Positions 1 to 64,000 of a stretch of 64,000 nucleotides of DNA are shown here, one piece after another. The DNA is taken from the NCBI GenBank assembly GCA_963837955.1, contig CAWIPH010000002.1, positions 1,354,966 to 1,418,965 on the forward strand, written 5' to 3'. Numbering within the stretch: the first letter of the stretch is position 1; every line of letters begins with the position of its first letter. The translations under genes and the position numbers were made by a program. This stretch comes from an uncultured Verrucomicrobiae bacterium. Its GTDB lineage: Bacteria; Verrucomicrobiota; Verrucomicrobiia; Chthoniobacterales; JAFAMB01. The notes under the pieces were generated by a model. That model saw nothing but the letters and a program-made list of their open reading frames with translations. It was not told the origin of the DNA and did no database searches.

Positions 1-2
1 AA

Positions 3-362
3 AATCAGACTAATCGAATTCTTCTTGCGATCGCCACGATCGCTACACTCTGGTCTATGCCTGTAATGCTGCAGGCGGCCGAGCTGCATCCAATTGTTGT
101 TGTCGGAATCCCGCCCAACAGTGTTGCCCTCAGGCATCCAACTCCGGAATATCCTCGCAATGCTTTGAACTTACACATCAGCGGTGATGTTCTGGTTGGG
201 GTCCAGGTCGAGAACGGCGTAATTATGGAAACTACGGCAGTCTCGAATTCGTCACCTATGCTGGCCGATTCGGCTACCCGCTGGGTGGCCAATCAATGGA
301 AATTCAAGCCCTCGGTTAGTGGAGTGTTTACCATTCCCATCTCATACAAACAGTCCGCGTAA
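3..362 (+). CDS. TonB C-terminal domain protein (start at nt 57 or just beyond the window edge)
   Basis: The frame is open from nt 3. A hydrophobic N-terminal stretch (ILLAIATIATLW) is followed by 'PEYPRNALNLHISGDVLVGVQVENGVI...WKFKP', which is typical of TonB_C domains. Confidence 0.6.
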   Translation, partial: NQTNRILLAIATIATLWSMPVMLQAAELHPIVVVGIPPNSVALRHPTPEYPRNALNLHISGDVLVGVQVENGVIMETTAVSNSSPMLADSATRWVANQWKFKPSVSGVFTIPISYKQSA

Positions 363-480
363 ATCAAACCGAATGGCGCGAAGAGAGGCGGGAACACTTT
401 TGTTCTCGTCTCTTCTTTTTTTGGTATGGGTATGAGCCAACGGCGTAGGTGCCCACGAGCTATTTGGGCGGCAAACACTG

Positions 481-640
481 TCGGAGGGCGCGCCGCTTGC
501 GGCGCCCGGGAACCACCCAATGCTCACCGAGGAATCGAGGCGAAAGATCTGTTTCCGCGTACGTTGAACTGAAAGAAATCGCCAATGACTATCGGTTCAT
601 CGCGGCCGTTCCCGGGCGCCGCAAGCGGCGCACCCTCCGA
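481..640. repeat. MITE-like palindromic element, copy 1 of 3 in the window
   Basis: Left arm is TCGGAGGGCGCGCCGCTTGCGGCGCCCGGGAAC and right arm is GTTCCCGGGCGCCGCAAGCGGCGCACCCTCCGA (about 33-bp inverted termini). The internal core ACCGAGGAATCGAGGCGAAAG is shared with the copies at 33076 and 33394. Confidence 0.7.
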
Positions 641-857
641 CGCTGGAACATCCATTGATAGCGAACTCAGATTGATCGCGCGGGCCACCGCCCCTTGGCT
701 ATTTGCCCCGCCCGCAACGCGTAGCGATGCGGGCGGGTATTGGCTAATTCCATTCAAGCCTCTCGTGAGAATGACGGCGGTTTGACGTTTATGCAGCGAG
801 GCACTACCCTCCCGCGAGCCCGCTCCCTGGAAGGCGGCGGGCCAAAACCGAACGCTC

Positions 858-2306
858 GTGGACGCCCGTATCCTTGAGGAATTCCGCGCAATCGTGGGAG
901 ACATCGGCCTGATCACGTCGCAGGAACAATTGAAAACCTACGAGTGTGACGGGCTGACGAATTTCCGCGTCCTTCCACAGGCCGTACTGCTGCCCCGCTC
1001 GACGGAACAGGTCCAGGGAATCGTGCGGGTGTGCCATCGAGAGCGGATTCCATTTGTGGCGCGCGGCTCAGGCACGGGATTAAGCGGGGGCGCACTGCCA
1101 GTGAAAGACGGGGTGGTGATCAGCCTGGCGCGCATGAACCACATTCTCGAAATAGACTTGGCGAACGCGCTCGTGGTGGTGGAGCCGGGTGTGATAAACT
1201 TGGAGGTGACCGGGCGGGTTGCGCCGCAAGGCTTTTTCTATGCGCCCGATCCCTCGTCGCAATCGATCTGCAGCATCGGCGGAAACGTGGCGGAGAACTC
1301 TGGCGGTGCGCACTGTCTAAAATATGGATTTACCACCACGCATGTGCTTGGCCTTGAGATAGTGCTGCCGGATGGCTCGTTGGTGCACCTGGGCGGCAAG
1401 ACCCTCGACGCGCCGGGGTACGACCTGTCGGGCGTGTTCGTGGGCTCAGAGGGCACGTTGGGCCTCGCTACTAAGATAACTCTCCGAATCGTCAAGCGAC
1501 CCGAATGTATCCAGACGCTGCTCGCGGCGTTTAATTCCACCGGCGAAGCGGGTGCGGCGGTGAGCGGAATCATTGCTGCCGGCATGCTGCCTGCAGCGAT
1601 CGAAATGATGGACAACCTGGCTATCCAGGCCGCTGAAGCGGCTGTCCACGCCAACTATCCCGACTGCGGCGCACTGTTGCTGGTGGAGCTCGACGGACCC
1701 ATTGCGGAAGTCGAAGTGCTGATGCGTCAGGTGGACGAAATCTGCCGGAAGTGCGGCGCCGGGGAAATCCGGGTGGCGCAGACGGAGGCGGAGCGCGTGC
1801 TGGTGTGGAAGGGGCGGAAAGCAGCGTTCGCCGCGGTGGGCCGCATTTCGCCGAATTACATCGTACAGGACGGCGTGATCCCACGCACGGCGCTGCCGCG
1901 CGTCATGACCGAAATCGAGCGACTCAGCGCAGAGGCGGGAATCAGAGTAGCCAATGTGTTTCACGCTGGGGACGGCAACCTGCATCCGTTGGTGCTCTAT
2001 GATCGCCGAATCGAAGGGCAGGAGCATGCTGCCGAGGTCCTGGCCAACCGGATCCTTGAACTATGCATCGAGGCCGGCGGGTCCATCACGGGTGAACATG
2101 GTGTCGGTGAAGAGAAGAAAATGATGATGTCAAAGATGTATGCGGAGCCGGATCTAGAAACGATGCAGCGCGTGCGCTGCGCATTTGATCCGGAGCAGCT
2201 CTCAAATCCAACGAAAGTTTTTCCGCGGCCGCGGTTGTGCGGCGAACAGCCCGGGGAGTATCGACCTCATCCTGCGGAGCTCGCCGGAATTGCAGAACGC
2301 TTTTGA
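858..2306 (+). CDS. glcD: Glycolate oxidase subunit GlcD (FAD-linked oxidase)
   Basis: 482-aa ORF with a GTG start. FAD-binding PCMH motifs 'VARGSGTGLSGGALP' and 'GEHGVGEEK' are present. It is followed directly by glcE and glcF homologues. Confidence 0.9.
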   Translation: MDARILEEFRAIVGDIGLITSQEQLKTYECDGLTNFRVLPQAVLLPRSTEQVQGIVRVCHRERIPFVARGSGTGLSGGALPVKDGVVISLARMNHILEIDLANALVVVEPGVINLEVTGRVAPQGFFYAPDPSSQSICSIGGNVAENSGGAHCLKYGFTTTHVLGLEIVLPDGSLVHLGGKTLDAPGYDLSGVFVGSEGTLGLATKITLRIVKRPECIQTLLAAFNSTGEAGAAVSGIIAAGMLPAAIEMMDNLAIQAAEAAVHANYPDCGALLLVELDGPIAEVEVLMRQVDEICRKCGAGEIRVAQTEAERVLVWKGRKAAFAAVGRISPNYIVQDGVIPRTALPRVMTEIERLSAEAGIRVANVFHAGDGNLHPLVLYDRRIEGQEHAAEVLANRILELCIEAGGSITGEHGVGEEKKMMMSKMYAEPDLETMQRVRCAFDPEQLSNPTKVFPRPRLCGEQPGEYRPHPAELAGIAERF

Positions 2307-2307
2307 A

Positions 2308-3600
2308 ATGGCGTCCCTGCCGACAGCTACCGGAACAGAGAAAGGGGTCGCAGTCCCGTGGGACGATCTCCGGGCCATTGCTGGCGCCGATCAGCTTCGC
2401 TCCGCGGGGCCCGGGGACCGCGTCGCTGGAGTGCAGCCGGAAGCGGTCTTCGAGCCAGGCAGCGAAAAAGAATTGGCAGCGGCGCTGCACTGCGCGGACG
2501 CCGCCGGGCTCAGCGTTGTGCCGCGCGGCGGCGGCACGAAAACCAGCTGGGGCAATCCGCCAATGCGCGCCGACCTGATCCTCTCGATGGAGCGACTCAA
2601 CCGGGTGATCGAACACGCCTGGGGCGATCTGACCGTGAGCGTAGAGGCTGGCTGCACTTTCCAGCAATTGCAGAATACACTGTCGCAGCATGGCCAGCGC
2701 ATCGCCATCGATCCGCTGTGGCCCGAGCGGGCCACCATCGGTGGAATCCTTTCAACGAACGACAGCGGCACACTCCGTATTCGGTATGGCGGTCTGCGCG
2801 ACCTGATTATCGGCATGACGATTGCGCTGCCCGATGGCACACTGGCCTCGAGCGGCGGCAAAGTGGTAAAAAATGTCGCCGGGTACGACCTGCCGAAACT
2901 GGCCACGGGAGCACTGGGTACGCTCGGCGTCATCACTCGCGCCATCTTCCGGCTGCATCCTTTGCCGCACAATCAACGGTCGCTCACATTTGAGACACGC
3001 GATCTGACCGACGCCAACCGCGTCATGCTGGCGGTGCAGGACTCCAAGCTGGCGCACACTGGGTTGCAGGCACGATTTTCTGAAGGGAGGACGCCCGCTG
3101 TGGACGTTCGTTTTGAGGGCACCGATGCGGGAATTGCGGCCCAGACAGAGACGTTGCGGAAACTGGCCGCTCCGGCAGCTGAAGCCGCGACCAGCGATGC
3201 GGTCTGGCTGGCGCGGCAAGAACTGTGGTCTTCTGCGGAGGCGGCAGCGATCGCAAAATTCAGCGTTCTTCCGGCGTCGGTCGCAGAGACGTGCCGCCGC
3301 ATTCGCCTCTTGGCCGATTCTCTAGGTATACAGTGGCGTGCCGTTGTGCAGGGAACAGGGTTGGGCTGGCTGCGTCTGGAGGCGTCGAGCGCTGCCGCCA
3401 TTCAGCAGGTTCTACACACTCTGCGGCCCGAGCTCGAACACGTGGGAGGCTCGCTGGTCGTGCTGCATCGACCCGCGGCAATGCCGGCAATTGACGCGTG
3501 GGGCAGCGGGGGCGATGCATTTCCGTTGATGTTGAGTGTGAAACAGCAGTTAGATCCGCGGGGTACGCTGAATCCCGGCCGGTTCATCGGGGGTATCTAA
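2308..3600 (+). CDS. glcE: Glycolate oxidase FAD-binding subunit GlcE
   Basis: ATG at 2308 lies 2 nt after the glcD stop ('MASLPTATG...'). FAD-binding motifs 'VVPRGGGTKTSWG' and 'VKNVAGYDLPKL' are present. The longer ORF-track start at 2185 overlaps glcD and is unlikely. Confidence 0.85.
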   Translation: MASLPTATGTEKGVAVPWDDLRAIAGADQLRSAGPGDRVAGVQPEAVFEPGSEKELAAALHCADAAGLSVVPRGGGTKTSWGNPPMRADLILSMERLNRVIEHAWGDLTVSVEAGCTFQQLQNTLSQHGQRIAIDPLWPERATIGGILSTNDSGTLRIRYGGLRDLIIGMTIALPDGTLASSGGKVVKNVAGYDLPKLATGALGTLGVITRAIFRLHPLPHNQRSLTFETRDLTDANRVMLAVQDSKLAHTGLQARFSEGRTPAVDVRFEGTDAGIAAQTETLRKLAAPAAEAATSDAVWLARQELWSSAEAAAIAKFSVLPASVAETCRRIRLLADSLGIQWRAVVQGTGLGWLRLEASSAAAIQQVLHTLRPELEHVGGSLVVLHRPAAMPAIDAWGSGGDAFPLMLSVKQQLDPRGTLNPGRFIGGI

Positions 3601-4910
3601 TGGCGCAGCAACAAACTCCAGTAGGCGTAAACGGGTACGACACGCACCATCCGCCGTCGGATGAACTGATCGACAAATGCGTGCATTGCGGGTTCTGCCT
3701 GCCCGTGTGCCCCACCTACGTGCTGTGGAACGAGGAGATGGACTCGCCGCGTGGGCGCATCTACCTGATGAAGATGGTCGCCGATGGCACCGCAACCATC
3801 AACAAAACATGGGTGAGCCATTTCGACGCCTGCCTCGGCTGTATGGCCTGCGTGACCGCGTGTCCCTCCGGCGTGGAGTATGGGAAGCTGATCGAAGCGA
3901 CCCGGGCGCAAATTGAGCGCCGCTATACGCGACCAGCTGCGGAGATGAGGTTTCGCCGGCTTCTGTTCAGCATCTTCCCGCGCCCAGACCGGCTGCGTGC
4001 GCTGTTGCTGCCGTTGCGTCTGTATCAGAAAGCCGGGCTCCAGTCCTTGGTGCGGCGCGCGGGCATTCCTAAATTGTTTCCAGCACGTTTTCGGGCCATG
4101 GAGGCGTTGTTGCCGCAAGTGCCCGCGCAGGAAACACTCCTTGAATTGATCCCGGCGCAGGGCGAACGGCGACGCCGCGTGGGATTGCTGCTCGGTTGCG
4201 TGCAGCGTGTGCTTTTCCCACAGGTCAATGCAGCCACGGCGCGCGTGCTCGCCGCAGAGGGATGCGAGGTAGTGGCTCCTAAGGCGCAACCTTGCTGCGG
4301 CGCCTTGCTGGTGCATGCTGGAGAAGAGGAGCAGGCGGTGCAACTCGCGCGTCAGACCATTGACGCGTTCGAAAAGGCTCAGGTCGATGCCGTGATCATC
4401 AATGCCGCGGGTTGTGGCTCGAATGTGAAAGAGTATGGCCACCTCCTGCGCGATGACTCGGAGTATGCCGAGCGCGCGAAAGTGTTTGCGGCGAAGTGCC
4501 GCGACGTTTCCGAATTTCTGGCCGAGCTCGAGCCGCGCGCTACCCGCCATGCGTTACCGCTGCGTGTGGCCTACCACGATGCCTGCCACTTGCAGCACGC
4601 GCAGGGAATACGTTCGCAGCCGCGGACAGTGCTGGGACGCATCCCGCAACTCGAATTACTGGAAATCCCCGAAGCCGCGATCTGCTGCGGCTCCGCCGGA
4701 ATCTACAACCTGGTACAACCGGAAGCTGCGACGGAGCTTGGCGATCGGAAAGCGAGTCACATCGCCGCGCTAGAGGCCGACATCGTTGTGTCGGCCAACC
4801 CCGGCTGCCTGTTGCAGCTCCAGTCGGCGCTGGCTCGCGCAGGGCGAAAGCTGCCGGTTCGCCACTTCATCGAGTTGCTCGACGCGTCGATCCGTGGCGT
4901 TTCTCTGTAG
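3600..4910 (+). CDS. glcF: Glycolate oxidase iron-sulfur subunit GlcF
   Basis: ATG at 3600 overlaps the glcE TAA stop. Two ferredoxin-type cluster motifs are present ('CVHCGFCLPVCP', 'CLGCMACVTACP'), with C-terminal CCG-type Cys motifs ('CCGSAG'). Confidence 0.9.
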   Translation: MAQQQTPVGVNGYDTHHPPSDELIDKCVHCGFCLPVCPTYVLWNEEMDSPRGRIYLMKMVADGTATINKTWVSHFDACLGCMACVTACPSGVEYGKLIEATRAQIERRYTRPAAEMRFRRLLFSIFPRPDRLRALLLPLRLYQKAGLQSLVRRAGIPKLFPARFRAMEALLPQVPAQETLLELIPAQGERRRRVGLLLGCVQRVLFPQVNAATARVLAAEGCEVVAPKAQPCCGALLVHAGEEEQAVQLARQTIDAFEKAQVDAVIINAAGCGSNVKEYGHLLRDDSEYAERAKVFAAKCRDVSEFLAELEPRATRHALPLRVAYHDACHLQHAQGIRSQPRTVLGRIPQLELLEIPEAAICCGSAGIYNLVQPEAATELGDRKASHIAALEADIVVSANPGCLLQLQSALARAGRKLPVRHFIELLDASIRGVSL

Positions 4911-4931
4911 TGCGCTCCGCAATTTTTATTT

Positions 4932-4964
4932 CTGAATTCTGAGTCTCGATTCAGGATTTTTTTT
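4932..4964 (+). terminator. Weak hairpin plus T8 tract after glcF
   Basis: CTGAAT(4932-4937)/ATTCAG(4949-4954) stem followed by TTTTTTTT (4957-4964). The stem is short and AT-rich. Confidence 0.35.
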
Positions 4965-5054
4965 GCTGATTGCCGCGGAAGTTTCCGGTATGCATTCTTC
5001 CAATTTCTTACGAAGTAGCTTTTCACAGCTCACTCGTCCCCCCACCCCCCAAAC

Positions 5055-6716
5055 ATGTTCTCTCAAGTTTATAATCCGTTTAACAGCACATTACTTTCCG
5101 CGTTAGTCGCCGCTATCCCGATAGTTGTTCTGCTGGGAGCGATCGCTTTTCTGCGGATGAAGGCTCACATCGCCGCGTTGCTCGGCCTCATCGCTTCGTT
5201 GTCTGTAGCGATCTTCGTCTTTGGTATGCCTTCCCAGATGGCTGGGATGTCCGCTCTGTTTGGCGCTGCCTACGGTCTGATGCCCATCGGATGGATCATC
5301 CTGAATCTTATTTTTCTTTACCAACTCACGGTCGATAGGGGCTATTTCAATATCCTCCAGAACAGTATCAGCGCGGTTACGCGCGACCGCCGGCTGCAAC
5401 TGCTTTTGATCGCTTTTTCGTTCGGCGCATTTTTCGAAGGAGCCGCCGGATTCGGAACTCCGGTCGCGGTCACCGGAGCGATTCTGATTGGTCTTGGCTT
5501 TCGTCCGCTAGCGGCCTCCGGCCTTTCGCTGATTGCCAATACCGCGCCCGTGGCCTTTGGCGCATTGGGTACACCGGTGATTGCGCTCGCCGGGGTTACC
5601 GGTCTCGATCTGTTCCAACTCTCGAGCAAGATTGGCCAACAACTTCCGTGGTTCTCTTTAATCATCCCGTTCTGGTTGATTTGGGCATTCGCCGGTTTCC
5701 GCGGCATGCTTGGCATTTGGCCCGCGGCCCTGATCGCGGGGGGCTTCTTTGCCGTGCCGCAGTTCCTTATTTCCAACTTTCATGGACCCTGGTTAGTCGA
5801 CATCGTTTCAGCCGTCGTCTCGATGACAGCTCTCACGTTGTTCCTCCGAATTTGGCATCCTAAACAACTCTGGCTCGCGACCGAGCGTCCCGGGAACGAC
5901 AATCCCGGGCATGCTAATAACCCTAGTCCGGTCGCCGATACCGACACGAGCGCGCTGTCATCTCGCCCTAGCCGTGCCGATACGATCAAGGCGTTGATCC
6001 CTTGGATCCTTCTGTGCGTTTTCGTCTTTGTTTGGGGTGTCCCGCAATTCAAAGCGTTTCTGGATGGGGTATTCGGTCCGAAGCTTCCCGTTCTAGGTCT
6101 CGACAAGCTGGTGCAGAAGATGCCTCCAGTGATGGCGAAACCTACTGCTGATGCTGCCGTCTATTCGTTTGGCATACTATCGGCAACCGGCACCGGGATT
6201 TTTTTGGCAGCGATCGTTGGCGGACTCGTTATGGGCTGTTCCTTTGGCAACCTGCTCCGGACCTACTGGCGAACCCTCAAACTCGTTCGGTTCTCGTTGC
6301 TCACAATCGCCTGCATGTTGGCGTTGGGTTACGTTACCCGGTACTCTGGTACCGATGCAGCGCTCGGCCTCGCCTTTGCCCAGACGGGCGTGATTTACCC
6401 TTTCTTTGGCACTCTGCTCGGGTGGTTGGGAGTTGCACTTACCGGATCCGATACCGCCTCCAACGTCTTATTCGGCGGATTGCAAAAGATAACGGCCCAA
6501 CAACTCGGACTGAATCCGGTTTTGATGGCCGCGGCCAACAGTAGTGGGGGAGTAATGGGGAAGATGATCGATGCTCAGAGCATTGTCGTCGCTTCGACTG
6601 CTACGCGCTGGTACGGTCACGAAGGAGATATTCTTCGCTTTGTTTTCTTCCATAGTATCGCGTTGGCGTCATTGGTCGGAATTTTGGTTACGTTGCAGGC
6701 GTACGTTTTTAAATAA
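5055..6716 (+). CDS. lctP: L-lactate/glycolate permease (LctP family)
   Basis: 553-aa polytopic membrane protein. The N-terminus 'YNPFNSTLLSALVAAIPIVVLL' and overall pattern are typical of the LctP/GlcA/LldP family. It sits next to glcDEF. Confidence 0.85.
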   Translation: MFSQVYNPFNSTLLSALVAAIPIVVLLGAIAFLRMKAHIAALLGLIASLSVAIFVFGMPSQMAGMSALFGAAYGLMPIGWIILNLIFLYQLTVDRGYFNILQNSISAVTRDRRLQLLLIAFSFGAFFEGAAGFGTPVAVTGAILIGLGFRPLAASGLSLIANTAPVAFGALGTPVIALAGVTGLDLFQLSSKIGQQLPWFSLIIPFWLIWAFAGFRGMLGIWPAALIAGGFFAVPQFLISNFHGPWLVDIVSAVVSMTALTLFLRIWHPKQLWLATERPGNDNPGHANNPSPVADTDTSALSSRPSRADTIKALIPWILLCVFVFVWGVPQFKAFLDGVFGPKLPVLGLDKLVQKMPPVMAKPTADAAVYSFGILSATGTGIFLAAIVGGLVMGCSFGNLLRTYWRTLKLVRFSLLTIACMLALGYVTRYSGTDAALGLAFAQTGVIYPFFGTLLGWLGVALTGSDTASNVLFGGLQKITAQQLGLNPVLMAAANSSGGVMGKMIDAQSIVVASTATRWYGHEGDILRFVFFHSIALASLVGILVTLQAYVFK

Positions 6717-6821
6717 GGAACAGGGTAGCCTGATCCTCCTGGCTCAGGAATCCCAGGCGCTGCAAGTCTGCGGTCTCCCCCGTATCCGGGTCGTTACGAA
6801 CGGACACGCAGGAGCGTGTTC

Positions 6822-7670
6822 CTACCGATCTTGTCGCACCAATTCTGAAACCACTGCGAAGTCTTGCTCGCCCCAGCCTTTTTCATCGGCTCGCGCCAGC
6901 ACATGATTGACGGCCTTGGTCAGAGGAAGCTCGAGCTTTAGTTTCTCGGCTAAACTGAGCGCTAAATGAGAATCCTTTAACATGTTCCTGAGCGAAAAAT
7001 TCGGATCAAAGTCTCGTTTGAGAATCGCTGGAAGTTTCATATCGCTGACGCCAGAACGACAGGCATTATTCTCAATCGCTTCGACTAATTTATTTGGATT
7101 CACTCCTGCCTTTTCAGTGATGGCTACCGCCTCTGCCAGGCTTTGCACGATGCTGGCGGTGATCAAATTCGTTGCGATCTTTATCAGGCTCGCATCGCCC
7201 AGGCGATCGAAGTAGACCATGTGTTTACTGGTTGCTTCCAGAATCGGTTTGGCTCGCTCTAAATCGGGTTGCTCGCCGGCCACGTAATAGACTAACTGAC
7301 CTTTTTCCGCCGCGCCCTTGCTACCGGTAAACGGCGCGTCAATCAGGTGCGCTCCGATTGGATCAATTTCCTGTTTAATTTTTTTGATGGTATCCGGGGA
7401 AATTGTCGAATGCACGATCAAGAGATGCTGGGGCGTCAAAGCGGAGCGCAATTTCTCGATTGTTTCTAAAATCGCAGCATCGTTAGCGACGAAGATTTGC
7501 AGGATTTGGCATGTCTCTGCCAAGGCTTGCGGAGATTGAACAAACTGTGGCTCATCCTTTGGTGTTCGGTTCCAAACATAAACATCAAATCCGGCTTTCC
7601 GTAGATTCTTGGCTACGCGAGCGCCAATGATGCCGAGACCGATAACCCCGACCCGGGAAGTAGTGCTCAT
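6822..7670 (-). CDS. NAD(P)-dependent beta-hydroxyacid dehydrogenase (HIBADH / tartronate-semialdehyde or glyoxylate reductase family)
   Basis: Rossmann motif 'VGVIGLGIIGARVA' lies right after the internal Met at 7670. 'DAPFTGSKGAAEKGQL' and 'KDSHLAL' motifs match the 6-PGDH-like HIBADH family. The alternative longer start is at 7727. Confidence 0.8.
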   Translation of the reverse strand: MSTTSRVGVIGLGIIGARVAKNLRKAGFDVYVWNRTPKDEPQFVQSPQALAETCQILQIFVANDAAILETIEKLRSALTPQHLLIVHSTISPDTIKKIKQEIDPIGAHLIDAPFTGSKGAAEKGQLVYYVAGEQPDLERAKPILEATSKHMVYFDRLGDASLIKIATNLITASIVQSLAEAVAITEKAGVNPNKLVEAIENNACRSGVSDMKLPAILKRDFDPNFSLRNMLKDSHLALSLAEKLKLELPLTKAVNHVLARADEKGWGEQDFAVVSELVRQDR

Positions 7671-7842
7671 AAAGAACGGATAGCCCGACCGAAATCGCTC
7701 AACAAACGAATTTAATTTACGAGACAAATTAATCTTACATTGGAATCACCATGCAGGTTCGGAAATTTTGATTATCGTAGATCAATTCCAAAGCTGAAAT
7801 GCAGACTGCAGTGCTGGGTCCTCGTGAGCCTGCCTACAGTCC

Positions 7843-8526
7843 ATGAAACAGGAGGTTTTTATGCATTATCATGACGATGACAGCGCGGTTCCCGCCTCTG
7901 CGGATGAGAGTCGTTCTTCGCGGCGGCATTTTTTGAGCCAACTGGCGGCGTTATCCGCCAGCTTGACGGTCGCAATCCCGGCGGCACGCGCCGCATCGCC
8001 GAACGAGCGTCCAGCTCCGAAGAATTCCGATCCGGAAACTAAAGGATCTCGGGTAGACGTTGTTTTAAAGGTGAACGGTCGGGAAAGCCGACTAAAGCTC
8101 GATTCCCGAGTGACGTTGCTGGATGCTGTCCGCGACCGACTGAACTTGAGCGGCACCAAGAAGGGATGCGATCATGGCGCGTGCGGCGCGTGCACGGTCT
8201 TGGTTGACGGGAAAAGGGTTCTTTCCTGTTTGACTTTGGCGGTGATGGCTCAAGGAAGGGAGATCACCACGATCGAGGGACTTGCGCACGGAGATGAACT
8301 GCATCCGGTGCAGGCCGCGTTTGTAACTTGTGATGGATTCCAGTGCGGTTATTGCACGCCAGGCCAGATCATGTCTGCTGTCGGTTGCATAGAAGAGGGG
8401 CATGCTCGTTCGGATAGCGAGATCAGGGAATTCATGTCTGGCAACCTTTGTCGTTGCGGTGCCTACCCCAACATTGTTGAAGCGATCAAACACGCTGCGA
8501 CTCAAATGAAAGGAGCGGTCAGTTAA
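7843..8526 (+). CDS. paoA: Periplasmic aldehyde oxidoreductase, 2Fe-2S subunit with Tat signal (PaoA/YagT-like)
   Basis: Twin-arginine signal 'SRRHFLSQLAALSASLTVAIPAARA'. Motifs 'CDHGACGACTV' and 'CGYCTPG...CRCG' match [2Fe-2S] sites of the xanthine dehydrogenase family. Size and gene order match E. coli paoABCD. Confidence 0.8.
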   Translation: MKQEVFMHYHDDDSAVPASADESRSSRRHFLSQLAALSASLTVAIPAARAASPNERPAPKNSDPETKGSRVDVVLKVNGRESRLKLDSRVTLLDAVRDRLNLSGTKKGCDHGACGACTVLVDGKRVLSCLTLAVMAQGREITTIEGLAHGDELHPVQAAFVTCDGFQCGYCTPGQIMSAVGCIEEGHARSDSEIREFMSGNLCRCGAYPNIVEAIKHAATQMKGAVS

Positions 8527-9500
8527 TGCAAGCCTTTCATTTTAATTTAGCGACCTCTCAAAAAGAGGCTGCTGCCGGTAGGACTGGTGCGGCTTTCATC
8601 GCGGGTGGCACCAACCTGATCGACCTGATGAAGCTGGAGGTCATGACCCCTGCGCAACTCATTGATCTCGGGCCACTCTCTTTACGCGGTGTGAAGGTGG
8701 ATGATAGCGGACTCCATATTGGCGCGCTCGAAAAAATGGCCGCGGTCGCGGAAGATCCACAAGTAGTTAAGAAGTATCCAGTCATTTCCCAGGCGTTGTT
8801 GAAGAGCGCTTCGGCCCAAATTCGCAATATGGCCACGATGGGAGGCAATCTGATGCAGCGAACGCGTTGCGGATATTTTCGAGATGTTGTTTCTCCCTGC
8901 AACAAGCGCGTACCCGGCAGCGGTTGTCCAGCGTTTGACGGCGAAAATCGGATGCACGCAATCTTCGGAGTGAGCGACTCTTGCTGCGCGACTCATCCGA
9001 GCGACCTGGCGGTCGCCTTGGTTGCTCTCGATGCCGTCCTGAAGCTAGAAAGTTCGCGAGAGATCCGGCAGGTAAAGCTGGAAGATTTTTATTTGCTACC
9101 AGGGAAGACGCCGGATCGAGAGCACGACATTCGCCCTGGTGAGATCATCACCGAAATTTTTGTCCCTCGCAAAGCGTGGGCTGGTCGGTCCGGTTATCTG
9201 AAGATTCGGGATAGAGAGTCTTATGAGTTTGCGTTGAGTTCGGCTGCGGCGGCTCTTGATCTTGATGGTTCGACCATTCGAGATGCCCGGATCGCCGTGG
9301 GTGGCGTCGGAACCAAGCCATGGGTTCTTCCGCATGTGGTGGAAGCGCTCAAGGGAAAAAACGCCAATCGGGCGGTATTCGAGGCCGCGGCGGAGCAGGC
9401 GACTGAGGGTGCAAAAACGTTGAGCCAAAACAGTTTCAAAGTGCCCCTGCTCAAAAAGACAATTGTTCGTGTTCTCAGCGAGGTAGGAGGTGTCGTATGA
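8526..9500 (+). CDS. paoB: Aldehyde oxidoreductase FAD-binding subunit (PaoB/YagS-like)
   Basis: 324 aa. 'FIAGGTNLIDLMK' is the FAD-binding motif of CO dehydrogenase/XDH medium subunits. The start overlaps the paoA stop. Confidence 0.8.
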   Translation: MQAFHFNLATSQKEAAAGRTGAAFIAGGTNLIDLMKLEVMTPAQLIDLGPLSLRGVKVDDSGLHIGALEKMAAVAEDPQVVKKYPVISQALLKSASAQIRNMATMGGNLMQRTRCGYFRDVVSPCNKRVPGSGCPAFDGENRMHAIFGVSDSCCATHPSDLAVALVALDAVLKLESSREIRQVKLEDFYLLPGKTPDREHDIRPGEIITEIFVPRKAWAGRSGYLKIRDRESYEFALSSAAAALDLDGSTIRDARIAVGGVGTKPWVLPHVVEALKGKNANRAVFEAAAEQATEGAKTLSQNSFKVPLLKKTIVRVLSEVGGVV

Positions 9501-11722
9501 GTGGTGTTTTTCAAGGACTCAATCGTGACCGTTTCGATGCAAAACTGAAAGTCACAGGGCAGGCGATGTATTCGGGAGACCATGATCTCCCTAATTTGGC
9601 TTTTGGTTATCTGATCCAAAGCAGCATTGGCCGCGGCCAAATCCGCGCTTTTGACCTGAGTGCTGCCGAAGAAAGCCCTGAGGTGATTGCAATTTTCACT
9701 CCGTTTAATTCGCTTAAGCTCTATCGGCCGCTTGGTCGTGACGAAGAGGTCAATAGCGGCGATGCGATCCCCTTGCTTCAGGATACGCAAGTACACTATT
9801 TCGGCCAAACCATTGGGTTAATTGTCGCTGAATCCTTCGAGCAAGCGCGAGATGCAGCTGCGCTGATCAAAGTAATCTATGAACCGAGACCGGCGGTGTG
9901 CACGTTGGAATCGGGGATGGCAAAGGCTTATCAGCCGCAAAGTGTGTCGGGGATGCCAGCGACCGTGAGCATCTTAGAATCAGGAGTGCCTTCGATCGAC
10001 GAAGCTCTTCGACAGGCGGACGTATCGATTGCTCAAGAGTATACCAGCCCCATCGAGCACCACAATCCGATGGAGCCGCACGCCACGGTGGCGGTTTGGG
10101 AGGAGGATCGTCTCACGGTCTACGATGCGACCCAGTGGGTGGATGGCCACCAACGAAACTTAGCGGCAGTCCTCGGAGTGGATGTTGATCACGTGCGCGT
10201 TGTTTGTCCTTTTGTCGGCGGGGCGTTTGGCTGCAAAGGGTCGATGTGGATGCACTCACCGCTCACCGCGGCGGCCGCCAGGGTTTTGAACCGACCGGTG
10301 AAAACAATTCTGACGCGTGAGCAGATGTACTCTACGGTCGGTCATCGCCCGACAACCCTGCAGAAAATCGAGCTGGGAGCGACCCGCGAAGGTGTGCTGC
10401 GGGCCGTGAAGCATGAAACCTTTTCGTCGACCGCGGTAGTCAAAGAATTCGTTGAGGCAGCGGCGCACCGAACCTCTCGTTATCTTTACAAATCGCCGAG
10501 TATCTTTGTCAGCCACCGGTTGGTTCCACTCGATATCGCGCCCGGCACTTTTATGCGAGCGCCCGGGGTGGCTCCCGGAATGTATGCGCTGGAGTCGGCC
10601 ATGGATGAGTTAGCGGTAAAGCTCGGGATCGATCCCGTTGAGTTGCGAGTAAAGAACCATGCCGAAATCTATCCGGGCGGGAACCTTCCATGGTCATCCA
10701 AGCATTTATTAGAATGCTATCAGAGAGGCGCAGACAAATTCGGATGGGCAATGCGCGACCCGAAGCCACGCATGTCCAGAGATGGTGACTGGCGGATTGG
10801 TCAGGGAATGGCGACAGCCCTTTATCCCGCACATCGCAGTAACGCCTCGGCGAAAATACGACTGCAAGCGGACGGATACGTCACGGTATCGAGCGCAACC
10901 CATGACCTCGGGACCGGGATGTATACCGTACTGGCGATTGTGGGGGCCCAGTCGCTCGAAATCTCTTACGAGCGAGTCCGCGCTGTGTTAGGTGATTCGG
11001 GCTTGCCGCCGGCACCGGGGGCTGGAGGCTCTCAGTCCACCGCAAGTGTCGGTCCGGCTGTCGTTGCAGCTGCCGAATCGGTCAAAAAGAAGTTGATTGA
11101 AGTGGCAGTCAAGGATCAGAAGTCTCCTTTCCAGGGCGCGAAGCCGGAGGAGCTTTCTTATGCGAACGGCGAAATTCATGGTGGCGGTAAATCGTTGTCC
11201 TTCGGTCAATTATTAAGCGCGCTCGGCCGAAGTGCGGTCGAGTCAACTGACTCAGCAGCTCCCGGAGAGGAAGAGCACAAATACGCTTTTGACTCTTTTG
11301 GCGCGCAATTCTGCGAAGTAAAGGTTCACGACCTCACAGGTGAGGTGCGGGTGAATCGGTTTTCCAGTGTTATGGACGTTGGCACCGTGGTGAGCGAGAA
11401 GACCGCCCGCAGCCAGATCATCGGAGGGATTGTGTTTGGTGTCGGAATGGCGCTCTTGGAGGCGACTCAATACGACGCTCGAACCGGTTGGATTGCCAAT
11501 CGTAACATCGCCGAATATTTGGTGGCGACAAACGCGGACATTCCGCCCGTCGACGTGGAGTTTCTCAATCGTCCGGATTTGGTCTTTAATTCGATCGGCG
11601 CTCGCGGAATAGGCGAAATCGGAATTAGCGGAGCGCCGGCCGCGGTGGCGAACGCGGTCTATCACGCAACCGGTAAGCGAATTCGGAAGTTGCCTATTCG
11701 GCCTGAAAATCTGATAACTTAG
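9497..11722 (+). CDS. paoC: Aldehyde oxidoreductase molybdopterin-binding large subunit (PaoC/YagR-like)
   Basis: 741 aa. XDH-family a/b hammerhead and MoCo-binding motifs are present ('GGAFGCKG', 'GIGEIGISGAPAAVANAV'). There is a 4-nt overlap with the preceding gene. Confidence 0.8.
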   Translation: MSGVFQGLNRDRFDAKLKVTGQAMYSGDHDLPNLAFGYLIQSSIGRGQIRAFDLSAAEESPEVIAIFTPFNSLKLYRPLGRDEEVNSGDAIPLLQDTQVHYFGQTIGLIVAESFEQARDAAALIKVIYEPRPAVCTLESGMAKAYQPQSVSGMPATVSILESGVPSIDEALRQADVSIAQEYTSPIEHHNPMEPHATVAVWEEDRLTVYDATQWVDGHQRNLAAVLGVDVDHVRVVCPFVGGAFGCKGSMWMHSPLTAAAARVLNRPVKTILTREQMYSTVGHRPTTLQKIELGATREGVLRAVKHETFSSTAVVKEFVEAAAHRTSRYLYKSPSIFVSHRLVPLDIAPGTFMRAPGVAPGMYALESAMDELAVKLGIDPVELRVKNHAEIYPGGNLPWSSKHLLECYQRGADKFGWAMRDPKPRMSRDGDWRIGQGMATALYPAHRSNASAKIRLQADGYVTVSSATHDLGTGMYTVLAIVGAQSLEISYERVRAVLGDSGLPPAPGAGGSQSTASVGPAVVAAAESVKKKLIEVAVKDQKSPFQGAKPEELSYANGEIHGGGKSLSFGQLLSALGRSAVESTDSAAPGEEEHKYAFDSFGAQFCEVKVHDLTGEVRVNRFSSVMDVGTVVSEKTARSQIIGGIVFGVGMALLEATQYDARTGWIANRNIAEYLVATNADIPPVDVEFLNRPDLVFNSIGARGIGEIGISGAPAAVANAVYHATGKRIRKLPIRPENLIT

Positions 11723-11724
11723 CG

Positions 11725-12639
11725 ATGGCCTGGAGCGATTTACGTTCAATTCTCAACCGATACGAACGGGAGACAGGCCCGTTCGTGTTGGCCACCCTCG
11801 TGCGGGTCTCCGGCTCGAGTTATCGTGGCCCCGGAGCCCGCGTCTTGATCAATCGCGATGGATCGTTTGTGGGACGCGTGAGCGCGGGGTGCCTGGAGGA
11901 AGAAATCGTTGCTCTGGCTTCGACAGTTTTTGCGACCGGAAAGAAACAACTGACAGCGTTCGATTTGCGGCCTCGATTTGCCTGCGACGGTACCGTGCAG
12001 GTATTCCTGGAGCCGATCGTTAAGCCACATTCTTTCTTTGCGGCGTTGGATAAGGTTCTCCGTCTGCGAGCGCCGATTTTCGTGGAAGTGACATTTCAAG
12101 GAGACGAGCAGGGGACTCATTTAGCAGAGAATCCGTTCAGCCTGAATGGGGGCACCTTTATTCAGCGAATCAATCCTCCGGTTCGCCTCTTTATCGTGGG
12201 CCGGCAATTCGACGTCGAACCTGTCGCTCAGTTCGGCCGGTTGCTAGGTTGGCAGACAGAAATTGTTCCGGACGGTTCTGGCCTTTTGCCGGCAGATGCT
12301 CAAACCGGGGCCGTTATCATGTCACACAACTTTGGCCAGGATTTCGGAGCGTTGCAGGCGGCTTGGCAGCAAGGATATCCGTATGTTGCGCTGGTGGGCG
12401 GCAATCGTCGTAAGTCACAGCTCTTTCATCTTTTGGCTGAGCAGGGCGCCCCGCTCGAGTGGATCGACCGCATTTTTAGTCCGGCCGGCCTGGATATCGG
12501 TGCCGAATCGTCGGAAGAGATCGCTCTGGCGATTGTTTCGGAAGTGCAAGCCGCTCTTGCCGGGCGGGCTTCCGGTTTTCTCAGAGATAGGAGCGGCTCG
12601 ATACATCAGTGGAAGGAGCCAGCGCGATGGTCGGCCTGA
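11725..12639 (+). CDS. paoD: XdhC-family molybdoenzyme maturation chaperone (PaoD/YagQ-like)
   Basis: 304 aa. The N-terminal 'ATLVRVSGSSYRGPGARVLI' XdhC/CoxI motif is present. It lies directly after the large subunit. Confidence 0.75.
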   Translation: MAWSDLRSILNRYERETGPFVLATLVRVSGSSYRGPGARVLINRDGSFVGRVSAGCLEEEIVALASTVFATGKKQLTAFDLRPRFACDGTVQVFLEPIVKPHSFFAALDKVLRLRAPIFVEVTFQGDEQGTHLAENPFSLNGGTFIQRINPPVRLFIVGRQFDVEPVAQFGRLLGWQTEIVPDGSGLLPADAQTGAVIMSHNFGQDFGALQAAWQQGYPYVALVGGNRRKSQLFHLLAEQGAPLEWIDRIFSPAGLDIGAESSEEIALAIVSEVQAALAGRASGFLRDRSGSIHQWKEPARWSA

Positions 12640-12905
12640 CCGGAGTGCTGCTGCGGCAGGAGTTTCGCATCGGTTGGGATTTTCCTAAACAATTGGCGCT
12701 GCTCAATGAGGAGCCGCTCATCCAGCGTACCGCTCGCATTGCTACCGGCAATCTTCCGCTAATAGTGGTCTTGGGTCATAAAAGCGAGGAGTGTCGTTCA
12801 GCGGTGATTTGCAGGAATGCCGGCGACCAACAGCAAATAGGCGGTAGCAAAATTTTGGCTAGCGGCTATTGGCGTAGCGAACGTCGAAGCGCTCCAGGCG
12901 TTTGA
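12627..12905 (+). pseudogene. Decayed MocA-like molybdenum cofactor cytidylyltransferase (frameshifted motif, 3' truncated)
   Basis: GGAAGGAG lies 9 nt upstream of the ATG. In frame the product reads 'MVGLTGVLLRQEFRIGWDFPKQLALLNEEPLIQRTA...VVLGHKSEECRSAV'. The signature LAAGxSxRxG appears only in the -1 frame ('AAAAGVSHRLGF', nt ~12650-12683). The ORF stops after 92 aa, against roughly 200 aa expected. Confidence 0.5.
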
Positions 12906-13174
12906 TTGGGGCTCGTGCGCTGAGGCTTTGGTAAATCGACAACCTTTGCGTGGGGTGTCTCCCCAGCCTCCGGCTTGACGTTTTCGACTTCGCCGCCGCG
13001 TCTATGGACTATCTTGGCCGCAATCGCGAAACACATGGTCCGATATTCGTTAGTGCCGTCGTCGACGAATATGACGCGTTTGTCGCGCAGATCCTTTCGG
13101 CCTTTTATCCCTTTACCTAAACCGAGATCCTGTAACATCGATTCGGCATGGGTTTGAGCTCGTTTCCAAGACAT
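12866..13174 (-). pseudogene. Possible phosphoribosyltransferase-domain fragment
   Basis: 'GRKDLRDKRVIFVDDGTNEYRTMCFAIAAKI' resembles a degenerate PRTase PRPP loop (hhhhDDGxxTGxT). No complete domain is present, and it overlaps the mocA remnant. Confidence 0.2.
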
Positions 13175-13274
13175 ACGGGTAAGGACGAGACCCTACGGAC
13201 GCATGGTCGCAGTGACCAGTAAAATTTCAACGCAATGTTTTGCACTATTCGCAGTCGCTTCGCAACGGCCAAGC

Positions 13275-14372
13275 CTAAGCTGGGCTGGTAGCCGGAACGA
13301 CTGGGTTTCTGGATCGCCAACGGTCCAAAATCCAGGCGACCAGAAAAACGCTGCTGATCTGCAACACGACTAGAAAAGTCGCATAGCTATCTACCCCGTG
13401 ATGGCGCGCACTGATCAATCCGCCGATGAAAATCGATACACACACCTGACAGGAGAAAATAGGAAGCATATGCTCGCCCACGGCCCTGATCGGACGCAAT
13501 GTGAGATTCCATTTGCGCAGATTCGGTAGAAGCTTGCTGGCGAACCAGGCAATCGCAAAAAAGTTCAGCACCCGCAACGGGCCCAGATGCCATTTGTCTA
13601 GAAACCAATAGTCCCTGGCCGGATCAACATCGGCATAAATGCAGATCCAGCGCCAAATGAGCATGCCGGCGGCCAGGAGGAGGAGAGCGAATTCCGCCAC
13701 CCGAGGCATTTGCGTTACCGGTTTCCTCTCCTGATATGAGCGGCCGAACATGAGCCCTCCGATCCAAAGCAATTGCCACGAGAAAAGGTCAAACGGTCCG
13801 AAGTGAATAAAGGACACATCCTGCGTGCCTTGCATCAGATGATCTTGGATCCGAAATTGGGAAATTAGCCAGATGCCGACACTGGCAAAGAAAACGTTCC
13901 TCCATCCCCACATTCGCGCGGCCCAAAACGCGAGCGGCGTAAGGAAGGAGAAGACGATATACATCGGCAGAATGTCGAGAAGCGGTGGCTGAAACAGCAG
14001 CGTTACCGAGCCGGCAATCGCGGCAGCAGGGTTCGTGAAAAATTGCGAAAGAATATTTTGGACGCCCGGGAGACCGGCAAGAAAAAGACTCCCCACGGCA
14101 AAGATAAAGAACAGGGTTATCAAGTGCGCTTGATAGATCCGGTAGGCGCGAAGAAAGGTTGCGGTCCGAGCCGCCTCGAATCCCTTCGTTTCAGCGCGTT
14201 TCTGGAAGAGTAGCCCAGCTAGGAAAGCGGAAACGAAGACGAATCCCTCGGCCGTGGAAAAAAATCCGATCGGCTGATCCGTAATCCGTCGCAGCGGCGA
14301 AGGAACGTGGTTGACCACCATCATGAGCAGCAAAAGACCCCGCAATACATCAAGTTCCACCAATCGTTTCAT
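13275..14372 (-). CDS. OpgC-like / acyltransferase-3-type integral membrane protein
   Basis: 365 aa with about 10 predicted TM segments. The N-terminus 'ELDVLRGLLLLMMVVNHVP...GFFSTAEGFVFVSAFLAG' matches the OpgC/acyltransferase_3 pattern. Confidence 0.65.
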   Translation of the reverse strand: MKRLVELDVLRGLLLLMMVVNHVPSPLRRITDQPIGFFSTAEGFVFVSAFLAGLLFQKRAETKGFEAARTATFLRAYRIYQAHLITLFFIFAVGSLFLAGLPGVQNILSQFFTNPAAAIAGSVTLLFQPPLLDILPMYIVFSFLTPLAFWAARMWGWRNVFFASVGIWLISQFRIQDHLMQGTQDVSFIHFGPFDLFSWQLLWIGGLMFGRSYQERKPVTQMPRVAEFALLLLAAGMLIWRWICIYADVDPARDYWFLDKWHLGPLRVLNFFAIAWFASKLLPNLRKWNLTLRPIRAVGEHMLPIFSCQVCVSIFIGGLISARHHGVDSYATFLVVLQISSVFLVAWILDRWRSRNPVVPATSPA

Positions 14373-14664
14373 CGCTTAGTTCTCTCCAGGGCAACTCCCA
14401 TGCCAGATTCGGTTTTTCTTGATTCTCCCGTGTTGTATTTATTTTTCGCGCACCCGTCGGGGTGTGCGCGTTACGTGCGTTTTGCATTTCCTCTCTGGCG
14501 TTGTACGAAACCTAGAGACGGACTATGTCGCGTTTCAGTCACCACTTATAATGAGAACGGCGACGAGTTTGTGACCGACGGTCCTAAATGCCGAACCGCC
14601 GGACCGGTATTTTCCAAAATCCCCGATATGGGATTCTGTTTTCCCTTTTTGTTGCTTGTCGCAG

Positions 14665-15453
14665 TTACGAAACTTTTGCTGCAGCGTCATCCCGGACAGA
14701 GTTGAGCTCTTTGTTCTCCTGTGTGCCGCGCTTAGGTGTGAAGAGATTTGTTGTGTTTGCCGCAACCGCAGCGACGAATGCCGCGACCAAAGGATGATTG
14801 CGGCCGGCTAAGGCGGCTCTCTCCGGCTGAAACTGAGTGCCGAAAAAGAAAGGATGATTTTCCATCTCTACCGCTCGGACCTCGCCCTGCAGGTCGACAC
14901 CGGCCACTCGCAATGGCCCGTTCTCAAACTTCGCCGCAAATTCTCGGTTAAGACCGAATCGGCAGTGATATGGCTCATCGATTACGCTTTGGCCGTAGAT
15001 TTCGGCAGTGCGGGAACCACTTCGCAAAAAGATTCGATCTTCTACCTCAACCAGCGCGCATTGCAGCGGTGTGATCAACGGTAGCCGGGCGTCTGGATTC
15101 GATTCTTGGTGATCCGCGTCGACAAGTCCAAGGACCGATCGAGCGTATTCAACTATCGCATGCTGAAAACCACCGCAGGTACCGAGGAAGGGTCGCTTTT
15201 GCTCGCGCGCAAACCGAATAGCGCGAAGAGCGCCATCCATGCTTTTGTAAGGGCTCCCCGGAACGCACCAAAAGCCGGCGTATTGAGAGAGCGCTTCATC
15301 CGAAGCTGCAACAGCTGTTTCAGTCGGTAACCAAACGATGACAGGCGGAGTCTCCACCCCGTGTGAAGCGAGCTCAACGGCTCGAGGAATCGCGCGATGC
15401 GCGGTGACACCAGGATCGTAATCTCCAATCAGGGCGATCGAATGGGTCGGCAT
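14665..15453 (-). CDS. Stand-alone class-I glutamine amidotransferase related to the CTP synthase C-terminal domain
   Basis: The nucleophile elbow 'FLGTCGGFQH' and C-terminal 'FFFGTQFQPE' match the PyrG GATase domain. There is no synthetase domain. The start is taken at 'MPTHSIALIGDY' (15453), with an alternative at 15483. Confidence 0.8.
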   Translation of the reverse strand: MPTHSIALIGDYDPGVTAHRAIPRAVELASHGVETPPVIVWLPTETAVAASDEALSQYAGFWCVPGSPYKSMDGALRAIRFAREQKRPFLGTCGGFQHAIVEYARSVLGLVDADHQESNPDARLPLITPLQCALVEVEDRIFLRSGSRTAEIYGQSVIDEPYHCRFGLNREFAAKFENGPLRVAGVDLQGEVRAVEMENHPFFFGTQFQPERAALAGRNHPLVAAFVAAVAANTTNLFTPKRGTQENKELNSVRDDAAAKVS

Positions 15454-15531
15454 CGAATTCTTTAGCACACCACATCTAAGCATTCAAACACGTCGGGGAT
15501 GCCTCGTGTTTAAGATCCAGATGTGGTCGCT

Positions 15532-16242
15532 CTACTGTGCCGTGAGTTTCTTGGGAAACTCGTCGTGCAGATACTCAGAAATGTCGCGCTGCAAGATCTG
15601 GTAACCAGCTTGACTTAAATGGATTTGATCGCTCCGGAAAAGTGAGCCGATCGGTTGATGGTCCGGACCGAGCAAATCGGAATAAATGTCAATATAGTCG
15701 GTATCCGATTGCGTATCCAAGAAGTTGCCCACCAACTGGTTGAATCGCTCGATGTTGTGAATGTACTTGAATCGAGCAGGACATGGTTTGACAGAAACGA
15801 ACGCAATCGGGAGTTCGGGCGAAGAGGTTCGCAGCATGAAAAAGAGTTGCCGGAAAGAGTCGAAGACCTTTTCCGGATCGGTTCCGGTCGCGAGATCGTT
15901 GTCTCCGGCGTAAATAACCACGGCCGATGGTTTCAGAGGGAGCACCACTCGAGGGGCGAAATAGAGACAATCAGTGAGCCGGGAACCGCCGAACCCGCAG
16001 TTCACTACCGCGTAATCGGGCAAATCCTGGGATAGCGTGTTCCAGAGGCGAATCGACGAGCTGCCGTAGAACACAATCGGTCTGGGCGGCGGATCAACGA
16101 GTTTGGCTTGCAACGCCTCGATCTCAGGTTCGAACGGATTGGTCACCGATTGCGCAGTCGCTTGAGCGCCCGAAAAAATCAGGAAAGAGGCGCTATAAAG
16201 CGACAAACACCATTTAGCGAATGTGGGCGCTGCTATCGGCAT
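15532..16242 (-). CDS. Secreted SGNH/GDSL-family hydrolase
   Basis: Signal peptide, then block I 'VFYGSSSI', block II 'CGFGGSRL', block III 'IYAGDNDL' and block V 'DQIHLSQAGY'. Confidence 0.8.
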   Translation of the reverse strand: MPIAAPTFAKWCLSLYSASFLIFSGAQATAQSVTNPFEPEIEALQAKLVDPPPRPIVFYGSSSIRLWNTLSQDLPDYAVVNCGFGGSRLTDCLYFAPRVVLPLKPSAVVIYAGDNDLATGTDPEKVFDSFRQLFFMLRTSSPELPIAFVSVKPCPARFKYIHNIERFNQLVGNFLDTQSDTDYIDIYSDLLGPDHQPIGSLFRSDQIHLSQAGYQILQRDISEYLHDEFPKKLTAQ

Positions 16243-16376
16243 GTTTCTCGGGGAAATAAATGAGCTGAAACCCCACTATAACCGCACCCACAAATCAATA
16301 AAATATTTTGTTTAAATCCGCCCCGGAACAACTTCTTGCGGTTCGCTGGCGAATCACCTAGAAGGAAGCGGTCGCT

Positions 16377-16871
16377 ATGAGTTTTTTTGATTCAATTATC
16401 AGTGCTATCCAAAGTCCGCAGCACGCTGGAAGCAATCAGGACGTCCAAAACGTCCTTAATCTTGCTCAGAACATTCCGGGAATCCAAGGAGCAGAAGGTC
16501 AAATCCTGAATGCCTTAGGCGGACCGATCCAGCAGGCCTTGAGCCAGCAGGGACCGGCCACGGCTCAGCAAACCGTAACAACGCTTTCACAAGGGAACGC
16601 CTCGGTTCAGGATCTACAGAATCTGTTCGGAGTGGATCAGTTCAACAATATCGTGAACCAGGTTGCAGCCCGAACGGGTATCAGCAGCCAGCTCATTCTA
16701 GCCGCTATTCCGATGGTGATTCCTGTGATCATGAAACTGTTAGCGACCGGCAATCATCAAACGAATGCCCAAGCCCCGAATCCGGTCTTGAATCAATTTC
16801 TAGGTGGACAGAACGGGGGCGCGCTCCTGAACGAGGTCTTTCAGTTGGCGTCTCAATACGGGAAAAAGTAA
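16377..16871 (+). CDS. DUF937-like protein
   Basis: 164 aa, Q/N/G-rich, with the segment 'VAARTGISSQLILAAIPMVIPVIMKLLA' characteristic of DUF937/YidB-like proteins (recalled pattern). Confidence 0.6.
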   Translation: MSFFDSIISAIQSPQHAGSNQDVQNVLNLAQNIPGIQGAEGQILNALGGPIQQALSQQGPATAQQTVTTLSQGNASVQDLQNLFGVDQFNNIVNQVAARTGISSQLILAAIPMVIPVIMKLLATGNHQTNAQAPNPVLNQFLGGQNGGALLNEVFQLASQYGKK

Positions 16872-16882
16872 TTGAATTGGGA

Positions 16883-16901
16883 GGGCGTTGTTGCAACGCC
16901 C
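16883..16901 (+). terminator. GC hairpin after the DUF937 gene
   Basis: GGGCGTTG-TTG-CAACGCCC, 12 nt after the stop codon. There is no T tract. Confidence 0.35.
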
Positions 16902-17470
16902 ATCCGACCCCGAGCCGGTAGTCCGCTGGCTCCAACCATGAGGCCTCGGTGTGAGCGCTCGACTGAGCTCACGACTTCGGGGAGCTAAACCACCCGCCGG
17001 CCGGTTTCGTTGTTTTCCAAAGGCGGCTCAGCCATAGGTATTCTGAATTGCCATGGGCTGGTTCCTGACCGCCAGGGCTAAGTTCGGCCGCCCGCGAGCC
17101 TTTTAGCTGTCAAGACAAGTTGACATCGGCAGCCACCGGCCGAAGCCATTTGCAGGAGTACGAGTCGCAGCAAAGCGCTGGTTCGACGGCGGATTGAACG
17201 GAATCTTGCCCGGAAGCCCTGAAATCGCAGAGACCGTCCTCCGGTGCAATCGACCTGTGAAGTCAATCTATAAATATTATAGGAGACCTCAGTTTTCCTC
17301 TGAGTCTCAAAATTGCAACAAGTTTGGTTGCATCTGCGAAATCGGCTCTCATTGTTGCCGGCGACTTGTGCAGTTTTGGCACAAGTCGGTCATTCGTAAG
17401 AATCGCAAATAGAATAAGTACCAGAATGCCATGGCCTTCGCCTCAGCATTCTGTAACAGGAGACTCTTGT

Positions 17471-18613
17471 ATGAGAAAAAAATTATTACTGCTTTTGGCC
17501 GCGGTCACCGTGGCAACCACCCTCGGGCGCGAAACCAGCGCTGGTTTTGCATCAACCAATGGCGTTAATGTAACCGTGGGGCTGCGGACACAGCCCATTA
17601 ACGATCTGGCCTTTGGTGCGCCGACTCATCCTGGCAACGGCCTGGTCTTTGGTGCGCCGACTCATCCTGGCAACGGCCTGGTCTTTGGTGGTCCGACTCA
17701 TCCCGGCAACGGCCTGGTCTTTGGTGGTCCGACTCATCCTGGCAACGGCCTAGTCTTTGGTGGTCCGACTCATCCTGGCAGCGGCCTAGTCTTTGGTGCG
17801 CCGACTCATCCTGGCAACGGCCTAGTCTTTGGTGCGCCGACTCATCCTGGCAACGGCCTAGTCTTTGGTGCGCCGACTCATCCCGGCAACGGCCTGGTCT
17901 TTGGTGGTCCGACTCATCCCGGCAACGGCCTGGTCTTTGGTGGTCCGACTCATCCTGGCAACGGCCTGGTCTTTGGTGGTCCGACTCATCCGATCAGCGG
18001 CCTAGTCTTTGGTGCGCCGACTCATCCGGGCAACGGCCTAGTCTTTGGTGGCCCGACTCACCCACCGATAAGCGGCTTAGTGTTTGGTGGCCCGACTCAC
18101 CCGCCGATCAGCGGCTTAGTCTTTGGTGGCCCGACTCACCCGCCGATCAGCGGCTTAGTGTTTGGTGGCCCGACTCACCCGCCGATCAGCAGCTTAGTCT
18201 TTGGTGGGCCGACCCATCCCTCGGCCAGCCGCGTTATGGCGAGGACCGGCGATTTTGTAATGCTTCCTCTCGGAACAGAAACCGGCCGTCATATCCGGAG
18301 GGGGAGTCTCGAATCTGAAAAGTCCGCCAAAGACTCGGAGTTGAGCAAATCGACTGTTTCGAATCCGCTCGCTATGCTCCCTTTGGGTAGGGAGAGCGGC
18401 CGACACATCCGGACCGAGAGCGCAAGAGATATCCACTCTGAGTCTGGTAAACACCAAGATGCGAATCCTATCGCACTGAACGGTCATCTGGGTATCGGCT
18501 ATGCGATGCTGCCTTTAGGAGCGGAGACGGGACGACACATCCGGAATCTGGACGAAAATAACAGAGCGACCGAAAGGACCGTCGTCGCGAGTGAACCGAA
18601 AGCGAGTGCGTAA
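17471..18613 (+). CDS. Secreted tandem-repeat protein: 17 x 'LVFG(A/G)PTHPGNG' followed by 3 x 'MLPLGxExGRHIR'
   Basis: AGGAG lies 8 nt upstream of the ATG at 17471. Signal peptide 'MRKKLLLLLAAVTVATTLG'. The repeats are in frame throughout. The ORF-track start at 17324 has no support. Confidence 0.75.
   Translation: MRKKLLLLLAAVTVATTLGRETSAGFASTNGVNVTVGLRTQPINDLAFGAPTHPGNGLVFGAPTHPGNGLVFGGPTHPGNGLVFGGPTHPGNGLVFGGPTHPGSGLVFGAPTHPGNGLVFGAPTHPGNGLVFGAPTHPGNGLVFGGPTHPGNGLVFGGPTHPGNGLVFGGPTHPISGLVFGAPTHPGNGLVFGGPTHPPISGLVFGGPTHPPISGLVFGGPTHPPISGLVFGGPTHPPISSLVFGGPTHPSASRVMARTGDFVMLPLGTETGRHIRRGSLESEKSAKDSELSKSTVSNPLAMLPLGRESGRHIRTESARDIHSESGKHQDANPIALNGHLGIGYAMLPLGAETGRHIRNLDENNRATERTVVASEPKASA
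17606..18229 (+). repeat. Coding tandem repeat: 12 units of 36 bp, 4 units of 39 bp, 1 unit of 36 bp
   Basis: Unit is CTGGTCTTTGGTG(G/C)(T/G)CCGACTCATCC(T/C)GGCAACGGC. Copies differ by 0-3 nt. The 39-bp variant carries an extra Pro codon (THPPISG). Confidence 0.95.
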
Positions 18614-18695
18614 AATTCGGATTTGCGAAAGGCCAAACGAGGAAGCGGCCTGAGAAAAAGGTATTAGTTCTTATTTTGGGAAGAAGAGACCCAGC

Positions 18696-19232
18696 TCACG
18701 GCTCGACAAAGCTCGAATGCATAACGACAATCACCCAGTTATCGTTAATTTTTCGGAAGACCATCGTCGAAGTGCCGAGCGTTTTCCCTTTCTTCTGAAA
18801 AACTGTCCACCAGTCCAGCCCAACGGCCACATCTGGTGAGACCAGTTGAATTTGAACGCGGTCATAGACGACAGAACCCATTTCGTCTCGATTGGGGTAG
18901 CCACGGTGATATGTCGCATTGACGTCCGCCCAGCCCTTCAATTGCTCCCCCTCAATGACCACCAGTAAATCTGGGGATTTCCAACAGGGAGCGAGGTATC
19001 CATCGATATCGTGCGCATTCCAACGGTCGCCCATATTGATGAGCAAGGTATATATTTGCTGGTAGTCAGACGGATCTAGCTGGGGTGCAGACTGTGTTGC
19101 TGAAGGCTTGATGGAATCAAAACCCCAGGTGCCATAGGTCGGGGCGTTCTGCGCGAAAAGAGCGGTCACAGGAAAGGAGCACAGCGTCCCCAAGAGGAGG
19201 GAGCGGAGGAGCTTTTTAGTGACCATAGACAA
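18696..19232 (-). CDS. Secreted NTF2-like (SnoaL/DUF4440-type) protein
   Basis: Signal peptide 'LLLGTLCSFPVTALFAQ'. The cone-fold pattern 'MGDRWNAHDIDGYLAPCW...WTVF...STMVFRKINDNWVIVVMHSS' is present. Confidence 0.65.
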   Translation of the reverse strand: MSMVTKKLLRSLLLGTLCSFPVTALFAQNAPTYGTWGFDSIKPSATQSAPQLDPSDYQQIYTLLINMGDRWNAHDIDGYLAPCWKSPDLLVVIEGEQLKGWADVNATYHRGYPNRDEMGSVVYDRVQIQLVSPDVAVGLDWWTVFQKKGKTLGTSTMVFRKINDNWVIVVMHSSFVEP

Positions 19233-19948
19233 ACGTGCTGTTCTGTTTAGCAGCTTTTTCCCGCTAAACTAGTTATTTCTAGAAATTATGTGTTTTTAAT
19301 CTCAATTATGAGAAATCGAGGATTTTCGAAGTTAAGACGATTCTCACTGGGATTCTTGCGTAGAATTTAAATCATCGGACGAGTTTCCGTAAAGATTATA
19401 AATATTTGAGGCGGGGTTACGGAACCCGCCCTGCGCATGACGGCGCAAGTTATCCGAGGGAGATATTAGAGTCGGTGCTGGCGCCCTTCGGTGTGCAATT
19501 TCGGCGCACACTCGCCCAGATAGCTCAGGTTCGGCGCAGGCGAACCGCGATTAGTTAGGCCCAAACTCGCCTGGCATACCCTCGAAACCGACTCTAAGAA
19601 GTTCTGCAGAGTTCGCTCGACCGAGGTCGCAGACGCCTGGAGATCCAGTGCTTGTTTCAGAGTCGGTTGGTGATAGCGATTCTCACTGAGCAGATTCATA
19701 TCAAGGAAGGAGATTTTGGAGAGTGGCTTGGTATTGAAAAAAAACCATACTGCGGCATCCCGATCGGCTGGTCCGCACCTTCTCGAAACTTTGGAAGCGG
19801 GTCCTCTGGTGGATCGAAGGATTCTTTGTCGGCTGCGCCGCGGCGAGAATCTGTGAACACCTCGGTTATTGCGTTCCGATTTAATATCCTTGCTGTGGCC
19901 AAATACCGACCGATATAACACCGGAAAGCCGCAAATGGAGATTGACCG

Positions 19949-22900
19949 GTGAACTCGGAGTCTTTTGGTGTTCTCGGTGCGTCAGGTCATTATCCGGCGT
20001 CCAATTCTTTGCCGCGTTTGCGCATCTTCGTTTCGTCGCCGGGAGATGTGGATACCGAACGCCAGATTGCTAGCCGAGTTATCGACCGGTTGCGTGTGCG
20101 ATTTCAAGAGCATGGCGAGATCGATCCATATTTCTGGGAGTACGAACCGATGCGCCATCACGCGACGTTCCAGAATCAGATACCGCCCACATCTGATTTT
20201 GATGTTGTTATCTGCATTCTTTGGTCTCGGCTCGGAACCCCACTGATAGGTCCGGACGGAAAACGCTACGCTTCGGGGACCGAGTACGAGGTCGCGTCCG
20301 CGCGCGAATCATGGAAAACCACCGGGAGTCCGGAGGTCATGATCTATCTGCATGACGCGCCCGCGCAGATTCGGCAATTCCCAGACTCCGAATTTCAAAA
20401 GATGGTGGATCAGTTGAAGGCGCTCAAACGCTTTGTCGCCGAATATTGCCAAGATCCGGCGACGGGGGAGATTAAGGGTGCGTTTACTACTTATCGAGAC
20501 CTCGGTCAGTTCGAGACACTGCTCGAAAAACATCTAGAAAAACTGATCGAGCGAAAACTGCCGAAGCGGTGGATTGATCAACGCACCGAGATAACCCCAC
20601 ATTGGGTGGGCCAGAGCCCTTTCCGGGGCTTGGCCGCCTTCGACTTTGAGCATTCACCGATCTTTTTCGGACGGACGAAAGCCGTGGGAGAGGTGCTCGC
20701 CCAGTTGCGCCGGCGAATGGGAGCAGTCGAAGATGCGCGAGCGGCCAAGATGCCAGAGATAACCGCTGCGGCCTTTGTACTCGTTTCCGCCATGAGCGGG
20801 GTGGGCAAATCGTCCCTGGTTCGAGCCGGCATTTTGCCGCTGCTGGTGGAGCCTGGAAACGGCATTGCGCTCTGGCGCCGCGCGGAGGTGCGACCAAGCG
20901 AGTTTGCTGGTGATCTCTTCGACGGCTTAGCCCGCGCGCTCTGCGCTGAGGAAGCGTTGCCAGAGTTGCTGAGCGGCGAGACAACGGTGGAAACGGTTGC
21001 TGGTTTTCTGCGTCGGAATCCGGCCGGCATCGAATTTGGATTAAGCAGCGCGTTGGATCGCGCTAGCGCCGAACTCAAGCGCCAGGAAGAGCTGGACCTC
21101 CAAGCCCAAGAGCAGAGTTTTCGCTACCATGGCCGGCTCGCCGATGCCGACGCAGCGGACGAGAAGATAGCGCAACTCCGCAAAGCAACCTTTCCGAGTC
21201 GCCTGGTTTTGGTCGTCGATCAGTTGGAAGAATTGTTTACGCTCGAATCGATCACGCCCGAGGTCCGCACGAATTTCATCACGGCAATCGCGGCGCTGGC
21301 CAGAAGCGGCCGGGTTGCGGTGCTGGTAACGTTGCGAAGCGATTTCTTTGAAAAATGCGCTGAGGTTCCCGTGCTCGCGGAGTTAAGCAAGGGAGATGGT
21401 CTGTACCACTTGCTTCCGCCCAACGCACTCGAGATCGGCCAGATGATCCGAGAACCGGCGATTGCGGCTGGTTTGCAGTTCGAGATTTTTCAGGAAACCA
21501 AACAATCTTTGGACGAACGCCTACGCGATGCTGCGACTCGCAACCCGGAGGCCCTACCGCTCTTGCAATTCTGCTTGGAAGCGCTGTACCAGGCTCAAGC
21601 GAAACGGGGAGACGGGCTGCTCACCCATGCCGATTACGATGCGATAGGTGGAGTGGAAGGAGCCCTGGCTAATCGGGCGGAGGAGACATTTCTTCGTTTG
21701 CAGCCCGCAGAACAAGCCGAGTTCAGCCGGGTGATGCGAGCGGTAACGACAGCAGATGATAACGAGACGTTCACCCGGCGCTGGGCCGATCGAGATGAAC
21801 TTACCCGCGTGCCGGCAGCAAAAGCATTTGTCGATGCGTTTCTGGCTCCGGAAGCGCGATTGCTGGTCGTCGATCGAGATCTCCGTGGTCGGGTCGTTGT
21901 GAGTGTCACTCACGAGGCGTTACTGACCCGCTGGGAACGCTTACATCAATGGTTGCTGACTAATCTGGAAAACTTGCGGATGCGCGCTCAGGTAAGCGCC
22001 GATGCCCTCCGCTGGCGTCAGAGTGGACGCAACAACGACTATCTCTACGCCGGCGCTCTGCCGTTGGCGAAGGCCCACGACTTGGCGGAGCGCGATTTTC
22101 TGGACGATGCGGAGCGAGAATTTGTCGATGCTTCCGTGCGGGCGGCGCGTTCGGCCTCGGAGAAGAAGCGTCGCAACTTGCACCGGGTAATCGCTGGCGT
22201 GAGCGTAGTTGCCATCGTCGCGATCGTGCTCGCTATCACGAGCTTCGTGCAATATTCGCGAGCCAGGGCGGCAAAGAGACAAGCAGGTCAAGCCGCTCAG
22301 CGGGCAAAGCTCGCACGCACCGAGGCCGAAAAATTAATCAACTTTCTGGTGGGCGATCTCCACGACAAACTGAAACCGATCGGCAGGCTGGATTTGTTGG
22401 CAGAGATTAGTAAACGCGTCCGGGCTTATTATGAGAACTTCGCGGAACGGGAAAAGAATCCCGAGGCGCTCAAACAATGGAGCACCGCGCTAATAAATCA
22501 GGGTGATGTATTAACTGATCAAGGCGACCTGGATGCCGCACTGAAATGTTATGAGGAGTCGCTCTCGACCAGACAAATTCTCTTAAAGCAGAGTTCGAAC
22601 AGTACAGAATCGCGGCGAGATGTTGCTTCCGCACTGTTAAAAATTGCCGGGAATCGACATGCCCGCGGCGATTTTAGCGGCGCGCTGGCAATTTACGAAC
22701 AGGCGTTAGCAATCCGAAGAGAGATCGTAGTGACCGAGCCGGGAAACCAAGAGTTTCAGCATGATCTTTCGGTTGCGCTGGAGTTCGTTGGGCGGGCGGC
22801 ACACAATGCCGGCGATCAGACCAAGGCGCTTCGGAACTTGCGAGACGCAATTGCGGTCGGTCGACAAATCGTGCGCGGAACCTCAGTACCAGCCGCTTGG

Positions 22901-24094
22901 CAGAGCGATTTATCTTACGCCCTGCTCCTCGCTGGCGACGTCTTCATGGAACAAAACGACTCGGCCGAAGCGCTACAAGAATATCAGGATTCACTAGTCA
23001 TTCGAGAGCGGCTAGCAAGGGCGGAGCCAGACGACTCAGATCGGCAAAGGGATTTAGCCTTGAGTCTGGAGGAGGTCGGATATGCATTGGCTGATCAGGG
23101 AGATGAAACGGCTGCTTTGGACAAACAGCGGTTAGCTCTCGCGATCCGAGAGAAACTGGTTGGCCGGGATCCGGAGAACACCGATTGGCGGCAACAATTA
23201 TCGGTGAGTTACCGAAACATCGGGAGAATTCTCGCTGACCAGGGAGATCTTGAAGCCGCCCTGGTGAGCTATCAAAGTGGTTTGCGAATCCGAGAAAAAT
23301 TGGCCGCAGACAACCCGTCGAATGACCTGGCCCAACGCGATCTCGGTATCACCGAAGGGGATATTGGGGAGATCTTCCTGATGAAAGATGACCCGGTTGG
23401 CGCTCTTGAAAAATTTCACATGGCGGTAACCCGCCTTCGAGCGCTGGCAACCAAAAATCCAGAGAACCTCCTCTGGCAAAGCGATCTTGGTGAAGCACTC
23501 ATGGAAGCTGGGGACGCGGAGACGAAAAATAGCGAATTTGAGTCCGGGTTCGCCGAACTCGACGAAGCGCTTTCCATTTTCGGCCGGCTCAGCCAGCGAG
23601 ATCCCAATAATCTGTTCTGGCAATATATGACTGCGCTCACCCAGGTGAATCTGGGAGTGCTTTGCGGGTCTCAGAAGAAGTGGGCCGACGCCCTCCACAG
23701 CGAAGAGATGGCCGCGGAAACACTTCACCGGCTTTTGCAACAGGTTCCATCTTCGGTTTCCTTTATCGAAGACTTGGCCAGATGTGATTATCGCATCGGC
23801 GAAGCAGCGGAAGGGAGTGGAGATGAAGAAAGAGCGACGGGCCGATTCAGGGAAGCGTACGATTTGTTAGAACCCCTGGTTAACAAAGAATCCGGGAGGC
23901 GAGAGTGGATAGTCCAGTTTGCTCGTGTCGCCTATCATTTGGGTACTGCTCTGCACTCCCCTGGAGAAGGTCGAGCGATTCTCGAGAAAGGTCGCGATGC
24001 ACTGCTACCGCTTGAACAAAAGAATCTTCTTAGTGCTGATGACAAGGCAACACTGACCGATATTCGAAACGTCCTTGACCGAAATAGAGACTGA
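19949..24094 (+). CDS. DUF4062-like N-terminal domain - STAND (nSTAND/NACHT-like) NTPase - TM helix - TPR array protein
   Basis: GTG start with GGAG 11 nt upstream. N-terminus: 'RIFVSSPGDVDTER...SGTEYEVASA'. 'FRGLAAFDFEHSPIFFGR' at nt 20621-20674. Walker A 'SAMSGVGKSSLVRAG' at ~20791-20812. Walker B 'LVLVVDQLEELF' at ~21200-21238. Hydrophobic helix 'VIAGVSVVAIVAIVLAITSFV' at ~22187-22249. The remaining ~550 aa are degenerate 40-aa TPR-like repeats ('...GD...AL..Y..SL.I...L'). Confidence 0.8.
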   Translation: MNSESFGVLGASGHYPASNSLPRLRIFVSSPGDVDTERQIASRVIDRLRVRFQEHGEIDPYFWEYEPMRHHATFQNQIPPTSDFDVVICILWSRLGTPLIGPDGKRYASGTEYEVASARESWKTTGSPEVMIYLHDAPAQIRQFPDSEFQKMVDQLKALKRFVAEYCQDPATGEIKGAFTTYRDLGQFETLLEKHLEKLIERKLPKRWIDQRTEITPHWVGQSPFRGLAAFDFEHSPIFFGRTKAVGEVLAQLRRRMGAVEDARAAKMPEITAAAFVLVSAMSGVGKSSLVRAGILPLLVEPGNGIALWRRAEVRPSEFAGDLFDGLARALCAEEALPELLSGETTVETVAGFLRRNPAGIEFGLSSALDRASAELKRQEELDLQAQEQSFRYHGRLADADAADEKIAQLRKATFPSRLVLVVDQLEELFTLESITPEVRTNFITAIAALARSGRVAVLVTLRSDFFEKCAEVPVLAELSKGDGLYHLLPPNALEIGQMIREPAIAAGLQFEIFQETKQSLDERLRDAATRNPEALPLLQFCLEALYQAQAKRGDGLLTHADYDAIGGVEGALANRAEETFLRLQPAEQAEFSRVMRAVTTADDNETFTRRWADRDELTRVPAAKAFVDAFLAPEARLLVVDRDLRGRVVVSVTHEALLTRWERLHQWLLTNLENLRMRAQVSADALRWRQSGRNNDYLYAGALPLAKAHDLAERDFLDDAEREFVDASVRAARSASEKKRRNLHRVIAGVSVVAIVAIVLAITSFVQYSRARAAKRQAGQAAQRAKLARTEAEKLINFLVGDLHDKLKPIGRLDLLAEISKRVRAYYENFAEREKNPEALKQWSTALINQGDVLTDQGDLDAALKCYEESLSTRQILLKQSSNSTESRRDVASALLKIAGNRHARGDFSGALAIYEQALAIRREIVVTEPGNQEFQHDLSVALEFVGRAAHNAGDQTKALRNLRDAIAVGRQIVRGTSVPAAWQSDLSYALLLAGDVFMEQNDSAEALQEYQDSLVIRERLARAEPDDSDRQRDLALSLEEVGYALADQGDETAALDKQRLALAIREKLVGRDPENTDWRQQLSVSYRNIGRILADQGDLEAALVSYQSGLRIREKLAADNPSNDLAQRDLGITEGDIGEIFLMKDDPVGALEKFHMAVTRLRALATKNPENLLWQSDLGEALMEAGDAETKNSEFESGFAELDEALSIFGRLSQRDPNNLFWQYMTALTQVNLGVLCGSQKKWADALHSEEMAAETLHRLLQQVPSSVSFIEDLARCDYRIGEAAEGSGDEERATGRFREAYDLLEPLVNKESGRREWIVQFARVAYHLGTALHSPGEGRAILEKGRDALLPLEQKNLLSADDKATLTDIRNVLDRNRD

Positions 24095-24128
24095 CAGGGC
24101 GGTCGAATTAAATCTCACGCGCCTTTGC

Positions 24129-24153
24129 CGCGCTCGGCCAATACCGCCGAGCG
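24129..24153. terminator. 9-bp GC hairpin between convergent genes
   Basis: GCGCTCGGC-CAATACC-GCCGAGCGC. It lies 35 nt after the STAND stop and 25 nt after the minus-strand lipoprotein stop. A paralogous hairpin is at 24841-24864. Confidence 0.4.
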
Positions 24154-24177
24154 CTTGTGTCCCTAGCCCGTCTGCAT

Positions 24178-24372
24178 TTAGTGTACGGGTGGTTGGTGCT
24201 TACCTACTGAAGGCGGCAGGGCCATTTTTCCCTCGGGGGCGGGTGCAGGAGCAGGTTTTGCTTCGTTGCAACACCCGGCGAAGCCAAGCGTGAGGAAAGC
24301 CAAACTGAGTAGCGCGACTTTTCCTAAACCAGGTGTCGCTAATCCCGTTTTTCTACTTTCCTGATACATCAT
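24178..24372 (-). CDS. Mini-lipoprotein A1 (64 aa)
   Basis: 'MMYQESRKTGLATPGLGKVALLSLAFLTLGFAGC|CNEAKPAPAPAPEGKMALPPSVGKHQPPVH'. It has a lipobox FAGC. A paralogue at 24899-25078 shares the start context and the CCNEAKP motif. Confidence 0.55.
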   Translation of the reverse strand: MMYQESRKTGLATPGLGKVALLSLAFLTLGFAGCCNEAKPAPAPAPEGKMALPPSVGKHQPPVH

Positions 24373-24489
24373 CGTTTTCTGGTTGTTCATGGTTACACAT
24401 CTGTCGCGATAGACGAGAGCGTAGGGAGACTCCGTTGGTTTGATCAAGGATCTTTTTTTGCTGTGCTCTATTCTAACCAGGCCAGAGCC

Positions 24490-24669
24490 TCACTGCTTTG
24501 GACTTGCACTATTAACTGGAGGATGATGGTTCGCTGGCTTTTTGGGAGGGGTTTTTTGCTTTTTCGGAGTGTGCTTCGCACTGGCTGACGGTGACGGACT
24601 CGGGTTGGCCGCTTGAATCACAGCGGTGCCGCCGAAGATAACAACCAACGTCAGAATCAACTTTTTCAT
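24490..24669 (-). CDS. Small secreted Pro/Lys/Ser-rich peptide B1 (59 aa, below ORF-track cutoff)
   Basis: Hand translation: 'MKKLILTLVVIFGGTAVIQA|ANPSPSPSASAKHTPKKQKTPPKKPANHHPPVNSASPKQ'. It has a signal peptide, and the 5' flank is conserved with B2. Confidence 0.5.
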   Translation of the reverse strand: MKKLILTLVVIFGGTAVIQAANPSPSPSASAKHTPKKQKTPPKKPANHHPPVNSASPKQ

Positions 24670-24684
24670 GGGTAGAAGTCCGCG

Positions 24685-24713
24685 AGGCTAATAAAGTCGT
24701 GCCGGAAAGGCAA
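24685..24713 (-). promoter_or_regulatory. Putative promoter of B1 (conserved with the copy at 25429-25457)
   Basis: On the minus strand: TTGCCT, 17 nt, TAGCCT. The block CGCGAGGCTAATAAAGTC..GGAAAGGCAATAC is conserved upstream of both B genes. Confidence 0.25.
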
Positions 24714-24898
24714 TACCCAGTCGGGGGGCGCTGGCGCTCAAGAGGACACCGCCAGAAACCACTACATTTCAGCTCAGCGCCTTCGAATATTCGCTAGAAA
24801 CACAAAAGGCGCGTCGACTTCAATTCACGCGCCTTTTGCCGCGCTCGGGCGAAAGACCGAGCGCTCCTTAGGTGTTTCCTAGCCCTCTTGAATTGGAA

Positions 24899-25078
24899 TT
24901 AGTGGTGGTGGTGTGGCTCTACGGGCTGTTTGCCTTCCACCGGCGCCGGTGCTGGGGTCGGTTTTGCCTCGTTGCAACAACCTGCGAGACCAAGGGTGAC
25001 CAAAGCCGAGCAGACTAGCGCGACTTTTCCTAAATCAATTGCCGTTAATCCTGTTTTTCTACTTTCCTGATTCATCAT
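24899..25078 (-). CDS. Mini-lipoprotein A2 (59 aa, below ORF-track cutoff), His4 tail
   Basis: Hand translation: 'MMNQESRKTGLTAIDLGKVALVCSALVTLGLAGC|CNEAKPTPAPAPVEGKQPVEPHHHH'. It has a lipobox LAGC. An in-frame stop lies 8 codons upstream of the Met-Met. Confidence 0.55.
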   Translation of the reverse strand: MMNQESRKTGLTAIDLGKVALVCSALVTLGLAGCCNEAKPTPAPAPVEGKQPVEPHHHH

Positions 25079-25186
25079 CTTTTTCTTCGTTTTTCGTTGT
25101 TACTTGTTAGTGACCTACTTGTTGCCATCGACGAGAGGGGGGAGACTCTATCGGTTTGATCGGGGGCCTTTTTGCTGCGTTCTCTT

Positions 25187-25411
25187 CTAGCCAGGCAAGG
25201 CCTCAAGGCGTTGGAGTTGGGCTTGCTTTGCCACCAACTGGAGGATGCCCGCTTGCCATCGCTTTGGGCATACCCTTTTTCGGCTCGTCCTCTTTCGGTC
25301 TACTCCTTGGAGTGGCCGACGCGGCGGCAGATGGCGATGGGCTAGGATGGTTGCCTGGATGACAGCACTAAAGCCGAAGACAGGAACCAATAGAATAATG
25401 ATCTCTTTCAT
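25187..25411 (-). CDS. Small secreted peptide B2 (74 aa as read; frameshifted relative to paralogue B1)
   Basis: The signal 'MKEIIILLVPVFGFSAVIQA' is in frame with a basic tail. The B1-like sequence ('NHPSPSPSAAASATP...PKKGMPKAMASGHPPVGGKASPTPTP*') is read in the -1 frame starting right after the signal peptide. Confidence 0.4.
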   Translation of the reverse strand: MKEIIILLVPVFGFSAVIQATILAHRHLPPRRPLQGVDRKRTSRKRVCPKRWQAGILQLVAKQAQLQRLEALPG

Positions 25412-25428
25412 GGCGTAGGCTGCTCGCG

Positions 25429-25457
25429 AGGCTAATAAAGTCTCGCAGGAAAGGCAA
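25429..25457 (-). promoter_or_regulatory. Putative promoter of B2
   Basis: Same TTGCCT-17 nt-TAGCCT arrangement as at 24685-24713. Confidence 0.25.
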
Positions 25458-25664
25458 TACCTACTCGCGAGGCGTTTTTTCGGCCGCAAAAAGGGGTTTA
25501 ACGGACAGCCGCGGTCCCGCAATTCGTGCGATACGAAGCCCCTGGTGACGGCTCCCCGGAGAAACGCGATCTGTTTGATTCTATGATTGGACACGACCGG
25601 GGCTATTGGGTTCTATTCCTGCAGGTTTAGCGAAACCTGATTTCCATCGTTCCGTCAGACACGT

Positions 25665-27038
25665 ATGGTTCCGCGCTTTCAAGTTCTGATTCCGATCCTT
25701 TGCCTGATTGCGTTCGTTAGCCAGGCCAGAGGAGAAAACGCGGCGAGCATTCCGCTGAATCATTTCATTTATATCATTCAGGAAAATCGAACATTCGATA
25801 ACTATTTCGGCAGTTATCCTGGAGCAAACGGGATTCCGGCCGGAACCAAATTAGCTTATCGACCCGGTGGAACCCCTGAAGTCGCGCCATTTCATCTGCA
25901 CAGTTTAACCATTCCGCACGATTTGAATCACAGCTGGCAGGCGGCCCGGACTGCTTGGAACAATGGAAAGATGAATGGATTCCTGTGGGCGGAGTGGCCG
26001 GCAGCCCTACGCCTCTATTGGGATTCCAAGGAAGTACCGAAGCCTGACGTTTCTGTAGTGCATCCGGTAAGTGATGCTGCGGGCGATCAGGGCGTAGAAA
26101 AGAGTAGCGAAGCGGAACGAGGCGGACGCTTCGGCGGAAGAAAGAGGTTTGGCCAACCCAGAGCAGACTCACCCCCTGCTTGGGTGTTGAACACGCTTTC
26201 CTACTACGATTGGCACGAAATTCCCAATTATTGGGAGTATGCCCGGCGATTCACTTTGTCCGACGCATTTTTCTCTTCCCTGATGGGGCCAAGCGAACCC
26301 AACCATCTTTATACCGTAGCAGCCCAGTCCGGTGGCCTGGTTAACAACCCTGGACCTTCCATCGCCCATCAGCCTGGAGTCTACAGTTTCCCGACTTTCG
26401 CGGAGTTGCTGCAAGCTTCGCATATCTCCTGGAAATATTACGACGAAAAACCAAACCCACGTGCCCATAGCCTATGGAACCCGCTACCTGGCTTTAGACA
26501 GTTCCAACAACGTCCAGAGTTGATGCAACGCTTGGTCTCGAGCCAAGAGTTTGTCGGCGATCTTCAGGCCGGGAAGCTGCCCCAGGTGAGCTGGGTTGTT
26601 CCAATCGCGCCGGACAGCGAGCATCCACCCGCTGACGTCCAGCGTGGAATGTGGCACGTGACGGAACTAATTAACGCCGTCATGCAGAGCAAATACTGGA
26701 ACGACAGTGTGATTATTGTCACCTGGGACGACTACGGCGGTTTCTATGACCATGTGGCGCCTCCTAGTCTGGACAAGTACGGCTTCGGGCCACGCGTTCC
26801 GGCGCTGGTGATTTCGCCATACGCGCGGTCAGGTTATATCTGTCATACCCAATTCGATTTCACCTCACCATTAAAGCTGATCGAGAAGCGATTTGGATTG
26901 AAAGCGCTGTCGGCGCGAGACGCCGCCTCACCCGACATGACAGATTGCTTTGATTTTCAACAGAAGCCTTTGCCGCCCGACATTATCAACCGCGAAACCA
27001 AGCTAGATTTTAGCGCGGTCAAAACCACCTTGCCCTAG
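25665..27038 (+). CDS. Secreted phosphoesterase (phospholipase C / acid phosphatase AcpA family)
   Basis: Signal peptide, then '[22 protein letters not shown]' and '[15 protein letters not shown]...[14 protein letters not shown]', the hallmark motifs of the PF04185-type family. Confidence 0.85.
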
Positions 27039-27090
27039 GATGCTGTTGGAAAACTCACGCGGAGCGCTCGCCTCACCGGTTACGGGCGTT

Positions 27091-27170
27091 GTCCCAGCGT
27101 TGGTAGGGCGAAAATTTATTTGAGCCGGGAGCCCCTCACTCAAAGCGTTCGCCCTGGCGATCGATCAGCG
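27091..27170. repeat. GGTAGGGCGAA palindromic (REP-like) element
   Basis: CCAGCGTTGGTAGGGCGAAAATTTATTTGAGCCGGGAGCCCCTCACTCAAAGCGTTCGCCCTGGCGATCG. It is nearly identical to the units at 59625-59820. Confidence 0.65.
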
Positions 27171-27230
27171 CAGCAAGGTGTAACAGCAGCCTCCTAGTTC
27201 CTGCAGGCCGCACCATTACCCAAGAAAGAA

Positions 27231-27260
27231 AAAGAGCGTCCCCCGCGGGACGCTCTTTTT
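27231..27260. terminator. Bidirectional rho-independent terminator between convergent phosphoesterase genes
   Basis: AAAGAGCGTCCC-CCGC-GGGACGCTCTTT: a 12-bp stem flanked by an A-run upstream and TTTTT downstream. Confidence 0.75.
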
Positions 27261-27317
27261 GATAACTGCGCTATTTGCTAACGGCGTGGATCTTGATTTG
27301 GTCCGAGTACCTTCGCT

Positions 27318-30140
27318 TCAATTAGAGGCCAAGTGCTCTTTCTTCAACAGTAGCGAACGATTACGACGCAGGTCGACCCCGGTGCGGACGGTCGGGTACG
27401 GCTTATCACCGTGCAGGCCTTCCCAGATAATCCGGTTAAACTTGCCTGGATCGATATTGTCTTCGCGGGTGAAGTCGAACTGTTTCGTCTTATCTGCCCA
27501 GTAAGCAGCATCGTGCGTTGGTTTCGGAACGACTTTATTTTTCGCGAACCGATTCGGCAACGGTAACTTCGTGTTGTACAAGTAGGTCGACGGTACCGCA
27601 TCGAACGTCCATTCCCGCTGGTTAAGGTCGAAGACTTTCGTCATCGGTTTTTCCGAAGCGGTCAGTACGTCTACGTGATCGATGTTGAGTATGTCTTCAA
27701 TCGTTCTGAGCATGTTGACAGTAGTGTACTTCTCCGAAATCACGACACCCTGCTTCAGGTAAGGTCCAACTACGTATCCGGTCGACCGGTGCGAATCAAC
27801 GTGATCTGCGCCGTCTTGGGAGTCATCCTCCAGGATGAAGATCAAGGTGTCCGACTTGTAGGGGCTCTTGGCTACTTTTTCGATCAGCTTGGCCACGGCG
27901 TAATCGTTATCGGCCTGTTGGAGCTCTGGAGTGTCGACCTCGTCAATCGCTGTGCCAAATGAACCCATATGATCGTGCATCAAGCGTACGATCGAGAGCG
28001 CCGGCAGATCACCTTTTTGGACATAACCGTCGAATTCCCGTTCCCACTCTTTCTCCCGCCAGAAATCCGGGAGGGCATTGTCAAAAGCGCGGAAGTAGAG
28101 GTCGGTCGTGTTCAGCAAAGCAACCCGAGACGGAAAAGCGACTTGGACGTGAGCTTTATACGGATCTCGTAGAAGAGGCGTTGCTTGGCCATTCGGGAGA
28201 AAATAGGGCGTCAGATCGCAATGGTATCCGTAATTGCGAAAAGTTTTACCCGCCCGGGCGACGGCATCCCAGATATAGCCTTGCTGGACGTCATCATTGC
28301 CGGGGCCATCGACCGCTCCGACGTCGGCAGTACCAGGCAGAATATTAGGATCGCTTGGCGAGATCGGATCGGATTTCTGTCGCTCTTGAGGAGTGGCAAA
28401 GCCGACGTTAATGTCACGATTCTGGCCCTCAGAATCGTAGGCAGCACCGCGACTAGAGTAGTTTTGAGGGATGCTGATCGTCGATAGATCGTTTTCGCGT
28501 CCGGCAAAACTCCAGATGTGACCGTCACCGCTCACATCACCCGTGTTATAGAAGTTGTCGAGGTCAACGAACTGCTTGACGAGCGCGTGGAAGTTCGGCG
28601 TGATCGCTTGTCCGAAGTCGACCAGGGTTGGATCTCCGTTGCCACGATCCAGATCTCCGAAGAGTTGGTCATAGGTGCGGTTTTCCTTAACTAGATAAAT
28701 CACGTGCTTGATTCGACTTTGCAGCCCGGTAATCACTTTCTCTTCGTCGGCGCTCAGTTTGGCTGTGAAATGGTTGTTTTTCGCAACCTGGGTCGTGAGG
28801 TTAGCGAGATCCTGTGCGCTCGGAACTGGGAAGCTCTGCAAATACGATTTTTGCAGTTCTTCAACGTACTGGTTGGGATCCTTTTGGTTGAAATAGGTCA
28901 ACCCAGGGTTCGGGCCGGTTACGCCTTTGCCGTCAACGACGTAAACATATTTACCATCAGTACTGAGAGTGACCGCGTTTGGTAGGAATCCCGCGGGAAT
29001 CAAGCCAACCACCACTGGATGAAATGGAATTCCCTGTATGACCGAAACAGCGTTGGTTCCGCCGAGGGTGACATAAAGAGTGCTGCCATCAGGCGATAAC
29101 GCTGCACTATTAGGCGCGCTGCCGCGATAGGTTAGGACTTTGTCGAATGCGAGTTCATCCGGGGCGCTGGCGATCACGCTCTGAAAAAGCGTATTGTCCT
29201 TTGTGCTGATAATATCAACCAGATCGCTATTATCTTCAGTGACGTAGAGGTAGCTCTGCGTTTGGTCGAGGATCGTCTTGAGTGGGTTGCCGGCAACCGC
29301 TACCCGCGTAACGATCTTCGGGGTTGTAACAGTCGCGAAGTCGACAACGACCACTTCGCGATCACGGGCGCTGGAGACATACGCGGTCTTGCTTCCTTTG
29401 ACCGTAACCCAGAATGGGTATTCCCCTCCTGGCACGCCCGATTCCGCTGGGTTAATTATGCCGGGACGGAGATCGAGCTCTTTCACGACGGAGCGACTTT
29501 GCACGTCGATAAAGGAGATCGATTCGTTATTATAGTTTGCGACCACTAACGTTTTTCCATCTTGGGTAATATCAAGGCCACCGGTGAGGCCTGGCAAATC
29601 GCCCGGGAAAAGCGCAACGGCTGAGCTATGGCCGAGCTTGATCGGAGTGCCCGATTCAGCCCACTGACCGTTTTGGATAGTAAACGAGTGGATGTCGTCG
29701 TCTCCACCGCCGCCAACATACAAGGTCTGTCCGGCCGGATCGAAAACGATGCCGACAAAAGCGTTCGGCAGCTGAATCACCTGCTTTTTGACAGGGACGC
29801 CATTGCTGATGTCGAAGACGAAGATGTATTCGTTGTTAAATGAGTTTCCGTGAGTGTCGGTCAAGTTGTTGTGGCCGCCAGTCAAAACGACCAAGGTCTT
29901 TCCGTCCGGACTTTTAACTGTGCTGAGAGCGCCCCCGGCGATAAAGTTCGGGAAGTTGGGGAGATCGGGATTTAAGGCTTCATAGGTCGAGTTGGGCGCA
30001 GCCGTCGGGGTAATGGTCAATCCTGAAGGCAGGAAGGTACCTTGATCGGCATTCGCCAGCGAGAGAGGCGCTAGCGAAGAAATAGCAACCGCGCTGGATA
30101 AAATCAGGCGGTGCAGAGGCTTTCTGTTTGGAGTGAACAT
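27318..30140 (-). CDS. Secreted beta-propeller (YncE/lactonase-like repeats) - phosphoesterase fusion protein
   Basis: 940 aa with a signal peptide. The N-terminal ~450 aa carry repeated 'DG(K/S)TL(Y/V)V...' propeller blades. The C-terminal half has 'VIYLVKENRTYDQLFGDL' and 'FILEDDSQDGADHVDSHRS' (PLC/AcpA family). Confidence 0.85.
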   Translation of the reverse strand: MFTPNRKPLHRLILSSAVAISSLAPLSLANADQGTFLPSGLTITPTAAPNSTYEALNPDLPNFPNFIAGGALSTVKSPDGKTLVVLTGGHNNLTDTHGNSFNNEYIFVFDISNGVPVKKQVIQLPNAFVGIVFDPAGQTLYVGGGGDDDIHSFTIQNGQWAESGTPIKLGHSSAVALFPGDLPGLTGGLDITQDGKTLVVANYNNESISFIDVQSRSVVKELDLRPGIINPAESGVPGGEYPFWVTVKGSKTAYVSSARDREVVVVDFATVTTPKIVTRVAVAGNPLKTILDQTQSYLYVTEDNSDLVDIISTKDNTLFQSVIASAPDELAFDKVLTYRGSAPNSAALSPDGSTLYVTLGGTNAVSVIQGIPFHPVVVGLIPAGFLPNAVTLSTDGKYVYVVDGKGVTGPNPGLTYFNQKDPNQYVEELQKSYLQSFPVPSAQDLANLTTQVAKNNHFTAKLSADEEKVITGLQSRIKHVIYLVKENRTYDQLFGDLDRGNGDPTLVDFGQAITPNFHALVKQFVDLDNFYNTGDVSGDGHIWSFAGRENDLSTISIPQNYSSRGAAYDSEGQNRDINVGFATPQERQKSDPISPSDPNILPGTADVGAVDGPGNDDVQQGYIWDAVARAGKTFRNYGYHCDLTPYFLPNGQATPLLRDPYKAHVQVAFPSRVALLNTTDLYFRAFDNALPDFWREKEWEREFDGYVQKGDLPALSIVRLMHDHMGSFGTAIDEVDTPELQQADNDYAVAKLIEKVAKSPYKSDTLIFILEDDSQDGADHVDSHRSTGYVVGPYLKQGVVISEKYTTVNMLRTIEDILNIDHVDVLTASEKPMTKVFDLNQREWTFDAVPSTYLYNTKLPLPNRFAKNKVVPKPTHDAAYWADKTKQFDFTREDNIDPGKFNRIIWEGLHGDKPYPTVRTGVDLRRNRSLLLKKEHLASN

Positions 30141-30534
30141 ATGAATTCTGTTGGTGCCGAACCGCGCCTCTTGAGCAGCTAATAACTCAAACGCTCAAAC
30201 TAGAGCGATTGAGTAACTCAAAAGGCGGAGCGGCCTTACCTAAGCAAATCCATCGGATAGAAGAATTCCGGTCGGTTATTGTTAATTTTCGGTAACATTC
30301 GAACCTAACGATGGCGGAATTGTCATTTTCCGGTTCTGGCGAAAATTCAATAAAGAGAACGGTTTGTACTCAACAACAGTGAATGACTGCGTTAGGAACT
30401 CGCACTGATGCTGTCGGACTGCTCGTTGTCGGGTGAATTGAGCGACAGTTTTACTACCCCTGATTGTTAGGGCAGAACCCGACACCACCGACTTGTAACG
30501 CCGTAGGTCTGGCGGTGCGCACGTCAAGAGATCT

Positions 30535-30825
30535 GTCCCGTTAGGGACGCTGTGAAAGTAGCCCAGTACGAAGTGCTGGGTAGATGGCAAGAAAGCGGGT
30601 GCCGTCCCGGAGGGACGATCGAAAGGTTGTGGTAATGGTTTGCAACGCGGCGTTACGCGTGCAGAGGGTGAATCGATCGTCCCTATCGGGACGGAGGCGT
30701 CTTAATGCTATTCCCAGCACTTCGTGCTGGGCTACTATCACAGCGTCCCTAGCGGGACGGACGCGTTTCAAACACTATCCCAGCAATGGATTGCTGGGAT
30801 ACTATCACGATGTCCCTTTCGGGAC
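30535..30825. repeat. Array of paired stem-loop modules (GTCCC-n4-GGGAC and CCCAGCA-n-TGCTGGG)
   Basis: At least 8 hairpins. Module 'CCCAGCAC-TTC-GTGCTGGGCTACTATCACAGCGTCCC-TAGC-GGGACG' (30713-30759) recurs at 30779-30826 and, inverted, at 30535-30581. Extra GTCCC/GGGAC hairpins are at 30604-30616 and 30679-30692. Confidence 0.75.
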
Positions 30826-30850
30826 GGGACCCTCTTTGCCTCTATTCGCT

Positions 30851-32290
30851 CTACCGGTCACGGATATGGTCGTTCGGAAACCGCAGAATGATCGTTGTAC
30901 CTTTCCCGAGTTCGCTGGCGATTTCGGCCGTGCCATGATGCAGCCTCATAATGCTCTTTACGATCGATAAGCCTAGGCCGACACCGTCCCGGGAATTTTC
31001 GCCGGTATAAAATCGATCGAAAAGCTTCGGTAAATCCTTGGCTGGCACGCCGCTCCCATTGTCTGCCACGGTTACTGCAACCTCCGTTGAATCGCTTCGC
31101 AACTCGATCGTTACTTTGCCTCCCTCCGGCACATGTTTCAGAGCATTAGATAGCAAATTGCTGATCGCTCTGCGAAACAACGATTCGTCTCCGCAAATCA
31201 CAGCCTCCCCTAAGCTGGCGAGTTCAACGTGCGACTCGTTTGCTAACGGTTCATAAAATTCCGCCACCGCACGAATCGACTCATGCGCGGGGAATTGCGA
31301 TTGATGAATCTGGAAATTCGCTGTTTCGGCACGCGCCAGGAAAAGCAAACTATCGATTAAGCGGGAGAGTCGCTGGTACTCTTCCAGGCTGGAGCCGAGA
31401 ACCTGCCGGTATTCTTCAACCGAGAGCGAACGTCCGAGAGCCACTTCTGTTTCGCCCATCAGATTACTGATTGGCGTTCGGAGTTCATGCGCGATGTTGG
31501 AGGAAAATCGTGATAGCCGCCCGAAAGATTCCTCCAGCCGTTCGAGCATGTGATCAAATTCTGCGCCCAAGGTTGCCAGCTCGCGCGGCCAGGTGCGAGT
31601 GCTGATCCGCTCGCTCAAGGCGCTGGCGGTTATGGCTTGAGCGGCCGAAGTGATTTCCCGGATCGGGCGAATGCCGCGATGTGCAATCCAGGTACCCAGC
31701 AGCGCGGATACGGCAGTCGCCAGGATTAGGGCGATCACCAACTTTCCTTTATAATCGGCCAGTAACTTCTGTTCGTTCGAAATATCGAGCGCAATTTCGT
31801 AGCGATATTTCTCATTAGGTGGTGCACCATTGACCTCCGCGGCAGCTAACAGAAAAGTATTGCCCTGTGGGACTCGGAGCTCCCTGATGTTACCAATCGG
31901 CTGGTCCAATGATGCGGCTGGTGGAAAGACGGCATTTACCGGCAACAGCGAGCGAAAACCGGGCGATTCCACGATTGTCCTTCCACGAAGGATGAGGCGC
32001 GAAAAATAGACTGCCTGCCGGCGGGCCGCGCTTTCCCACTCTATTTCTTCCTCCAGAGCATTACGGTCCTCTGGACGCTCGCGCAGTATTTGACGAAGTA
32101 CCGCGATCTTGTCGGCTAAGATATTCTCTTCTTCCGAACGCAGGCTTTGGACAAGGGTCCAATAGAGGAAAAAACCGGCCGCACAAAGCACGGCAGTCGA
32201 AAGTACAGTATACAGCAGCGCGAGTCGGGCGACGATGGACCAGGAACGCTTGATGGGAGATTCAGCGCCGTTCGAGGACATAACCCGCAC
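30851..32290 (-). CDS. Heavy-metal-type sensor histidine kinase (CusS/CzcS-like)
   Basis: Two TM segments with a periplasmic loop, HAMP, H-box 'FSSNIAHELRTPISNL', and N/G boxes 'LLSNALKH', 'DNGSGV', 'GVGLGLSIV'. It overlaps the upstream response-regulator gene. An alternative start is at 32281. Confidence 0.85.
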   Translation of the reverse strand: MRVMSSNGAESPIKRSWSIVARLALLYTVLSTAVLCAAGFFLYWTLVQSLRSEEENILADKIAVLRQILRERPEDRNALEEEIEWESAARRQAVYFSRLILRGRTIVESPGFRSLLPVNAVFPPAASLDQPIGNIRELRVPQGNTFLLAAAEVNGAPPNEKYRYEIALDISNEQKLLADYKGKLVIALILATAVSALLGTWIAHRGIRPIREITSAAQAITASALSERISTRTWPRELATLGAEFDHMLERLEESFGRLSRFSSNIAHELRTPISNLMGETEVALGRSLSVEEYRQVLGSSLEEYQRLSRLIDSLLFLARAETANFQIHQSQFPAHESIRAVAEFYEPLANESHVELASLGEAVICGDESLFRRAISNLLSNALKHVPEGGKVTIELRSDSTEVAVTVADNGSGVPAKDLPKLFDRFYTGENSRDGVGLGLSIVKSIMRLHHGTAEIASELGKGTTIILRFPNDHIRDR

Positions 32291-32948
32291 CGTATACAGA
32301 GTGAATCAACGGCTTAGGGAAGGGATAGTCGACTTTCCGGCGCAACCGGCGAATGGCGACGTCGACGAGATTCGAATCTCCTTCGCTATCCATGTTCCAG
32401 ATTTCTTTGGCGATGAATTTTCGCCCGAGAATTTCTCCTGCGTTGCGGGCCAGAAGTACGAGAAGTGCGAACTCCTTTTGCGTGAGTTCCAGCTGCTTAG
32501 GACCTCGAGTAACAACGTGGGTCACCAGATTGATTTCGAGTTCCTCGATTTTGATATTAGTCGGCTGGCGATCCGGACCTCGCCGCAGAATGGAACGGAT
32601 GCGAGCCAGCAGTTCGGAAAATGCGAAAGGCTTCACCAGGTAATCATCCGCACCGAGGTCGAGTCCTTTGATGCGATCGGCGACTTCATCCCGGGCCGTC
32701 AAAAAAATTACGGGTGCTAATACAGCTTCTGCTCGAAGGCGTCTTAGAACGGTCCAACCATCCAGACTCGGTAGCGTGACATCGAGCAGGAGCAGGTCAT
32801 AGGAGTGTGCCAGTCCCAGCCGCAAGCCCTCGGAGCCATCCTTTGCGACATCGACTTTCCATCCATGGTCCTGCAATCCATCGCAGAGAAAGGCCGCAGT
32901 TTTTGCTTCGTCCTCGACAACAAGCGCTAGCTTTGGCTGTTCGAACAC
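32262..32948 (-). CDS. OmpR-family response regulator (CusR-like)
   Basis: The receiver domain 'LALVVEDE...LLLDVTLPSLDG' is followed by the winged helix 'LTQKEFALLVLLARNAGEILGRKFIAKEIWNMD'. The start is taken at GTG 32948 (VFEQPKLALVVEDE), with an alternative GTG at 32990. Confidence 0.85.
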   Translation of the reverse strand: MFEQPKLALVVEDEAKTAAFLCDGLQDHGWKVDVAKDGSEGLRLGLAHSYDLLLLDVTLPSLDGWTVLRRLRAEAVLAPVIFLTARDEVADRIKGLDLGADDYLVKPFAFSELLARIRSILRRGPDRQPTNIKIEELEINLVTHVVTRGPKQLELTQKEFALLVLLARNAGEILGRKFIAKEIWNMDSEGDSNLVDVAIRRLRRKVDYPFPKPLIHSVYGAGYVLERR

Positions 32949-32983
32949 AGCAGCGCATAGCGTAGGGTTTAGCGAAACGCAAC
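32907..32983. repeat. Duplicated segment, copy 1 (5' end and leader of the response-regulator gene)
   Basis: A 53-nt perfect identity (32930-32982 = 33293-33345) sits within a 77-nt homologous block. Confidence 0.9.
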
Positions 32984-33075
32984 GGAGCACGGATCAGTTT
33001 TTTGGCGCCGAACCTGTCCCTTGGGTAATTAACGCCAAGATAGGTAGGGCGAAACAGTCCGGCGAATGTTGCGTG

Positions 33076-33268
33076 TCGGAGGGTGCGCCGCTTGCGGCGC
33101 CCGGGCATTATCCAACGTGGACCGAGGAATCGAGGCAAAGGGATTGTTCGCGAACTTCGAGAAACCGCGGGCTTCGATTTATCATGGATGGTTCCCGGGA
33201 GCCGCAAGCGGCTCCCCTCCGTGCGATAAGGTTTCGGCGTGATTTCGATAGAGGTTTTCGCTGAGACA
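33076..33268. repeat. MITE-like palindromic element, copy 2 (core 33076-33221 plus shared 3' flank)
   Basis: TCGGAGGGTGCGCCGCTTGCGGCGCCCGGG ... CCCGGGAGCCGCAAGCGGCTCCCCTCCG. It is nearly identical to the copy at 33394-33586. Confidence 0.8.
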
Positions 33269-33345
33269 TTCGTCCTGGACAAACGAGCGCTGGCTTTGGC
33301 TGTTCGAACACAGCAGCGCATAGCGTAGGGTTTAGCGAAACGCAA
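33269..33345. repeat. Duplicated segment, copy 2 (decoy copy of the response-regulator 5' end)
   Basis: See 32907-32983. It encodes 'VFEQPKPALV...' and then diverges. Confidence 0.9.
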
Positions 33346-33393
33346 ACCGCGAGTGGGTGACTTAGAACTGATTGACGGGAACGGCGTTGCGCG

Positions 33394-33586
33394 TCGGAGG
33401 GTGCGCCGCTTGCGGCGCCCGGGCATTATCCAACGTAGACCGAGGAATCGAGGCGAAGGGATTGTTCGCGAGCTTCGAGAAACTGAGGCCTTCGATTTAT
33501 CATGGGTGGTTCCCGGGAGCCGCAAGCGGCTCCCCTCCGTGCGATAAAGCTTCAGCGCGATTTCGATAGAGATTTTCGCTGAGACA
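33394..33586. repeat. MITE-like palindromic element, copy 3
   Basis: Tandem partner of 33076-33268, with a period of about 318 bp. Confidence 0.8.
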
Positions 33587-33604
33587 GCGGAACGGCTCGC
33601 ACCC

Positions 33605-35080
33605 TCACCCCACATACTCTTCCAACGTCGCTGCCGTTCCTTTGTCGTAAAAGCTCGCGAGGGCTACCTCGACTTCTTTCACGAAGCGCGGATCGGTGGC
33701 GACTTCTTCGCTGAAGAGCTGGCGCATTGCCAGTAATCGCCCCGGATCTTTTCCACCGGCTGCTGCCGCTTCTTTCAACTGATCCAACATCGGGTCTTTC
33801 ATCGGCACCGGCTTTCCAGCGTCATCTTTTCCGGCGAGATAACGAAACCAGCTCGCGACGGTTAAGCTGAGCAATTTAATGGGTCCGCCGCGTTTCAGTT
33901 GATCGCTTATCGATGGCACTACGAATTTCGGTATACGAGCCGAACCTTCTGTGCCGAGGCGTCCCAGCGTATCCCGGATTGCCGGGTTGGCGAATCGTTC
34001 GATCAGTGTGTTCTTGTATTGCGTCAGATCGATCCCGGGAACTTCCGGCAATATCGGGGTCACTTCGACATCCATCATCTTGCGCATGAGCGCTGTGATT
34101 CGCCGATCAGCCATGGCTTCATGGGCGAACTCGTAACCGAGTAGCATGCCGACGTAGCAGATTGCCTGATGGCTCGCATTGAGCAGCCGGATTTTCATTT
34201 TTTCGTACGGCAACACCTCCTCGGTGAACTGAGCACCGACTTGTTCCCAAGCAGGGCGCCCACTCACGAAGTGGTCTTCGATTACCCATTGCCGGAAGGA
34301 CTCGGTCATTACGGGCCAGCCATCATCGATACCAAATTTCTCCCGGACAAGTGCGCGGTGTTCGTCCGTCGTTGCGGGAGTGATGCGATCCACCATGCTG
34401 TTGGGGAACGTTGCGTTCTGCTCCAGCCAGTTTCTTTGCTTAGGGTCACGCAACTCGATAAAAGCCAGCAGCATTTTCTTCGCTACATCACCGTTGCCCT
34501 GCAAATTGTCGCACGACATGATCGTGAACGGTGGGAGCCCGCGTTTTCCACGCCGCTCCAGTGCCTCCGCCAGATAACCAAAGGCGCCCTTGGGCTCGTG
34601 CGGATGAGCGAGTTCGTATTGAATGTCCGGATGTTCGGCATCTAAGTCGCCGGTACCTTGATGCACATAGTATCCGCCCTCGGTTATCGTGAGAGAAACA
34701 ATATGCGTATCTGGAGACGCGAGCTTTTCTAAAACGACGTTTGGATTGCTGGGCGCATGCAGAAAGTTTTGAATCGAGCCGATGACTCGTGCCTCATCGC
34801 CGGCGGCGCTCCGTTCGACGACAGTATAGAGGTAGTCTTGTGAACGAAGCACTTCTCCGATGTGGGAATCGACAGGAAGCAGTCCGATGCCGCACAAACC
34901 CCATTCAGATCCGCCGTTCAGATGAAACAGGTCATCATTATAGACTGCCTGATGAGCGCGATGGAATCCGCCGACCCCAATATGCGCGATTCTTTGACCA
35001 ATCCGGCCACGATCATACGTGGGGACACGAACGTTTGCTGGTAGTGAGCGAAGATTGGCATTCGAGAGCTTTATCGGCAT
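33605..35080 (-). CDS. Mannitol dehydrogenase family oxidoreductase (mannitol 2-dehydrogenase / fructuronate reductase-like)
   Basis: 491 aa. 'IAHIGVGGFHRAHQAVY' is the N-terminal Rossmann motif, and 'FPNSMVDRITP' and 'NASHQAICY' are long-chain MDH signatures. Confidence 0.85.
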   Translation of the reverse strand: MPIKLSNANLRSLPANVRVPTYDRGRIGQRIAHIGVGGFHRAHQAVYNDDLFHLNGGSEWGLCGIGLLPVDSHIGEVLRSQDYLYTVVERSAAGDEARVIGSIQNFLHAPSNPNVVLEKLASPDTHIVSLTITEGGYYVHQGTGDLDAEHPDIQYELAHPHEPKGAFGYLAEALERRGKRGLPPFTIMSCDNLQGNGDVAKKMLLAFIELRDPKQRNWLEQNATFPNSMVDRITPATTDEHRALVREKFGIDDGWPVMTESFRQWVIEDHFVSGRPAWEQVGAQFTEEVLPYEKMKIRLLNASHQAICYVGMLLGYEFAHEAMADRRITALMRKMMDVEVTPILPEVPGIDLTQYKNTLIERFANPAIRDTLGRLGTEGSARIPKFVVPSISDQLKRGGPIKLLSLTVASWFRYLAGKDDAGKPVPMKDPMLDQLKEAAAAGGKDPGRLLAMRQLFSEEVATDPRFVKEVEVALASFYDKGTAATLEEYVG

Positions 35081-35181
35081 AGGACGCGGGGGGGGAGTTA
35101 GGGGTTAAGCAAAGTATCGGCGAAAGGGCGTATCGGCGCAACGGTATCGAGCACCGACCTGTCCGCCGACCCACGAAACTC

Positions 35182-36507
35182 CTACCGCAAATACTCCAAC
35201 CACTGCTCCTGCGCGGCGAACAGCTCGTCTACCATTTCATGAATTTGCGGAAGTGTGCAAACGGCCGAGGTCAACGGATCCAGGGCTACGGCATGATAGA
35301 TTGCGTCCCTCTTTCGATTGACTGCTGCTTCTACGATTAGCTCTTGGACGTTAATATTCGTTCTGTTAAGCGCAGCCAGCTGCGGGGGCAAGGGACCGAA
35401 GTGGGTTGGCTGAACGCCGTTGCGATCGACTAGGCAAGGCACTTCTACGCAACACCCGAGTGGCAAATTGTCGATGAGCTGGTGATTTGGCACGTTACCG
35501 TTGATCCGAAGGGGCTGATTCGTCTCAATAGCCTCGATGATGAACGAGCCGTACTCGTGGGTTCGATCCGTCCGAATGGGATCTACCATTATTTGCTTAA
35601 ACTCCTGGCGAAAACTCTCTAGTCGCTCATAACTGTGTCGGAGGTATCCGCCGGTCCGGCCAAACTGGAACCAATGGTTCACCTTGTCCGTGAAACGAGG
35701 TACCAAGTCTTCTTCCACCATTTGCGCGTTTTTCCTGAAATAGGGCACGTATTCGCTGGCGTGTCCGCTCGACTCCGTCACGAAGTAGCCAAAATGTTTC
35801 ATCAACTCGATGCGGACCGGCTCCTCGCCATAGATCTCTTTTCGATCAATGACCTGGCGGAGATGGGGATAAAGATCTTCGGTGCCGCGACGGAACTCCA
35901 AAAAGAACGCCTGATGGTTAATCCCTCCACAATGGAAATTTACCTGCTCGTACGGGACTTCTAACCATTTGGCCAACATCTCGCTGGTGCCTTGAACGCT
36001 ATGGCAAAGGCCAACGTGCGGGCGACCGGTAGCTACGTCGATAGCCCAACAGTTTGGCGCCATGGGATTCACATAGTTCAGCAACAGAGACTGGGGGGCG
36101 TGCCGGTCGAGTTCGTGGCAAAGGTCGATCAACACGGGGATGGTGCGCAATGCGCGAAATACACCGCCTGGTCCGAGGGTGTCTCCCACGCATTGCTCAA
36201 CCCCATATTTCTTCGGAATCTCGATGTCCTGGGCATACGCCTCCAATCCACCTTGCTGAAAAGTAGTAATGACATAATCGGCATTACGAACCGACTCGGC
36301 GCGGTCGGTGGACGTGGTAATCCGGGCCTTCAGCTTGCGTTCGTCGACAATTCTCTGGACGATCTGCCGAGACTCTTCCAATCGACGCGAATCGATATCC
36401 ATGAGTGAGATTTCACTGTCTTGCAGAGAAGGTGCGAGCAGGATGTCGCTGCAGAGGTTGCGGGTAAAGACCAGGCTGCCCGCTCCAATCAAGGTTATTT
36501 TAGGCAT
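35182..36507 (-). CDS. Glycoside hydrolase family 4 alpha-galactosidase/alpha-glucosidase
   Basis: The internal start 'MPKITLIGAGSLVFTRNL' (NAD-binding) is at 36507. 'CHSVQGT' and 'GINHQAFF' are GH4 motifs. The 51-codon N-terminal extension in the ORF track is unlikely. Confidence 0.85.
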   Translation of the reverse strand: MPKITLIGAGSLVFTRNLCSDILLAPSLQDSEISLMDIDSRRLEESRQIVQRIVDERKLKARITTSTDRAESVRNADYVITTFQQGGLEAYAQDIEIPKKYGVEQCVGDTLGPGGVFRALRTIPVLIDLCHELDRHAPQSLLLNYVNPMAPNCWAIDVATGRPHVGLCHSVQGTSEMLAKWLEVPYEQVNFHCGGINHQAFFLEFRRGTEDLYPHLRQVIDRKEIYGEEPVRIELMKHFGYFVTESSGHASEYVPYFRKNAQMVEEDLVPRFTDKVNHWFQFGRTGGYLRHSYERLESFRQEFKQIMVDPIRTDRTHEYGSFIIEAIETNQPLRINGNVPNHQLIDNLPLGCCVEVPCLVDRNGVQPTHFGPLPPQLAALNRTNINVQELIVEAAVNRKRDAIYHAVALDPLTSAVCTLPQIHEMVDELFAAQEQWLEYLR

Positions 36508-36545
36508 AGTAATCGTTCCATGAAGAAGGCGATTGATGTTTGGAG

Positions 36546-37376
36546 TTAATTCTTTACCGCTCCAGCGGTGAGTCCTGCTACTAACCGTCGCTGAACCAGG
36601 GTGAAAAACAGGATAGTGGGGACTATGGCCACAACGGTTCCGGCTGTAATCATTCCCCACTTCACTTGGAGGCTATTCATAAAGGACTGGAGCGCGATGG
36701 GTAGTGTTTGTGTGTTCTGGCTCTGCGACAGGATGGAGACGAAGAGATAATCTCCCCAGGAGACCACGAAGGCGAAAAAGCCGGCGACGACCAGTCCTGG
36801 TAGGGCGGTCGGATAAATGATGCGAAACAAGACGCCGAGCCTGCTACATCCGTCGATTAAGGCCGCCTGATCCAGCTCTTTCGGGATAGCATTGAAGTAG
36901 CCGGTCAGCATCCAGATCGCAAACGGCAGGGTTATGGAGGTATGGGTTAAGATGAGTCCAATATGCGTGTCGACTAAACCCAGATTGGACATCAGTACGT
37001 AGAATGGGATTAGGATTAACACGTAGGGGAAGAATTGGGGAAGGAGGGTCGACATCATCAACCAACTCTTACCGCGAAGCGCGAAGCGGCTGAGCGCATA
37101 AGCACCAAGGCTTCCCAGCAGAACGACCAGGAGCATAACCGAAGTCGCGATCACCACGGAGTTGATCAGAAAGATGAAGACATCGTTGATGGCGAACACC
37201 TCAAAATAGTTGGTCAACGTCAGCTCTGATAAAGCGGGAAAAAGTTTTCCGGTTTGAATCGAATCGTTGCTCCGAAAGCTGGAAATGATGAGCCATCCGA
37301 TGGGTAAAAGAAGAATGGTGTAGGTGATGAACAGGCCCACATAGGTAAGCAAAAGCTCGAGCGAACGGCGTTTCAT
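36546..37376 (-). CDS. Carbohydrate ABC transporter permease (MalG-like, CUT1)
   Basis: 6 TM segments. EAA loop 'DQAALIDGCSRLGVLFRIIYP'. Confidence 0.9.
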   Translation of the reverse strand: MKRRSLELLLTYVGLFITYTILLLPIGWLIISSFRSNDSIQTGKLFPALSELTLTNYFEVFAINDVFIFLINSVVIATSVMLLVVLLGSLGAYALSRFALRGKSWLMMSTLLPQFFPYVLILIPFYVLMSNLGLVDTHIGLILTHTSITLPFAIWMLTGYFNAIPKELDQAALIDGCSRLGVLFRIIYPTALPGLVVAGFFAFVVSWGDYLFVSILSQSQNTQTLPIALQSFMNSLQVKWGMITAGTVVAIVPTILFFTLVQRRLVAGLTAGAVKN

Positions 37377-38320
37377 TTCTCGGCAAAGCCTCCGATTAAC
37401 CGTCGCGACAAAACGACCAGGAGCACAAGCGTCACTAGCATGATCACACCACCCGCACTCGCATAGCCGAGGGCATAGCCATTCCAGGCTTGTTTATAGA
37501 TATAGGTCGCCAGCACCTCGGTGGCATCGACCGGTCCACCCCCGGTCGATAAATAAACAAAATCGAAATTGTTCAGAGTGAAGGTTACGTGGAGCACAAC
37601 CATCACCAGGATGATGTAACGCAGATTCGGAAGCGTGATGTGCCAAAACCGTTTCCAGGATGAGGCGCCATCGATTGTCGCTGCTTCGTAAAGATCTTGC
37701 GGGACTGCCTGCATCGCGGCCATGAAAGCGATCCCGTAAAATGGAACGTTCCGCCATAGGTGCATCACCAGGATGAGCAGGAATGCGAAGGCTGGATCCC
37801 CAAACCAGTTTCGGGTCAGGTTGCCAAATCCAAACGCGGTAAGCATAATGTTGATGAATCCGATGTTTGGCAGTGTGAGAAAACGGAACATCACAACCGC
37901 GGTGATGATCGGCAGCACCCAAGTGACCATGGCGACACTTCGAAACCAATGTATGCCGGGCACCTTTCGGATGAGGAGATGAGCCATGCCGAGCCCAAGA
38001 ACCACCTGCAGAATTACGGCGGAGAATGTGAGAAGCAGCGAGTGGAAGAATGAAATACGGAATGCCGAATCCGCCAGCAATCGTTGATAGTTCTCCCATC
38101 CAATCGCTCGCCACGTATTTGGGTTAAGTAAAGACTGGTCAGTGAAAGAGGTGAAAATGCCACTGATCGTTGGGTAGAGATTCAGCCCAAGGATTAAGCA
38201 AACCGCCGGTGCCAGCAGAGCGTAGCCAAAAGCGGCGTGACGAATATCAGCTAATCGTGAGTTTACACCCCGACCTGCCGTTACTTTTGAAGGCTGATCG
38301 GATTGAACCGTCTCAAACAT
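37373..38320 (-). CDS. Carbohydrate ABC transporter permease (MalF/UgpA-like, CUT1)
   Basis: EAA loop 'YEAATIDGASSWKRFWHITLP'. There is a 4-nt overlap with the downstream permease. Confidence 0.9.
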   Translation of the reverse strand: MFETVQSDQPSKVTAGRGVNSRLADIRHAAFGYALLAPAVCLILGLNLYPTISGIFTSFTDQSLLNPNTWRAIGWENYQRLLADSAFRISFFHSLLLTFSAVILQVVLGLGMAHLLIRKVPGIHWFRSVAMVTWVLPIITAVVMFRFLTLPNIGFINIMLTAFGFGNLTRNWFGDPAFAFLLILVMHLWRNVPFYGIAFMAAMQAVPQDLYEAATIDGASSWKRFWHITLPNLRYIILVMVVLHVTFTLNNFDFVYLSTGGGPVDATEVLATYIYKQAWNGYALGYASAGGVIMLVTLVLLVVLSRRLIGGFAEK

Positions 38321-38481
38321 AAAAACGAGGGTAGCGTCAGGCCGCGCATAAACATGCGCCCTTCAACGGTAGGGCCAAAGTTTGATCGGCGCACCCAGCT
38401 CAGCTTGTTCGCCGACCCTGCCGGGTTCGAGCCCTACCATGACGGGCGGGATTTTCCCGAAGTGTTACCCTCTCTCTTCAC

Positions 38482-39786
38482 TTACAATTGATTGTTCTGC
38501 GCGCGCTGCTGCAAAGTATTAAACAGTTCCTGGCCGGTCTTCTCTGCGGGATTGTTTTGGTAAATGACCTTCTGGAGCGCTTCCGTGATATCGTTTACGA
38601 CCAGGCCCCAGTTGATCGGTGCCAGAGCGACACCGGTAGAGATTTGCTGGGTGAAAGCCTGCTGCCACCAGTCACTTTTGAAATCGGGAAGGTCAGCAAC
38701 ATCCTGGCGGGGTGGGTTGATGCCTTCGAGCTTCGCGTCCATGGCAACGAAATCCTTACTACAGAGAAGTTTGATTAGCTCCCAGCTCTCTGCTTTCTCC
38801 TTGGTAGCCGCGTTGATCATGATTGGCTTGACCTCAAGGTAGGTCGCCTGGGTGCCGCCCGGTGGAAGCGGTAGCGCTACGACTCCGGTATTTTCTTCCA
38901 GAATCTTGCGCGCTGTATCGCCGGTCTTCCGATAGCTGTAGATCCATGGGCCCATTGGGACCATTGCACTCTTACCGGCAACATAATCGGCGTCGGTAGC
39001 TTGGTAGTCATTACCACGGGTATTCTGATTGGCCGCGGCTGGAGTCCCTTTGAAGAAGCAATCGTGGTACAACGCTAAGACCTGCCCGAGCTTTTCCGGC
39101 GTAGTGTTCATGGTCCATTTCTTCGCGGATTCATCGTATTTAAACGGATTTTCGCCTCCATTTACCTGAAAAAAGAACGAGATGAATTCCTGGAACGTGC
39201 GAACGCTGCCCGATTTCGTGGTCAATCCTAGCCCGGCGACGCCTTGTTCCTTGCTCGATATCATCGCGGCGTCATCCAGCAATTCTTCCCAGGTCTTAGG
39301 CGGTTGCAGATTATACTTCTGGAGAATGTCCTTTCGGTATAACAACACCCGCACATTGGTATTGTATGGCACGCCATAAAGCTTCCCATTGATGGTGAGC
39401 GCTTTGATCGTGCTGGGGATAAACTTATCCTTTTCCGGCCATTGATTGTACAAGTCATCGATTGGAGCAATGAGGCCCGCTTTTTGGTAGGCAATCATTC
39501 CTTCCAGCACGCCTTCGATTACGTCCGGCTTGCCACGGCGACCCTGCACGATGAATTTTTGCTGGGCGTCCTGATAAATGGGAGGCCCGTAATTACCAGG
39601 CACGGTCACGCCTTGGGGTAATTCTTTGGGGAAATGTTCCTTTACCCACGCTAGGAGGCTGGGCGTTTGAGGGCCTTCCTGCGACATTGGAACGAACCAA
39701 AGATCAATTTCTTTACCGAAGCTAAAGACAGCCGAAGCCAAAAGGCTGGCTGCTACGAGAACACGATGGGGGGATCTGATACGCAT
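38482..39786 (-). CDS. ABC transporter extracellular sugar-binding protein (SBP family 1)
   Basis: The start is taken at 'MRIRSPHRVLVAASLLASAVF' (signal peptide). SBP_bac_1-like pattern; first gene of the permease operon. Confidence 0.8.
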   Translation of the reverse strand: MRIRSPHRVLVAASLLASAVFSFGKEIDLWFVPMSQEGPQTPSLLAWVKEHFPKELPQGVTVPGNYGPPIYQDAQQKFIVQGRRGKPDVIEGVLEGMIAYQKAGLIAPIDDLYNQWPEKDKFIPSTIKALTINGKLYGVPYNTNVRVLLYRKDILQKYNLQPPKTWEELLDDAAMISSKEQGVAGLGLTTKSGSVRTFQEFISFFFQVNGGENPFKYDESAKKWTMNTTPEKLGQVLALYHDCFFKGTPAAANQNTRGNDYQATDADYVAGKSAMVPMGPWIYSYRKTGDTARKILEENTGVVALPLPPGGTQATYLEVKPIMINAATKEKAESWELIKLLCSKDFVAMDAKLEGINPPRQDVADLPDFKSDWWQQAFTQQISTGVALAPINWGLVVNDITEALQKVIYQNNPAEKTGQELFNTLQQRAQNNQL

Positions 39787-40191
39787 AAGATGGAATCGTT
39801 GGATTGGAATTGGGGTACCAACGAAATCAATCTTGCTGGATCGAAATGGGTCGCAATAGTCACAACTACCCAATAATAGTCAATTTGTGACAAAGCCATC
39901 GGCTGCTTCGAGGCCAGACCCGAACTTTAGCGCCCATTTTCTTTGGGCTGCCGCTATAAGACCAAAGTCCAATAGCCGCAGCGCCCCAATTTTTGCAGAA
40001 TATCCGCTTAGATCTGCTCACGCCTGAGCCGCGCCGCCGCCTCTGGCCGTTTACCAAGCAGCTCAAATCCGAATCCAGTGCAAAGGCGGCTATTTTCGCC
40101 ACAGCCCCAACGATGGCGGATCCATTCGCGGTTAGAAACACCCTCACGAAAGAATCAGATTCCGACGAACTGTACTACGAAAGAAGAGACG

Positions 40192-41856
40192 ATGAGGACG
40201 AGAACGATTGAAGCGATATCGTTAGCAGCAATTCTGCTCTTTGGCGGTTGCGCGACCCAGCCCACGGTTGCGCCTGGTCCGCTTGGGGTGGCACAGACAA
40301 AATTGGCTGAGGCTCGCTCTCACACCGTTCCGACCGAGACCAGAATCACTCGTTATTTTCAGGCCGCGGAAATCGCTGAGAATGAAGCCACACGGCAATC
40401 TCGCAACACAGCGGCCAAGCAACAAGCCGAGCAAGTTTATAATGATGCGTCTGCCGAGGTCACTGTTCTACTGGAGGAGGCAGATGGCGGCAAATATTGG
40501 AACCACAACGAGCGCATCGGCAGTTCCGACTCTTCATACGAGGTTCGATTTCAACCTGGCGGAGGCAATGGTTTTTGGTCGCCTGGATTCTTCGACCTGC
40601 TTAAACGGACAAGAGCATCCGATCATCGGCACCTGCGCCTTTGGGTTCATGGGCCAGGATTCGGCGGTACGCTTGTCGGGGTTCGAAGCGGCCGGCCAGG
40701 CGATCCATTTGCGCCTTTGGTGGGCTACGCCTGCCCGATCACGACTACGCTAGACTTCTCGCCGTCGCAAAAAGGCATGGGGAGCGCGCATATCGTGTTG
40801 ATCGCCCTCCATGACCCGACCATCCGACAAGCAGTGGTGATCGACGGCAAGAAGCAACCCCTTGCCTACGATCTTTCGGCTCCTCTTGGACACTATCCTC
40901 GAACTAAGGCTTCGATTATCGCGCTTCGGGGACTCTTGCAGGCCGACAGGATTACTCAGCGCACCGGGCTTTACCTGGTCGAGCCCTATGATCCTAATCG
41001 CATCCCCATCGTGTTGGTCCACGGCTTGTTGTCGACACCTCACATGTGGTTCAACATCGTGAATGCGGTCCGAGCGGATCCTGAGTTGCGAGCACGATAT
41101 CAGTTCTGGGTGTTCTATTATCCGACCGCCAACCCGCCGGTGCTTTCCGCCTTAGCATTTCGGAAGGATTTAGCGATTGCCGAACGATTGTACCATCCGA
41201 AGCACGGCATCGTGCTCGTCGGTCATAGCATGGGCGGATTGGTTTCCCGGATGCAGGCCGTCGATACCGGAAGAGTTCTCTGGGACGAATGTTTTCGTCA
41301 GAGCGCTGATACGTTTTACGGGCGGATTCCCTCTGACAATCTGCTTAAGCAGACGCTGGTGTTTCACGCAGATCCTGAAGTGAAGCGAATCGTATTTATG
41401 TGTGTTCCCCATCGTGGCAGCGGTCTGGCCGTGGGCACAATCGGTGCAATAGCCGCCAGCTTGATTCGTGTTCCAAGAAACGTGGCCTCAACAATCAGAA
41501 CCACAATTGGCGACTCCTTGGAGCAGGCTACGGGCGTCAAGGGCCTACGTCTTCCTACCAGCATCTCGGGGCTCTCTCCTCGGTCGCCAGTCCTGATCGG
41601 ACTGGATAAACTTCCGATCAAAGCCCCGCATCATTCGATTATTGGTGACCGCGGCAGAGGAGACTCCCCGAACGGCTCTGACGGCGTCGTTCCGTACCGG
41701 AGTGCCCATCTCGACTCTGCTCAATCCGAAAAGATTATTCCTTACGGCCACGGCGGCTACCAGAGCCCCGAGGCTATCGAGGAACTATTGCGAATCCTGC
41801 GCCTCTATTTGGGCCTAAAGGCCGAGCGGCCACACCAAATTGCGGCGTCACAGTAG
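40192..41856 (+). CDS. Alpha/beta-hydrolase lipoprotein (lipase/esterase-like)
   Basis: The internal start 'MRTRTIEAISLAAILLFGGC' carries a lipobox. 'VLVHGLLSTPHMW' and the nucleophile elbow 'GHSMGG' are present. Confidence 0.75.
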   Translation: MRTRTIEAISLAAILLFGGCATQPTVAPGPLGVAQTKLAEARSHTVPTETRITRYFQAAEIAENEATRQSRNTAAKQQAEQVYNDASAEVTVLLEEADGGKYWNHNERIGSSDSSYEVRFQPGGGNGFWSPGFFDLLKRTRASDHRHLRLWVHGPGFGGTLVGVRSGRPGDPFAPLVGYACPITTTLDFSPSQKGMGSAHIVLIALHDPTIRQAVVIDGKKQPLAYDLSAPLGHYPRTKASIIALRGLLQADRITQRTGLYLVEPYDPNRIPIVLVHGLLSTPHMWFNIVNAVRADPELRARYQFWVFYYPTANPPVLSALAFRKDLAIAERLYHPKHGIVLVGHSMGGLVSRMQAVDTGRVLWDECFRQSADTFYGRIPSDNLLKQTLVFHADPEVKRIVFMCVPHRGSGLAVGTIGAIAASLIRVPRNVASTIRTTIGDSLEQATGVKGLRLPTSISGLSPRSPVLIGLDKLPIKAPHHSIIGDRGRGDSPNGSDGVVPYRSAHLDSAQSEKIIPYGHGGYQSPEAIEELLRILRLYLGLKAERPHQIAASQ

Positions 41857-41986
41857 CTTCAGAACTCCTGATGCCGTGAGGTTGTAAACCCGCGTGCACA
41901 AGACCTTCGTCCTCGTCGTCGTCCTTATAGTCGGCATCTACCCTTGGTGACAAACTCTTGGTCAGAGCGGCATGGGATCGGGATGA

Positions 41987-42004
41987 CGTAAGACCAAGGT
42001 CCAA
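41987..42004. promoter_or_regulatory. Conserved motif GTAAGACCAAGGTCCAAT, site 1 (169 nt upstream of the L,D-transpeptidase gene)
   Basis: A GACC-AA-GGTC palindromic core with conserved flanks. It recurs at 44774 and 45387. Confidence 0.35.
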
Positions 42005-42172
42005 TGTTCGGTCGCGGCAGAAGCTGGCACTCTTCTTTCGCCACGCTGCAGAATGATGAAAGATGCCGTCTTGAAAATTTTGAGTCGAACGGCTCTTATA
42101 AGCGCGCTGGTTTTGGCACCACAAGAATAGAGCCTCATCCGCAAAAATCCGGTTCAGACCACTTCAATACTC

Positions 42173-43138
42173 GTGAAACACTCCGTTCTCATTGCCATCG
42201 CGATTGCCTCGCTACTCGCTGGAGTGGCTGATGCAGCGCACACCAAAGGCCGTCTAGTGGAGCCGTCCACTGAGACACTCAAAGCTGGCGATTACGTCTG
42301 GCATCCCGAGGTATCACCGGCGGGCCCGCTGGTCGTTCTCGTCAGCATCCCAGACCAGCTTATGTACGTTTATCGAAACGGCGTGCGGATCGGGCGCTCG
42401 ACCGTGAGCACTGGTAAGGCGGGGAAACGCACGCCTACCGGTGTATTCACCGTGCTGCAAAAGAAGGTACGTCACGAGTCGAGCATCTACAAAGGCGCCA
42501 AGATGCCGCACATGCAGCGGCTCACCTGGAGCGGCATCGCGATGCACGCGGGCCAGTTGCCAGGTTATCCGGCATCGGCGGGATGTGTGCGGTTGCCGGT
42601 GGATTTCGCGGCGAAACTCTACTCGGTGACAGCGCTCGGTACGACAGTTATCATTGCCGACCACAAGTCCGCCCCGATCCACACCGTCCAGCCGGGTCTG
42701 CTCTTTTCGGGAAAGACGGGGACGCCACCAGGGAGTCGCTTCGCCTGGACCCCGGAGAAAGCGCCGAAGGGACCGGTTTCGATCATCCTGAGTGCTGCGG
42801 ATCGCAAGATCTATGTCTACCGCGACGGCGTAGAAATTGGCCGCGCGCCCGTGACAGGATTAGAAACTGCTAATCTATCCGGCACCTACGTTTATTCGGC
42901 CGACTTGACCGTTGATTCCGGTGGCCAGCGCGATTGGATCTCCACTGTCAGCGCCGGCAAAAAAGCACCGAACGTGAAAGACCTGGAAGACCGTATCTCC
43001 ATCGATTCATCGTTTCTTCAGGACGTCCGAGAACTGATCACTCCTGGAACCACACTAGTCCTCACCGATACACCGGTCAGCAGCCAAACTCAGAGTAGTC
43101 CCGGATTCAACATTCTCACAGCGGACGTCGCGCAATAA
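42173..43138 (+). CDS. L,D-transpeptidase (two YkuD-like regions)
   Basis: GTG start and signal peptide. Active-site motif 'HAGQLPGYPASAGCVRLP'. A second degenerate 'KIYVYRDGVEIGRAPV' module is present. Confidence 0.85.
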   Translation: MKHSVLIAIAIASLLAGVADAAHTKGRLVEPSTETLKAGDYVWHPEVSPAGPLVVLVSIPDQLMYVYRNGVRIGRSTVSTGKAGKRTPTGVFTVLQKKVRHESSIYKGAKMPHMQRLTWSGIAMHAGQLPGYPASAGCVRLPVDFAAKLYSVTALGTTVIIADHKSAPIHTVQPGLLFSGKTGTPPGSRFAWTPEKAPKGPVSIILSAADRKIYVYRDGVEIGRAPVTGLETANLSGTYVYSADLTVDSGGQRDWISTVSAGKKAPNVKDLEDRISIDSSFLQDVRELITPGTTLVLTDTPVSSQTQSSPGFNILTADVAQ

Positions 43139-43414
43139 GCCAACCCATAATCCCGAACGGTTGCGGCTCTGCCTACGGCGATTAGCTGCACACGGTTCTT
43201 TACAGTAACCATCGTCTAAGATAAGAGGGTACTAGCTCCCCCCGGTGTCACTTACGGCCTATCCCCCAGGGATGGCTACGCTGCCGCGCTTATGCCGCAG
43301 CCGTCCTGTTTGTGTTTGTGAGTTCTGATTGTCGGTGCCATCGGCCAGCGATAGGCTGCTGAAGATTGATAGGAGCTTCATTCGACGGAACGAAACGAAA
43401 GGAGCGCGAATTGG

Positions 43415-44185
43415 ATGGATACCGAAGGTCAGACGCAACAGATCGCCCATCTGGGCCGGCTGGCACTGATAGGCGAAATGGCCGCTTCCTTTGCCCATGA
43501 GCTCAACCAGCCGTTGACCGCCATTGTCAGCAATGCGGGAGCTGGCCAGCGATTCCTTGATAGCGGTGTCATAGACATTAAAGAATTCCATGAGCTCCTC
43601 CGGGACATTGCTTCCGACGCGGAACGTGCCGGTAAAATAATCCGAGGCATTCGGGAAATGGTCATGAAAAGCGAAGCTCGACGTGAACCGGTAAACATGA
43701 ATCAAGTGGTGGAGGAAGTCTTCCGATTGACTAAGACCGACGCAGTCAGTCGCTCGTGTACTGTTGTGACGGACCTCGACCCCGAACTAGCACTGGTCGA
43801 GGGGGAACCGGTGCAACTTCAGCAAGTTCTACTCAATCTGGTATTGAATGCTTTTGACGCGATGCAAGAGACACCTCTCCATCTCCGCCGAGTTGTGCTT
43901 TCAACGAAATCTCAACCTGACGGTGTTGTCTGTACCGCGGTTCGCGACTTCGGTACTGGGCTCTCTGAAAAGGTGCATCAGCGGATCTTTGAACATTTCT
44001 TTTCTACTAAGAAGGATGGCTTGGGCATGGGACTCGCCATTGCGCGGTCGATTGTCGAATCATTCGGCGGAGTTCTCAATGAAAGCAACGCGCCGGGCGG
44101 AGGGGCTTTCTTCTATTTCACGCTTCCTGCTACAACCAGCGAGGTGCATGAACGCTCAGCCTCCCAGCATAGTGTTTGTCATTGA
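43415..44185 (+). CDS. Histidine kinase core only (DHp + HATPase_c, no sensor domain)
   Basis: AAGGAG lies upstream. H-box 'FAHELNQPLTAI' starts at residue ~26. N/G boxes 'NLVLNAFDAM', 'DFGTGL', 'GMGLAI' are present. 256 aa in total. Confidence 0.8.
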   Translation: MDTEGQTQQIAHLGRLALIGEMAASFAHELNQPLTAIVSNAGAGQRFLDSGVIDIKEFHELLRDIASDAERAGKIIRGIREMVMKSEARREPVNMNQVVEEVFRLTKTDAVSRSCTVVTDLDPELALVEGEPVQLQQVLLNLVLNAFDAMQETPLHLRRVVLSTKSQPDGVVCTAVRDFGTGLSEKVHQRIFEHFFSTKKDGLGMGLAIARSIVESFGGVLNESNAPGGGAFFYFTLPATTSEVHERSASQHSVCH

Positions 44186-44777
44186 CGATGACGCCTCGGT
44201 CCGAAAAGCGCTGGGGCGCCTTCTTCGGGCCGCGGGTTATGCGTTTGAGAGTTTTTCTTCGGCCGGCGGCTTTCTGTCGCGTTCTCAGCACAGCGGCCTA
44301 TCTTGCATTGTCCTTGATCTGCAAATGCCCGGATTAAATGGCTTGGCATTGCAGGAGACTCTTGCTGCGGCCGGTCGCGACGAATCAATCATCTTTCTCA
44401 CAGGTCACGGCGACGTCCCAACTTGTGCTAACGCAATGAAGGCAGGTGCGATCGACTTTCTCTCCAAGCCTTTTCGTGACGGGGATCTGCTCGGTGCGAT
44501 CGCGCGATCACTGGAGCGATCTGAGCGTCTCTTCCGAGAACATGCCGAGAGAACAAAGATCCGAACTCTCATGGACCGATTAACGCCGCGGGAACGCGAG
44601 GTGATGGAGTTAGTGATCGCTGGAAAACTGAATAAACAGATCGCGGCTGAATTGGGCGCCAGTGAAAAAACGATTAAAGTGCATCGTGGTCGAGTGATGC
44701 AGAAAATGGAGACTGTTTCCGTTGCGGAATTGGTGAGACTTGTCGTTAGGATTCCAGGCAAAGAGCGGAGCGCATAA
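44148..44777 (+). CDS. FixJ/NarL(LuxR)-family response regulator
   Basis: 'IVFVIDDDASVRKAL...LDLQMPGLNG' is the receiver domain. 'LTPREREVMELVIAGKLNKQIAAELGASEKTIKVHR' is the LuxR HTH. It overlaps the kinase 3' end by 38 nt. Confidence 0.85.
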   Translation: MNAQPPSIVFVIDDDASVRKALGRLLRAAGYAFESFSSAGGFLSRSQHSGLSCIVLDLQMPGLNGLALQETLAAAGRDESIIFLTGHGDVPTCANAMKAGAIDFLSKPFRDGDLLGAIARSLERSERLFREHAERTKIRTLMDRLTPREREVMELVIAGKLNKQIAAELGASEKTIKVHRGRVMQKMETVSVAELVRLVVRIPGKERSA

Positions 44778-44791
44778 GACCAAGGTCTGAT
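44774..44791. promoter_or_regulatory. Conserved motif ATAAGACCAAGGTCTGAT, site 2 (135 nt upstream of the receiver gene)
   Basis: Same core as sites 1 and 3. It overlaps the stop codon of the FixJ-type regulator gene. Confidence 0.35.
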
Positions 44792-44925
44792 AGCGGGCAT
44801 CTAGCCACTCGGCTAGCATGTTACCTATTCGTTCCAGCCGTGTATTTAGCCTCATACAGGCGGATTGTATTGAGGATGAAAATGTGGCGGAGCCCCTTCG
44901 AAATTTATGAAGGAAAATTCTCCGA

Positions 44926-45303
44926 GTGTTTGAGCAACCAGATACCATCTGCGTCGTGGATGACGATGCTGCCGTCCTGAAGGCGCTACAGCGTCTGCTG
45001 CGCTCGGCCGGGCTGCAAACGATGGTGTTTGACGACCCGCGATTGTTTCTCGAGCACGCGAAAAATCACGTAATCGCTCTCGCGATCATCGACGTCTGGA
45101 TGCCGGAGCTTAATGGTTTGGAAGTGCAGAGGCTGCTCCATGATATCGCGCCCGCCATCCCAGTGATCATGATGACCGGACGGGACGATCCGGGTATCGA
45201 CGGCATCGCCCTGGCCCAAGGCGCTGTAGCGTTTTTTACCAAGCCTTTTGATGACACCGCATTTTTAGAAGCAATTCACACGGCCCTTCTCGCGCAAAAC
45301 TAA
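44926..45303 (+). CDS. Single-domain (CheY-like) response regulator receiver
   Basis: GTG start. 'ICVVDDDAAVLKAL...IIDVWMPELNG...FFTKPF'. There is no output domain. Confidence 0.8.
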   Translation: MFEQPDTICVVDDDAAVLKALQRLLRSAGLQTMVFDDPRLFLEHAKNHVIALAIIDVWMPELNGLEVQRLLHDIAPAIPVIMMTGRDDPGIDGIALAQGAVAFFTKPFDDTAFLEAIHTALLAQN

Positions 45304-45347
45304 CACGCGCTGGTCACCGATTTCCTGACCATGCCTTGTTATCCGTC

Positions 45348-45375
45348 ATTGGCTATTGGCTATCTGCTATTGGCT
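45348..45375. repeat. Heptamer tract (ATTGGCT)x4, one variant unit
   Basis: ATTGGCT ATTGGCT ATCTGCT ATTGGCT in the intergenic region upstream of 45478. Confidence 0.85.
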
Positions 45376-45386
45376 ATTTCACCACC

Positions 45387-45404
45387 GTACGACCAAGGTC
45401 CAAT
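45387..45404. promoter_or_regulatory. Conserved motif GTACGACCAAGGTCCAAT, site 3 (74 nt upstream of the DUF3016-like gene)
   Basis: Same core as sites 1 and 2. Confidence 0.35.
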
Positions 45405-45477
45405 AGTCCAAGCGAGGCAAATTCGTTAGTTTTCCTCTGGCAACAACCTATAGATATCCATTGCCGAAAACTGAAAT

Positions 45478-45984
45478 ATGAAAAGGTCCCTTACTCTGCT
45501 TTTTACAGCTGCGATTTTATTCGGGCTAGATGCAGCGTCTGTTCTCGGCGCACAACCGGGTGATGTGACAATTCAGTATCTTCACCCCGAAAAATTCACT
45601 GACTTCAGCATTTACGGTCGCGACTACCGATGGTCGGCCTCTTATTTCGCCAGCGAGATCAGCAGAGATCTTAAGCCAGCGCTGAATCGCAAATTTCCAG
45701 GCAGTAAACTTACACTCCGGTTTACTGATATCGATCTAGCCGGGAGCAACCGGACCTCGCGGGGAGGGCGAGACGTCAGAGTCGTCCGCGGTGCGATGAC
45801 ACCCGCACGAATGTCATTCGATTTCTTGCTGCAGGACAGTGCCGGCAAGATATTAGCGAAAGGTTCAACGAGGATTACGGATACCTCACATAGCTTGTCA
45901 ACCCGCCACCCAAGCAGCTCGGGGCCTCTTTACTACGAGAAGCGCATGTTACAGAAGTGGCTCCAATCGGTAAAAGCTCCTTAG
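45478..45984 (+). CDS. Secreted DUF3016-like protein
   Basis: Signal peptide. 'VTIQYLHPEKFTDFS...LTLRFTDIDLAG' resembles the DUF3016 family as I recall it. Confidence 0.5.
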   Translation: MKRSLTLLFTAAILFGLDAASVLGAQPGDVTIQYLHPEKFTDFSIYGRDYRWSASYFASEISRDLKPALNRKFPGSKLTLRFTDIDLAGSNRTSRGGRDVRVVRGAMTPARMSFDFLLQDSAGKILAKGSTRITDTSHSLSTRHPSSSGPLYYEKRMLQKWLQSVKAP

Positions 45985-46373
45985 TTGAGCCGGTGCGATC
46001 AGAGCGTTGGTGTCGGATGCGACACGAAACCGAGATCCCCCAAAGGGGGAAGAGGACTCAGCCCGGGGTTTTAACCCCGGGAAGCGTGTTTCAAACGGGT
46101 GCGCCCTGAAAGTGGCGCCAGGAAATAATTGGTCGCAAGTGGGAATAGCTCCACCGATATCTGTGGCATTGGATCTGAGCGGGCTCTCCATAGGGATTTC
46201 GGACTAAAACGACTATTCTCTGGACAAAGCACCAGGAGCGTTGAGGGGCGAACATTCCGATCCTCATCCTAGCGCTTATCGGCCCCCAAGGTGGTCACTA
46301 GGTCACTTCGACACCCTAGAAAGGAACGGCCTTTTGCAGAATCGGGTTTACATCTGGTCGGTCTGCTGACCAA

Positions 46374-47333
46374 TTGATGGTCAACCCCCAGTCGGCTGTG
46401 GACGCAGATCGCGAATTTCAAACCCTGTATCGCACGTTGCGTTCGCTCCGCTGCCGTCCGGAAGAGCCGAGGCCTTATCCGGCTCACGTCATTAGTGGGC
46501 TGGAGACGCAAACCGACCCCACTATTTACGCGTGGCACGGTCGCAAACGTCTCGGTGATGCGAAGAACCCTTTCCTGGTGTGGCAATATACGCTGGCCGG
46601 CTCCGGCGCTTTCCAGTCCGGTGCGACCAAAGAGTTAGCGCTGACCTCCCCAGGCTACGCTTTCACAACTCTCGTCCCGAGTGACGACTTTTATTTTCTA
46701 CCATCAGAATCTAGGAGTTGGACCTTCTTTTGGTTGATCATTGATCACCCTTACATCGTTCGGCGAGTCAGGGACCGGATTCGTCTGACCGGCCCAATCT
46801 GGCAGGTGCCGCCCCGAAGCCCTCTGGTTGAACGTGCGCTCAATCTGTTCGACCTGGTTCGGGCGGCGTCGTTGCCAGACGAGTTCGCCGAAGAGGCGGA
46901 TCTTTTTGGCTTCTTGACTGAGTTCGAACGCTTGGGCCATCAAATCCTTTATCCGCCATTACCGCGGGAACGAGTTTTGAACGAAGTCCGCGCCGAAATC
47001 ATTGGCCGCCTGCCGTCTGGAGTGCCGAGCGTTAGCGAGCTAGCCGAGGAACGTGGGATGAGTCGTACGGGTTTCACCCATTATTTTCGGAGGACGACGG
47101 GCCTCAGCCCGGCCCGCTTTATCAATCAGGTCCGCTTGGAGGAGGTAACTAAATTATTGGTTTCTTCTTCTCTGAAGTTGTCTGCCATCGCCGAACAGAC
47201 TGGATTTGCCGATGCCACCCACCTCGGGAAGGTGTTTCGACGTCATTATTACCTCACTCCAGACAAATACCGGCACGTGATGGGAACCGAGCTATCCGAT
47301 CATTTGAAGGACGGCCTGTCGGCGGCGAGTTGA
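46374..47333 (+). CDS. AraC-family transcriptional regulator
   Basis: C-terminal double HTH: 'VSELAEERGMSRTGFTHYFRRTTGLSPARFINQVRLEE...IAEQTGFADATHLGKVFRRHY'. Confidence 0.8.
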   Translation: MMVNPQSAVDADREFQTLYRTLRSLRCRPEEPRPYPAHVISGLETQTDPTIYAWHGRKRLGDAKNPFLVWQYTLAGSGAFQSGATKELALTSPGYAFTTLVPSDDFYFLPSESRSWTFFWLIIDHPYIVRRVRDRIRLTGPIWQVPPRSPLVERALNLFDLVRAASLPDEFAEEADLFGFLTEFERLGHQILYPPLPRERVLNEVRAEIIGRLPSGVPSVSELAEERGMSRTGFTHYFRRTTGLSPARFINQVRLEEVTKLLVSSSLKLSAIAEQTGFADATHLGKVFRRHYYLTPDKYRHVMGTELSDHLKDGLSAAS

Positions 47334-47470
47334 ATTTCGCCGCCGCTCCGTCCCGTCTTGGGCTATAAAAATGCGGCTTTCCTTTACGAGATGGCTTGCT
47401 TCCTTGCTCGGAAAGCGGAAAAGTGTTTCTCAATACAAGCAGACTTGGTAGTATTTTAACGGATTAAGCT

Positions 47471-48406
47471 ATGAGCGTTGAGGCCGTTGAAGCCGAAAAG
47501 GCCCTGCACCCCCCAGTAACCCCTCCAGGCAGCGCAGGACGATCGGGCCGACTTAAAGGTTGGCTGATGGCGCCTGCCGTCATTTCGCTTTTTCTCTGGA
47601 TGATTGTTCCGCTGGGGATGACGATTTACTTCTCGTTCATCCGCTACAGCCTGCTCAATCCGACTAATACCGGGTTTGCTTTTTTCGAGAACTACCAGTT
47701 CCTGGCTGGTGATCCCTCGTTTTGGCCGGCCATTATCAATACGCTGCTTTTCATCGGGTCGATTCTGGTGATAACGGTCGTGTTTGGCGTCCTGTTTGCG
47801 GTGCTTTATGATCAGGAATTCTTCGGCAAGAACGTCGCGATGCTTTTGGTGATCGCCCCCTTTTTCGTCATGCCAACTGTCAGCGCTCTGGTCTGGAAGA
47901 ACATGATCATGCACCCAGTCTATGGACTGCTCAGCTTGGCTTGTCAGAAGCTGGGACTCCCCGTGATTGATTGGTTTGCCCAGTATCCGCTCTTTTCTGT
48001 CATCACCATTGTCTCCTGGGAATGGATCCCTTTTTCATTTCTGATCTTAGTCACCGCCATCAAATCCCTCGATCGTGAGCAGCGCGAAGCCGCCGCAATC
48101 GACGGAGCCGGACCAATCGCCCAATTTTTTTACATCGTCTTGCCGCACCTCGGTCGAGCAATCGCGGTCGTAGTCATGATTGAGACCATTTTCCTGCTTT
48201 CGGTTTTTGCCGAAATTTATACCACCACCGGCGGCGGACCAGGCAACGCCACCACGACACTAGCTTATCTGGTTTACGCGCTCGGCCTGCAGCAATTCGA
48301 CGCCGGCGTCGCCTCGGCCGGCGGAATTCTGGCGGTCATTCTCGCGAATATCGTGTCAATTTTCCTTGTCCGGATGCTTGCTCGTAACCTGCAGACCGCT
48401 AACTAA
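47471..48406 (+). CDS. Carbohydrate ABC transporter permease (CUT1, MalF-like)
   Basis: EAA loop 'REAAAIDGAGPIAQFFYIVLP'; 6 TM segments. Confidence 0.85.
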   Translation: MSVEAVEAEKALHPPVTPPGSAGRSGRLKGWLMAPAVISLFLWMIVPLGMTIYFSFIRYSLLNPTNTGFAFFENYQFLAGDPSFWPAIINTLLFIGSILVITVVFGVLFAVLYDQEFFGKNVAMLLVIAPFFVMPTVSALVWKNMIMHPVYGLLSLACQKLGLPVIDWFAQYPLFSVITIVSWEWIPFSFLILVTAIKSLDREQREAAAIDGAGPIAQFFYIVLPHLGRAIAVVVMIETIFLLSVFAEIYTTTGGGPGNATTTLAYLVYALGLQQFDAGVASAGGILAVILANIVSIFLVRMLARNLQTAN

Positions 48407-48421
48407 ACGCTGGCCAATACG

Positions 48422-49237
48422 ATGACAAAAGAGCTGACGACAAAGGTGTTAACCACCGTACTAGGGTGGCTGGTCGCGATCCTTTTTTTCTTCCCAATAT
48501 TTTGGATGGCGATCACGGCGTTTAAGACTGAGAAAGGCGCCTACTCGCCGGACCTGATCTTTTGGCCGACGCTCGAATCCTTCGCCGACGTATTTGCCCG
48601 CAGCAATTATTTTCAGTATGCCCAGAATTCCATCCTGATTTCTTTTGGATCGACATTTTTTTGTTTCCTCTTAGCGATTCCGGCGGCCTACAAGATAGCC
48701 TTCTTCCCGACGAAAAGGACCCAGTCGACCCTGCTTTGGATGCTCTCCACCAAAATGATGCCGTCGGTGGGCGTACTCATTCCGATCTACATCCTTTGGC
48801 AGCACTTTGGGTTGCTGGACACGATTCCCGGACTCATCATCATTTTCACGTTGATGAATCTGCCGATCGCCGTTTGGATGAGTTACACCTATTTTTGTGA
48901 GGTGCCGAAAGGCATACTGGAAGCGGCTCGCATCGATGGTGCGGATGTCTGGAAAGAGCTTTGGTATTTGTTACGGCCAATGACGATGCCAGGCCTGGCG
49001 TCGACCGCGCTGCTTCTCATTATCTTTGCTTGGAACGAGGCCTTTTGGAGCATCAATCTTTCCAATGCGAACGCGCAGCCGCTGACCATGTTCATAGCAT
49101 CCTACTCGAGTCCAGAAGGACTCTTTTGGGCCAAGCTATCGGCGGCCTCGTTTCTCGCCGTCGCTCCGATCATGGTGCTCGGGTGGCTAACGCAAAAACA
49201 GCTCGTGCGTGGTCTCACCTTTGGCGCGGTGAAATAG
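48422..49237 (+). CDS. Carbohydrate ABC transporter permease (CUT1, MalG-like)
   Basis: EAA loop 'LEAARIDGADVWKELWYLLRP'. Confidence 0.9.
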   Translation: MTKELTTKVLTTVLGWLVAILFFFPIFWMAITAFKTEKGAYSPDLIFWPTLESFADVFARSNYFQYAQNSILISFGSTFFCFLLAIPAAYKIAFFPTKRTQSTLLWMLSTKMMPSVGVLIPIYILWQHFGLLDTIPGLIIIFTLMNLPIAVWMSYTYFCEVPKGILEAARIDGADVWKELWYLLRPMTMPGLASTALLLIIFAWNEAFWSINLSNANAQPLTMFIASYSSPEGLFWAKLSAASFLAVAPIMVLGWLTQKQLVRGLTFGAVK

Positions 49238-49410
49238 TAGCCCGACGCTCCAGCCGTAGCCTGATGCTCCAGCCTCAGGAACGAGCGCGTTCAAAAAACG
49301 CCAGATAAACGGGCCGTACAGGCACGTTGCGTCCTGCGTTCCAGAGGCTGGCTTGCCCGCCGAAGTTATGGGTGGTTGTGGGACGAAGGCTGGAGCATCA
49401 GCTTACTCTC

Positions 49411-49689
49411 TCAATAGTAGTGCCACCGCCCGTAGCGATAATAGCGATATCGATACCTACCACCATGATAATGGTAGTAGCCATGGTACCGGTACGGATA
49501 CCGATAATAAGGGTGACCGCCGACATTGATTCGGACGTATGTGGCGGCCTGTAGATCGGCGCTGCCAAGAAATCCGAGAGAGAACAGAGCCATCGCAACT
49601 ATGGGTGCGAATTTCGCTGCCCGACATTGAAGGCGCGCAGCTAAAGATTGCTCCGCAGGGCTTACGACTTGGATGTCATTGTCGTTCAT
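49411..49689 (-). CDS. Small secreted Tyr/Arg/His/Gly-rich protein
   Basis: 92-aa ORF. Signal-like 'RAAKFAPIVAMALFSLGFLGSADLQAA' is followed by a 43-aa tail, 'TYVRINVGGHPYYRYPYRYHGYYHYHGGRYRYRYYRYGRWHYY'. Confidence 0.45.
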   Translation of the reverse strand: MNDNDIQVVSPAEQSLAARLQCRAAKFAPIVAMALFSLGFLGSADLQAATYVRINVGGHPYYRYPYRYHGYYHYHGGRYRYRYYRYGRWHYY

Positions 49690-49812
49690 CTGCTTCAGTG
49701 AGGTTCTGGGGACCCCATTCGAATACCAAAAGGAAACGGGGAGTACAAGGAGTTCGGCAGATTGTGCCGCTGTACGCCGTTCTTTGGTGTTCGAGATGCG
49801 TGGAGGTGATCG

Positions 49813-49847
49813 GTAATCAGTAATCAGTAATCAGTAATCAGTAATCA
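49813..49847. repeat. Perfect heptamer microsatellite (GTAATCA)x5
   Basis: Read directly from the sequence. It lies in the divergent intergenic region between 49689 (-) and 50110 (+). Confidence 0.95.
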
Positions 49848-50109
49848 GAGAGCAGGGAGGAGAAATCCCCCGTTGGTGCTCGCCAGCTGGATAGAGCGCC
49901 GATCTGTCCCGCCGGCACTCTGTTATCGTGAACAGTGTTCAATCGGCAATTTGAACACCGGTGCGCTGGCGTAGAGTGACGCGTTGATCGATTGTTGGGG
50001 TGCCGCGGATCTAATGGGCAATGCGCGCCCCATCCTAAAGAACTGAAAAGTGCGTCCGTAATAACCTATTATATTAGATACCCTGCGCCGGGACGCCGGC
50101 GCGCTGAAC

Positions 50110-51021
50110 ATGCAAAAACCTGCCAAGCCGACGGTGGTCATCGTCGGAGGATACAATGCTGACCTCGTAATCTCCTGCGAAACGCTGCCGGTAGAGGGAA
50201 AGAGCATGGTCGGCGGGCCGTTACAGATCTTTGGAGGCGGACGCGGCGCCAATTGCGCGGTGGCTGCGGCCCGAGCGGGAGCCAGGGTTGCCTTTGTTGG
50301 AGCCCATGGCCGGGACGCTTTTGGTGGGATGGCGCAAGGTCAGCTCAATAATGAAGGGATCGACATAACCAATTTTCGAGAGCTGCCTTTTGTCAGCACG
50401 GGGGCGTCCTTGAGCATGGTGGACATATCCACGGGCCGGAATTTCCTGGTTTGCGCGGAGTCCGCCAATAACCATCTGACACCGGAAATGGTTCGATCGA
50501 CGCGGAGACTCCTGCACACGGCCGATCTGGTTATCTCTGAGCTTGAGATACCTCCGGAGACAGCCTGGGAGGCGAAGAAGATCTGCGAGGAACGCGATAT
50601 CCCCTTTCTACTCGATATTTCGCCGATCAATCGAATCACTCAAGTTCCGAAGAACAATATGCTAGCGATTGTGGCGGAGTCTTCGGACGAAGTCATGAGC
50701 ATCACCGGTACGTCTAACGTTTCGGATGCCATTGTAGCTCTCCATCGGACGGGGGCCCGAAATGTGGTGCTCGTTGATCACAGCCGGGAAATTACCTATT
50801 CCGACGGGCAAACCGTCGGAACCGTCTCGGTGCCGGTTAAGCGCATCCTGGATCGCTGTGGAGCGACCGAGTGTCTGGAAACCTGGATCGGTCTGGCCCT
50901 GATTCGGAATGTTTCATTGTCCGAAGCCTGCCGCGAAGCGTCATTCGCGATGGCCCATAGCCTTACTCATATGGGAGGCCACAAAGGAATGCCGTATCGG
51001 TCCGAGGTATTGACGGTCTGA
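50110..51021 (+). CDS. PfkB/ribokinase-family carbohydrate kinase (divergent C-terminal motif)
   Basis: 'VVIVGGYNADLV' and 'GGGRGANCAVAAARAG' fit motif 1. The motif-2 position reads 'LDRCGATECLETWIG' rather than the usual DTxGAGD. Confidence 0.75.
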   Translation: MQKPAKPTVVIVGGYNADLVISCETLPVEGKSMVGGPLQIFGGGRGANCAVAAARAGARVAFVGAHGRDAFGGMAQGQLNNEGIDITNFRELPFVSTGASLSMVDISTGRNFLVCAESANNHLTPEMVRSTRRLLHTADLVISELEIPPETAWEAKKICEERDIPFLLDISPINRITQVPKNNMLAIVAESSDEVMSITGTSNVSDAIVALHRTGARNVVLVDHSREITYSDGQTVGTVSVPVKRILDRCGATECLETWIGLALIRNVSLSEACREASFAMAHSLTHMGGHKGMPYRSEVLTV

Positions 51022-51113
51022 GAGGAGCTCCGATCTTTCAACTTGCGGCGGTAGCAGCGTTCCAAGATGAGGAAGAAGAGGACTGAGGCCCAACCGCTCT
51101 TGTATTCCGTCTC

Positions 51114-51995
51114 CTATTTGCTCGCTCCTGCCGTTAGCCCGCCGCGCCAATATTTTCCGAGGAGAACGAACGCCATGAGTAGTGGCAAGACGCTGATGAG
51201 CGAGCCGAGAGCAATCAGGTGATAGGACGGTTTTCCGCCGCCCGCGGCGTTACTGACGCTGTTCCACACGTTTAGTCCGAGGGTTAAGGGATAAAGTTCG
51301 TCCTGGCTGAGGACGATCAGTGGGAGGAAGAAGTTGTTCCACGCGCCGACGAAACTGAGAAGCGCAACCGTCACCAGGCCGCTCTGCATTAACGGCATCC
51401 CCAGACGCCAAAAGATAAGCAATTCCCCGGCGCCGTCCAAGCGCGCCGCTTCAATCAGTTCGTTCGGAAAAGAGGCGTTCCAGAAAATGCGCATCAGATA
51501 GAGACCGAACGGATTCACCAAGCTCGGCAGGATGACACCCCAGATAGTGTTCACTAACCCCAGCCGATAGAGCATGAGGAACAGCGGTAGAACCAGAGCT
51601 GTCGAAGGCACCATGATGGCGCCAAGAATGAAGTTAAAAAGAAATTGTTTTCCGGGAAAATCGTATTTGGCGAAAGCGTACCCGCCAAACGCGCAGATCA
51701 GCGTACTGCCCAACGAAATCGATCCGGCGTAAAGCAGCGAATTGCCAAACCACCGGACAAAAATTCCGTCCCGATAAGCGAAAAGGTCAGCGATGTTCTC
51801 AAAAAAGTGAGGTGGACTAGCAAACCACAAGCCGAACGTGGTGAAAATCTGGCTGCTATCTTTGGTCACGGCAGCCAGGATCCAAGTCGCCGGTAGGATG
51901 CAATAAACCAGGAAGATCGCGAGAACCATGTAACGGAGAGCCCCCGGGAGGCGGGCTGCGGATCCAGCAGTCGAGGAAGTTTGCTTGGGCGCCAT
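51114..51995 (-). CDS. Carbohydrate ABC transporter permease (CUT1)
   Basis: EAA loop 'IEAARLDGAGELLIFWRLGMP'. Confidence 0.9.
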   Translation of the reverse strand: MAPKQTSSTAGSAARLPGALRYMVLAIFLVYCILPATWILAAVTKDSSQIFTTFGLWFASPPHFFENIADLFAYRDGIFVRWFGNSLLYAGSISLGSTLICAFGGYAFAKYDFPGKQFLFNFILGAIMVPSTALVLPLFLMLYRLGLVNTIWGVILPSLVNPFGLYLMRIFWNASFPNELIEAARLDGAGELLIFWRLGMPLMQSGLVTVALLSFVGAWNNFFLPLIVLSQDELYPLTLGLNVWNSVSNAAGGGKPSYHLIALGSLISVLPLLMAFVLLGKYWRGGLTAGASK

Positions 51996-52010
51996 GACCG
52001 TCCTGGATGG

Positions 52011-52898
52011 TTATCGGGAACTGATCCGACGAAGAAAAGCTCCGCTGATCGCGAAGATCACAATTGCCAACAAGATTGCTAACGCGCCGGCATACGAGTA
52101 GTTCGCGTCGCGAGCGGCGGTGAGATACAGATAAAGATTGGGCGTAATATTGTCGGCGACGTAACCAAGCGGACGCGTTACGAAAGCTTCGGTAAAGAGC
52201 TGAGATGTACCGATGACCGAAAAGATGAGGCAGAGTTGCAGCGTCGGAATCACTAGAGGGATCTTAATGTAGCGAACGATGTTCCAGCCCGTCGCTCCAT
52301 CCACTCGGGCAGCTTCAAAGATGTCTTTTGGTATGTTCTGCAGGGCCGCGAAAAGGGTGATCATGTTGTAACCCGTCCACGCCCAGGTCACGATGTTCCC
52401 AATCGAGAAGAGGATGAGCGCTGGTGACAGAAAATCGATCGTTCCTAAATGCAGCCCGCTCAGGATCTGATTAAACGGGGACAGATGGCGGGCGTACATA
52501 TAGCCCCAAATCAATCCTCCGATCGCGGTCGGAATCGTGTACGGCAGGAAATACACAGTACGACACACCCGAGTGAAGAGGCCGCGCGATTGGTCAAGGA
52601 GGAGTGCCAGCAGAATCGCGAGCCCGAGCATCACCGGAACCTGAACAATCCCAAATAAGAAGATATTCTTCAACCCGTTCAGAAAATCTGCATCTTGAAC
52701 AGCTCGGACATAATTTTCGAGACCTCCGAAAACTTCTTTGGGCGGACCGATGCCGATCCGTTTCTTAATGAAGAGGCTTAGGTAGATCGCATAAAATATG
52801 GGAGCGAGGTAGAACGCAGCGAACACCGTCAGGAATGGTGCTAAGAAGAGTAGAGCAGTCCTGTGGTAACGCATTAGGAGAATCTCACGCAAAGGCAA
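52011..52898 (-). CDS. Carbohydrate ABC transporter permease (CUT1)
   Basis: EAA loop '[21 protein letters not shown]'. An alternative start is at 52874. Confidence 0.9.
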
Positions 52899-53043
52899 AG
52901 CCGCAAAGAAAGACCGGATAGGAGAGAATAGAATGTCGGCATGGTTTTCTGTCCGCCGGTCAAGCTTTTGATGACTTAATAGTTATTCCCACCTTCCTCG
53001 CCGTTCTCTTTGCGCCTTTGCGTCTTTGCGTGAGATTTTATTC

Positions 53044-54456
53044 CTACTGCCCCTTCACGTCATATCCGGCGTCTTTACCGTTCTTGAGGCAGTCGCTCTG
53101 CCAACCATCAAGCGCCTGCTTTACTGTGGCCGACCCGCCGACCAAGTCCGCTATGTGTTTGTTGTAATTATCATTCGCGAAGGCAAACCACGGAGCCCAA
53201 GCAAAATCGACATTGATTGCTTTCGCGGCATCGGAATAAAGCTGGGTCAGGTTTTGGCCACCACAAAACTTGGAAGGATTTTTGTCGGGATGGTTGAGAT
53301 CGGGAGACGCCAGACCGGAAAGCGAGGCTGGGAAGATCCCGGTGTTAACCCAGTTGGCGATGACCGGCGCTTTGCGGGTATTCAACCATATGCAGAAGAG
53401 GGTAGCTGCCTTTGGATGCTTCGATTGTTTTGTCACAGCATTGCAACTACCTCCCCAGTTTCCGCTGCGGAACGGCTGATCTTTACTCCATTGAGGGAGG
53501 GGCGCTGCCCGCCAGTCACCAGCTGTCTTATCATTCAACGAAGCAGCAAAGACACCCGGACCCCAGGCAGCCTCCACCGATGAAGCGATCTGACCAGATC
53601 CGAGTGCGGTATAAAACTCCGCGGTAAAATCGGGCAAAGTCGAGACGTATCCTTTCTTCACCAGACCGTCCCAGAAAGTCAGTACCTTCTCCGAGGCAGA
53701 GTTGTTCAGGGTTTGAGTCCAAGAATCACCCTTTACCTTGAAAAATTCGCCGCCGCTGGCCCAAGCGAGTCCGATGAACCAGGGCGCGTGGGTAGGGAAG
53801 AAGTCCGCCATCTTAACTTTGCCGTTACTGGCTTTGGCAAGTTTCTCTGCCTGTTGAGCAAACTCGTCCCAGGTGGTTGGAACGGTAAGTTGGTACTGAT
53901 CGAAGATTTTTTTGTTGTAGACGAAGGCCATTGGTCCGGTGTCTTGCGGAATTCCAAAGACTGCTTTTCCATCTGGCGACACTTGTCCCCAAGTCCAATC
54001 CACAAAATACGATTTGGCGTCATTCGCACCATACTGCGAGATGTCAGCTAGACCGTCAGTTGCGATGAATGAGGGCAGAAAATCGTACTCGATCTGCGCA
54101 ACGTCAGGCGCTCCGGATCCGGCTTTGAGTACGGTTTGCAGTTTCTGGTACTCTGCCGGTCCGCCACCGACGTTGTTCGCGTGTACTTTGATGTTGGGGA
54201 AGGCTTGCTCGAATTCTTTTACTACCTGATCTAATCCGACTACCCACGACCAAACCTCTAGAGTGATCTGACCATCCTCCACTTTGAACTTGCTATAGTC
54301 GGGTTCCTTGAAGTCGGTCGAAGATTGAGCCGAGGAGCGAAGCAGTGGGGTGGTCACCAAGGCGAATAAAACCAAAAGACCGAGGATTGGCTTCAGGCAT
54401 TGGAAACGAGATGTTTGCCAAAAGATATGCGAAAGAATTCTGGGGGGTGTAACCAT
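53044..54456 (-). CDS. ABC transporter extracellular sugar-binding protein
   Basis: 470 aa with an N-terminal signal/anchor. SBP_bac_1-like; first gene of the permease operon, divergent from the LacI gene. Confidence 0.85.
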   Translation of the reverse strand: MVTPPRILSHIFWQTSRFQCLKPILGLLVLFALVTTPLLRSSAQSSTDFKEPDYSKFKVEDGQITLEVWSWVVGLDQVVKEFEQAFPNIKVHANNVGGGPAEYQKLQTVLKAGSGAPDVAQIEYDFLPSFIATDGLADISQYGANDAKSYFVDWTWGQVSPDGKAVFGIPQDTGPMAFVYNKKIFDQYQLTVPTTWDEFAQQAEKLAKASNGKVKMADFFPTHAPWFIGLAWASGGEFFKVKGDSWTQTLNNSASEKVLTFWDGLVKKGYVSTLPDFTAEFYTALGSGQIASSVEAAWGPGVFAASLNDKTAGDWRAAPLPQWSKDQPFRSGNWGGSCNAVTKQSKHPKAATLFCIWLNTRKAPVIANWVNTGIFPASLSGLASPDLNHPDKNPSKFCGGQNLTQLYSDAAKAINVDFAWAPWFAFANDNYNKHIADLVGGSATVKQALDGWQSDCLKNGKDAGYDVKGQ

Positions 54457-54652
54457 AAGAGGATCTGGATAATAGGGTCCGATTGGGTTGGGGAATGCGG
54501 CTATCCTGGTTGACGCATGGGGGGAATTAGGGGTACGTTGTGAACGTTCACAACGCTTACACTAACTGTTCCCTTCCCACAACCGAATTCTGCCGCTCAT
54601 CTTTGCCATTCCCAGCCAGTCTCGTTCCCGATCAGCCCAGCCGAATTCATCC

Positions 54653-55711
54653 ATGTCCGCCCCACATTCCCAACGCTCGAAACCTCCTACCCTCAAGGAT
54701 GTGGCGGCCCGATCAGACGTTTCCTACCAGACAGTTTCTCGCGTCGTAAACGGTAGTCTCCACGTCAAGGCCGAGACCAGGGCTCGGGTAACCGAAGCGA
54801 TGGAAGCGCTTCGATACCGGCCAAACCAGGCCGCCCGGCATCTGGTCAGCCGGCAATCGATGATCATCGGCTGCGTCTCATCGATCACTTTTTATGGACC
54901 TGCTCGAATCATGGTGAGCGTGGAAATGTGCGCGAAGAGACATGGGTACAATGTCATGTTTTCGGAGCTTCCCGAAGTAAGTCTTGCCGAAGTTCGTCAC
55001 TCGGTAGACGAACTTTGCGCCCGCCAGGTGGATGGCATCGTTTTCCTTATCCCGCTCCAGCTCGAGATGGATTTCATTCGGAGTATTTGCCAGGACGTTC
55101 CGTTCGTCGCGATCGATGTCGATTTAGGACCCCGCCTCCCGGTAGTCATGGTCGACCAGAACAGAGGCGCGCGCCTGGCTATCCAACATGTCACCGGCCT
55201 AGGGCACAGCCAGATAGCTTTCATTTGCGGACCTTCACAGTGGCGAGCCACTAAACTGCGTACCCAAGGCTGGATGAAAGCGTTAAAACGGCTCAACCTC
55301 TCACCCGGACCTATGCTCGAAGGTGATTGGAGTCCTCAGAGCGGCTACCTGGCCACTCTCGAATTGATCCGCCGTCACCGAGGTAATTTCACTGCTCTGG
55401 TAGTAGCGAACGATCATATGGCCCTCGGAGCATTGAGTGCTTTCCACGAGAACGGCATCAAGGTCCCTGACGAAATCTCAGTCATCGGATACGATGGGAT
55501 GCCCGAGACCGAGTTTTATCAGCCTCCTCTTTCCACTATCTACCAGGACTTTGCTGCTCTGGGAGAAGTGAGCGTCGAATTTCTACTGAAAATGATAAAC
55601 CGGCCCGGTAGTCCGCCAAAACGTTTTCTACTGAAGCCGGTCCTGATCCCCAGAAGGAGCACGGCTTCGCGGCCCGCGATCAAAAAGCGAACTGTGAAAG
55701 GCAAGACGTGA
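54653..55711 (+). CDS. LacI-family transcriptional regulator
   Basis: HTH 'TLKDVAARSDVSYQTVSRVVNG' plus a periplasmic-binding-like core. Confidence 0.9.
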   Translation: MSAPHSQRSKPPTLKDVAARSDVSYQTVSRVVNGSLHVKAETRARVTEAMEALRYRPNQAARHLVSRQSMIIGCVSSITFYGPARIMVSVEMCAKRHGYNVMFSELPEVSLAEVRHSVDELCARQVDGIVFLIPLQLEMDFIRSICQDVPFVAIDVDLGPRLPVVMVDQNRGARLAIQHVTGLGHSQIAFICGPSQWRATKLRTQGWMKALKRLNLSPGPMLEGDWSPQSGYLATLELIRRHRGNFTALVVANDHMALGALSAFHENGIKVPDEISVIGYDGMPETEFYQPPLSTIYQDFAALGEVSVEFLLKMINRPGSPPKRFLLKPVLIPRRSTASRPAIKKRTVKGKT

Positions 55712-55983
55712 TAAGCGAAACAAATAGCAGGGCGTTGGTTGATGGAGATAGGAACGTGGCGCGCCGGATTGCTGGCTCACCTCACCACAAACCGCAGTCG
55801 CCATGCGCTTTCAATAGACCAAACCGATTGGACGCGGACCCGGTTTTGTCAGGACTGGCCGCGTCCGAGGCTTCGCGAAGTCGGGCTCGTGTTGCATTAG
55901 ACCAGTTCCCGGCGTTCCCGGCGTTCCCGGCGATGGCGGCGTTCCCGGCGTTCCTTTGCGCTTCTCATTCCCCTTAAATCAAA

Positions 55984-64000: not shown

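Follow-up and report, generated by a model that had tools for sequence, protein, structure and literature searches.

VNTR proteins of bacterial secretions and surfaces include the streptococcal alpha C/Rib proteins, the staphylococcal SD-repeat proteins and the Vlp lipoproteins of mycoplasmas. Functional amyloid subunits carry imperfect Q/N/G-rich repeats and share their operons with dedicated secretion and nucleator genes. Short repeated segments also occur in bacterial multi-core RiPP precursors such as those of the cyanobactins, of graspetides such as plesiocin, and of the thiovarsolins; as a rule, such precursors are modified while still in the cytoplasm, have no Sec signal peptide and are encoded beside the genes of their maturation enzymes. 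Bufferins (PMC11626156) are an exception with regard to the signal peptide. In fungi, KEPs are defined by a signal peptide and tandem repeats separated by protease sites, namely dibasic (KR/RR/KK) Kex2 sites (PMC7329392). Plant and nematode CEP/CLE precursors combine a signal peptide and a variable region with 1-9 tandem, Pro-rich domains of 12-15 residues (PMC8618561, PMC5103176), the CEP precursors of Rotylenchulus carrying up to nine (PMC8618561). Here, we analyze a repeat protein gene in a 64,000-nucleotide stretch of DNA from an uncultured bacterium of the Chthoniobacterales (henceforth termed the window) and set it against these systems.

The gene (Table 1) begins at an ATG common to all homologues, which start with MRKK, and is monocistronic, with ca. 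600 nt of intergenic DNA upstream and a convergent gene downstream. Tandem Repeats Finder returned a period-36 array at 17606-18060 (12.6 copies, 93% matches, score 707) together with overlapping period-72 and period-108 rows that extend to 18220. Cutting by hand showed a reading frame unbroken across the whole array and recovered the arrangement given by a first-pass annotation of this DNA, in which twelve 36-bp units are followed by four 39-bp units with an extra Pro codon and a single 36-bp unit. An array of 17 copies at ca. 90% identity is far beyond chance. The units are more diverse than that annotation had stated: instead of 0-3 nt, the twelve 36-bp units differ pairwise by 0-7 nt (mostly 0-4) and the 39-bp units by 1-5 nt among themselves, while the terminal unit lies 9-12 nt away from the others. 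His-Pro-Gly, which had been ascribed to every unit, is present in 11 of the 17, with HPI, HPP or HPS in the remainder; the array holds 17 His residues in total. Synonymous variants among the units are many and affect Leu, Val, Gly, Pro, His and Ile codons, and pN/pS amounts to 0.32 for the 36-bp and 0.08 for the 39-bp units, values that point to purifying selection on the array, weaker than that acting on the boxes described below.

Table 1. Features of the repeat protein locus; positions are those of the window
Feature	Position	Strand	Basis or remark
Conserved non-coding region: promoter, operator and 5' leader (putative)	17258..17470	+	Orthologue alignments
Inverted repeat TTGCAAC-N6/7-GTTGCA(A), candidate operator or small hairpin	17313..17332	+	Alignment
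Perfect 10-bp hairpin CGACTTGTGC-N7-GCACAAGTCG	17362..17388	+	-16.9 kcal/mol, z = -3.9 against shuffles
Sigma-70-like promoter TTGGCA-16 nt-AAGAAT, predicted	17376..17403	+	Consensus scan match only
Shine-Dalgarno-like AGGAG	17458..17462	+	8 nt 5' of the ATG, read from the sequence
Repeat protein CDS	17471..18613	+	380 aa, stop codon included; same architecture in homologues
Sec-type signal peptide MRKKLLLLLAAVTVATTLGRETSA, predicted cleavage after TSA	17471..17542	+	von Heijne rule, conservation
In-frame minisatellite, 17 units	17606..18229	+	Tandem Repeats Finder and manual cutting
12 x 36-bp units	17606-18037	+	Array part 1
4 x 39-bp units with extra Pro codon (LVFGGPTHPPISG)	18038-18193	+	Array part 2
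Single diverged 36-bp end unit (LVFGGPTHPSAS)	18194-18229	+	Array part 3
Box 1 VMLPLGTETGRHIR	18257..18298	+	Sequence; alignment
Box 2 AMLPLGRESGRHIR	18371..18412	+	Sequence; alignment
Box 3 AMLPLGAETGRHIR	18503..18544	+	Sequence; alignment
Hydrophilic tail NLDENNRATERTVVASEPKASA, without hydrophobic anchor	18545..18610	+	Alignment, AlphaFold, inspection
SnoaL/DUF4440-like (NTF2-fold) convergent neighbor with signal peptide	18696..19232	-	Sub-threshold Pfam SnoaL_3, TIGR02246

The number of units differs between alleles that are otherwise identical, which makes the array a VNTR and agrees with the copy-number variation anticipated from the window alone. Four loci whose flanks are 100% identical (L027, L029, L034 and L033) encode proteins of 211, 233, 277 and 299 aa, i.e., in steps that are multiples of 11 aa. 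An allele from the window's own population (L038) agrees with the window at 135/135 and 384/384 nt of the flanks but has 11 units as opposed to 17. Among arrays of the YAFGMPTHPVDS type, between 1 and about 20 units were counted, and one or two units also make up the arrays of L016, L011 and the P0025/L025 type; the small counts derive from metagenomes assembled from short reads, in which tandem repeats may be collapsed, and several contigs break within the array. Copy number is altered by replication slippage or unequal recombination. Concerted evolution, likewise anticipated, homogenizes the units within a gene, such that they are near-identical in any one protein, while the non-motif half of the unit turns over completely between relatives.

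Orthologous arrays are built from units as different as LVFGAPTHPGNG, YAFGMPTHPVDS, YAFGLPTHPSAK, LAFVMPTHSVVDES, LAFVMPWKTVTSDE, VAFLPPTGSR/GGGR, LAFLPPTRQIS, LAFLPPKSGFN and VAFLPPTGKGP. Between orthologues, the unit is replaced wholesale apart from Φ[AV]Fxx[P], which all unit types of the family have kept. Unit length ranges from 10 to 15 aa, also within single arrays (12 and 13 aa in the window; 10, 11 and 13 aa in L005), and array net charge from -16 to +15. The retained Φ-A/V-F-x-x-P looks like a degenerate version of the first residues of the box (Φ-A-M-L-P). Such complete turnover, along with the spread in charge and length and the one- or two-unit alleles, is what one would expect if the array were a neutral, runaway minisatellite carried as a passenger, with function residing wholly in the signal peptide and the boxes and with unit number and sequence devoid of meaning. 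We assign little probability to this reading, as the Φ[AV]Fxx[P] core is kept in every unit type, pN/pS is as low as 0.08-0.32 among units rich in synonymous variants, and arrays are always in frame, with 10-20 copies maintained in several lineages. Moreover, the clearest one-unit allele (L028, L032 and L036) is a pseudogene, in which codon 5 is a stop, just one unit is present and the leader has decayed. Its occurrence in one lineage shows that the repeat gene is dispensable.

All three (A/V)MLPLGxExGRHIR boxes previously noted in the C-terminal part were located in the reading frame. Across the family, the box has a 14-residue consensus, A-M-L-P-L-G-x-E-x-G-R-H-I-R, and is present in two or three copies per protein. 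In 39 distinct DNA versions, M2, L3, P4, L5, G10 and H12 are unchanged, and the codons are synonymously saturated, 4-6 of them being in use at each site that allows synonyms. Invariance in the face of such saturation argues for strong purifying selection on the box peptide. The boxes are embedded in hydrophilic linkers predicted to be disordered and are followed by a tail with the consensus NLxExNxxxEKTVAAxxPKAxA (family alignment A1); AlphaFold pLDDT stays below 35 over residues 249-380, the C-terminal third. Three aspects had been overlooked by the first-pass annotation: that the boxes are the truly constrained part of the protein, that unit sequence is replaced between orthologues, and that upstream non-coding DNA is strongly conserved (see below).

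The other end of the protein forms a signal peptide, with MRKK as its n-region, an h-region rich in Leu and Ala, and small residues at -3/-1 of the cleavage-type site TSA|G; AlphaFold modelled residues 2-19 as a helix. Because the signal-peptide rules are satisfied, the protein is predicted to be exported, in accordance with its original description as secreted. The canonical n-h-c arrangement recurs in all full-length homologues, and this region is ca. 80-90% identical family-wide even where the remaining protein diverges. Inspection, Pfam and NCBIfam revealed no LPXTG motif, Cys lipobox, C-terminal transmembrane segment or autotransporter barrel that could serve as a surface anchor.

Together, these features suggest a lineage-restricted accessory gene of Chthoniobacterales type for a Sec-exported, anchorless, mostly non-globular modular protein that displays a short linear motif. 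This is our best explanation, which we hold tentatively and at somewhat less than an even chance. Its constant part would consist of the conserved signal peptide, the two or three box copies and an upstream regulatory region of ca. 215 nt, and its variable part of the in-frame minisatellite, in which a unit of 10-15 residues occurs 1 to about 20 times. The exported protein would present many copies of the motif to a conserved extracytoplasmic partner, which might be a receptor, an enzyme or an anchor. In this process, the invariant boxes would act as specific docking sites, whereas the array would set valency and length. We infer motif display because a short motif is invariant while its context varies freely.

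The putative regulatory part of this arrangement comprises ca. 215 nt of non-coding DNA kept in orthologues, beyond which the DNA on the 5' side cannot be aligned between loci. Alignments of 8 and 11 orthologous leaders revealed the invariant blocks TGAAGTCAAT.TATAAAAATTAT, TGAGTCTCAAAATTGCAAC, GTTGCAA.TGCGAAA, GTAAGAATCG and AATAAATACCAGAAT. The 1-nt indels between conserved blocks indicate that the leader is non-coding, and a small Cys-rich ORF at 17194-17412 was rejected on the same grounds, conservation running in continuous blocks with 1-nt indels. The -10 hexamer of the predicted Sigma-70-like promoter falls within GTAAGAATCG; a Sigma-54 promoter at TGGCAC was discarded, since inspection found no TTGC at the required spacing. 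Most of the 11 loci have the same two arms of the inverted repeat around a spacer of variable sequence, the window having GTTGCAT as its second arm; with an unexceptional folding energy (z = -1.3), the repeat is a candidate operator or small hairpin. The stronger, perfect 10-bp hairpin to which attention had been drawn is real in the window, but its stem is not maintained in L006, L033, L004, L014 and L017; it overlaps the predicted -35 hexamer. For the leader as RNA, an Rfam search returned only noise up to E 10, and RNAalifold on 11 leaders yielded a weak consensus (-10.9 kcal/mol) with almost no covariation (term -0.25).

The array itself could alternatively form a regular beta-solenoid or PPII fiber that attaches to metal or a surface through its His-Pro-Gly turns, as had been speculated. 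In line with this idea, AlphaFold2 run on the single sequence modelled one strand of 3-4 residues per 12-aa unit over residues ~41-200 (block-mean pLDDT 70-83, dropping to the 50s-60s toward the array end near residue 250), the window array contains 17 His residues, and the weak, non-significant PDB and Foldseek matches are all to beta-helix proteins, LbH enzymes among them. AlphaFold single-sequence runs on perfect repeats, however, tend toward regular stacks. The array of an orthologue with 11-aa units (P0015) reached a pLDDT of just 50-64, and a conserved solenoid fold was rejected on the basis of this low-confidence run. No solved fold was matched by Foldseek against the PDB (best E-value 0.39, TM-scores < 0.2), nor did Pfam report a hexapeptide-repeat match. 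Units of 10-15 aa with lengths mixed within arrays are, in addition, hard to reconcile with a fixed coil, and several orthologous unit types, such as VAFLPPTGSR, LAFLPPKSGFN and LAFVMPWKTVTSDE, are without His. As His, charge, unit length and the 10-bp hairpin are all non-conserved, the metal or fiber proposal is unsupported, and we consider it very doubtful. The strand-per-unit model of the window array, moderately confident at a pLDDT of 70-83, nevertheless counts against a mostly disordered array and leaves a folded stack some probability. A functional amyloid of the curli CsgA or Fap type was discounted as well, the gene being monocistronic, with no Csg/Fap homologues nearby and with Pro-rich units.

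Homologues share a common architecture of signal peptide, array, boxes and tail and are few: the family comprises 16 clusters among 1.84 billion representatives and is carried by three MAG species, all Verrucomicrobiota/Chthoniobacterales. The sole Pfam match, PF20844 (PCF11_RFEG_rpt), scored 29.7 bits against a gathering threshold of 43 and was a low-complexity hit confined to the array. NCBIfam and PADLOC searches gave 0 matches, and phmmer with the whole protein against PDB sequences gave a best E-value of 0.15. A profile of the box region (A1) had 0 PDB matches and nothing consistent in Pfam, and a full-text literature search for the motif strings found no paper. The initial impression that neither motif belongs to a described family thus withstood comparison with Pfam, NCBIfam, PDB, Foldseek, Rfam and the literature, and by these searches the repeat protein represents a new orphan family.

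All 40-odd loci found represent a single syntenic chromosomal locus, with neighboring proteins 62-87% identical. These include a GDSL lipase, a DUF937 protein, a SnoaL-like protein, an nSTAND1-TPR protein, OpgC and a GATase, yet they give no independent functional clue because every locus is the same syntenic one. The SnoaL-like gene lies downstream in nearly every orthologous locus of sufficient length, even where upstream synteny is broken, while its distant homologues (ca. 45% identity) have no adjoining repeat gene. We regard it as context.

The main rival to motif display is a multi-copy peptide precursor that would be exported by Sec and cut into the 10-15-residue units and/or the 14-residue boxes to yield signals or antimicrobials, with the boxes or the ΦAF junctions as recognition or cleavage sites. 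Such a protein would parallel, in bacteria, the Kex2-processed repeat proteins of fungi or the tandem CEP/CLE precursors of nematodes and plants, whose published layouts (PMC7329392; PMC8618561) it resembles in its signal peptide and back-to-back, near-identical short units. A hypervariable core with invariant flanking motifs is the typical precursor pattern, copies vary freely between 1 and about 20, which would follow if dosage were their only effect, and neither an anchor nor a globular domain is present. The box, moreover, ends in R-H-I-R and several unit types in G-R. Against this, unit boundaries show no conserved cleavage residue (types end in G, S, E, R, N or P) and no dibasic sites, and more than 30 loci contain no adjoining gene for a protease, modification enzyme or transporter. 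On balance, we consider a precursor somewhat unlikely. In its architecture, with a signal peptide, short units that are identical and flanking motifs that are conserved, the protein fits a cleaved precursor and motif display equally well. We judge it unlikely that the protein is the first bacterial Sec-exported polyprotein cut outside the cytoplasm to release units, boxes or both as signals or antimicrobials; in that case, the conserved boxes would serve for recognition or be bioactive themselves, and the fast-replaced unit would be a cargo of hypervariable sequence. A multi-core RiPP cluster was dismissed, as no radical-SAM, YcaO, ATP-grasp, protease or ABC exporter gene adjoins the repeat gene in any locus.

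A further rival, in which these soil bacteria would mimic CEP-type plant peptide hormones, is suggested by the likeness of the window unit VFGAPTHPGNG to the CEP domain AFRPTNPGNSPGVGH, which locally share F-x(1-2)-P-T-x-P-G-N (PMC8618561, Table 1), and by a layout of signal peptide, variable region and tandem domains like that of nematode CEP precursors. The unit falls outside the domain definition [AD]F[RK]PTxPGxSPGxGH, however, as it shares only F..PT.PGN, with a 1-residue gap and without the C-terminal SPGxGH half. The likeness is also absent from the unit types AFLPPTGSR, AFVMPWK and AFLPPKSGFN, finds no support in Pfam, and is likely to arise by chance in Pro/Gly/Thr-rich sequence, so that mimicry seems barely credible.

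If motif display is the right reading, one protein combines two evolutionary regimes, a hypermutable minisatellite whose unit is rewritten between close relatives and a 14-residue peptide frozen by selection, and the family marks a system of extracytoplasmic recognition in soil Verrucomicrobiota that are abundant but uncultured. A synthetic peptide of the invariant box would offer a precise bait for finding the partner, and the array could readily serve to type strains in these populations. For assembly and gene calling the array is also a trouble spot, as many contigs break within it. Should the protein instead prove to be a cleaved multi-copy precursor, a secreted-peptide strategy of eukaryote type would extend to bacteria.

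Compared with the systems introduced above and with other repeat proteins, the locus shows partial likenesses throughout. With left-handed beta-helix and 12-residue-coil antifreeze proteins, it shares a 12-aa period equal to two hexapeptides and one AlphaFold strand per unit; unlike in these, unit length is variable, and no match is significant (PDB E = 0.15; Foldseek E at least 0.39). Repeated, hypervariable core-like segments next to invariant recognition-like motifs recall multi-core RiPP precursors, from which the protein differs by its Sec signal peptide and by the lack of an adjoining maturation enzyme in any locus. Like fungal KEPs and ustiloxin-type precursors, it has a signal peptide and many short tandem peptides that are diverse in sequence and variable in copy number, but no unit type has a dibasic site between units, no processing or cyclizing enzyme gene is located near the repeat gene, and a bacterial Sec substrate stands against products of the eukaryotic ER/Golgi. 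The order of signal peptide, variable region and tandem Pro-rich domains is also that of plant and nematode CEP/CLE precursors, yet of all unit types in the family only that of the window has F..PT.PGN, this unit lacks the SPGxGH half, and no evidence links these bacteria to plants. VNTR contingency proteins share with the repeat protein predicted export, in-frame near-identical units, concerted evolution and allelic differences in copy number. They have no sequence relationship to it in Pfam, NCBIfam and PDB searches, and the repeat protein departs from them in having neither a wall, membrane or lipid anchor nor a globular domain. It further differs in that both the sequence and the length of the unit are replaced between orthologues while a 5-residue core persists, and in that constraint is greatest in a separate box of 14 residues, of which there are two or three copies.

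The repeat gene of the window encodes a signal peptide, a short-period array and three copies of a 14-residue box ahead of a hydrophilic tail. Tandem Repeats Finder detected a period-36 array starting at 17606 (12.6 copies, 93% matches, score 707), together with higher-order arrays of period 72 and 108 that overlap it and reach 18220. Cutting the array by hand exactly reproduced the layout proposed in the first-pass annotation: twelve 36-bp units encoding L[AV]FG[AG]PTHPG[NS]G, one of them an HPIS variant, four 39-bp units each with one additional proline codon (LVFGGPTHPPISG/S), and a single diverged 36-bp unit at the end (LVFGGPTHPSAS). Divergence among the 36-bp units spans 0-7 nucleotides, slightly wider than the 0-3 initially given. 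The three boxes, claimed in the same annotation, are all present.

Features of the repeat gene, its leader and its surroundings (window coordinates unless a locus is named)
Feature	Position	Strand	Remark
Repeat gene ORF	17471-18613	+	380 codons
AGGAG (Shine-Dalgarno-like)	8 nt 5' of repeat-gene ATG	+	read from sequence
Box 1	18257-18298	+	read from sequence
Box 2	18371-18412	+	read from sequence
Box 3	18503-18544	+	read from sequence
Sigma-70-like match TTGGCA-16-AAGAAT	17376-17403	+	candidate promoter; -10 hexamer within invariant block
Inverted repeat TTGCAAC-N6/7-GTTGCA(A)	17313-17332	+	invariant arms, variable spacer
CCTGT microrepeat	L004, about 4480-4510; L014, about 2085-2120		just 5' of RBS
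nSTAND1 NTPase + TPR protein	19949-24094	+	1381 aa
Xanthine-dehydrogenase/CO-dehydrogenase-type molybdoenzyme operon	7843-12639	+	2Fe-2S, FAD, MoCo and XdhC subunits
Phosphoesterase-family (PF04185) gene	25665-27038	+
Phosphoesterase-family (PF04185) gene	27318-30140	-

Database searches bore out the initial impression that neither motif belongs to a described family. The sole Pfam match of the repeat protein, the low-complexity PCF11_RFEG, scored 29.7 bits, below the 43-bit cut-off; NCBIfam and PADLOC gave zero matches, a PDB sequence search nothing significant (best E-value 0.15), a box-region profile no match in PDB or Pfam, and a full-text literature search for the motif strings no paper. 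These Pfam, NCBIfam and PDB searches likewise revealed no anchor and no recognisable domain. Relatives are few: a word-indexed search retrieved 16 unnamed proteins from metagenomes, 212-266 aa long, and an exhaustive HMMER search of 1.84 billion cluster representatives with the box-region profile returned only 16 matches. All of the latter share the architecture except two weak tail matches, an unrelated repeat protein (P0029, E 8e-07) and a truncated or frameshifted family member with one box left (P0030, E 1e-04). Pattern scans of 185,579 species representatives located the gene in three MAG species (Verrucomicrobiota bacterium, uncultured Verrucomicrobiae bacterium and Chthoniobacterales bacterium), and a metagenome scan added 31 contigs. 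The exact 380-aa product and its 395-aa and 429-aa alternative-start versions are missing from a 15-billion-protein collection, unlike the SnoaL-like neighbour protein (P0031). Many metagenome contigs stop within the array; evidently, the repeat defeats assembly, gene calling or both. The repeat gene is an orphan, lineage-restricted family of a narrow clade.

Wherever a contig extends far enough for a verdict, the gene occupies the chromosomal locus seen in the window, in the order OpgC, GATase, GDSL lipase (-), DUF937 (+), repeat gene (+), SnoaL-like (-), nSTAND1-TPR (+). Since neighbour proteins are also 62-87% identical, the repeat genes are orthologues from one narrow clade, and the neighbourhood therefore gives no independent clue to function. 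The gene is monocistronic, with about 600 nt of intergenic DNA upstream and a convergent gene downstream. A match to PDC-S60, a candidate defence model of PADLOC, covers the N-terminal 135 residues of the nSTAND1-TPR protein (E = 3e-10); this gene seems to be decaying in some relatives, as its tblastn match is split across adjacent frames at one orthologous locus (L003) and only a 369-aa TPR fragment is left at another (L001). The wider surroundings are ordinary chromosomal context. One of the two PF04185 genes is fused to a lactonase-like beta-propeller.

Across orthologues, two parts of the protein stay constant. The box takes the form [AV]MLPLGxExGRH[IV]R and occurs two or three times per protein. 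Although the 85 boxes compared represent 39 distinct DNA versions, Met2, Leu3, Pro4, Leu5, Gly10 and His12 are unchanged in all 85. Four to six different codons occur at each of the Leu, Pro, Gly and Arg positions, which we regard as direct evidence, at the level of sequence, that strong purifying selection keeps the peptide, rather than the DNA, frozen. The predicted Sec signal peptide (17471-17542; MRKKLLLLLAAL.VA...GRETSA) is typical, yet unusually conserved for a Sec leader. Its end, TTLGRETSA here and IIPGRETSA in relatives, resembles LPLGRESGR of box 2.

The array varies in nearly every respect. Besides the 12-13-aa LVFG[AG]PTHPGNG of the window, orthologous loci carry units of 12 aa (Y[AV]FGMPTHPV[DN]S and YAFGLPTHPSAK), 13-15 aa (LAFVMPTHSVVDES), 14 aa (LAFVMPWKTVTSDE), 10-11 aa (VAFLPPTGSR or VAFLPPTGGGR) and 11 aa (LAFLPPTRQIS, LAFLPPKSGFN and VAFLPPTGKGP), and only Φ-[AV]-F-x-x-P (Φ, hydrophobic) is common to all types. 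This core resembles the box start, Φ-A-M-L-P, and in the shortest family members three motifs stand side by side (e.g., IAFVMPTH...TSVMPTLKLAMLPLG), from which we infer that the array arose from the motif immediately preceding box 1. The net charge of the arrays lies anywhere between -16 and +15 and several unit types are devoid of His, so neither bulk chemistry nor the metal binding through His-Pro-Gly suggested at first is conserved. The beta-solenoid or PPII fibre considered alongside it fared no better. In single-sequence mode, AlphaFold2 gave a helix for the signal peptide, a strand of 3-4 residues in each unit of the window array (pLDDT 70-83) and pLDDT below 35 for the C-terminal 130 residues, boxes included; Foldseek found no fold match in the PDB (best E-value 0.39, TM-scores below 0.2), and the array of an orthologue with 11-aa units reached only pLDDT 50-64. 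As units measure 10 to 15 aa and one array can combine different lengths, the family is unlikely to share a rigid solenoid. The data agree better with a disordered or loosely ordered chain in which each unit contributes one short, hydrophobic, strand-prone patch, and we consider a metal-binding or fibrous solenoid very improbable.

Copy number differs from allele to allele. In the most direct case, contig L038, the SnoaL-like neighbour is 100% identical to that of the window, the repeat-gene flanks match at 135/135 and 384/384 nt and the leader at 298/300 nt. The array there comprises 11 units, with the unit variants in rearranged order and a protein of 308 aa, against 17 units in the window, in short-read assemblies that can collapse repeats, in line with the predicted copy-number variation; most other contigs of this population break off within the array. 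In four contigs from different samples, 153 nt of 5' flank and 258 nt of 3' flank are 100% identical, and the encoded proteins measure 211, 233, 277 and 299 aa, in steps of 11-aa units. Arrays of the YAFGMPTHPVDS type hold 1 to about 20 units (complete genes encode 207 to 427 aa); of two LAFVMPWKTVTSDE-type alleles, one has 5 units and the other about 16, small counts being provisional pending long reads. Differences among window units are mostly synonymous (CTG/CTA/TTA, GTC/GTG, CCT/CCC/CCG/CCA, CAT/CAC, ATA/ATC), with pN/pS of 0.32 (36-bp) and 0.08 (39-bp). On these sequence data the array appears to be a hypermutable minisatellite whose encoded peptide is under a degree of constraint, and we think it quite unlikely that it is a neutral passenger. 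A pseudogene lineage (L028, 5819-5833; L032; L035; L036) has codon 5 changed from TTA to TGA, a single remaining unit, Ser in place of Gly in box 1 and a decayed leader, and other genes replace the upstream DUF937/GDSL synteny; the repeat gene is thus dispensable.

Upstream, about 215 nt of non-coding DNA (17258-17470) is kept in continuous invariant blocks and is better conserved than the bulk of the protein, in comparison with ten orthologous leaders (L002, L004-L006, L012, L014, L016, L017, L021 and L033); sequence further upstream is unalignable. The 10-bp hairpin reported at 17362-17388 is real (-16.9 kcal/mol, z = -3.9) and overlaps the -35 hexamer, and its stem is not kept in the orthologous leaders. 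Consensus RNA structure is weak with little covariation, and an Rfam search of the leader gave no match. We interpret the region as a putative promoter and operator plus a short leader rather than as structured RNA. A 72-codon TTG-start ORF that overlaps it (17194-17412, +; Cys-rich NCNKFGCICEIGSHCC) was rejected, as the continuous blocks and 1-nt indels argue for non-coding DNA. The leaders of YAFGMPTHPVDS-type alleles also contain a CCTGT pentanucleotide microrepeat of 2 to 4 copies, differing between contigs, a second, non-coding hypervariable tract at this gene.

The array is a degenerate relative of the box motif whose copy number shifts rapidly, and the non-motif half is free to change. 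Our best, still tentative, reading is that the protein is exported through its predicted signal peptide and would act via short linear motifs that a conserved partner outside the cytoplasm recognises. Valency or length would depend on the array, whose variation would stem from slippage or unequal recombination. The main rival, a polyprotein that would be cleaved into numerous short peptides, matches the layout of fungal Kex2-processed repeat proteins (KEPs; PMC7329392) and tandem precursors of C-terminally encoded peptides (CEPs; PMC8618561), but conserved cleavage residues are absent between units and no processing gene lies nearby, which leaves it unlikely, if worth keeping in mind. Mimicry of CEPs, suggested by the F..PT.PGN similarity of the window unit to CEP domains, is scarcely credible, as this similarity is confined to one unit type and the SPGxGH half is missing. 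The comparative pattern is clean, and the invariant box gives a directly testable bait peptide.

Among known systems, KEPs are defined by dibasic sites and bacterial RiPP precursors by adjacent enzymes, both missing here, and the defining features of CEP domains and left-handed beta-helix folds are likewise absent. VNTR/contingency-type secreted repeat proteins have anchors that this protein lacks and share no homology with it, yet it resembles them in its copy-number dynamics; what is unusual in the family is the contrast of an array that rewrites itself with a peptide box that stays invariant.

Follow-up and report, generated by a model that had tools for sequence, protein, structure and literature searches.

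The 1381-residue protein encoded in the window, by which we mean the whole stretch of 64,000 nucleotides analysed, combines a DUF4062-like domain, an nSTAND1 NTPase, a transmembrane (TM) helix and a TPR array, in this order (Table 1). This four-part layout had been correctly recognized in the initial annotation. We propose, giving this explanation about an even chance of being right, that the protein is a single-pass inner-membrane STAND (NLR-like) receptor, predicted to hold its sensor outside and its NTPase switch and TIR-like output inside the cytoplasm. The parent family is very large, bacterial and unstudied and, by analogy, looks like a cross of Toll-like and NOD-like immune receptors.

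Table 1. Features of the gene and its product (positions refer to the window)
Feature	Residues	Position	Strand	Basis or remark
Complete ORF	1-1381	19949..24094	+	GTG start, GGAG 8 nt upstream, monocistronic
DUF4062-like (TIR/NDT-like) Rossmannoid domain	23-203	20015..20557	+	Pfam, AF2, fold neighbours
Pfam DUF4062 match	25-116	20021-20296	+	N-terminal domain scanned alone
Codon of E114 (SGTEYEVASA), putative catalytic Glu, start of helix alphaC	114	20288..20290	+	invariance
nSTAND1 NTPase module	224-696	20618..22036	+	PF20703 match, motifs, AF2
Lead-in SPFRGLAAFDFEHSPIFFGR	223-242 (FRGL...FFGR part 225-242)		+	motif
Walker A SGVGKSS	283-289	20795-20815	+	K287 codon 20807-20809
Walker B LVLVVDQLEELF	419-430	21203-21238	+	motif
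Helical linker	697-746	22037..22186	+	ends in basic cluster SEKKRRNLHR, predicted cytoplasmic side of helix
Single transmembrane helix VIAGVSVVAIVAIVLAITSFV	747-767	22187..22249	+	hydropathy, insertion energy, conservation
Juxtamembrane helical stalk, conserved	768-838	22250..22462	+	identity to homologues
TPR array, hypervariable, ~11 units	839-1381	22463..24091	+	Pfam, self-built HMM, divergence

The N-terminal domain

The initial annotation had placed DUF4062 at the N-terminus. When the N-terminal domain is scanned alone, the Pfam profile (PF13271) is indeed covered almost in full (positions 1-80 of 82, E 2.8e-4), but the score of 21.5 bits falls short of the gathering score of 24.7 and the domain is therefore filed as DUF4062-like and not as a curated DUF4062 member. 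Among homologous N-terminal domains, 28 of 40 match DUF4062 at E<=0.01 (best 3.9e-6). The suggested Rossmannoid TIR/NDT-like nature is borne out by a confident AF2 model (pLDDT 88.9, pTM 0.80), in which five beta-alpha units adopt the five-stranded parallel TIR/NDT-like fold, and by the fold neighbours. The best of these in a viral library is a deoxyribosyltransferase (E 3.6e-7, TM 0.52), and further ones are TIR, NDT and CMP hydrolase folds. In the PDB, TIR-STING and the RPV1 TIR domain are among the neighbours, but these matches are weak and interspersed with other flavodoxin-like folds.

Twenty residues of the domain are invariant in 31 diverse representatives that share 28-47% identity. 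Besides E114 they include F27, which belongs to an N-terminal aromatic motif, S30-V34, E37, R38, W63, E64, Q75, D85, W92, R94, G96, G110 and T111. TIR-like NADase activity that depends on a Glu has been demonstrated for the DUF4062 domains of Swarozyc, Evangelion and human TEP1 (10.64898/2026.05.01.722283, 10.64898/2026.06.25.731849). Oligomerization switches this activity on and the Glu is needed (10.64898/2026.05.01.722283); in the case of TEP1 the NADase is activated by concentration or oligomerization. The candidate effector role put forward in the initial annotation has thereby gained experimental backing. Judged by motif position rather than by direct alignment to the characterized proteins, E114 appears equivalent to KpSwz E97, Eva01 E87 and TEP1 E1008. 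The N-terminal domain is probably an NAD-cleaving TIR-like domain.

The nSTAND1 NTPase

The NTPase had been described as nSTAND/NACHT-type. The first part of this designation stands, as PF20703 is matched with 298.2 bits against a gathering score of 27.1 (E 1.7e-88) over profile positions 1-378 of 379. The second does not: NACHT (PF05729) gives no Pfam match at E<=1, and beyond nSTAND1 there is only a weak AAA_16 match for the NTPase. The FRGL...FFGR lead-in and both Walker motifs were found where they had been placed, Walker A (GxxGxGKS) and Walker B (hhhhDQxEE) are intact, and all 35 homologues compared share G284, G286, K287, S288, D424 and E428. The AF2 model (pLDDT 87.1) leads from a P-loop core via a helical domain to a winged-helix-like region, and its nearest solved folds found by Foldseek are Cdc6/ORC-type and other AAA+ proteins, not solved NLR or Avs structures.

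nSTAND1 has been assigned to counter-invader systems (Kaur et al., 2021). The protein shares its NTPase family with the nSTAND1 conflict systems (Kaur et al., 2021), among them the DGR-diversified nSTAND1-FGE targets (Dore et al., 2024). These systems, however, are cytoplasmic and often paired or linked to an EAD adaptor or a DGR, none of which is observed here. A Chloroflexota plasmid encodes in tandem two proteins in which the DUF4062-like and nSTAND1 module is combined with an FGE-type sensor and lacks the TM helix, a further link of the module to conflict.

Transmembrane helix and topology

A hydrophobic helix had been located at about aa 747-767 and occupies exactly these residues. Kyte-Doolittle hydropathy averages 2.71 over 19 residues of the helix, and with a predicted insertion energy of -2.06 kcal/mol it is the sole segment of the protein with a negative value (next best +4.55). 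Far from being the unusual break as which it had been described, a helix directly after nSTAND1 is the rule in the family, where it is present in 119 of 120 close and 128 of 141 more distant homologues. The uncharged stretch of 21 residues, its charged flanks, the insertion energy and the conservation of its position in about 90-99% of homologues argue for a membrane span and, since there is one single span, the two halves of the protein would lie on opposite sides.

We infer that residues 1-746 lie in the cytoplasm and the TPR array in the periplasm, because the NTPase and the NAD-utilizing domain require cytoplasmic nucleotides and because basic residues reside mainly on the N-flank of the helix. 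In fact, 107 of 119 homologues carry more K/R on the N-flank than on the C-flank (mean 6.2 versus 3.9), and WD40-type homologues have merely one or two on the C side; in the protein studied here the C-flank is basic as well, with four K/R versus six. FG-GAP/VCBS or PD40-type repeats are typical of exported proteins, and such repeats follow the helix in some homologues. A point against a periplasmic array is that 600-800 residues of canonical WD40/TPR repeats would have to be exported, which is feasible.

In Apaf-1 and Avs the sensor folds back onto the NTPase. With the predicted topology, the membrane would block such fold-back, so that activation would have to proceed through ligand-driven clustering, comparable to Toll-like receptors and receptor kinases. 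The TPR array would bind a ligand outside the cytoplasm, be it of phage, competitor or cell envelope origin; clustering would then lead to nucleotide-dependent oligomerization of the nSTAND1 modules at the inner membrane face, and the TIR-like domains thus brought together could hydrolyse NAD(P)+ via E114, resulting in growth arrest or a signal. In paralogues, an N-terminal Ser/Thr kinase may provide a second output.

The same helix bears on the notion of a cytosolic antiviral STAND protein of the Avs type, in which the TPR array would bind a cytoplasmic phage protein and the helix would serve as a peripheral anchor or oligomerization element. The order of effector, STAND NTPase and variable repeat sensor does match Avs and bNACHT proteins in outline, and DUF4062 proteins are capable of phage defence via sensing of portal or replication proteins. 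We nevertheless consider this notion highly unlikely: the conserved single helix separates the NTPase from a sensor predicted to lie outside the cytoplasm, which disrupts cytoplasmic contiguity if the inferred topology is correct, neither the Avs/AVAST models in PADLOC nor NACHT models are matched, and the gene resides outside any defence island. As a statement on family membership, the term Avs-like used in the initial annotation has to be dropped; the only PADLOC candidate is PDC-S60, which matches the N-terminal domain (aa 24-158, whole protein scanned, E<=1). Bacterial NACHT proteins with TM regions have been listed as a class that may respond to signals from the membrane or the periplasm (Kibby et al.), but this class has multiple TM regions, whereas here one span is predicted to be followed by a repeat ectodomain.

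The repeat array

As had been suggested, TPR-like repeats follow the helix. Pfam matches to TPR_10, TPR_12 and TPR_1 begin at aa 839, and a self-built HMM reveals seven clear 48-residue units, six of them contiguous (aa 839-1122) and one at aa 1176-1218; from their spacing, a total of about 11 units can be expected up to aa ~1365. The stalk that precedes the array is 87-92% identical in orthologues and 55-59% in kinase-bearing homologues. In comparison with the syntenic orthologue, identity drops abruptly at aa ~851 from 82-96% (about 90%) to 18-52% (about 36%), which is the behaviour of a fast-evolving sensor. The core is under strong purifying selection as deduced from dN/dS values of 0.02-0.06 (0.02-0.03 for the N-terminal domain), while the TPR array, compared with P0002 at equal dS, reaches 0.18 and thereby exceeds the core three- to ninefold; versus P0003, the array is saturated or replaced. 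The divergence could also be caused by low constraint on solenoid repeats and not by an arms race; dN/dS stays below 1.

The core of DUF4062-like domain, nSTAND1 and TM helix is conserved in thousands of proteins (at least 4,850 clusters at 50% identity for the core module), and the helix is followed by TPR, WD40 or FG-GAP repeats, depending on the homologue. WD40-type homologues exhibit 58-64% core identity and are thus closer than many TPR-type ones, which indicates that the sensor has been swapped.

These properties are difficult to reconcile with a membrane-anchored scaffold devoid of receptor function, in which the TPR array would organize an envelope complex and the NTPase would act as an assembly or remodelling ATPase. 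A scaffold with conserved partners is not expected to maintain an array at 36% identity next to a remainder at about 90%, nor to exchange TPR for WD40 or FG-GAP repeats, and the neighbourhoods inspected (window and homologue loci) contain no envelope-machine genes. On the other hand, TPR arrays are common as scaffolds, TPR lipoproteins of pilus and secretion machines appear in NCBIfam as weak matches that lie far below the cut-offs, and conserved genes for a small lipoprotein and secreted peptides are located immediately 3' of the gene. All in all, a scaffold appears improbable.

Relation to characterized systems

The order DUF4062/TIR-like domain, STAND NTPase, WD40/TPR repeats is shared with the TEP1-like DUF4062-NACHT-repeat proteins of eukaryotes and bacteria (TEP1, NWD1, NWD2, NPHP3). 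NPHP3 also has TPR_10/12-type repeats in common with our protein, for which Pfam reports a weak TPR_NPHP3 match. Here, however, the NTPase is nSTAND1 and not NACHT, the DUF4062 match is sub-threshold, a conserved TM helix is inserted between NTPase and repeats, and TROVE and vWA are absent. Swarozyc and Evangelion, single-gene anti-phage systems reported in 2026 preprints with NAD+ depletion after assembly as the output, resemble the N-terminal domain in their DUF4062-type TIR-like core, the conserved Glu in S-x-T-E-x-E and the aromatic motif. In contrast, they are short, consist of DUF4062 and a small auxiliary region without NTPase, TM helix and repeats, are encoded on plasmids or within defence islands and recognize portal or replication proteins of phages in the cytoplasm. 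With Toll-like receptors, the proposed receptor would have in common a solenoid repeat ectodomain, a single TM helix, a cytoplasmic TIR-type domain and induced proximity. This is an analogy only and does not imply whole-protein homology: the TIR-like domain is N-terminal, so that the polarity is reversed, TPR repeats take the place of LRR, and an NTPase switch is interposed.

Genomic context and a possible signalling function

The gene lies in an unremarkable chromosomal region and shares synteny with its orthologues, in which synonymous sites are nearly saturated. Verrucomicrobiota MAGs encode a 100% identical protein (P0001) as well as orthologues with 68-87% identity. The window and the eight homologue loci inspected all show housekeeping contexts, with no defence genes nearby and no mobile genes; not one of these homologue loci is a defence island, and PADLOC matched none of the neighbour genes. 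The module of N-terminal domain and nSTAND1 is carried by a single one of 72,556 plasmids and is absent from the phage records. Synteny and the lack of association with defence islands weaken the classical defence-island reading, and these data are more readily explained by a stable housekeeping or signalling gene than by a mobile defence gene of the typical kind. Even in this syntenic setting, a conflict role stays conceivable in view of the hypervariable TPR array. Of the findings that the initial annotation had named as speaking against its reading, synteny without defence islands has thus largely been encountered, while nothing points to a non-enzymatic N-terminal adaptor, given the invariance of the active-site-like residues.

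Bacterial receptor Ser/Thr kinases of the PknD type possess an extracytoplasmic repeat sensor, and the protein resembles them in that a single TM helix connects a catalytic part in the cytoplasm with repeats that are predicted to lie outside; the output differs, being a STAND NTPase plus TIR-like domain here, with a kinase as an addition in paralogues. A non-immune transmembrane signalling protein that senses the envelope or the environment in the manner of receptor kinases is conceivable, although we rate it as rather unlikely. Its periplasmic TPR array would read a self or environmental cue, nSTAND1 would be the switch, and the DUF4062-like domain would have a regulatory, nucleotide-binding or oligomerization function instead of being a suicidal NADase. 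The stable, syntenic chromosomal context without defence or mobile genes and the very strong purifying selection on the core are in agreement with such a role. The same applies to an extra N-terminal Ser/Thr kinase ahead of the module in about half of the close homologues and to a Pkinase-TM-TPR protein of the same layout, which lacks STAND and is encoded in the same genomes at an orthologous locus (L001 2692-5616; post-TM region 25% identical over 410 aa). Furthermore, human NWD1, NWD2 and NPHP3, which have the DUF4062-NTPase-repeat layout, showed no detectable NADase activity in vitro. Several points speak against a signalling role: the putative catalytic Glu and its surrounding residues are invariant, the sharp break to a hypervariable array and the swapping of sensors are immune-receptor-like, conflict systems are the usual association of both nSTAND1 and DUF4062, and in these systems a kinase, too, can be the effector (Kaur et al., 2021).

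Regarding the immediate surroundings, the flanking ORFs, namely the upstream neighbour (18696-19232) and all small ORFs downstream, are on the minus strand, in accordance with the monocistronic nature noted initially. The compositional break claimed for the left side was not confirmed and amounts to no more than a mildly AT-rich intergenic stretch (GC 0.465-0.48 versus ~0.54), and the duplicated cassette on the right corresponds to a tandem repeat of about 710 bp at 24100-25480.

Domain layout of the STAND protein

The open reading frame proposed for the STAND gene is present (see the table below), starts with GTG, is preceded by GGAG and encodes 1381 amino acids, and the motifs quoted in the initial annotation are found at the places assigned to them. 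As its neighbours are all located on the other strand, the gene is indeed monocistronic; promoter and terminator scans gave nothing above chance level. A homologue search retrieved a 100% identical protein and orthologues at 68-87% identity in metagenome-assembled genomes (MAGs) of Verrucomicrobiota, which assigns the window to this phylum. The predicted STAND-type NTPase corresponds to Pfam nSTAND1 (PF20703; aa 224-696, E = 1.7e-88), and by profile match and Walker motifs the sequence classifies as an nSTAND1 member. The assignment of the N-terminus to DUF4062 holds insofar as aa 25-116 align over the whole profile, but the score of 21.5 bits obtained when the N-terminus was scanned alone is below the 24.7-bit cut-off. 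DUF4062 is matched at E<=0.01 by 28 of 40 homologous N-domains. On these grounds the domain is termed DUF4062-like, short of the curated cut-off. The hydrophobic helix spans exactly aa 747-767 and has a predicted insertion energy of -2.06 kcal/mol, the sole negative segment of the protein (runner-up +4.55). Pfam matches to TPR_10, TPR_12 and TPR_1 begin at aa 839, and from there onward a self-built HMM detects 48-residue TPR-type units, about 11 judged by spacing.

Coordinates of features in the window and in homologue loci
Sequence	Position	Strand	Feature
Window	1001-5000		GlcD/E/F-like FAD and Fe-S oxidase subunits; GC 0.61-0.63 (~0.54 elsewhere)
Window	14665-15483		GATase-like gene between OpgC and GDSL-lipase genes
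Window	17324-18613	+	429-aa ORF, TTG start
Window	19411-19432		GC-rich hairpin ggcggggttacggaacccgcc, just beyond the following ORF
Window	19466-19921	-	151-aa ORF upstream of STAND gene
Window	19949-24094	+	STAND gene
Window	24100-25480		Tandem ~710-bp duplication (cassette)
Window	24178-24447	-	Cassette ORF
Window	24490-24669	-	Cassette ORF
Window	24899-25078	-	Cassette ORF
Window	~25190-25412	-	Cassette ORF
Window	25665-27038		Phosphoesterase-family gene
Window	27318-30140		Phosphoesterase-family gene with lactonase-like beta-propeller
L001 (68% orthologue)	2692-5616		Pkinase-TM(414)-TPR gene, 974 aa
L012 (MAG Verrucomicrobiota BP_749)	1430-5573		Closest genomic orthologue of STAND gene
L030 (plasmid NZ_CP128403.1)	2834-5728		First gene of paralogous pair
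L030 (plasmid NZ_CP128403.1)	5977-8820		Second gene of paralogous pair

The membrane span in the protein family

The initial annotation considered the membrane-spanning break unusual. The helix is instead a defining feature of the family, because 119 of the 120 best homologues keep it directly after nSTAND1, as do 128 of 141 further representatives, in the latter almost always as a single helix at residue ~680-740. A full-length search yielded 3,800 proteins with E<=1e-5 among 8,000 candidates scored. When aa 1-800 were compared exhaustively with 1.84 billion cluster representatives, 4,850 of these matched at E<=1e-30 and 24,746 at E<=1e-10. Defined at 50% identity, the clusters with a membrane span between NTPase and repeats number at least 4,850. 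The protein studied here is by no means exceptional within this very large family, which is uncharacterised and whose topology the searched literature does not address.

Upstream of the helix, the DUF4062-like domain and nSTAND1 are constant, with an extra Ser/Thr kinase in front (proteins of ~1,720 aa) in about every second close homologue, whereas the part downstream is variable. It consists of TPR arrays in the clade of our protein, of canonical WD40 arrays in 18 of 31 systematically sampled representatives, and of FG-GAP/VCBS or PQQ-like propellers in other members. Since WD40-type proteins share 58-64% identity with the core of our protein, more than many TPR-type proteins do, the post-membrane module must have been exchanged. 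The helix together with the stalk segment, used as query, returned four fragments only and did not reveal other cytoplasmic modules with the same ectodomain. A family member of 1456 aa (P0014), named 'conflict system STAND superfamily ATPase' by JGI, has the DUF4062-like domain twice in tandem, a second nSTAND1 copy being assumed. Its hydrophobic helix lies at the extreme C-terminus with nothing beyond, such that the protein looks tail-anchored, and its sequence suggests that membrane anchoring itself may be the conserved requirement.

Predicted topology and comparison with known receptors

With only one span, the segments before and after the helix must lie on different sides of the membrane, and the NTPase, the kinase of the paralogues and a putative NAD-dependent domain all require the cytoplasm. 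Lysine and arginine residues are more frequent on the N-terminal than on the C-terminal side of the helix in 107 of 119 homologues (mean 6.2 vs 3.9); this contrast is sharper in WD40-type members, and the C-flank of our protein's own helix is itself fairly basic. In the L001 locus, a Pkinase-TM-TPR gene of the same layout lies between OpgC and GDSL lipase, and after the membrane helix its product shares 25% identity with the STAND protein. tblastn found no match to this gene in the window, where a GATase-like gene sits at the corresponding place. Taken together, the cytoplasm-dependent domains, the charge bias of the flanks and the kinase gene of like layout point to a topology with the N-terminus inside and the repeat array outside.

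STAND and NLR receptors are almost by definition cytoplasmic, and their repeat domain folds back on the NTPase and thereby holds it off. This usual model of autoinhibition cannot apply to the present family because the membrane span parts the NTPase from the repeats. Sensing is probably extracytoplasmic. A bacterial NACHT class with TM regions may read membrane or periplasmic signals (Kibby et al.); one membrane span with a repeat ectodomain after it is described neither there nor in the nSTAND1 papers or the 2026 DUF4062 preprints. Closest in presumed working are TEP1, NWD1 and NPHP3 (DUF4062-NACHT-repeat) and, in their logic, the antiviral STAND (Avs) proteins. Our protein differs from these in NTPase clade and, chiefly, in the membrane span between switch and sensor. 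As a statement of membership the label 'Avs-like' has to be dropped: by sequence (PADLOC, Pfam) the protein is neither an Avs nor a NACHT protein, and its sole PADLOC match, on the N-domain, is to the candidate model PDC-S60, which is not mentioned in the searchable literature. Foldseek searches of the PDB gave generic AAA+/ORC matches for aa 1-746 and placed neither this part nor the N-domain near solved Avs or NLR structures. That the protein works as a cytosolic Avs is very unlikely.

The N-terminal domain

The AlphaFold2 model of the N-domain, based on a 40-sequence alignment (the homologue search gave mostly short fragments, which were kept as alignment rows), has a pLDDT of 88.9, a pTM of 0.80 and five beta-alpha units. 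Its best neighbour in a viral structure library is a deoxyribosyltransferase (E 3.6e-7, TM 0.52), and TIR (CAP12/Pycsar effector), nucleoside 2-deoxyribosyltransferase and CMP hydrolase folds are found among further neighbours in that library. Against the PDB, Foldseek matches are weak and mixed, with TIR-STING and a plant TIR domain among other flavodoxin-like folds, and comparison with PDB chains by sequence, as single sequence or as 40-sequence profile, returned nothing meaningful. In 31 representatives at 28-47% identity, F27, S30-V34, E37, R38, W63, E64, Q75, D85, L91, W92, R94, G96, G110, T111, E114 and A118 are invariant. On account of these residues and a dN/dS of 0.02-0.03, the conservation of the domain is the pattern of a working, albeit putative, active site and not that of a degenerate adaptor.

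DUF4062 is a TIR-like NADase that serves the Swarozyc and Evangelion anti-phage systems and human TEP1, the catalytic glutamate being E97 in KpSwz, E87 in Eva01 and E1008 in TEP1 (10.64898/2026.05.01.722283; 10.64898/2026.06.25.731849). Judged by its place in the S-x-T-E-x-E motif, where alphaC begins, E114 would be the equivalent residue. NADase activity is not to be assumed, since NWD1, NWD2 and NPHP3 were inactive in vitro (2026 DUF4062 preprints).

Mosaic conservation

Compared with its syntenic orthologue P0003 (locus L011), the protein is 82-96% identical over aa 1-850 but only 18-52% (36% overall) over the TPR array from aa 851; the corresponding values for the protein P0002 are 82-98% and 52-76%. 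According to Nei-Gojobori estimates, dN/dS of the core is 0.02-0.06 at a dS of about 1-1.9, while the array reaches 0.18 against P0002 at the same dS as the core (1.13). Against P0003, synonymous sites of the array are saturated and dN is 0.70, and for this reason the array looks replaced. Judged from such sequence comparisons, the mosaic is what would be expected of a sensor that diversifies or is exchanged by recombination; dN/dS stays below 1, and low constraint on solenoid repeats could account for part of the fast divergence. The orthologue at L012 (87% core identity) is readable only via three frame changes, at ~aa 696, 964 and 1263, and owes these either to gene decay or to a fault in the assembly.

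Genomic context and links to conflict systems

The window is ordinary chromosome with glycolate-oxidase-like genes, a lactate permease, a xanthine-dehydrogenase-family gene, OpgC, a GDSL lipase, phospholipase-C-type phosphoesterases, a histidine kinase and sugar genes; it contains no tRNA or Rfam elements, and no neighbour of the STAND gene matches a PADLOC model. Orthologues at 68-79% identity share this gene order, and more distant homologues reside in other housekeeping contexts, one of them flanked by a chemotaxis operon and a urease operon. None of eight contexts is a recognisable defence island, and no conserved partner gene was found. Promising candidates for such a partner were the ~176-aa proteins encoded on the minus strand beside close and distant homologues, but these are unrelated (20-23% identity); the neighbour in the window is a SnoaL-like secreted protein. 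The 'compositional break' noted to the left amounts to no more than an intergenic stretch with slightly raised AT content. Orthologous loci contain no conserved equivalent of the 151-aa ORF that precedes the STAND gene, and this ORF is probably non-coding.

The duplicated mini-gene cassette to the right was recovered as described. Each copy codes for two small products, a lipoprotein (lipobox L-(G/A)-G-C; mature CCNEAKPxPAPAP...) and a secreted Pro-rich peptide. A single cassette just 3' of the orthologous STAND genes at L001, L002, L011 and L012, with a weak match in L026, shares ~85% nucleotide identity with the second copy, a conservation as high as that of the STAND core. The cassette products may serve the TPR ectodomain as periplasmic partner or ligand, or have nothing to do with it.

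nSTAND1 was defined as a counter-invader NTPase (PMC8195603) and occurs in putative antigen sensors diversified by DGR (Dore et al. 2024). On plasmids of Streptomyces and cyanobacteria it is fused to caspase, trypsin and TIR effectors, and phage records held nothing comparable to the DUF4062-like plus nSTAND1 module. A plasmid of Ca. Chlorohelix allophototropha (Chloroflexota) carries two adjoining paralogous genes, annotated as SUMF1/EgtB/PvdO family (L030), both of whose products begin with the DUF4062-like set of motifs, carry an FGE-type sensor and lack a TM helix (maximum hydropathy 1.1); in addition, the second matched aa 22-701 of our protein (DUF4062-like plus nSTAND1). This pair resembles the paired nSTAND1-FGE 'antigen sensor' targets of DGRs.

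Functional interpretation

The data establish the architecture and how well it is conserved, the invariant residues of the N-domain and the hypervariability of the array. Beyond these, a transmembrane STAND receptor would be the best-supported reading, and we regard the chances of this mechanism as roughly even; a function as scaffold is improbable. The hypervariable sensor and the family pedigree favour a role in conflict. The stable housekeeping context, the strong core conservation and the kinase-bearing paralogues favour a role in signalling, and a non-immune signalling version without NADase output is possible, if rather unlikely. In that case, DUF4062 and nSTAND1 domains would not be reliable markers of defence systems.

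In this family the membrane-span layout is coupled to a class of TIR-like domains whose NADase activity was demonstrated only in 2026. If topology and activity hold, the transmembrane receptor would be a bacterial type that merges Toll-like logic (outside repeats, TM helix, inside TIR) with a NOD-like NTPase switch. More tentatively, and with doubts prevailing, the family may constitute a huge undescribed prokaryotic class of such NLR-like Toll/NOD hybrids that answer periplasmic non-self with TIR-like NAD+ cleavage inside. A hypervariable TPR, WD40 or FG-GAP ectodomain would bind phage ejection proteins, competitor toxins or predator factors in the periplasm, and clustering would carry the signal over the membrane, leading to STAND oligomerisation and NAD+ cleavage in the cell. 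The products of the conserved adjoining genes, a small Pro-rich lipoprotein and a peptide, might act as co-receptors or decoys. Innate immune sensing would then take place ahead of the invader's entry into the cytoplasm.

Other features of the window

The 429-aa ORF has a weak sub-threshold match to an RFEGP-type repeat (PCF11_RFEG_rpt) and probably encodes a low-complexity repeat protein. The raised GC content around the oxidase genes probably reflects gene content rather than foreign DNA. The two phosphoesterase-family genes (phospholipase C/acid phosphatase type) adjoin each other, and the one fused to a beta-propeller is syntenic in orthologous loci.
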